DNA from: an uncultured Formivibrio sp.
GTDB taxonomy: Bacteria > Pseudomonadota > Gammaproteobacteria > Burkholderiales > Chitinibacteraceae
Direction of reading: 5' to 3'
Assembly: GCA_964291975.1 (NCBI GenBank)
Contig: CAXYUI010000001.1
Location: 1-28,300, forward strand
Length of the DNA stretch: 28,300 nt
In this document: positions 1 to 28,300 of the stretch, in pieces
How the letters are laid out: every line of letters begins with the position of its first letter
How positions within the stretch are numbered: the first letter of the stretch is position 1
The notes under the pieces: generated by a model
Database searches by the model: none
What the model was told of the DNA's origin: nothing
Seen by the model: the letters and a program-made list of their open reading frames with translations, nothing else
Program-made: the position numbers and the translations under genes

Positions 1-19
1 GTAGGATGGGTTAATCATC

Positions 20-2710
20 ATGCAAAAGGCGGGTCAAATGACTCGTAGTTCAATCTGTAAGGCCACTGCGGCTACGACGCTGATGGCTTCTTTGCTGCTC
101 GTCGCTTGCGGCGGTAGTGATAGTTCAGACAGCAGTGCTAATCCCGGATCGAGCAGTGCCAGCTCCAGCATGGCGGCCAGTTCGGTTTCCAGCAGTTCCA
201 GCGAGGCCAGTAGTTCCAGTTCGAGCGCCAGCGTGGCAGTGCAAACTTGCCCGACCGGCGACAGTACCGTTTATTTCTGTGATGACTTCCAGGCTGGCAC
301 GACCGCTAACTGGGATTTGGGCATTACCAATGCCGGCACTGCGGCTGGCTTCAAGGTCATTGATGAACCGGGTGCTGCCGGCAACAAGGTCATGTATTAC
401 GACGCGCAGGTGGATACCACTGGCGGCGTGATCGCTGTACTTAAAGATACCGCCTGGGCGACTGTGGCTGCGAGCAAGCAGACCGATTACTTCTTTGAAG
501 CGCGCATCAAGCCGCTAAAGAACGGCACGTCTGGCAACAAGCAACTGTATTTGTTGTCGCGCTATCAAAGCGCAACGAGCTGGAATCATGGCGGCCTGAA
601 TCTGCAAAATGCCAGCACCAGCACCAAGGTGGAAGCGGGTTACGCCAAGGCCGGCGCGCCTAGCCGTTCTCAGCAAGTCAGCTATGCCCTGGATATGGGC
701 ACGGCCACTACTTCAACCAGTGCGGATCTTACGACTTGGGTGCCGGCAGGGCAGTGGTACACCGTTCGCTTCGAGCAAATCGGGACGCAAGTGGTGGTTT
801 ACGTTGATGGCAAGAAGGTGGTGAATTGGGCTGCGGATACCGCAACTTATCCCATCAATACGACCGCAGGCAAAATCGGTCTCTGGTCGGCAAATCGCTC
901 CTTCATGATTGACGACATCAAAGTGGGCGATCCAAGCATCAAGCCGGTGGAACTGAGCCTGAGCCCTGCTGCGCTGACCTACACGGCAGAAGAGGGTGAT
1001 GCAGCCTACAGCGTCGCCGTCACCGCAATGAAAAGCGACGGTGTAACGGCCGATACCTTTACCGTTGTTTCGAGCAATCCGAGCGTGGTAGCCGTCAGCA
1101 AGTCGGACAACACCGTGACCCTGACTCCGGGCGTGGCGGGAACGGCCAATGTCACGTTTACCAGCGGTTCTGATAGCAGCGTGAAGCGCACCATTGCCGT
1201 GACGATCAATCCGGGTTTTGTGATGCCGACCACGACCTACGGCAATCTGTCTGCGGATACGCTGCCGGCAGCTGGCGCAACGGCAGCCTACGCAGACGAA
1301 ATGCTGAGTCTGACTTTCGATTCGGCGCCGACGCTGGGTACGGCTGGTGCAGTTCGCATCTTTGATGCCAGCAACGATGCTGTAGTCGACACCATCAAGT
1401 TGTCCGGTGACGGCAATGCGGTTGGCCCGGCTGTGGGTGGCTATTATCGTGGCCTGAGCATGCCGATGATTAAAGTCTCCGGCAATGTGCTCAAGATTCG
1501 TCCGCACATGAACAAGCTCGCCTACGGCAAAACTTACTATGTGGCGATCGCCAATGGTGCGGTGACGGGTACGCTCAATGGCGTGAGCTTCACGGGCTTG
1601 GGCAAGACGGCAGGTTGGTCCTTTACGACCAAGGCTGCACCGGCAACGGGTCTGACCAGTCTCACGGTGGATGATGATGGTACGACAGCCGATTTCCGTT
1701 CGGTTCAGGGCGCTTTGAACTATGTCATGACGCTGGCTACGGATACGGCTGCAACGATTACCGTGAAGAACGGCACGTATGACGAACCGCTTTATCTGCG
1801 CGGGAAGAACAACGTGACGATCAAGGGCGAGAGCCGCACCGGCGCCGTGATTGCGTTTGAAAACTATGAAACGCTGAATACCGGTTCCGGATCGGGCTCG
1901 ACTTCATCTTCCGCGATTTCGGGTGGCGGCCGTTCGCTGTTCTTGGCAGAAACGTCGGATCTGTTGACGCTCGATACCATCACGTTGAGGAATACGCACC
2001 TGCGTTCAACTACGGTTGCCAACCAGGCCGAAACGATCTACTTCACCAACGATGCTGGTCGTCTGATTGCCAACAACGCCGAGTTCCACAGCGAACAGGA
2101 CACGATTCTGGTCAAGGGTTACAACTGGTTCTACAACACCCTGATTACCGGCAATGTGGACTTCATCTGGGGTTACAGCCAGGCTTCGCTGTTTGAAAAC
2201 AGCGAAATTCGCACCGTGGGTGATACCTACTACACCGCGCCGTCGGGTGGCTACATCCTGCAAGCGCGTAACCCGGTAGGTTCCAAGGGCTTTGTGTTCT
2301 TGAATAGTTCGCTCACCAAGGGCACAGGTCCTGGCGGTAATACGGTGGCGGTGGGCACAACCTATCTCGCTCGCTCTGGGGGGGATAGTGCTGTTCAGGA
2401 CAATATCGCCTTCATCAACTGCAAGATGGATGACCATATTGCTGCGATCGGTTGGGCTGATACCACAATCAATAAGCAACCTGCGCCTACGCCGGGTGTA
2501 GCAACGGCAACGGCGGGCTGGCGTGAATATGGCAGCACCAGTCTGACTGGTGGCGCGCTGGATCTGAGCGGCCGTTCCAGCGTCAGCAAGCAACTTACGC
2601 AAGCTGAAGCAGAAGCGCTCGATACCCGTGCTGAAGTGTTCTCTGCCTTTGGCGGTGGCACCGGTTGGAATCCGTCGATCTCCGCGTCCGGTAAGGTTCG
2701 CACTCGCTAA
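20..2710 (+). CDS. Multidomain lipoprotein: signal peptide II, Ser-rich linker, beta-sandwich/lectin-like region, Ig-like regions, C-terminal pectinesterase (CE8-like) domain
   Basis: Lipobox LLLVA-C (Cys codon 107-109) followed by a poly-Ser linker. Pectinesterase motifs: DFRSVQGAL, ITVKNGTYDE, NQAETI, QDT (2096-2104), GNVDFIWG. The start could be ATG20 or ATG38. Middle-domain calls are by resemblance only. Confidence 0.8.
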   Translation: MQKAGQMTRSSICKATAATTLMASLLLVACGGSDSSDSSANPGSSSASSSMAASSVSSSSSEASSSSSSASVAVQTCPTGDSTVYFCDDFQAGTTANWDLGITNAGTAAGFKVIDEPGAAGNKVMYYDAQVDTTGGVIAVLKDTAWATVAASKQTDYFFEARIKPLKNGTSGNKQLYLLSRYQSATSWNHGGLNLQNASTSTKVEAGYAKAGAPSRSQQVSYALDMGTATTSTSADLTTWVPAGQWYTVRFEQIGTQVVVYVDGKKVVNWAADTATYPINTTAGKIGLWSANRSFMIDDIKVGDPSIKPVELSLSPAALTYTAEEGDAAYSVAVTAMKSDGVTADTFTVVSSNPSVVAVSKSDNTVTLTPGVAGTANVTFTSGSDSSVKRTIAVTINPGFVMPTTTYGNLSADTLPAAGATAAYADEMLSLTFDSAPTLGTAGAVRIFDASNDAVVDTIKLSGDGNAVGPAVGGYYRGLSMPMIKVSGNVLKIRPHMNKLAYGKTYYVAIANGAVTGTLNGVSFTGLGKTAGWSFTTKAAPATGLTSLTVDDDGTTADFRSVQGALNYVMTLATDTAATITVKNGTYDEPLYLRGKNNVTIKGESRTGAVIAFENYETLNTGSGSGSTSSSAISGGGRSLFLAETSDLLTLDTITLRNTHLRSTTVANQAETIYFTNDAGRLIANNAEFHSEQDTILVKGYNWFYNTLITGNVDFIWGYSQASLFENSEIRTVGDTYYTAPSGGYILQARNPVGSKGFVFLNSSLTKGTGPGGNTVAVGTTYLARSGGDSAVQDNIAFINCKMDDHIAAIGWADTTINKQPAPTPGVATATAGWREYGSTSLTGGALDLSGRSSVSKQLTQAEAEALDTRAEVFSAFGGGTGWNPSISASGKVRTR

Positions 2711-2753
2711 GAAAGAGTCGGACTGGGAAAGTAGTCTGAGCTGGATCTGCAAA

Positions 2754-2782
2754 CCCTGCGTCTTATGACGCAGGGATTTTTT
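2754..2782 (+). terminator. Rho-independent terminator of the pectinesterase gene
   Basis: Perfect 9-bp stem CCCTGCGTC-TTAT-GACGCAGGG followed by ATTTTTT, 43 nt after the stop codon. Confidence 0.85.
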
Positions 2783-2956
2783 ATGGATGTTTGCAAGGTA
2801 GAGCGCGCGGCGATGTCTACTTAAAAATCAAAGCTGCCTTCCCTCGGTCATTCATGAAGCCCCCAATTGTGAGGGAGGCTTGGTTTGAGGGCGGGGTGTC
2901 TCAGTGGCCTTGAGTGTTGATGATGAACCTCGTGCAGCCCCTGTGTGGTGGGCTGG

Positions 2957-3892
2957 TTATTGGTTGTCTTTACGCGCCGCTTCCACCATGGCCAGAAAAT
3001 AGGCCAAGGCGACTTCGCCCAATTGCGCTGCCAGTTGGGATTCAAGCGGTCGCAATGCTTGCTGGAATGGCGCGATATCCGGCGTGTCGATCTGCATCCC
3101 CGATGCGGCCAGCGAAGCCAGCTGACCGGCTTCTTCTGCGCGGCAATATTCGCGCATCCATTGCCCGGCTTTGCTTGATTCTTCCCGGATGATCGCCTGC
3201 AATTCCGGCGCCAGTTTTTGCATTCGGGCGTGGTTGGCAATGTGCGTGGTCGCGCCATAGCAATAATTCAGCATCGACAGATAGCGTTGTGTGGTTTCTA
3301 GAAATTGTGAATGGATGACGCACACCGGGTTTTCTTGACCGTCGACCAAGCCTTTTTGCATGAAGTCATTCAGGCGAGAGAACTCGCTGACGACCGGCTG
3401 AGCCCCTAGCGCCTTGATCGCATTGATGTATTGCGGTGTAGGCGGCACGCGAATCTTTAATCCCTTCATGTCCTCGGGCGTGAGGATCGGGCGGCGGGCA
3501 TTGGTGATCTGGCGAAAACCCCATTCCCAAGCGCTGATGCATTCGATCCCTAATTCATCGAGCTCCGGCGCTACCCACGGCTGCAAATGGTGGGCAAGAA
3601 AAGAATCTACATGACGCGCGTTTTGAAAAATGAAAGGCAGGCCAAGGCAAGAAAATTTGTCGATATGGGTGGCCATGCGGTCAAAAGGAGGTAAAGCCAT
3701 ATCCAACTGCCCGCTGACGACCAGTTGAATCAAGGACGGCAAATGACCGAGCACGCTATCGGGCACCACGGTGATTTGCAGGCGGCCGTTGCTGCGCAAG
3801 CTGACCGCATCCACAAAGCGCAATACCGCGGCATGCGCGGGGTGGTTTTCTGGCGCGTGGTGCGCCAGCAGCAGATTTTCGATGCGGAACAT
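2957..3892 (-). CDS. dctP: TRAP transporter substrate-binding protein (DctP family), orphan, no signal peptide
   Basis: Motifs HPAH...SNGRLQITVVPDSVLG, GFRQIT, DMKGLKIRVP, GLVDGQENP. No dctQ/dctM in the window. In-frame TAA 16 codons upstream of the ATG. Confidence 0.85.
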   Translation of the reverse strand: MFRIENLLLAHHAPENHPAHAAVLRFVDAVSLRSNGRLQITVVPDSVLGHLPSLIQLVVSGQLDMALPPFDRMATHIDKFSCLGLPFIFQNARHVDSFLAHHLQPWVAPELDELGIECISAWEWGFRQITNARRPILTPEDMKGLKIRVPPTPQYINAIKALGAQPVVSEFSRLNDFMQKGLVDGQENPVCVIHSQFLETTQRYLSMLNYCYGATTHIANHARMQKLAPELQAIIREESSKAGQWMREYCRAEEAGQLASLAASGMQIDTPDIAPFQQALRPLESQLAAQLGEVALAYFLAMVEAARKDNQ

Positions 3893-3990
3893 GAACCATC
3901 CAATCGCGGTGGGTCGAGGTGTAAGTGAAATGTAGTTTTATCTCGGGAGCTTGGCCAGAGCTTGCCTATAACAAGCAAAGGAGGTGAGGG
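3893..3990. promoter_or_regulatory. Divergent promoter region between dctP and the signalling operon
   Basis: 98-bp intergenic region between divergent starts. Contains TATAAC (3967-3972, + strand), a strong SD GGAGGTGA before ATG3991, and on the - strand TGGCCA-17 nt-TACATT. Promoter elements are weak matches only. Confidence 0.4.
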
Positions 3991-5229
3991 ATGCTCGAGA
4001 CGGTGCTTGAACACATCACGGACAGCGTGTGCGGGCTGGATGCGAAAGGCCAGGTTTTGTTTGCCAATGCCGCAACCAGTTATTTACTGGGCTGGAGCAG
4101 CGACGAAATGCGTGGCGTGGCGCTGCGCGAGCTGGCCTATCGTAATCGACCCGCAGGCGTTGGCGTGTTGTCGGATCAAAGCCCGCTCAGTTGGCTGGAA
4201 AGTGAAATCGCCATTTACCACATCGAAGAGACAGTCTGGAACCAAGAAGGGCAGCCGATTCTGGTTGAGCTGACCGCAACACCCACGACGCCGGATGAAT
4301 CTTTGCATGTGCGCATGTTGGTGGTGATGCGTGAAGTCTCCGATCGGCAATACAACCAGGAAGCCTTGCTCGATGCGTTCCGCCACTTGGCCGAAATCAA
4401 TTTGCGTCTGGAAGAAACCAGCATGCAATTGCTGCAAACAGAAAAAATGGCGGCCGTGGGGCAATTGGCGGCAGGCATGGCGCATGAAATCAATAATCCG
4501 GTTGGCTTTATTCTGTCGAACCTAAATAGTCTGGCGCGTTATACAGAGCAGTTATTGGGTGCTTTTGAGCAAATAGCCGCTTCTGATGCCGCTGCGCAAT
4601 GGCCGGAATTTCACGCCCGGATCGGCGCCATCAAACAAGAACTGGATTACGACTATTTGCAGCAAGACATGACAGCCATTTTGCAAGAATCGCGGGATGG
4701 CCTGCTGCGCATTAAAAAGATCGTCCAAGATTTGCGCGGTTTTGCCCAAGAAGATGCAGCGCAGATTCCGTGGGGCGCGGTCAGCATTCCTGCCAGCGTA
4801 GAGGCGGCACTTAATCTTTTGAGCGAGCCGAGCCGAGGACGGATTTTTTGTCATTGGGATCCGGATCTGCCCGAAATTCACGCGCAATGGTCAGAGCTGA
4901 ATCAGTTGTGGATGTTACTGATGCAAAACGCTATTTTGGCAATTGACGATGTCGGTGAAGTACATATTTCTGCCCATTTGTTAAATCAAGAAGTGCGCGT
5001 TGAAATTGCCGATACCGGCTGTGGCATCTCGCCCGAACATCTCTCCCGGATTTTTGAACCCTTCTTTACCACGCGCGCGGTCGGGCAGGGGCGCGGACTG
5101 GGTCTGACGGTGGCTCGGCATATTGTCGATCGTCACGGCGGGCGCATTCAGGTGGACAGTCAACCCGGTCGCGGCAGCCGGTTTTTTGTGTATTTGCCGA
5201 TCAGCCAGCCGGCAGGAGGTGGGGCATGA
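3991..5229 (+). CDS. Cytoplasmic PAS-domain sensor histidine kinase (HK1)
   Basis: N-terminal PAS; H-box GQLAAGMAHEINNP; N-box MQNA; G1 DTGCGI; F-box IFEPFFTT; G2 GRGLGL; no TM segment; strong SD. Confidence 0.9.
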   Translation: MLETVLEHITDSVCGLDAKGQVLFANAATSYLLGWSSDEMRGVALRELAYRNRPAGVGVLSDQSPLSWLESEIAIYHIEETVWNQEGQPILVELTATPTTPDESLHVRMLVVMREVSDRQYNQEALLDAFRHLAEINLRLEETSMQLLQTEKMAAVGQLAAGMAHEINNPVGFILSNLNSLARYTEQLLGAFEQIAASDAAAQWPEFHARIGAIKQELDYDYLQQDMTAILQESRDGLLRIKKIVQDLRGFAQEDAAQIPWGAVSIPASVEAALNLLSEPSRGRIFCHWDPDLPEIHAQWSELNQLWMLLMQNAILAIDDVGEVHISAHLLNQEVRVEIADTGCGISPEHLSRIFEPFFTTRAVGQGRGLGLTVARHIVDRHGGRIQVDSQPGRGSRFFVYLPISQPAGGGA

Positions 5230-6539
5230 CCGAAACCAACCAGGCCGTGCTGTTACTGGTCGATGACGAACCGGGCATTCTCAATGCCCTGCGCCGGCTT
5301 TTACGGCCAGAAGGCTATCGCATTCTGACCGCCGACAGTGGCATGGCCGGCCTTGCCTTGCTGGAGCAAGAGCCCGTCGATCTGGTCATTTCCGACATGC
5401 GCATGCCGCAGATGGATGGCGCGGCTTTTCTAAGTCAGGTGCGTCAGCGCTGGCCGGATGCCGTGCGCATCTTGCTCACGGGTTATGCCGATGTCAGCTC
5501 AACCATCGCCGCCATCAATCAAGGCGAAATCTACCGCTATATCGCCAAACCCTGGGACGACAACGAAATCGTGCTGACGGTGCGGCAAGCGCTGGAGCAA
5601 GGCCGTCTCAAGCGTGAAAACGCGCGCCTTTTGGCGCTGACCGAAAAACAGAACGTCGAATTGCGCCAACTCAACGAAGGGCTGGAGGCGCTGGTCGAAC
5701 AAAGAACCGGCGAATTGCGGCAAACCGTGTCTTTTCTGGAATTGGCGCAAAGCGAGCTGAAAAAATCCTTCCTCAATTCGATTAGCGTGTTTTCGGGGTT
5801 GATGGAAATGCGCAACGGCAGCATTTCCGGGCATTCGCGCCGGGTTGCCGAACAAGCCCGTCGTCTGGCGCGGCGCGCCCGCTTAAACGAAGCTGAAGTC
5901 CAAGATATTGTATTTGCAGCGCTTTTACATGATATCGGCAAGCTGGCCTTATCGGATCGCCTGCTGGATAAACCCTTTTACAGCCTGCCCATGGCCGATC
6001 AGGCTGAAGTCATGAAACACCCGGTCAAAGGGCAGATGGCGCTGATGGGTATTGATCAACTCAAAGAACCGGCGCGTTTGATTCGCGCCCATCACGAACG
6101 CTTCGATGGCAATGGCTATCCGGATCGGCTGGCCGGGTTGGCTATTCCATATGGCGCGCGGATTCTGGCCATCGCCAACGATTTCGACGCTTTGCAAGCT
6201 GGCTTGCTGCAAAACCGGCGCTATTCGGAAAGCGAAGCCCGGCTGCTGCTGGTGGAAGGCAAGGGCAGTCGCTATGACCCGGTGCTGGTCGATCTTTTCA
6301 ATGAAAAAAATGCCGATGCCAACGAACCGCGCGAGCCCGATACCTTGCTCAAAACCGGGCAACTGCGCGCCGGGATGGTGTTGTCGCGCGATCTGGTTAA
6401 CCAGGATGGTTGCCTGCTTCTCGCGCATGGCCATGTGCTGACCGAAAGCCTGGTGCAGCAGGTGCGGCAATTCGAGCAGGCCGAAGATGTTTCTTTGGAA
6501 CTGTATATCCGGAACTCATCGATACAGGTGCAAAAATGA
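5226..6539 (+). CDS. Response regulator, REC + HD-GYP domain (c-di-GMP phosphodiesterase family)
   Basis: REC motifs LVDDE, SDMRMP, KPW. HD-GYP motifs GHSRRV, HDIGK, KHP, HHERFDGNGYP. ATGA overlap with HK1. Confidence 0.9.
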   Translation: MTETNQAVLLLVDDEPGILNALRRLLRPEGYRILTADSGMAGLALLEQEPVDLVISDMRMPQMDGAAFLSQVRQRWPDAVRILLTGYADVSSTIAAINQGEIYRYIAKPWDDNEIVLTVRQALEQGRLKRENARLLALTEKQNVELRQLNEGLEALVEQRTGELRQTVSFLELAQSELKKSFLNSISVFSGLMEMRNGSISGHSRRVAEQARRLARRARLNEAEVQDIVFAALLHDIGKLALSDRLLDKPFYSLPMADQAEVMKHPVKGQMALMGIDQLKEPARLIRAHHERFDGNGYPDRLAGLAIPYGARILAIANDFDALQAGLLQNRRYSESEARLLLVEGKGSRYDPVLVDLFNEKNADANEPREPDTLLKTGQLRAGMVLSRDLVNQDGCLLLAHGHVLTESLVQQVRQFEQAEDVSLELYIRNSSIQVQK

Positions 6540-7093
6540 ATTACATCCTGCTGCTGGACGACGAAGCGCCCATTCTCAAATCCCTGCAACGCCTGTTGGC
6601 GCGCACGCCCTGCACCTGCAACGGGGTGCGTTATCCCTTGCAAATTGTCACCGAAACCGATCCGGCGGCGGCGCTGGAATATGTGCGGCATCACACGCTC
6701 GATCTGATCGTGTCCGATTACCGCATGCCGGGGATGGATGGCGTGAGTTTTCTGACGGCCTGCAAAGAAATCCAGCCCGATTGCATGCGGCTGATTCTGT
6801 CGGGTTACACCGATCTTAATGCGCTCGTTGGCGCCATCAATCAAGCGCAGATTTTCCGTTTTTTAAGCAAACCCTGGAACGATTACGAGCTGGTTGCCAC
6901 CATCGGCCAAGCTTTGGCTTTCCGGCAATTGCAGATCGAAAACCAGCGTCTGGCTGATGAGGCGAGGGTCAGGATGGGCGAATTGACGCCGCAAGAGCTG
7001 GAGCGGCGGCGGCTGGAGGCGCTGGAGCCAGGTCTGACTGAAGTGCGTTGGGGGGAGGATGGTTCGGTGCTGCTTGATGATGAAGAGGCCTGA
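6536..7093 (+). CDS. Stand-alone response regulator (REC + short coiled-coil/acidic tail), 185 aa
   Basis: REC motifs LLDDE, SDYRMP, LSGY, KPW. Start placed at ATG6536 (ATGA overlap with the upstream stop, and where REC homology begins) instead of 6410 in the ORF track. Confidence 0.85.
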   Translation: MNYILLLDDEAPILKSLQRLLARTPCTCNGVRYPLQIVTETDPAAALEYVRHHTLDLIVSDYRMPGMDGVSFLTACKEIQPDCMRLILSGYTDLNALVGAINQAQIFRFLSKPWNDYELVATIGQALAFRQLQIENQRLADEARVRMGELTPQELERRRLEALEPGLTEVRWGEDGSVLLDDEEA

Positions 7094-7095
7094 AA

Positions 7096-8142
7096 ATGAG
7101 CCGTTTGCGTCACCTTATCCCGGCGGGCGAACAAGCGAGGTTGGCGCATGTGCTGGGGCGGATTTTGGGTGAAGCGTTCTGCGTACTGGACGAAAGCGGC
7201 GAATTATTGATCGGCAAGCACAACGCAGGAGCGATGCATCCGGTTTTGCTTAATTTGCAAGAGATCGCGCAGGTGGGCGCTGCCGGGGCTTCACCGGAAA
7301 ATCTGATTCTTGCCACCGAGGTTTTTGAAGCCATGCTCAGCGCCTGGGCTTGGAGCGCTCAGCAAGAGCAGGTGCTGCGGCAGCGCTATCAGGCTGAAAA
7401 ACTGGCTAGCGTGGGGCGATTGGCTGCGGGGGTAGCGCATGAAATCAACAATCCAGCGGCCTATATCCACAGCAATTTACAAATGGCGCTGCGCTATCAG
7501 GGCTTGTTGGATGAACTGGCAGCGCCCGCGCAAGATGCCGATGCCGCAGCATTGCTAACGCTGTGGCAGCAACGGCGAATCGATCAGGTTCTGATTGATG
7601 GTCATGAACTCTTGAATGAGAGCTTGTGCGGCATTGAGCGCATCGCGCGCATCGTGCGTGATTTACGGGTTTTTTCTTGCGTGGATCGTCATCAGGAAGA
7701 TGTGGACGATCCCAACGAGCTGTTGACGGCGGTGGCGCAGATCATTCGCGGGCAATTAGCGCAGGGGCAGGAACTCTTGCTTGATTTGCAGCCATTGCCG
7801 GCGATTCCTTGTTTGCCGGGTTATCTGAATCAGGCTTTTCTGGAAATCTTGAACAATGCCCGCCAAGCGCTGAACGGCCATGCGCAAGGCAAAATCACCC
7901 TTACGAGCAAGATGCAAGGCGACGAAGTGGTGATCGTGGTTGAAGACAACGGTGCGGGGATGTCACAGGAAGTCCTGGCTCATGTTTTTGAGCCTTTTTA
8001 CACCACGCGCGATCCCAATGAGGGGACTGGATTAGGTCTGACCGTGGCGCGGGACATCATCCTTGCGCACGATGGCCGGATCCAGATCGACAGTATTCCG
8101 GGTCGCGGCACAACGGTGTCGCTGACATTACTGGGGGGATAG
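7096..8142 (+). CDS. Cytoplasmic histidine kinase with a minimal (~100 aa) N-terminal input region (HK2)
   Basis: H-box GRLAAGVAHEINNP; N-box ILNNARQA; EDNGAGM; VFEPFYTT; GTGLGL; starts 2 bp after the upstream stop. Confidence 0.9.
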   Translation: MSRLRHLIPAGEQARLAHVLGRILGEAFCVLDESGELLIGKHNAGAMHPVLLNLQEIAQVGAAGASPENLILATEVFEAMLSAWAWSAQQEQVLRQRYQAEKLASVGRLAAGVAHEINNPAAYIHSNLQMALRYQGLLDELAAPAQDADAAALLTLWQQRRIDQVLIDGHELLNESLCGIERIARIVRDLRVFSCVDRHQEDVDDPNELLTAVAQIIRGQLAQGQELLLDLQPLPAIPCLPGYLNQAFLEILNNARQALNGHAQGKITLTSKMQGDEVVIVVEDNGAGMSQEVLAHVFEPFYTTRDPNEGTGLGLTVARDIILAHDGRIQIDSIPGRGTTVSLTLLGG

Positions 8143-8143
8143 T

Positions 8144-9592
8144 ATGGAAGCGTTTTTTGCCTGGTCATCGCGCTTTGCCACCGGGATCGATGTCGTCGAT
8201 AAGCAGCACCAGGATTTGTTTGAGCTGATTAATCAGCTGCATAGCGCTTTGCAGGATCCGCAGATCGACCTGCCCACGATTCATCGCATTTTCGATAACT
8301 TGCTGCAATACACCGATTACCACTTTCATGACGAGGAACGCCTCATGATTGAGGCTGGCATGGAGGCGGCTTCGCTGGATGGGCATCGGCAAGGGCATGG
8401 CTTGTTTGCGCAGCAGGTGGAATTGGCCGCAAAAAATGACGATGCGCGCAGTCGTGAGTCCATCCAGTCTTTGCTCGATTATTTACTCAACTGGTTGATT
8501 TTCCATGTGCTCGATGCCGACCAGCGCATGGCGCGTGAAATTGCCGCACTACGTTCCGGCGCAACGCCGGAGCGCGCGCGGCTGGCCGGGCAAGAGCCGG
8601 TGGCGACCTCGGTCACGCTGTTAACCCAATCCATGCATGCTTTGCATGCCGCTTACCTGAATGCGCAACAGCGTGTTTTTGAAGAAAACCAGCGCCTAGA
8701 AGAGCTTGTCGCCAAGCGCACGGCGCAGCTGCAAAGCGAGAATCAACGCATGGAGCATTTGCTGGAGCAACTGCAACATGCCCAGATGCAGCTCTTGCAA
8801 TCAGAAAAACTGGCCACCATCGGCCAGCTGGCAGCGGGCGTTGCGCATGAAATCAACAATCCCATCGGTTTTGTAAATTCCAATCTGGGTTCTTTGCAGC
8901 AGTATGTGACTTCGCTTTTGCGTCTAATCGGGCTTTACGAATCGAACGAGCTTGCGCTGGATACCCAAGCGCGGGCGCAAATCGACGCTTTGAAGCGCAC
9001 GATCGAATTGCCTTTTTTGCGGCAAGACATTCTCGATCTTTTGCATGAATCAGCAGAAGGGTTGGATCGGGTCAAGAAAATCGTCCAAGACCTCAAGGAT
9101 TTCGCCCGTGCCGGCGAATCGGAATGGCAGGATGCTGACCTGCATCAGGGGCTGGAATCCACCATCAATGTGGCGTGGAACGAAATCAAATACAAAGCGG
9201 AAATCGTGCGCGAATACGGTGTTTTGCCCTTGGTGCATTGCATGCCGGCACAGCTTAATCAGGTCTTTATGAATCTCTTGGTCAATGCCGCGCAAGCCAT
9301 GCGAGAGCCGGGCGTGATTACCCTGCGCACCGGGGTGGAAGGCGAGCGCGTTTGGGTTGAGGTCGAAGACAACGGCCAGGGCATGAGCCCAGAAATCTGC
9401 GCGCGGGTGTTTGAACCTTTCTTTACCACCAAGCCGGCCGGGCAGGGGACTGGGCTGGGTTTGTCGCTCTCGCACAGCATTGTGCTCAGACATGGTGGCG
9501 AACTCACGGTGCAAAGCACCCCGGGGGTGGGGACGTGTTTTCGCATCAGTTTGCCGGTGGCCGGCCCCGGGGCGGAGGCGAGCGATGCGTAA
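8144..9592 (+). CDS. Bacteriohemerythrin-domain histidine kinase (HK3)
   Basis: N-terminal hemerythrin with all seven di-iron ligands (H22, H60, E64, H81, H85, H121, D126). H-box GQLAAGVAHEINNP; NLLVNA; EDNGQGM; FEPFFTTK; GTGLGL. Confidence 0.9.
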   Translation: MEAFFAWSSRFATGIDVVDKQHQDLFELINQLHSALQDPQIDLPTIHRIFDNLLQYTDYHFHDEERLMIEAGMEAASLDGHRQGHGLFAQQVELAAKNDDARSRESIQSLLDYLLNWLIFHVLDADQRMAREIAALRSGATPERARLAGQEPVATSVTLLTQSMHALHAAYLNAQQRVFEENQRLEELVAKRTAQLQSENQRMEHLLEQLQHAQMQLLQSEKLATIGQLAAGVAHEINNPIGFVNSNLGSLQQYVTSLLRLIGLYESNELALDTQARAQIDALKRTIELPFLRQDILDLLHESAEGLDRVKKIVQDLKDFARAGESEWQDADLHQGLESTINVAWNEIKYKAEIVREYGVLPLVHCMPAQLNQVFMNLLVNAAQAMREPGVITLRTGVEGERVWVEVEDNGQGMSPEICARVFEPFFTTKPAGQGTGLGLSLSHSIVLRHGGELTVQSTPGVGTCFRISLPVAGPGAEASDA

Positions 9593-9625
9593 TGGGCAGG
9601 CCAACTCCGACCAAGCGAGGACATC

Positions 9626-12121
9626 ATGGCTGGATTGATAACCGCATTATTTTTTAGTGGCGATCAGGCCGTGGGCGAGTCTTTGCTCACCCTGTTTGCA
9701 GCGCATCCGGGCAAGGTCTCTTTGCAGCCGATTTTTGGCGTGCAAGAACTGGATATCTTGTTGGATCGAGAAGATATCGGCTGCATTCTGTGCATTCCGC
9801 CCGAAGCCGAAGAGGATCGTGGCTGGTCGGAAATTCTGCGCCGAGCCCAGCGACATTTCCCCGCCGTTCCCTTGATCTTGGTCGGCGCAGCAGGGCGTGC
9901 GCAGTGGCTTGCTGCGCAGGGGCGACATTATGGGGTTAGCGATTGCATTACCTTGGACGATGCGCGTTTATTGCACGAAACCATCGTCGCGGCCAGCTTG
10001 CATCGCCAGCGCATGAAAGCCTGTTACGCCGGCGTGGATGATGAATCCTGCCAGATATTTTCTACCCTGCTCGATAATCACGACGGCCTGTGCGTGACCG
10101 ATGCCGAGGCCAGAATCTTGCTGGTCAACGATGCGTTCACCCGCATTACCGGCTATGCGCAAGAAGAGGTGCGTGGCCAGAATCCGCGCATTTTGCAGTC
10201 GGGCGAACATGATGCTTCGTTCTATCAGCGCATGTGGGAAACCCTGGCGCGCGAGCAGTGCTGGCAGGGCGAAATTCATAATCGACATAAAGATGGCGGG
10301 GTTTTTCGTGAATGGCTGCGGATTGCTGCCGTACACGATATGGCGGGGAGGGTGACGCACTATATCGGTCAGTTCAGTTATCTGGCCGAGCAGATGCGCC
10401 TTGTGGAGCGCATTAACCAGATCGGGCGTGTTGACCTTTTAACCGGTGTGCCCAATCGTTCCCTTTTGCTTGATCGGCTCGATCAAGCGCTGATCAATGC
10501 GCAGCGCAATGCTTGTTATGTCGCGATCATGGTCATCAATATCGATCGTTTCCACCGGATCAACGATGCCCTCGGGCAAAGCACGGGCGATCATGTGCTG
10601 CATGAAGTGGCGCAAAGAATGGCGCAACAAATTCGTCAGGGCGACACGGTGGCGCGCTTGTTTGGGAACGAATTTGGCATCTTGCTCAATGGCCTTACTG
10701 CAGAAGAAGATTGTCAGGCGCTGGCCTTGCGCTTGCGAGCCTGTTTGGTCGAACCCATTGCCAATCAGACCGAATCCTTGGCGCTGACCGCCAGCATCGG
10801 GATCGCGCTGTATCCGCGAGATGGCGAGGATCGGGAATCCTTGTTGAAATCAGCCAATGCCGCACTGGCTCAGGCACGCAGCGAAGGCGGTGATTGCTAT
10901 TGCTTCCACTCGCGGGAGATGGAAAGCGCAGCGCAACGTCGGCAAGTCATTGAAGCGCAATTGCGCCGAGCCTTGGAGCGCCAGGAATTTAGCGTGGCCT
11001 ACCAACCGCAAAACAGCTTAGATAGCGGCAATATCGTGGGGGTTGAGGCGCTATTGCGCTGGAATAACCCCGAACTTGGCGTGGTCGGCCCGGCGGAATT
11101 CATTCCGGTGGCCGAAGAAAGCGGTTTGATTATTCCGATCGGCGCTTGGGTGCTGGAGCAAAGCTGCGCGCAAAACAAGGAATGGCTCGATCTGGGACTC
11201 GCGCGCCTGCGAGTGGCGGTGAACTTGTCGGCGCGCCAGTTCCGCAATCAAAGTCTGGTGGATGATGTGGCCGCCATTCTCAAAAAGACCGGCTTGCCGG
11301 CCGAATATCTGGAACTGGAAATCACCGAATCCTCGCTGATTCACGATATGGATTCAGCGATCAATACCTGCAAACGCATCAAGGCGCTGGGCATCAAGTT
11401 GTCGCTGGATGATTTTGGCACCGGCTATTCCTCCCTGACCTACGTTTCTCGCTTGCCGTTTGACAAGCTCAAGATCGACCAAAGTTTTGTGCGCGACATC
11501 ACCCAGAATCCGGCCAATGCCGCAATCGCCACGGCCACCATTGCCATCGCGCGCGGACTCAACCAGTCGGTGCTGGCCGAAGGCGTGGAAACCGAAGCGC
11601 AGGCGATGTTCTTGCGCGCGCGCCATTGCGATGCGATTCAGGGCTTTTTGTTCAGCCATCCAGTTCCTGCCGATTCGGTCACCCAGTTGCTCGCCAGCAA
11701 GGCGCGGCTGCAACTGGGCGGGCAAGCGTGTCAGACCGAACTGGCGCTCTTGGTGGTGGATGATGAACCGTCGATTCTCAACGCCATGCGGCGACTGTTC
11801 CGCCATGAATCCTTCCAGGTTCTGGTTGCCAACAATAGCGAAGAGGCGTTTGAAATCTTGGCGCAGCGCCCGATACAGGTCATCGTTTCCGATCAGCGCA
11901 TGCCCGGCATGACCGGCACGGAATTTTTCACCCGGGTGCGTCAACTCTATCCGGACACCATGCGCATTATTTTGTCCGGCTACACCGAACTGGAAACCGT
12001 GATCGAAGCCATCAATCGCGGCGCCATCTACAAATTCCTCACCAAACCTTGGGATGACGAACAATTGCGCGAGCAAGTGCGCGAAGCTTTCCGGCTGGCG
12101 GGGAGCGGAGAGTCGCGATGA
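9626..12121 (+). CDS. Pseudo-REC - PAS - degenerate GGDEF - EAL - REC protein; predicted c-di-GMP phosphodiesterase
   Basis: SD GAGGA upstream. PAS motif NDAFTRITGY. GGDEF site reads FGNEF. EAL motifs EALLRW, NLS, ELEITES, DDFGTGYSSL, KIDQSF, EGVET, QG. C-terminal REC motifs VVDDE, SDQRMP, KPW. Confidence 0.9.
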   Translation: MAGLITALFFSGDQAVGESLLTLFAAHPGKVSLQPIFGVQELDILLDREDIGCILCIPPEAEEDRGWSEILRRAQRHFPAVPLILVGAAGRAQWLAAQGRHYGVSDCITLDDARLLHETIVAASLHRQRMKACYAGVDDESCQIFSTLLDNHDGLCVTDAEARILLVNDAFTRITGYAQEEVRGQNPRILQSGEHDASFYQRMWETLAREQCWQGEIHNRHKDGGVFREWLRIAAVHDMAGRVTHYIGQFSYLAEQMRLVERINQIGRVDLLTGVPNRSLLLDRLDQALINAQRNACYVAIMVINIDRFHRINDALGQSTGDHVLHEVAQRMAQQIRQGDTVARLFGNEFGILLNGLTAEEDCQALALRLRACLVEPIANQTESLALTASIGIALYPRDGEDRESLLKSANAALAQARSEGGDCYCFHSREMESAAQRRQVIEAQLRRALERQEFSVAYQPQNSLDSGNIVGVEALLRWNNPELGVVGPAEFIPVAEESGLIIPIGAWVLEQSCAQNKEWLDLGLARLRVAVNLSARQFRNQSLVDDVAAILKKTGLPAEYLELEITESSLIHDMDSAINTCKRIKALGIKLSLDDFGTGYSSLTYVSRLPFDKLKIDQSFVRDITQNPANAAIATATIAIARGLNQSVLAEGVETEAQAMFLRARHCDAIQGFLFSHPVPADSVTQLLASKARLQLGGQACQTELALLVVDDEPSILNAMRRLFRHESFQVLVANNSEEAFEILAQRPIQVIVSDQRMPGMTGTEFFTRVRQLYPDTMRIILSGYTELETVIEAINRGAIYKFLTKPWDDEQLREQVREAFRLAGSGESR

Positions 12122-15100
12122 AGAAGCTCCGGCTCGCTTTGTTTCGCTTTGGCTTAGGGCGCAACTTGCTTGTGCTTTTTATCCTTGCGCTCATTAGCAT
12201 CACCTTGGCCGGTCGCTATCAGATTCGTCAGAGTCGCCAAGACGCCTTGGCTGGACTGCAAGTTTTGGCGCAATTAAAAGCCGAAGAAATCCGGCGTTGG
12301 CTGGAAGAAAAGCGCGCCAGCATCATCCAGCCCGATTCGGGCTATCTGGCCAGCGCTTTAATGCAATGGCAATCCGCACGCCCAGAGCCAAATCGAGATG
12401 AGTTATTCCGGCAAAAATTAGCGTTTTATCTGGCTCGTTATCCGGAAGCCAGCCGGGTGGTGGTGCTGGATGCCGCCGGCGCTTTTATCATCAGCTCGGA
12501 TTCTGCGCAGACCGAACAAGCGCTTCCTGCCGATTTTTCGTTAGAGATGCCGGCCAGTCCGGCGCAACTGGTCAATTTTCATGCGGATGAGCGTGGTCAG
12601 CCGCGCTTGGGCTTTCTGACCCCACTGATCTATGCCGGGCAACGTCAGGGTTTTGTCCTGATTGAATTCGATCCGCAGCGCGAGTTGTATCCCTCTCTGA
12701 ATCAGTGGCCGGGCTTGTCTGACTCAGGCGAAATACTGTTGTACCGGCGTATTCATCAAGAGATTGAATACCTCAGTCCTTTGCGCAAAGAAGCGCTGTT
12801 GCCCTTGAGTCGGCACCCGTCTTCCGCGAGCGAACCCCAAATTACCGCGCAGCAACGCCAGTCTGGTTTTGGTGACCGTGGTTTTGATACGCAAGGGCGG
12901 CCAGTATTGCGTGCGATTTATCCGGTCAAGGGAACCGACTGGGTGGTGGCGGCGCGTATTGCCTTGCTGGAAGCCGACCGACGGGCATGGGTCGACATCC
13001 TGCTGTTCTCGCTGTTTCTGGCTTTGCTGCTGGGGAGTCTGGCGCTCATTTTGCATCTGAGTAATCGGCGCCCCGCCGCGGTTGCCTCGGAGGCGCAGCG
13101 TCAGCATGACAAGCGTCTTTTGCTCGATTTTATCGATGCCGTGCCAGAAAGCCTGTTCATGCTCGATCGCCAGGGGCAAGTTTTGGTGATGAATGTGACC
13201 GGCGCTGAACGCTTGGGGCTGACGCCGCAGCAGATTATTGGTCGGAAAGTGTGGGATCTACTCCCTCTTAGCTTGCGAGAAAAGCGTCAACACATCGCCG
13301 AAAGTGTGTTCCGTGAGCGCAAGCCCAAGATGATTGCGGACAGTCGCGATCAGCGGCATTTTTTAACCTACATCTACCCCAGCCAGAATGGCGAGACTTG
13401 CGTTTATGTCGGTATGGACGTGACCGAGCGCAAGCAGATCGAAACCGCCTTGCGTGAGCGCGATGAACTGCTGCGCAGCCTGAGCGATCAGCTCCCGGAC
13501 AGTTTTCTGTATCGGCTCTGTGTCTATCCGGACGGACGCCGGCAATTTCTCTATATCAGTGCGGGTATTGAGGCGATACACGGGGTGTCATCAGAACAGG
13601 TGCTGGCGGATGCCTCCTCCATCTACGATCTGGTTGATCCGCAGCGCCGGGATGAGCTGGCGCAAGCCGAGGCGCGTTGTTTGCAATCTTTGTCTGACTT
13701 GCACACGACGGTGCGCATGCGCCGCGCTGATGGTTCCTGGGGCTGGTTCACCTTGCATTCACATCCGCATATTGCTGAGAACGGCGTCACCATTTGGGAT
13801 GGACTGGCCTCTGACATTACCGAAATTCGTGAAAATGAATTGCAACTGGCCAGCCAGGCGCGCCGCACCGCCGCTTTATTAAGCCTGCCCGCGCAAGCAG
13901 AAGCGCAAAGCGAAAATGATTTCCTGCAGTACAGCCTTGATATTGCCGAAGGGTTGACGGGCAGCCGTATTTCCTTCCTGCATTTCGTACACGAAGATCA
14001 AAACCAGATCGAGCTCTTGTGCTGGTCGCGCAAGACGCTGGCGCACTATTGCCATGCCATGTTTTCACGGCACTACGCTGTGGAAAAAGCCGGAATCTGG
14101 GCGGATGCGTTTCGCCTGCGCCAACCGGTTGTCGTTAATGATTACGCCGCGGCACAAGGCAAGCATGGCTTGCCGCCAGGTCATGCCCACTTGCAGCGCA
14201 TGGTTTGTGTGCCGGTGATTGAGGATGGCCAGGTTCGTTTGGTGGCAGGGATTGGCAATAAGGATGACGACTACACCGATTACGATGTGGAAACCTTGCA
14301 ATTGATCGCCAACCAGGCTTGGCGGATTGCTCATCGACGTCGCGTGGAGCGTGATTTACGCAAGATTGCGCAGGTGGTTGAAGCCAGCCCGGCGGTATGT
14401 TTCCGTTGGGATGCCAGTGATGGTTGGCCGGTGCAGTTTGTTTCGGACAATGTGCGGCGCTGGGGCTATGAGCCGCAGCAACTTATTTCAGGGGAAATCA
14501 GCTTTACCTCGCTGATTCACCCCGACGATTTGCCGCGAATTGCCGAAGAAGTAAAAACCTATGTGCAGCAAGGATTACAAAGTTACGATCAGGAATACCG
14601 CTTGTGTTGTGCCGATGGCCGCTACATCTGGGTGCTCGATCACACCATGATCCAGCGCGATGCCAATGGGCAGGCGCAAATGATTGAAGGCGTGTTGTCT
14701 GATATGAGCGAGTACAAGGCGCAGCAATTGGCGCTGGAAGAAAGTCTGGAAAATCAATATGCGCTCAATCGCCGTTTGGAAGATGCGCAAACCCAGTTGT
14801 TGCAATCAGAAAAACTGGCCGCAATTGGGCAATTGGCCGCAGGCGTGGCGCATGAACTCAATAACCCGATCGGGTTTGTGTATTCCAATTTGGGGACGCT
14901 GACGGAATATGTGACCGGCTTGATCACCATTTGCGATGCGTATGCGCAATTGAGCGAAAGCCAGCATCCAGATTGTCCTGGATTGGGTGAAATTCAGCGC
15001 ATCAAGCAAGATCAGGATTACGACTATTTGCGCAGCGATATCTTTCCGCTGCTCGATGAATCGCGGGAAGGGTTGATTCGTGTGCGCAAGATTGTGCAGG

Positions 15101-15603
15101 ATTTGCGCGATTTTTCCCGCGCAGGCAATCAGGAGTGGGAAGCGGCCAATCTGCACAAGGGCATTGATTCCACGCTGAATATTGTGGCCAATGAACTCAA
15201 ATACAAATGCACCGTGGTGAAAGAATATGGTGAATTGCCCGATGTGGTTTGCGTGATTTCGCAATTGAATCAGGTGTTTCTGAACCTGTTTGTGAATGCC
15301 GCCCAAGCCATTGAAAAGCAAGGCACGATTACCGTAAAAAGCGGCATGGACGATGCGGAGCATGTCTGGATCAGCATCGCCGATACGGGGCAAGGCATTG
15401 CCCCTGATAACCTGAAGCGGATTTTTGATCCTTTCTTCACCACCAAGCCGGTGGGAATGGGAACCGGGCTGGGGCTGGCGCTGGTGTTTGGCATCATCTC
15501 CCGCCATCACGGCCGCATTGAGGTGAGCAGCGAAGTGGGCAAGGGTACGACTTTCCGTATTATTTTGCCGGTGCAACAACCTGCGCCTGAGGCCAAACCA
15601 TAA
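12118..15603 (+). CDS. Membrane-bound multi-sensor histidine kinase (TM - periplasmic Cache-like - TM - PAS - PAS - GAF - PAS - HisKA - HATPase) (HK4)
   Basis: Two hydrophobic segments flanking about 250 aa; PAS/PAC-like repeats; GAF-like RMVCVPVIEDGQVRLVAGIGNK; H-box GQLAAGVAHELNNP; complete ATPase boxes; ATGA overlap. Confidence 0.88.
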   Translation: MKKLRLALFRFGLGRNLLVLFILALISITLAGRYQIRQSRQDALAGLQVLAQLKAEEIRRWLEEKRASIIQPDSGYLASALMQWQSARPEPNRDELFRQKLAFYLARYPEASRVVVLDAAGAFIISSDSAQTEQALPADFSLEMPASPAQLVNFHADERGQPRLGFLTPLIYAGQRQGFVLIEFDPQRELYPSLNQWPGLSDSGEILLYRRIHQEIEYLSPLRKEALLPLSRHPSSASEPQITAQQRQSGFGDRGFDTQGRPVLRAIYPVKGTDWVVAARIALLEADRRAWVDILLFSLFLALLLGSLALILHLSNRRPAAVASEAQRQHDKRLLLDFIDAVPESLFMLDRQGQVLVMNVTGAERLGLTPQQIIGRKVWDLLPLSLREKRQHIAESVFRERKPKMIADSRDQRHFLTYIYPSQNGETCVYVGMDVTERKQIETALRERDELLRSLSDQLPDSFLYRLCVYPDGRRQFLYISAGIEAIHGVSSEQVLADASSIYDLVDPQRRDELAQAEARCLQSLSDLHTTVRMRRADGSWGWFTLHSHPHIAENGVTIWDGLASDITEIRENELQLASQARRTAALLSLPAQAEAQSENDFLQYSLDIAEGLTGSRISFLHFVHEDQNQIELLCWSRKTLAHYCHAMFSRHYAVEKAGIWADAFRLRQPVVVNDYAAAQGKHGLPPGHAHLQRMVCVPVIEDGQVRLVAGIGNKDDDYTDYDVETLQLIANQAWRIAHRRRVERDLRKIAQVVEASPAVCFRWDASDGWPVQFVSDNVRRWGYEPQQLISGEISFTSLIHPDDLPRIAEEVKTYVQQGLQSYDQEYRLCCADGRYIWVLDHTMIQRDANGQAQMIEGVLSDMSEYKAQQLALEESLENQYALNRRLEDAQTQLLQSEKLAAIGQLAAGVAHELNNPIGFVYSNLGTLTEYVTGLITICDAYAQLSESQHPDCPGLGEIQRIKQDQDYDYLRSDIFPLLDESREGLIRVRKIVQDLRDFSRAGNQEWEAANLHKGIDSTLNIVANELKYKCTVVKEYGELPDVVCVISQLNQVFLNLFVNAAQAIEKQGTITVKSGMDDAEHVWISIADTGQGIAPDNLKRIFDPFFTTKPVGMGTGLGLALVFGIISRHHGRIEVSSEVGKGTTFRIILPVQQPAPEAKP

Positions 15604-15665
15604 AGGGGAAATAAGCCTTAAATGGCTTCCTCATCAACCCCGAAGCGCTGGCGACCAAGGCGGTG

Positions 15666-17069
15666 TTACCGCGACACGTGGCCGGAAACTTCTTCGCCGG
15701 CGTTGGCCGGCAGGCGCAGAAAACTGAACGCTGCCACCAGCGCTAATAATCCGTTCAGAACAAAAGCCAAGCGGAAATCAAACAATCCAGGATGAGCCGC
15801 GCCACGCCATAGCGGCACCAGTTGCAGCAATAACGCCGACCAGGCCACGCCCACCAACATGGCCAGTTGCTGCAACATGCTGGTCAGCGTACTGGCCGAG
15901 CTGCGCGCCTGGTGATCCAGATCGGCAAACGCAAACGTAGCCAATGAAGTGAACTGCATGGAGCGGGATAAACCGGCCAAAAAGAGGCTGCTCATCATCA
16001 GCCACTTGGCCGTTTCGGGCGTAAACAGCGCACAGGCCGCGATCGACAATCCGCATAAAACGCCGTTGAAAAACAGGACACGACGGAAACCAAAGGTGCG
16101 CAGCATGCGCGTCGTGATCGCCTTCATGCCGAAATTACCCAGGAAATAGGCAAACAGAAAACTGCTGGCTGCCAGTGCGGAAAGGCCAAAGCCTAATTGG
16201 TAAAAAAGTGGCAGCAAAAAAGGCGTGGCACTGATCGCGATGCGAATCCAGGTGCCCGCCGAGAGCGTGGAAAGCGCAAAACTTTGAATGGCAAAAGGGC
16301 GCAAGTCGGGAAAGGGAACGGCGACCCGGCGAAGATGCCGCACGGCGATCCAGCCGAGCAGACTGCCGCCTGCGATCAAGAGCCAAGGCGCTACATGGCG
16401 GATCAGGCCATGGCTTAATACTTCCAGCCCGTAAAGCAGCATGGCCAGGGACATGGCGGTGTAGACAAAACCCGGCCAGTCCAGTTTGCGCCCGGTATCG
16501 CCTTGGGTTTCCGGTAAAAACCGTCGAGCCAGTAAAAAACCAGCCAGCCCGATGGGCAGATTCAAGAGGAAGTTCCAGCGCCAACCGATGTAGGTGGTGA
16601 TGAAGCCGCCGACAATCGGACCGATGACGGGTGCAACCAGTGCGGGAAAGGTGATGAAGGTATTGGCCTCTAGTAATTCTGATTTACTGGCTTGGCGCAG
16701 CACAATGATGCGTCCGATCGGCACCATCATCGCGCCGCCTATGCCTTGTAGTGCGCGCGCCAAGATAAATTGCATCAGGTCTTGCGCCAGTCCGCAGGCC
16801 AGAGAGCCCAGTGTGAAAATCAGAATCGCCGCAAGAAAAACACGCAAGGCTGAAAAACGCTCCGCCAACCAGGCGGAAAGCGGCATGAAGATGGCGACGA
16901 CCAGCATGTAAGTGGTGACGCCAATGCTCATTTGCACCGGCAGTACGCCCAAACTTTGCGCCATCTGCGGCAATGAGGTGTTGATGATCGCGCCGTCGAG
17001 CATCTGCATGAAAGCAGCGCTGGCTACGATCATCGCAGTCCGGCGGGTGAGGGGATGCAGGCTACTCAT
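15666..17069 (-). CDS. MFS transporter, DHA2 (EmrB/QacA-like) drug:H+ antiporter family
   Basis: Motifs FMQMLDGAIINTSLP, ARALQGIGGA, GPIVGGFITTYIGWRWNFLLNLPIG, and many TM segments. Start placed at ATG17069 (SD GGAG upstream) instead of 17141. Confidence 0.88.
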   Translation of the reverse strand: MSSLHPLTRRTAMIVASAAFMQMLDGAIINTSLPQMAQSLGVLPVQMSIGVTTYMLVVAIFMPLSAWLAERFSALRVFLAAILIFTLGSLACGLAQDLMQFILARALQGIGGAMMVPIGRIIVLRQASKSELLEANTFITFPALVAPVIGPIVGGFITTYIGWRWNFLLNLPIGLAGFLLARRFLPETQGDTGRKLDWPGFVYTAMSLAMLLYGLEVLSHGLIRHVAPWLLIAGGSLLGWIAVRHLRRVAVPFPDLRPFAIQSFALSTLSAGTWIRIAISATPFLLPLFYQLGFGLSALAASSFLFAYFLGNFGMKAITTRMLRTFGFRRVLFFNGVLCGLSIAACALFTPETAKWLMMSSLFLAGLSRSMQFTSLATFAFADLDHQARSSASTLTSMLQQLAMLVGVAWSALLLQLVPLWRGAAHPGLFDFRLAFVLNGLLALVAAFSFLRLPANAGEEVSGHVSR

Positions 17070-17208
17070 GGCAGCTCCGTGAAACGGTGAACGGAAAATT
17101 GGTGATCGTAGCTTGTGCGGATGCACCGGACGCTTGCGCACGCTAGCACAACTCCTTTGTCGCTAAAAAGCCGGCTTTGCGCAGGGCAGGTTTATTTTGC
17201 ATCGACGC

Positions 17209-17248
17209 AAAAAAAACAGGCTCATGTCTTGGACATGAACCTGTTTTT
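17209..17248 (-). terminator. Rho-independent terminator of rne (potentially bidirectional)
   Basis: On the - strand CAGGTTCATGTC-CAA-GACATGAGCCTG (12-bp stem with one U-G pair) followed by T8; T5 on the opposite side. Confidence 0.85.
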
Positions 17249-17293
17249 AATCACTTGCAGCAGGATGTTCCGGCAACAAGCGATCGCATCGCC

Positions 17294-20152
17294 TTAACTC
17301 GGGCGCGAAGTTTCAATCTGAACCAGATTGGCAGCTTCAGCTTGTTCAGCCTTGGCATGTTCGACGCTATTGCGACGGGCGCGCTCTTGTGCTGCCGCGC
17401 TTTCTTCCGGGCTGGAAGTTCCAACTTCGTTGCGCGTTTCGATCATAACCAAAGGTTCGCTGCTGCCGGCTTGTTGAGCTTGCGCGGCGGCTTTGATATC
17501 GCTGCGACGACGACGAGTCGGTTGGGCGATTTCTGGAACGGTTTCTACCGGGCTGCTGGCGCGAGTTGCAACCATAACCAGACCTACTTCTTCCGGACTG
17601 GCAACTTCCAGAATCGGCGCAGCTACAACGGCTTGCGGCTGCTCTTTCACCGTCTCTTTAACCTCGACCGGAATTTCAGTCGGGATTGCAGCGCTGACCA
17701 CCGGAGCTTCAACCGGCAGGCTTGGCGCAACTTCGGCAACGACCACTTCAACCGGGGCTGCAACTTGTACCGGCGCAACGCGCGTCTCTTGCTCGGCGGC
17801 AACGGCCGGAGCCTCTACCACGCGGGACTCGACGACGGGGGCAACGATCTCGGCAGCGGCAGGGCTGACGACTTCCGCTACCGGCGCAATCACGGCTTCG
17901 CGAGCGGGTTCAATCGGAGTGTACAGTTCCGCCACTTGCTCTGCGACTTCGGCGACTGCCTCTTCGCTGGCGGCCAGATCCTGCTGCAGTTCTGCGCCAT
18001 TTTCCGTGTTGCGGTCGCGACGGTCATTGCTGCTGCGACGGCGGCGGCGACTGCTGCGGCTACGACCCTGTTCCGCTGACTCGTTGGATTCAACTTGCGG
18101 TGCAACGGTTTCAATCGGCTCGACCACAGGGGCGATCACTTCCGGCTGAGGACGCTCATTGCGCGGTGCGCGCGGTTGACGCTCACTGCGCTCTTTGCGA
18201 TTTTGCTGGTCTTCCTCAATGCGCGGCTTGCCACCGTTGCGACGGTTGTCGGCGCGTTCGGCACGATCCATGCGTTCGGTTTTTTCTGCGCGCTCTGGGC
18301 GTTCGGTCGTGCGCTCGCTTCGTTCCGTGCGTTCCTGTGCTTGACGCGGGCCGCGCTCGTTACGGTTCTCGTTGCGACCGTTGCGGGCGTTGTTGCGATT
18401 GTCGGTGCGCGGGCGACGTGGTGCCGGTTTTTCTTCCTTGGCCGGTTCGCTGCTAAAGAAGGCGACAATCCGTTGCCACAGCGACGGACCGCTGGTGCTG
18501 GCAGCTTTGCGTGCCGGTTCGCGCGGCGTGGAAATCGGCGCCGGTTGTGCTGGAGTAATGCCCTTGACGGCTGCTTCCAGACGCTTGGTTTGTTCTTCCT
18601 TGGCCTTTTGCGGCTGATAACCTTCTTCGGCCGGCGCTTCCACCATCTTGTAGGACGGCAAAGCTTCATCAACCAAGTTCAATTCGTCATGACGCAGACG
18701 CGAAATGGTGTAGTTCGGCGTTTCCAGATGCATGTTCGGAATCAGTACCACGCCGACTTTCAGGCGGGCTTCGACGGCGAACAATTCGGCGCGTTTTTCG
18801 TTCAAGAGGAAAGTGGCGACATCGACCGGCACTTGTGCGTGCACGGCGCCGGTGTTGTCCTTCATGGCTTCTTCTTGAATGATGCGCAAGATGTGCAACG
18901 CGGACGATTCAATGCCACGGATAAAGCCGGTGCCATGGCAACGCGGGCAGGCGATGTGGCTGGTTTCTTCCAGAGACGGTTGCAGACGCTGGCGCGAGAG
19001 TTCGAGCAGACCAAAACGGCTGATCTTGCCGGTCTGCACGCGGGCGCGGTCGTGATGCAGTGCATCGCGCACGCGGTTTTCGACATCGCGCTGGTTCTTG
19101 GCGCTTTCCATGTCGATAAAGTCGATGACGATCAGACCGCCGACGTCGCGCAGACGCAGTTGGCGGGCGATTTCATCAGCGGCTTCCAGGTTGGTGCGCA
19201 GTGCGGTTTCTTCGATGTCGCCGCCCTTGGTGGCGCGCGCCGAGTTCACGTCAATCGACCACAGCGCTTCGGTGCGGTCGATCACAATTGCGCCGCCGGA
19301 AGGCAGAGCCACTTCGCGGGCATAAGCGGTTTCGATTTGATGTTCGATCTGGAACCGCGAGAACAGCGGCACATCATCTTTGTAGAGCTTCACGCGGTTG
19401 GCGTTGCCCGGCATGACATGGCGCATGAACTGGCCAGCTTGCTCGAAAATGGCGTCGGTATCGATCAGGATTTCGCCGATGTCCGGCTGGAAATAATCGC
19501 GGATCGCGCGGATGACGAGGCTCGATTCCTGATAAATCAGGAAAGCGCCGCTTTGCGAGCGCGCTGCGCCTTCGATGGCATTCCACAGTTGCAGCAGGTA
19601 GTTCATGTCCCACTGCAGTTCTTCCAGATTGCGGCCGATCGCGGCGGTGCGAGCGATCAGGCTCATGCCGGCCGGGGTTTCCAACTGATCCATCACGGCG
19701 CGCAACTCGTTGCGCTCTTCGCCTTCGATACGGCGCGAAACGCCGCCGCCACGCGGATTGTTCGGCATCAGCACGACATAACGGCCGGCCAGACTGATAT
19801 AGGTGGTCAGCGCCGCGCCCTTGTTGCCGCGCTCGTCTTTTTCGACCTGGACGATGAGTTCTTGGCCTTCGCGCAGAGCCTCAACCACGCGGCCGCGACT
19901 CGCGCCTTCGCCATCGTTCAGATAGGCGCGGGCAATTTCCTTGAAGGGAAGGAAGCCATGACGATCACAGCCGTAATCGACAAAGCAGGCTTCGAGGGAG
20001 GGTTCGACACGGGTGATGACACCCTTGTAGATATTGGACTTGCGTTGTTCCTTGCCAATCGTTTCGATGTCCAGATCGATCAGCTTTTGTCCATCGACGA
20101 TGGCAACGCGCAGCTCTTCAGCTTGCGTTGCATTAAACAGCATGCGTTTCAT
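17294..20152 (-). CDS. rne: Ribonuclease E
   Basis: N-terminus [21 protein letters not shown]; S1 domain; catalytic-region IDVNS and IDFIDM; Zn-link CPRCHG; amphipathic membrane-targeting helix [11 protein letters not shown]; Arg-rich and disordered C-terminal half; SD AGGAG. Confidence 0.98.
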
Positions 20153-20719
20153 AAAAAGTCTCCTGCGCGCTCACGGCAGGATCGGCAAACAAGATGCCGG
20201 CGAAACCCGATCAGAAGGGGTGGCGAAGCAGCAGTTTCACAAGGAAATTGCGGGGCTGGGCCAAAGGTTTAACTGGTGGGGATGATGCCGGGCTCTGCTC
20301 CTTTGAAGGGCGTTATTCTTGTCGTTCCGAGTGCTGCGCGTTCCGGTTGGGAAGCCGCGCCAGCAGTAAAAATCCGTGAGTGCGTGTTTCTGGTAAATCA
20401 ATTACCATCGCTGCTTTTTTCGGGGCGTATCATTGATGACGCTGGCCGGGCGGTGAGCGAGATTAACCGCTTCCCGCAACCCTGATTCTTCCGTGCCGTC
20501 AATCTGGCGATTCCCGCGCGTTTAGCCCTGTTTGAGCTTGGCAGACAATATGTCCGCGGCGGGTTGGAGATCGCAGATCTCATACGGTTTGGCGTTTGAA
20601 TCAAAGAGCGGGGATAAACTTGGTCGGCTGGCAATTTGCCGCCGTTGCTGGCTGGGCGTTGTCGCTGCCGCAAAAACTGCCTCGCCGCATGGGCGAAGCG
20701 AACGAGAGTATAAGTCAAG
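20153..20719. promoter_or_regulatory. Long rne-rluC divergent intergenic region, probably containing the rne 5-prime leader
   Basis: 567 bp with no convincing ORF. The rne/rluC divergent arrangement and long autoregulatory rne leaders are known in proteobacteria. Leader boundaries cannot be determined from sequence. Confidence 0.5.
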
Positions 20720-21664
20720 ATGCAGGATACGAGCAAAGCCTCTGTCACATTTCAGACCGTCGATGCTGACGATGCGGGCCAGCGGCTCGATAACTATCTA
20801 CTGCGCCATCTGAAAGGCGTACCCAAGAGCCATGTTTACCGTATCGTGCGAGCCGGTGAAGTGCGGGTGAATAAAGGTCGTGCCGATGTGACCTACCGCT
20901 TGCAGGCGGGCGACGTCGTGCGCATCCCGCCGGTGCGCGTGGCCGAAAAGCCCGATACCAGTACGGCAGTTGCTGCTGCGCAACATATTGAGATTCCAGT
21001 GATTTATGAGGATGAGGCGATCATCGCGCTCAACAAGCCTGCCGGCATTGCGGTGCATGGCGGTTCGGGCGTGAGCTTTGGGGTGATCGAGCTTTTGCGT
21101 GCGCAGCGCCCGCAAGCCAAATTCATGGAACTGGTGCACCGGCTTGATCGCGAGACCTCGGGCATCCTTCTGGTCGCCAAGAAACGCTCGGCGCTGACTG
21201 CGCTGCACGAAGTGTTGCGTGAAGGTCACCAGATCGACAAACGCTATCTGGCGATGGTGAAGGGTACTTGGCCGCACGAGCGCAATCATGTGAAGTTCAA
21301 GCTGCTCAAATACGAAACGCCCGATGGCGAACGTCGTGTGAAGGTCTCGGACGAAGGCCTGACTTCGCACACCATTGTGAATCGCCGCGAAATCCGTGGC
21401 GCGTATAGCTTGGTCGAGTGCGAGCTCAAAACTGGCCGCACCCACCAGATTCGCGTGCATCTGGCGCATTCCGGTTATCCGATTCTGGGCGACGACAAAT
21501 ACGGCGATCCCCAGCTCAATAAAATCCTGCCGCGCCAGGGGCTCAAGCGCATGTTCTTGCATGCCTGGCGGCTCACCTTCAACCACCCGCTCTCGGGGCA
21601 GACGCTCGAACTCGTCGCGCCGCTGCCGCCTGAATTGCAATCTTTTCTGGATACCCTGCAATGA
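20720..21664 (+). CDS. rluC: 23S rRNA pseudouridine synthase RluC
   Basis: S4 domain GQRLDNYL...GEVRVN; NKPAGIAVHGGSG; catalytic HRLDRETSG; TGRTHQIRVH; divergent from rne. Confidence 0.95.
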   Translation: MQDTSKASVTFQTVDADDAGQRLDNYLLRHLKGVPKSHVYRIVRAGEVRVNKGRADVTYRLQAGDVVRIPPVRVAEKPDTSTAVAAAQHIEIPVIYEDEAIIALNKPAGIAVHGGSGVSFGVIELLRAQRPQAKFMELVHRLDRETSGILLVAKKRSALTALHEVLREGHQIDKRYLAMVKGTWPHERNHVKFKLLKYETPDGERRVKVSDEGLTSHTIVNRREIRGAYSLVECELKTGRTHQIRVHLAHSGYPILGDDKYGDPQLNKILPRQGLKRMFLHAWRLTFNHPLSGQTLELVAPLPPELQSFLDTLQ

Positions 21665-22323
21665 TCCCTCGCCAGGAATTTGATCTGCTCGTCTTTGACT
21701 GGGACGGCACTTTGATGGATTCGACTGCGACCATCGTCACTTCTATTCAGAGCGCGTTTCGCGATCTGGGCTTGCCTGAGCCGGCTGCGCGCGACTGCCG
21801 CTATGTGATCGGTTTTGGCCTGAAAGAAGCGCTGGCTTATCTGGCGCCGGGTCAGACTGACGCGGTGGTCGAACATCTCATCGAGCGCTATCGCCACTAT
21901 TTTCTGTCGCACGAAAAGCAGTTGATCCTGTTTGAAGGCGTGATCGACGGACTCGCCCAGCTCGAAGAAGCCGGCTATATGCTGGCGGTCGCGACCGGCA
22001 AAGCGCGCAATGGACTTGATCGCCTGCTGGATCTGACTGGCCTGCGCGAACGCTTTGTGGTGACGCGCTGCGCTGATGAAGCGTTTTCCAAGCCGCATCC
22101 GGCCATGCTCAATTACATCCTTGATTTCACGGCGGTGCATCCAAGCAAAGCCTTGATGATTGGCGATACCACGCATGACTTGGAACTGGGCAAGAACGCG
22201 GGCGTGCGCAGTGTGGCCATGACTTACGGCGCGCATCCGATTGCAGAAATGCTGCCGCACGGCCCGGTCGCCCACTTTGACGATTTCCCGGCACTGACCG
22301 ATTGGCTTTTGAAGAGGGATTGA
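21661..22323 (+). CDS. HAD-IA family hydrolase (phosphoglycolate phosphatase-like)
   Basis: Motif I FDWDGTLMDS, ATGK, SKPHP, MIGDTTHD; ATGA overlap with rluC. Confidence 0.9.
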   Translation: MIPRQEFDLLVFDWDGTLMDSTATIVTSIQSAFRDLGLPEPAARDCRYVIGFGLKEALAYLAPGQTDAVVEHLIERYRHYFLSHEKQLILFEGVIDGLAQLEEAGYMLAVATGKARNGLDRLLDLTGLRERFVVTRCADEAFSKPHPAMLNYILDFTAVHPSKALMIGDTTHDLELGKNAGVRSVAMTYGAHPIAEMLPHGPVAHFDDFPALTDWLLKRD

Positions 22324-22324
22324 A

Positions 22325-22666
22325 ATGCGCGCGGTTTGTCCTAGCGAAGCACTGGTCAATGGCGGGGCGGCGGTGCGCTTTACCGCACGGGTTCAGGGTG
22401 TGGACGCGCCGGCTTTTGTCATGCGTTATCAGGATACAGTGCGCGCCTTTGTGAATGAGTGCGCGCACGTGCCCGTCGAGCTGGACCTCAAGCCGGGGCA
22501 GGTGTTTGACCAGTCTGGCGAGTATCTTGTCTGTTCCATGCACGGCGCTTACTATGCTCCGGACTCAGGGGAGTGCGTGGGCGGGCCTTGTCGCGGCGCG
22601 ATGTTGGTGTCGCTTGATGTGATTGAAATGGATGGCCAAGTCTGGCTGATCGAGGATGAAAAATGA
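22325..22666 (+). CDS. Rieske [2Fe-2S] ferredoxin
   Basis: CAH...CSMH ligand motifs and GECVGGPC. Confidence 0.9.
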   Translation: MRAVCPSEALVNGGAAVRFTARVQGVDAPAFVMRYQDTVRAFVNECAHVPVELDLKPGQVFDQSGEYLVCSMHGAYYAPDSGECVGGPCRGAMLVSLDVIEMDGQVWLIEDEK

Positions 22667-23601
22667 ACGAAAACTGGGAACGCCAAGCTTTGCAGGATTT
22701 GCTGACTGCCAGCGTGAAAGAACAAAAACTGGCGCGGCGCTGGGGTATTTTTTTCAAGCTGCTGACTTTTGGTTATCTGGCTTTTCTGGTGTTGGCTATT
22801 GTCGGCTTGGCCGCCTCTGGCGATGCTGAACACACCAGCGCCGGCGCGCATACGGCGGTGATCGAAATGCGCGGCGTGATCGCGCCGGGCGGAGATGTCA
22901 GTGCCGACAAAGTCATCGACGGTCTGCGCGATGCGTTCAAAGACAAGAACACCCGTGGCGTGATTGTGCGTGCCAATAGCCCGGGCGGTAGTCCAGTGCA
23001 ATCGGGCATCATTTACGATGAAATTCGTCGCTTGCGCAAACTGCATCCGCAAACCCCTTTGTATGTGGTGATGGAAGATGTTTGCGCGTCGGGCTGTTAT
23101 TACGCCGCTGCCGCCGCCGATGCGATCTACGCTGACAAGGCCAGTTTGGTGGGTTCGATTGGCGTATTGATGAATGGCTTTGGCTTCACCTCGGCGATGG
23201 ACAAACTGGGCGTGGAACGCCGTTTGTTGACCGCTGGCGCCAACAAGGGTTTTCTTGATCCGTTCTCGCCGATGAGCCCGGAGCAGAAGGAAAAAGCCCA
23301 AGTCATGCTCAATGAAATCCACCAGCAGTTCATCGACGTAGTGAAAGCCGGCCGAGGCAAAAAGCTGGCGGCGGATAACCCCGACCTTTTTTCGGGCATG
23401 GTCTGGAGCGGCGAGGCCGCGCAAAAGCTGGGTCTGATCGATGGGCTGTCTTCGGTGGATGCCGTTGCGCGCGATGTCATCAAAGCGCCGCGCATCGTCG
23501 ATTTCACGCCGAAAGCCGACTGGGCTGACCGCTTTGCCAAGCAAATCGGCGCCTCGATGGGTGCCAAACTCGGTACATCGTTCGATTTGCAGCTGAGGTA
23601 A
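22663..23601 (+). CDS. sppA: S49 family signal peptide peptidase (SppA-like)
   Basis: N-terminal TM; NSPGGS; CASGCYY; GSIGV; FSGMVWSG. Confidence 0.88.
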   Translation: MNENWERQALQDLLTASVKEQKLARRWGIFFKLLTFGYLAFLVLAIVGLAASGDAEHTSAGAHTAVIEMRGVIAPGGDVSADKVIDGLRDAFKDKNTRGVIVRANSPGGSPVQSGIIYDEIRRLRKLHPQTPLYVVMEDVCASGCYYAAAAADAIYADKASLVGSIGVLMNGFGFTSAMDKLGVERRLLTAGANKGFLDPFSPMSPEQKEKAQVMLNEIHQQFIDVVKAGRGKKLAADNPDLFSGMVWSGEAAQKLGLIDGLSSVDAVARDVIKAPRIVDFTPKADWADRFAKQIGASMGAKLGTSFDLQLR

Positions 23602-23605
23602 AACC

Positions 23606-24379
23606 ATGCGTCGCAAGCATCGCCCCGAAGAACACGAAAATCACGAACGCTGGCTGGTGTCGTATGCCGACTTCATCACGCTGCTCTTCGCGTTCTTCGT
23701 GGTGATGTATGCGATCTCATCGGTCAACGAAGGCAAGTACCGGATTCTGTCCGATTCCTTGACCAGCGCGTTTCGCAATGTCACGCCCAGCTCGATCAAT
23801 CCGATTCAAGTGGGGCAGCCGAGCAGTGGCCAGATTGTGCGGCCGGTGGCCTCGGCCGTTGAGATCAAACCCGCCGATACGGCCGAAGCGCGCAAAATGC
23901 AGTTGATGGCGAACGAGCTTAAAGGCTCACTGGGTTCAATGATCGACCAAGGCAAGGTGCGAGTGACGCATTCCAAGCGCGGCATCGCCATTGAAATCAA
24001 CGACTCCATCTTGTTCGATCCGGCGCGAGCCGATCTGCAGCCAGCTTCTGCTGAGATGCTGCTGGCGGTGGCGGAAATGGTGAAGGGCACCGACAACCTG
24101 ATCCAGATCGAAGGCCATACCGATAACCAGCCGATCCGTTCGGCGCAATTTCCTTCAAACTGGGAACTTTCAAGCGCGCGTGCCGCCAGCGTGGTGCGCC
24201 TGTTTGCTGAGGCCGGTATTGCATCGCAACGCATGGTGGTGATCGGCTACAGCGAATTTCGCCCGGTTGAGCCCAACGACACCATCGAGCGCCGCGCCCG
24301 CAACCGGCGCGTCACGCTCAATATCCTGGCTGACAATCGCGACGACGTGTCGGTCTTGCCGCTCGCACAAAAACCCTGA
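23606..24379 (+). CDS. motD: Flagellar stator subunit MotB/MotD (OmpA-like peptidoglycan-binding domain)
   Basis: ERWLVSYADFITLLFAFFVVMYA with the conserved Asp; EGHTD; NWELSSARA; RNRRV. The choice of motD over motB rests on resemblance of the AISSVNEGKY segment. Confidence 0.82.
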   Translation: MRRKHRPEEHENHERWLVSYADFITLLFAFFVVMYAISSVNEGKYRILSDSLTSAFRNVTPSSINPIQVGQPSSGQIVRPVASAVEIKPADTAEARKMQLMANELKGSLGSMIDQGKVRVTHSKRGIAIEINDSILFDPARADLQPASAEMLLAVAEMVKGTDNLIQIEGHTDNQPIRSAQFPSNWELSSARAASVVRLFAEAGIASQRMVVIGYSEFRPVEPNDTIERRARNRRVTLNILADNRDDVSVLPLAQKP

Positions 24380-24381
24380 GT

Positions 24382-25125
24382 TCAAATATGCAGTAGCGCG
24401 CCGTTTTCGAGCTCTGGCTGGTTCAAGAGTTCGATCACGGCTGCGGCGACTTCTTCGCAGCTTCTCAAAGCGCCTTTTTCCTTGAAGCCGATAAATTTGC
24501 CCACCAAGGGGAAATCCTCTGCGCGGCTTGCGCGGATTTCCTCCTGCATGGCGGTGTCGAGCACGCCCGGCGCATAGGCGACGAGGGTGGCCGGATGGCG
24601 GGCGCTGGCTTGTTCCAGCGCCACAGCTTGAGTAAAGCGGTCAATGCCCGCCTTGGCCGCGCAGTAGGCGCTCCAGGCCGGCAGCGCATTGCGCCCCGCG
24701 CCGGACGAAATGTTGACGATGCGCTTTTCGCCGGCAAAATCCTGAAAGGCTTTAAGAAAAGCCGAGGTGAGCAGCATGGGCGCAGCCAGATTCACGGCGA
24801 TGTTGTCGAGCACGCTGGCTGGCGGCGCATCTTCTGCGCGCTTGAGCGGCGCGATCAGCCCGGCGTTGTTGATGAGATAGAGGCTGTCGCCGGCTTGCGG
24901 CGCGATTTTTTCGCAGATGATTTGCGCGAGCGCGGGCAGGGCAGCCAGATCGGTGAGATCAAACTGGTATTCGCTGTATTTTGCGTCGGTGCGCGCTGCC
25001 TGCGCGGTCAGCGCCGGATTGCTGCGTCGGGCGATGCCGATGAGGTGGTGATTCGGTGCGCACAAGGCGGTGGCGAGCGCCGCGCCAAGGCCACTTGAGG
25101 TGCCCGTAATCAGGTAATGCTTCAT
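24382..25125 (-). CDS. Short-chain dehydrogenase/reductase (benzil reductase/sepiapterin reductase-like)
   Basis: TGTSSGLG, INNAG, NISSGAG, YCAAK; SD GGAG. Confidence 0.88.
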   Translation of the reverse strand: MKHYLITGTSSGLGAALATALCAPNHHLIGIARRSNPALTAQAARTDAKYSEYQFDLTDLAALPALAQIICEKIAPQAGDSLYLINNAGLIAPLKRAEDAPPASVLDNIAVNLAAPMLLTSAFLKAFQDFAGEKRIVNISSGAGRNALPAWSAYCAAKAGIDRFTQAVALEQASARHPATLVAYAPGVLDTAMQEEIRASRAEDFPLVGKFIGFKEKGALRSCEEVAAAVIELLNQPELENGALLHI

Positions 25126-25140
25126 CTTCTTTTCTCCAGT

Positions 25141-25165
25141 AAAAACGGCCCTAGTGGGCCGTTTT
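25141..25165 (-). terminator. Terminator-like hairpin between the RND permease gene and the SDR gene (potentially bidirectional)
   Basis: Perfect inverted repeat AAAACGGCCC-TAGT-GGGCCGTTTT, giving a GC stem with a T5 tail on the - strand and T4 on the + strand. Confidence 0.7.
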
Positions 25166-25169
25166 GATT

Positions 25170-28100
25170 TTAATGGATCGCGTGATCGGAATGCAGATCT
25201 GGATGTTTGCGTCGCCAGCGGCGCTGCAGTGAATCAAACCCTAAATACAGCGTGGGCGTGATGTAGAGCGTAATCATCTGCGAGAAAATCAGCCCGCCGA
25301 CAATCGCCACCCCCATGGGTTGGCGCAATTCCGCACCCGCGCCCAGACCCAGCGCAATGGGCAGCGCGCCCATGATAGCCGCGAGCGTAGTCATCATGAT
25401 CGGACGGAAGCGCAACTGACAAGCTTCCAGAATCGCCGCGTGCGGGGCTTTGCCATCGCGGCGTTCGGCTTCGAGTGCAAAGTCGATCATCATGATCGCG
25501 TTTTTCTTCACGATGCCCACCAGCAGCAAAATCCCGATCATGGCGATAAATGAAATATCCAGCCCCATGATCTTGAGCGAAAGAAACGCGCCAACCGCGG
25601 CTGATGGGATACCGGCCAGAATCGTAATCGGGTGAATCCAGCTTTCATACAGCACACCCAGGACGACATAAATCACCGCGATTGCGATCAGGATCAGCCA
25701 GAGCTGGCTGTTTTGCGATTGCAGAAATACCGCTGCGTCGCCGGTGAAGTTGCCAAAGACTTGCGGTGGCATGTTCAGTTCTTGTTTGATGCGCTGCATT
25801 TCCTCAACCGCCGCCGAGAGTGGCACGCCATCGGCCATATTGAACGACAGTGTTACCGACGGCAGTTGCCCTTGGTGGTTGACCGAGCTGTTCACCCGTA
25901 CCCGCTCGACGCGAGAGAAAGCGGACAGCGGCACCAGTTGCCCTGACTTGTTGCGCACGCGCAGTTGCGCCAAGCCGTTTTCATCGCGGCGGAAATCGTC
26001 CGAGAACGACATCAGCACCGGATAGTTGTCTTGGGTCAGGTAGATCGTGCCGACCTGGCGATCGCCAAAGGCGTTGTTGAGCGCCTCGCGCAGCGCCTGC
26101 ATGTCGATGCCCAAGCTGTGCGCTTTGTCGCGATCCAGAATCAGCCGCGCTTGCAGGCCGTTGCGTTCCGCGTCGGTGTTCAGATCAGTGAATACCTGCG
26201 GCGACTGACGCATGCGGTTCATCATCTGCTCCGCCCACTGATTGAGCAGATCTATATCCACCGATTGCAGGGTGTACTGGTATTTGCTGGCGCTGCTGCG
26301 TCCGCCCAGGCGCAGGTTCTGGATGGCGCCATAGGTCACGCGAAAGCCCGGAATATCTGCGGTGTTTTTACGCAGGCTGGCCAGGACTTCAGCCATGGCG
26401 GCGCGTTCGCCGCGCGGCTTGAGGGTGATGAACATATAGCCGCGATTATTGCTGCCATTGAACGCAACCACCGATTGCACGTTGGGATTTTTGCGTACGG
26501 CGCTGGCGGCGCGGGTTTGCAGTTCGCGCATGGCCGGCGAGGCAATATCTTGCGATGCCTGTGTGGAGGCGCGCACCTGACCGATGTCTTCTTCCGGGAA
26601 AAAAGACTTGGGCATGATCAGATACAGCCAAACGGTCAGCCCAAACGTGGCCAGAGCAATGCTCAGCATCACTTTGCGATGATGCAGCGTCCAAGCGAGG
26701 CTGTTGCTGTAACCGTGCAGTACACGGCTCAGCAGCGCTTCAAAAGCGCGGCTCCAGGCCGGTACTTTTTCGTCTGCATCGTGATGATGACGCACAAAGC
26801 GCGCGGCCAACATAGGGATGATGGTCAGCGCCGCCAAGGCCGAAACTGCAATGGCCAGCGTCACTACGGCGGCGAATTCGTGGAACAAAAGCCCCATGGT
26901 GCCGGGCATGAAAAAGATCGGAATGAACACCGCAATCAGCGATACGGTGATCGAAATCACGGTAAACGCGACTTCGCGCGCGCCGCGCACTGCGGCCTGG
27001 AAGGGTTTCACGCCGTTTTCGATATGGCGCACGATGTTTTCCAGCACCACGATGGCGTCATCGACGACCAAGCCGATGGCGATGGTCAGTCCCATCAGCG
27101 AGATATTGTCGAGGCTATAGCCCAACCACAGCATCAGTCCGAACGTGCCCAGCAGCGATACCGGCAGCGACACCGAGGGAATCAGCGTGGCGGACAAGCG
27201 GCGCAGGAACAGCAGAATCACCAGAATCACCAGCACGATGGTCAGCAGCATGGTCAGCGTCACATCGTGAATCGCCTCGCGCACCGATGCCGAGCGGTCA
27301 TTCAGTTGCTTGATCTCGATCGAGGCCGGTAATTGGGCTTGCAAGCGTGGCAGCCAGCGCTTGATTTCATCGACCACCGCCACGGTATTGGCGTCGGACT
27401 GGCGATACACCTGCAACACAATCGATGCTTCGCCGTTGACCGCGCTGAACGATTTGGCGTTTTCCACGCTGTCGTAGACCTCGGCTACATCGGCAAGTCG
27501 CACCGGCTGGCCGTTTTTCATCGCCACAATCAGCGTACTGAAGGCCTGCGCGTTTTTCAGTTGTTCGTTGGCGCCGATAATCAGCACCTGACGGCCGCCT
27601 TCGAGCGTGCCGACCGGGGTGTTGGCGTTGGCGTTTTTCAGGACGGCAGCGAGTTCGGTGGTGGAAAGATCGCGCGCGGCGAGTTTTTCGGCATCGATTT
27701 TGACGCGCACCGCAAAGCGTTTCTGCCCCTGGATGGTGACTTGCGCCACGCCATTCAGGGTTGAGAGCGTGGGCGAGATGATGTTGTCGGAGTAATCGTT
27801 GAGTTCCGACATCGACATCGAAGGTGAACTCACCCCGACCATCAGGATCGGATCGTCAGCCGGGTTGACCTTGCGATAAGACGGCGGGTTGGTCATGTCC
27901 GACGGCAGGCTGCGCTGCGCGCGGAACAAGGCCGCCTGCACGTCGACGGCGGCGGCTTCGATAGCACGTTTCGGGTCGAATTCCAGCGGGATGCTGGTGC
28001 TGCCCCGCGGGCTGGTCGAAGGCATCATCGACAAACCGGGGATGGTGGAAAACTGCTTTTCCAGCACATTGGCCACCGAAGCGGCCATGGTTTCCGGCGA

Positions 28101-28262
28101 TGCGCCCGGCAGGTTGGCCGAGACGCTGATGATGGGCATGTTGAAAGAAGGCAGCGCCGAAATCGGCAGCTTGAACCAGGCGAGCGCGCCGCCGATGACC
28201 ACGGCCAGCCACAAAAGCGTGGTGGCCACCGGACGGCGGATGCTGTGTTCGGAAAGATTCAC
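25170..28262 (-). CDS. RND efflux permease (AcrB/MdtB-C-like)
   Basis: GTG start with SD GGAGG; IRRPVATTLL; PGASPETMA; proton relay motifs VDDAIVVLEN, VKKNAI, RFRPIMMTT. Confidence 0.93.
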   Translation of the reverse strand: MNLSEHSIRRPVATTLLWLAVVIGGALAWFKLPISALPSFNMPIISVSANLPGASPETMAASVANVLEKQFSTIPGLSMMPSTSPRGSTSIPLEFDPKRAIEAAAVDVQAALFRAQRSLPSDMTNPPSYRKVNPADDPILMVGVSSPSMSMSELNDYSDNIISPTLSTLNGVAQVTIQGQKRFAVRVKIDAEKLAARDLSTTELAAVLKNANANTPVGTLEGGRQVLIIGANEQLKNAQAFSTLIVAMKNGQPVRLADVAEVYDSVENAKSFSAVNGEASIVLQVYRQSDANTVAVVDEIKRWLPRLQAQLPASIEIKQLNDRSASVREAIHDVTLTMLLTIVLVILVILLFLRRLSATLIPSVSLPVSLLGTFGLMLWLGYSLDNISLMGLTIAIGLVVDDAIVVLENIVRHIENGVKPFQAAVRGAREVAFTVISITVSLIAVFIPIFFMPGTMGLLFHEFAAVVTLAIAVSALAALTIIPMLAARFVRHHHDADEKVPAWSRAFEALLSRVLHGYSNSLAWTLHHRKVMLSIALATFGLTVWLYLIMPKSFFPEEDIGQVRASTQASQDIASPAMRELQTRAASAVRKNPNVQSVVAFNGSNNRGYMFITLKPRGERAAMAEVLASLRKNTADIPGFRVTYGAIQNLRLGGRSSASKYQYTLQSVDIDLLNQWAEQMMNRMRQSPQVFTDLNTDAERNGLQARLILDRDKAHSLGIDMQALREALNNAFGDRQVGTIYLTQDNYPVLMSFSDDFRRDENGLAQLRVRNKSGQLVPLSAFSRVERVRVNSSVNHQGQLPSVTLSFNMADGVPLSAAVEEMQRIKQELNMPPQVFGNFTGDAAVFLQSQNSQLWLILIAIAVIYVVLGVLYESWIHPITILAGIPSAAVGAFLSLKIMGLDISFIAMIGILLLVGIVKKNAIMMIDFALEAERRDGKAPHAAILEACQLRFRPIMMTTLAAIMGALPIALGLGAGAELRQPMGVAIVGGLIFSQMITLYITPTLYLGFDSLQRRWRRKHPDLHSDHAIH

Positions 28263-28274
28263 GCTGAATCCTCC

Positions 28275-28300
28275 TTAGCGGCTGGCCGCGCTGGCGCGCC
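28275..28300 (-). CDS. 3-prime end of an upstream gene, probably the RND periplasmic adaptor (truncated by the window)
   Basis: TAA at 28275-28277 directly before the RND SD, reading ...RASAASR*. Identity inferred from position only. Confidence 0.35.

What the first reader, a model, noticed from the sequence alone, without database searches (positions are those of the whole stretch)
3991..15603. Seven-gene multikinase network converging on c-di-GMP breakdown
Seen: seven co-oriented genes with junctions of ATGA overlap (three times) and gaps of 2, 1 and 33 bp. They encode four kinases of one subfamily with different inputs (PAS; minimal domain; hemerythrin; periplasmic plus 3 PAS plus GAF) and three Asp-bearing receivers. 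There is no DNA-binding, CheA/CheW or Hpt domain, and no intact diguanylate cyclase. Established: the Shewanella/Vibrio H-NOX networks similarly route kinases to an EAL protein (HnoB) and a degenerate HD-GYP protein (HnoD). Inference: an analogous but distinct O2/redox/metabolite-integrating circuit that uses hemerythrin in place of H-NOX and acts post-translationally on c-di-GMP. I do not recognise it as a characterised system, but could not search the literature.
Basis: partly seen in the sequence, partly recalled or inferred. Interest (0 to 1): 0.75.

Follow-up and report, generated by a model that had tools for sequence, protein, structure and literature searches.

The report
Multi-kinase c-di-GMP signalling operon, cut-down variant
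Seven tightly packed genes encode four related sensor kinases and three receiver proteins whose only enzymatic output is breakdown of the messenger c-di-GMP. This is one trimmed version of a modular gene cassette, related to known nitric-oxide signalling networks, that is common in Betaproteobacteria and for which I found no experimental study.

Summary
Seven co-oriented genes (3991-15603) have three ATGA overlaps and gaps of 2, 1 and 33 bp. They encode four HEINNP-type histidine kinases (PAS; sensor-less; hemerythrin; periplasmic-PAS-GAF) and three Asp-bearing receivers: REC-HD-GYP, REC with a short tail, and PAS-degenerate GGDEF-EAL-REC.

The circuit is homologous, not merely analogous, to the NosP/NosK/NosR and Hno networks: the HD-GYP protein passes NCBIfam's NosR model.

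It is not unique. More than 590 genomes carry a NosR-type gene, and 85 inspected loci show a modular cassette that mixes the same gene types. These include the hemerythrin kinase (32 loci), (GGDEF-)EAL-REC (52), the tailed receiver (42), and sometimes NosP itself.

The window's copy has no small GTPase gene and no receiver-fused MshEN pilus/secretion ATPase gene; in 23 and 20 of the 25 members of the short-kinase clade these flank the kinase.

The HD-GYP keeps HD, HHE and GYP, but its last metal-binding Asp is Asn, as in most of this family, so the intact EAL is the safest candidate output.

Phosphotransfer wiring and the signals sensed are inferred, not shown. Earlier reports of this scan described the same cassette on other DNA. 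This is a new variant of a known kind and of moderate interest.

The parts
3991..5229 (+). g1: soluble PAS histidine kinase (412 aa), H-box AHEINNP.
   Evidence: Pfam PAS, HisKA and HATPase_c. Its kinase core forms a three-member clade (support 0.99) with kinases of the two Formivibrio-genus relatives G008 and G018. In the window and in G018 this kinase lies next to the DctP-like gene.
5226..6539 (+). g2: REC-HD-GYP response regulator (437 aa) of the NosR/RpfG family, with a conserved extra C-terminal module of about 70 aa. The phospho-Asp is D57. HD, HHE and GYP are present. The final metal-binding Asp is Asn318 (codon 6177-6179).
   Evidence: NCBIfam NF053512 scores 574 bits against a cut-off of 400. 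Alignment to PmGH 4MCW, PA4781 4R8Z and V-cGAP3 5Z7C puts the Asn where all three have Asp. That position is N in 68, S in 10 and D in 1 of 85 orthologues.
6536..7093 (+). g3: single-domain receiver (185 aa, D61) with a conserved tail of about 55 aa. The consensus tail motif is RLE..EPGIT.V.WG.DGSV.LD (window: RLEALEPGLTEVRWGEDGSVLLD).
   Evidence: Pfam finds REC only. The tail is conserved in 42 orthologues that lie directly after g2 orthologues. The AlphaFold model (pLDDT 87) shows REC, a long helix, a second helix and a small hairpin, with no HTH.
7096..8142 (+). g4: short sensor-less histidine kinase (348 aa) with all catalytic boxes intact. It lacks about 47 residues of the linker before the DHp helix compared with its Formivibrio orthologue.
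   Evidence: Pfam. It sits in a 25-member clade (support 0.998) in which 23 members are preceded by a small GTPase gene and 20 are followed by a REC-MshEN-T2SSE ATPase gene; the window has neither. Pairwise alignment to the orthologue.
8144..9592 (+). g5: bacteriohemerythrin (residues 1-140, 8144-8563), coiled coil, then histidine kinase (482 aa). It is soluble, with phospho-His H235.
   Evidence: Pfam Hemerythrin 3e-13. NCBIfam bacteriohemerythrin NF033749 scores 91.5 against a cut-off of 84. The ligands H22, H60/E64, H81/H85 and H121/D126 keep the same H, H...E, H...H and H....D pattern in the commonest motif variants among 30 orthologues. The 120 best database relatives (of thousands of kinase matches) are all full-length hemerythrin-kinase fusions.
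9626..12121 (+). g6: unassigned N-terminal region of about 140 aa, then PAS, degenerate GGDEF (FGNEF at 10661-10675, RxxD I-site kept), EAL and C-terminal REC (D756); 831 aa. It is the likely c-di-GMP phosphodiesterase.
   Evidence: Pfam EAL 2.7e-75, GGDEF, PAS and REC. The EAL motifs EALLR, N, EITES, DDFGTGYSS, KID, EGVE and QGF are all present and are conserved in about 45 of 54 orthologues. GGDEF is intact in only 11 of 54.
12118..15603 (+). g7: membrane kinase (1161 aa): TM, periplasmic Cache-like domain of about 260 aa, TM, PAS, PAS, GAF, PAS, HisKA-HATPase.
   Evidence: Pfam. It sits in a 24-member clade of mostly GAF kinases (20 of 24; support 0.995). In that clade 14 members lie directly after a (REC-)GGDEF-EAL-REC gene and 18 directly before a REC-HD-GYP gene.
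3893..3990 (.). 98-bp divergent intergenic region between the DctP-like gene and g1; presumed promoter region of the operon. A GGAGG ribosome-binding site lies 6 nt before the g1 ATG.
   Evidence: Sequence. The sigma-70 consensus scan found nothing here, so the promoter is not identified.
2957..3892 (-). Possible accessory part: a DctP-family solute-binding protein (311 aa) that starts at the mature domain without a signal peptide, divergent from g1.
   Evidence: Pfam DctP 4.6e-64. A 47%-identical orthologue, also without a signal peptide, lies inside the syntenic cluster of relative G018, next to the g1-type kinase. Linkage was seen in only 3 of 85 loci.

Best explanation
The seven genes are most likely one operon. 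It encodes a branched two-component network of the NosK/NosR-Hno type.

Four paralogous HEINNP-type kinases each carry a different sensor:
- g1: cytoplasmic PAS.
- g4: no recognised sensor.
- g5: di-iron hemerythrin, sensing O2, redox, NO or iron.
- g7: periplasmic Cache-like domain plus PAS and GAF.

They phosphorylate (and, through the H-E-x-x-N phosphatase motif, probably dephosphorylate) a shared set of three closely related 'KPW' receivers.

The catalytic output is c-di-GMP hydrolysis by the intact EAL domain of g6. The g6 GGDEF domain is a dead cyclase that keeps its RxxD site.

g2 (REC-HD-GYP with the last metal ligand Asp changed to Asn) is either a second, weaker phosphodiesterase or a phosphorylation-controlled modulator of g6, as HnoD is of HnoB. 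g3 is a phospho-dependent adaptor or phosphate sink acting through its conserved tail.

Shown here: gene structure, domain content, motif states, family membership of g2, orthology of each gene, and wide synteny.

Inferred: co-transcription, many-to-many phosphotransfer, which signals are sensed, and the direction of the effect on c-di-GMP.

The window carries a cut-down form of a larger cassette. It has no small Ras/Arf-like GTPase gene and no REC-MshEN-T2SSE ATPase gene, although these usually flank g4-type kinases.
For: Operon structure:
- Junctions are three ATGA overlaps and gaps of 2, 1 and 33 bp.
- The gaps leave no room for further genes. Only weak terminator-like matches lie inside on the + strand, while a strong one precedes the region at 2754-2775.

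Domain and motif evidence:
- Domains.
- g2 scores above the NosR-family cut-off.
- The EAL catalytic motifs are intact and GGDEF reads FGNEF.
- The hemerythrin ligands are intact.

Synteny:
- Relative G018 (same genus as G008, which one search identifies as Formivibrio citricus) holds orthologues of all seven genes plus DctP, the GTPase and the ATPase in one cluster. Formivibrio citricus (G008) holds five of the seven plus the GTPase and the ATPase.
- Within 9 kb of 85 g2 orthologues there are (GGDEF-)EAL-REC in 52, REC-tail in 42, HDOD in 37, hemerythrin kinase in 32, GTPase in 24, REC-ATPase in 20, GAF kinase in 20 and NosP/FIST in 6. Two or more kinases of this subfamily occur in 63.
- Each window kinase falls in its own conserved group of kinase cores: well-supported clades for g1, g4 and g7, and the main group of hemerythrin kinases for g5.

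Shared specificity is plausible:
- The DHp helix 1 after the phospho-His (GVAHEINNPIGFVxSNLGTL) is nearly the same in the hemerythrin, GAF, NosK-like and HDOD-adjacent groups.
- The receiver helix 1 (DDEPxILxALxRL) is nearly the same in the g2, g3, g6 and ATPase receivers.
- Within the genome the cluster's kinases and receivers are each other's closest paralogs.

Literature:
- In S. oneidensis, HnoK and HnoS both feed HnoB (EAL), HnoC and HnoD (degenerate HD-GYP), and HnoD inhibits HnoB (PMC6335343, PMC8846402, bioRxiv 10.1101/2021.11.05.467447).
- B. pseudomallei NosK has an H-E-I-N-N motif and phosphorylates NosR (PMC12570481).

Weak evidence: contigs from two metatranscriptome libraries of one study cover pieces of g2, g5, g6 and g7 and bridge the g5/g6 gap. 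DNA carry-over cannot be excluded.
Against: - No phosphotransfer, enzyme or expression measurement exists for any of these proteins. I found no paper on this cassette.
- g4 differs from the others in DHp helix 1 (NPAAYIHSNLQMALRY) and lacks about 47 linker residues. It may be insulated, rewired or decaying.
- Conserved adjacencies would also fit partly insulated pairs: GAF kinase beside EAL-REC, and short kinase beside REC-ATPase.
- No haem NO sensor is linked to the cluster. No H-NOX was found in the 92.5%-complete genome, and the only FIST protein is a FIST-GGDEF on another contig.
- The D-to-N change makes g2 catalysis uncertain in either direction.
- No promoter was identified.
Confidence: 0.65

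Rival explanations
1. The operon holds several insulated one-to-one two-component pairs that merely travel together. For example, g7 would phosphorylate g6, g1 and/or g5 would phosphorylate g2, and g4 would phosphorylate g3. Signals would not be integrated at the level of phosphotransfer.
For: Recurrent adjacencies fit pairs. 14 of the 24 members of the mostly-GAF-kinase clade lie directly after a (REC-)GGDEF-EAL-REC gene. 20 of 25 short kinases lie directly before the REC-ATPase gene. g4 has a divergent DHp helix 1.
Against: The specificity-bearing helices of the other three kinases and of all three receivers are nearly identical. The gene order is shuffled between species while the gene set stays. 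The characterised relatives (the Hno network) cross-phosphorylate (PMC6335343).
Confidence: 0.2
2. g2 is a working HD-GYP phosphodiesterase, not a regulator. The operon would then have two parallel catalytic outputs (HD-GYP and EAL), each switched on by phosphorylation.
For: HD, HHE, GYP and the other His ligands are intact in g2 and in 68 of 85 orthologues. An acidic residue always follows the Asn (D in 65, E in 19) and might take over metal binding. NCBIfam names the family a phosphodiesterase.
Against: The Asp replaced here is a canonical metal ligand, present in all three solved active relatives aligned. The replacement is family-wide, and family members drift further towards HnoD-like loss (HHE to QLE in 6; HD lost in 16 of 85). 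The characterised members HnoD and B. pseudomallei NosR are described as degenerate; HnoD did not hydrolyse c-di-GMP in assays and NosR is predicted to be inactive (bioRxiv 10.1101/2021.11.05.467447; PMC12570481).
Confidence: 0.35
3. The locus is a decaying remnant. The true output of the ancestral cassette was the receiver-fused MshEN pilus/secretion ATPase with its GTPase. After their loss, g3 and g4 (and perhaps more) are functionless relics.
For: The window has no GTPase or REC-ATPase gene. No REC-fused ATPase was found in the genome. g4 has an internal deletion of about 47 residues.
Against: All seven reading frames are intact, with complete catalytic and phospho-acceptor motifs. About 20 other loci keep g3 without the GTPase module. 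Near-identical DNA is held by 13 metagenome runs from seven studies. The MAG is only 92.5% complete, so a missing ATPase is not shown.
Confidence: 0.1

Closest known systems
Shewanella oneidensis / Vibrio cholerae Hno network (HnoX-HnoK and HnoS/NahK feeding HnoB, HnoC, HnoD; Plate & Marletta 2012, as summarised in PMC6335343, PMC8846402, PMC8738867)
   Same: Several kinases converge on several receivers. An EAL phosphodiesterase receiver and a REC-HD-GYP receiver are the c-di-GMP outputs. The receivers share the KPW-type REC.
   Different: - No H-NOX or NosP partner is linked here, and the inputs are built into the kinases (hemerythrin, PAS, GAF, periplasmic domain).
- The EAL protein is PAS-GGDEF*-EAL-REC with a C-terminal receiver, not REC-EAL.
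- g2 keeps HD and HHE, which HnoD has lost (SE, QLE).
- The third receiver has a short tail instead of HnoC's transcription-factor function.
- There are four kinases instead of two.
NosP/NosK/NosR of Burkholderia pseudomallei and B. thailandensis (nosRPK; PMC12570481)
   Same: g2 scores above the cut-off of the NCBIfam NosR family model. The kinases share NosK's H-E-I-N-N motif. Related loci found here (e.g. L046, L068) have the NosP-kinase-REC-HD-GYP order.
   Different: The window has no NosP. NosR of B. pseudomallei reads HG...GTP, whereas g2 reads HD...GYP with only the last Asp changed. NosRPK is one kinase with one regulator, whereas this locus has four kinases and three receivers.
Hemerythrin-coupled c-di-GMP enzymes: Vibrio cholerae Bhr-DGC and Ferrovum Bhr-HD-GYP (PMC9388753, PMC8846402)
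   Same: A bacteriohemerythrin di-iron domain acts as the input to c-di-GMP metabolism.
   Different: There the hemerythrin is fused directly to the cyclase or the HD-GYP enzyme. Here it is fused to a histidine kinase, so the signal passes through phosphotransfer. The 2022 review of hemerythrin sensors (PMC9388753) describes no hemerythrin kinase.
Receiver / small GTPase / short kinase / REC-MshEN-ATPase cassette
   Same: g3 and g4 are orthologues of that cassette's lone receiver and dedicated kinase.
   Different: The window has neither the GTPase gene nor the receiver-fused ATPase gene, and no REC-fused ATPase was found in the genome.

Membership tests
NosR / RpfG family response regulator (REC-HD-GYP) | REC plus HD-GYP architecture, scoring above the curated NosR-family cut-off | tested here: met
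   NF053512 scores 574.2 bits against a cut-off of 400, over model positions 1-422. Pfam finds Response_reg plus HD_5/HD.
Catalytically competent HD-GYP phosphodiesterase | Full set of metal ligands (H, HD, H, HH, D) plus GYP | tested here: not met
   H, HD, H, HHE and GYP are present. The last Asp (PmGH D305 position) is Asn318. The residue aligned with PmGH E185 is Ser, so the domain is of the binuclear type. Activity itself was not testable.
Hno / NosP-type NO-responsive c-di-GMP network | Haem NO sensor (H-NOX or NosP/FIST) encoded with, and acting on, a kinase of the network | tested here: not met
   PF07700 gave no match in the genome (92.5% complete). The only FIST match is a FIST-GGDEF protein on contig C179.
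Hno / NosP-type NO-responsive c-di-GMP network | Several kinases phosphorylating a shared set of receivers (branched phosphotransfer) | not testable with these tools
   Only indirect evidence: near-identical DHp helix 1 and receiver helix 1 across groups.
Hno / NosP-type NO-responsive c-di-GMP network | Receiver-controlled EAL phosphodiesterase as output | tested here: met
   g6 has all EAL catalytic motifs and a C-terminal REC with D756. The architecture differs from HnoB (REC-EAL).
Hno / NosP-type NO-responsive c-di-GMP network | HnoC-type receiver that acts as a transcription factor | tested here: not met
   g3 has no DNA-binding domain by Pfam or NCBIfam. The model shows two helices and a small hairpin after REC. 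hnoC is also absent from V. cholerae (PMC8738867), so this feature is not universal.
Bacteriohemerythrin sensor domain | Seven di-iron ligands (five His, one Glu, one Asp) in a four-helix domain | tested here: met
   H22, H60, E64, H81, H85, H121 and D126 are present. NF033749 scores 91.5 against 84, and TIGR02481 scores 89 against 51.75. Metal and gas binding were not testable.
Active diguanylate cyclase (GGDEF) | GG(D/E)EF active-site motif | tested here: not met
   The motif reads FGNEF. The RxxD I-site (RQGD) is kept five residues upstream.
Active EAL phosphodiesterase | Motifs EALxR, N, E(L/I)TE, DDFGTGYSS, KID, EGVE and QG(Y/F) | tested here: met
   All are present in g6.
Receiver / GTPase / short kinase / REC-MshEN-ATPase cassette | Small Ras/Arf-like GTPase gene and receiver-fused MshEN-T2SSE ATPase gene flanking the short kinase | tested here: not met
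   g3/g4 and g4/g5 are 2 and 1 bp apart, which leaves no room. The genome search found MshEN-T2SSE ATPases only without REC. g4 nevertheless lies inside that kinase clade (support 0.998).

The most novel reading that the evidence does not exclude
Two linked proposals remain open. First, hemerythrin-fused kinases would be a widespread, unstudied di-iron (O2, NO or iron) input into NosR-type c-di-GMP networks of denitrifying and iron-oxidising Betaproteobacteria. Second, the tailed lone receiver g3 (motif EPGIT.V.WG.DGSV.LD) would be a new phospho-dependent adaptor. It would couple that network to an MglA-like GTPase and a c-di-GMP-binding pilus/secretion ATPase in the full cassette, and to another target in cut-down copies such as this one. 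A signal-peptide-less DctP protein might serve as a cytoplasmic co-sensor of the g1 kinase.
Probability: 0.25. Interest if true: 0.7.

Novelty: new variant of a known kind. Interest (0 to 1): 0.5.

Why it matters
Branched two-component networks that set c-di-GMP levels are known from only a few model systems (Hno, NosP). How many signals they integrate, and what degenerate HD-GYP proteins do, are open questions.

This locus shows that the same parts list is reused very widely in environmental Betaproteobacteria, including wastewater, denitrifying and iron-oxidising groups. About a third of the inspected loci carry a hemerythrin kinase, an input type for which I found no biochemical study.

Several cultivable carriers make the question testable: Formivibrio citricus, Azonexus hydrophilus and Dechloromonas hortensis. 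In them one could ask:
- whether a di-iron sensor controls biofilm or motility through phosphotransfer;
- whether Asn-type HD-GYP domains are enzymes or regulators;
- what the tailed receiver binds.

The window's own copy adds a natural 'deletion variant' without the GTPase/ATPase branch.

Tried and rejected
- **Complex prediction.** g6 EAL (435-700) against g2 HD-GYP (150-437) scored 0.00 and gave no verdict. This is neither support nor evidence against binding.
- **Papers not held.** Plate & Marletta 2012 and 2013, Nisbett 2019 and Fu 2023 could not be read. Hno and NosP details therefore rest on reviews and on PMC12570481.
- **Literature searches.** Searches for hemerythrin kinases or for a REC-MshEN cassette found no description of this system.
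- **Protein atlas search of g3.** It gave only 'response regulator' clusters.
- **g6 N-terminus.** Pfam on g6 residues 1-145, g4 residues 1-100 and the g2 C-terminal module gave nothing. A BLAST of the g6 N-terminus against the N-terminal receiver of a Dechloromonas orthologue was marginal (E 0.045), so 'pseudo-receiver' stays a guess.
- **Promoter.** The sigma-70 scan found no promoter before g1.
- **RNA libraries.** These are Logan contigs at low depth, and two of the four runs may be DNA. Uncovered stretches mean nothing, and the contig that crosses the divergent DctP/g1 region in X14 argues for DNA in that library.
- **Hemerythrin kinase phylogeny.** The idea that hemerythrin kinases form one clean clade was rejected. 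Their cores fall in more than one group within the main radiation, mixed with sensor-less kinases.

Full report
**Observation**

The window is the whole 28.3-kb contig C1 of a 2.1-Mb, 390-contig MAG rated 92.5% complete. Seven + strand ORFs lie at 3991-5229, 5226-6539, 6536-7093, 7096-8142, 8144-9592, 9626-12121 and 12118-15603.

Pfam gives the following domains:
- g1: PAS-HisKA-HATPase.
- g2: REC-HD_5/HD.
- g3: REC only.
- g4: about 95 unassigned residues, then HisKA-HATPase.
- g5: Hemerythrin-HisKA-HATPase.
- g6: PAS-GGDEF-EAL-REC behind about 140 unassigned residues.
- g7: weak dCache between two TM segments, then PAS, PAS, GAF, PAS, HisKA-HATPase.

No DNA-binding, Hpt or CheA/CheW domain appears. 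The cluster is bounded upstream by a divergent DctP-like gene (2957-3892, - strand) and downstream by a convergent MFS transporter gene. A strong terminator-like hairpin lies at 2754-2775 and only weak ones lie inside the cluster.

**Motif states**
- Each receiver has the acidic pocket, the phospho-Asp (g2 D57, g3 D61, g6 D756), the Thr/Ser and a Lys in a KPW motif.
- All four kinases read AHE(I/L)NNP at the H-box and have complete N, G1, F and G2 boxes.
- The g6 GGDEF motif is FGNEF, with the RxxD I-site retained. Every EAL catalytic motif is present.
- g5 has all seven hemerythrin ligands and passes two NCBIfam hemerythrin models.
- g2 keeps H, HD, H, HHE and GYP. Where PmGH (4MCW), PA4781 (4R8Z) and V-cGAP3 (5Z7C) all have the last metal-binding Asp, g2 has Asn318. 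It also lacks the Glu that marks trinuclear HD-GYPs.

**The parts belong together**

Inside this genome the best matches to the g5 kinase core are g7, g1 and g4 (53, 42 and 38% identity). Kinases on other contigs reach 36% or less. The receiver part of the NosR model hits g2, g6 (173 bits) and g3 (155 bits), and then nothing above 79 bits.

**Relatives**

Thirty related genomes were searched. Two of one genus carry full-length hemerythrin kinases. One of them, G008, is Formivibrio citricus by the source name and contig length of hit P0008.
- **G018 cluster.** It reads, in order: PAS kinase (- strand), DctP, GAF kinase, REC-HD-GYP, REC-tail, small GTPase, short kinase, REC-MshEN-T2SSE ATPase, hemerythrin kinase, PAS-GGDEF-EAL-REC. 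That is all seven window genes plus three more.
- **Formivibrio citricus cluster.** It reads: PAS kinase, REC-HD-GYP (74% identical to g2), REC-tail (66%), GTPase, short kinase, REC-ATPase, hemerythrin kinase (56-57%).

**Wider distribution**

An alignment of five g2 orthologues found more than 590 genome loci. The best 80 come mostly from Rhodocyclaceae (Azonexus, Dechloromonas, Aromatoleum, Zoogloea, Propionivibrio), Gallionellaceae, Sulfuricella, Janthinobacterium and some Gammaproteobacteria.

I annotated their ORFs by BLAST with domain queries taken from the window and from relatives. Within 9 kb of 85 g2 orthologues I found:

| Gene type | Loci |
|---|---|
| (GGDEF-)EAL-REC | 52 |
| REC-tail | 42 |
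| HDOD | 37 |
| Hemerythrin kinase | 32 |
| Small GTPase | 24 |
| REC-MshEN-ATPase | 20 |
| GAF kinase | 20 |
| NosP/FIST | 6 |
| Two or more kinases of this subfamily | 63 |

Many contigs are truncated, so these counts are floors.

A recurrent order in Azonexus and Dechloromonas is: GGDEF-EAL-REC, GAF kinase, REC-HD-GYP, REC-tail, GTPase, short kinase, REC-ATPase, hemerythrin kinase. Loci such as L046 and L068 show NosP, short kinase, REC-HD-GYP, which is the published nosP-nosK-nosR arrangement (PMC12570481).

In an even sample of 401 genomes of the class, 41 carry a protein above the NosR cut-off, mostly in a single copy (three genomes gave two matches).

**Orthology of the kinases**

I built a FastTree of 174 kinase cores.
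- g4 falls in a 25-member clade (support 0.998). In that clade 23 members are preceded by the GTPase gene and 20 are followed by the REC-ATPase gene. The window and one Accumulibacter locus are the exceptions.
- g4 also lacks about 47 linker residues compared with the Formivibrio orthologue.
- No REC-fused ATPase was found elsewhere in the MAG.
- g1 forms a small clade with the two Formivibrio-genus kinases, next to DctP in two of the three cases.
- g7 lies in a mostly-GAF-kinase clade (support 0.995). Members of that clade usually sit between the EAL-REC gene and the REC-HD-GYP gene.
- g5 lies among the hemerythrin kinases, which do not form one clean clade.

**Family-wide motif statistics**
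- g2 family: the last Asp position is N in 68, S in 10 and D in 1 of 85. HD is kept in 69 and HHE in 68. Six read QLE, the change reported for HnoD (bioRxiv 10.1101/2021.11.05.467447).
- g6 family: EAL motifs are kept in about 45 of 54, and GGDEF is intact in only 11.
- g5 family: the commonest motif variants among the 30 orthologues keep the same ligand pattern (H, H...E, H...H, H....D), and AHEINNP is invariant in all 30.
- The 120 best database relatives of g5 are all full-length hemerythrin-kinase fusions, at 47-56% identity apart from one shorter fragment at 79%. The fusion is therefore common in metagenomes, although the 2022 review of hemerythrin sensors lists none (PMC9388753).

**Wiring**

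The DHp helix after the phospho-His is almost the same in the hemerythrin, GAF, NosK-like and HDOD-adjacent groups (GVAHEINNPIGFVxSNLGTL). It diverges somewhat in the short-kinase clade, and most of all in g4. Receiver helix 1 (DDEPxILxALxRL) is almost the same in the g2, g3, g6 and ATPase receivers.

These are the helices that usually carry partner specificity (established knowledge from EnvZ/OmpR and Spo0F work). Shared partners are therefore plausible, as was measured for HnoK and HnoS (PMC6335343). This is inference, not proof.

**g3**

Its tail is strongly conserved; the consensus reads RLE..EPGIT.V.WG.DGSV.LD (the window has RLEALEPGLTEVRWGEDGSVLLD). The AlphaFold model (mean pLDDT 87) shows REC, a long helix 116-146, a helix 152-163 and a small low-confidence hairpin. 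There is no helix-turn-helix. I read it as a docking element. Its partner is unknown.

**Expression and habitat**

Near-identical DNA (more than 60% of sampled words) is held by 13 runs from seven studies of wastewater, sludge, groundwater and subsurface samples. One of these may be the source sample.

In two metatranscriptome libraries of one study, short contigs at 95% likeness or more cover parts of g2, g5, g6 and g7 and bridge the g5/g6 gap (9409-9699 and 9362-9701). This is only a weak hint of transcription, because DNA carry-over cannot be excluded and contigs do not show single transcripts.

**Verdict**

The locus is a member of a large, modular and apparently uncharacterised cassette family that is homologous to the NosK/NosR and Hno networks. 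It has built-in sensors, including a hemerythrin kinase, and c-di-GMP hydrolysis is its only recognisable enzymatic output.

The window's copy is a trimmed and rearranged version without the GTPase/ATPase branch. Whether g2 is an enzyme or an HnoD-like modulator, which kinase feeds which receiver, and what hemerythrin senses all remain open.

Earlier reports of this scan described the same cassette on other DNA. My synteny analysis reached the GTPase/kinase/ATPase core before I read them.

Noticed in passing
window 2957-3892 (- strand); L013 4175-5119: A DctP-family solute-binding protein starts at the mature domain (MFRIENLLLAHH...) with no signal peptide. Its 47%-identical orthologue in relative G018 also lacks one and sits inside the syntenic cluster, next to the g1-type PAS kinase. 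It may be a cytoplasmic ligand-binding co-sensor. Linkage was seen in only 3 of 85 loci.
   Followed up: partly
window 7096-8142 (g4), around residue 87: Compared with the Formivibrio citricus orthologue (398 aa), g4 lacks about 47 residues of the predicted coiled-coil linker between its conserved N-terminal 85 residues and the DHp helix. The catalytic boxes are intact.
   Followed up: partly
L001 1414-3201 (own genome, contig C179): The only FIST (NosP-type) domain in the MAG is fused to an apparently complete GGDEF domain (595 aa). It is a possible NO/haem-responsive cyclase that could supply the c-di-GMP the cluster degrades.
   Followed up: no
L024 11875-12519; L012 7770-8432; L080 14115-14768: In the full cassette a protein of about 215 aa with weak Arf/Ras-type GTPase matches lies between the tailed receiver and the short kinase. 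It is followed by a REC-MshEN-T2SSE ATPase gene. I found no paper on this module.
   Followed up: partly
L015 8291-11050 (- strand); L023: In two related loci the EAL-REC protein carries an N-terminal protoglobin domain instead of PAS. This is another gas-sensor input built into the same cassette.
   Followed up: no
window 5226-6539, residues about 370-437: g2 and all inspected orthologues carry an extra conserved C-terminal module after the HD-GYP domain (L..GMVL.RDL....G.LLL..G..L). It has no Pfam match.
   Followed up: no
window 23606-24379: A MotB-like gene (MotB_plug plus OmpA) lies directly after an SppA-type peptidase gene. No MotA gene was seen next to it among the ORFs I annotated.
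   Followed up: no
window 20-2710: A large (896 aa) protein combines a pectinesterase-like domain with a 3-keto-disaccharide hydrolase domain. It is followed by a strong terminator-like hairpin at 2754-2775.
   Followed up: no
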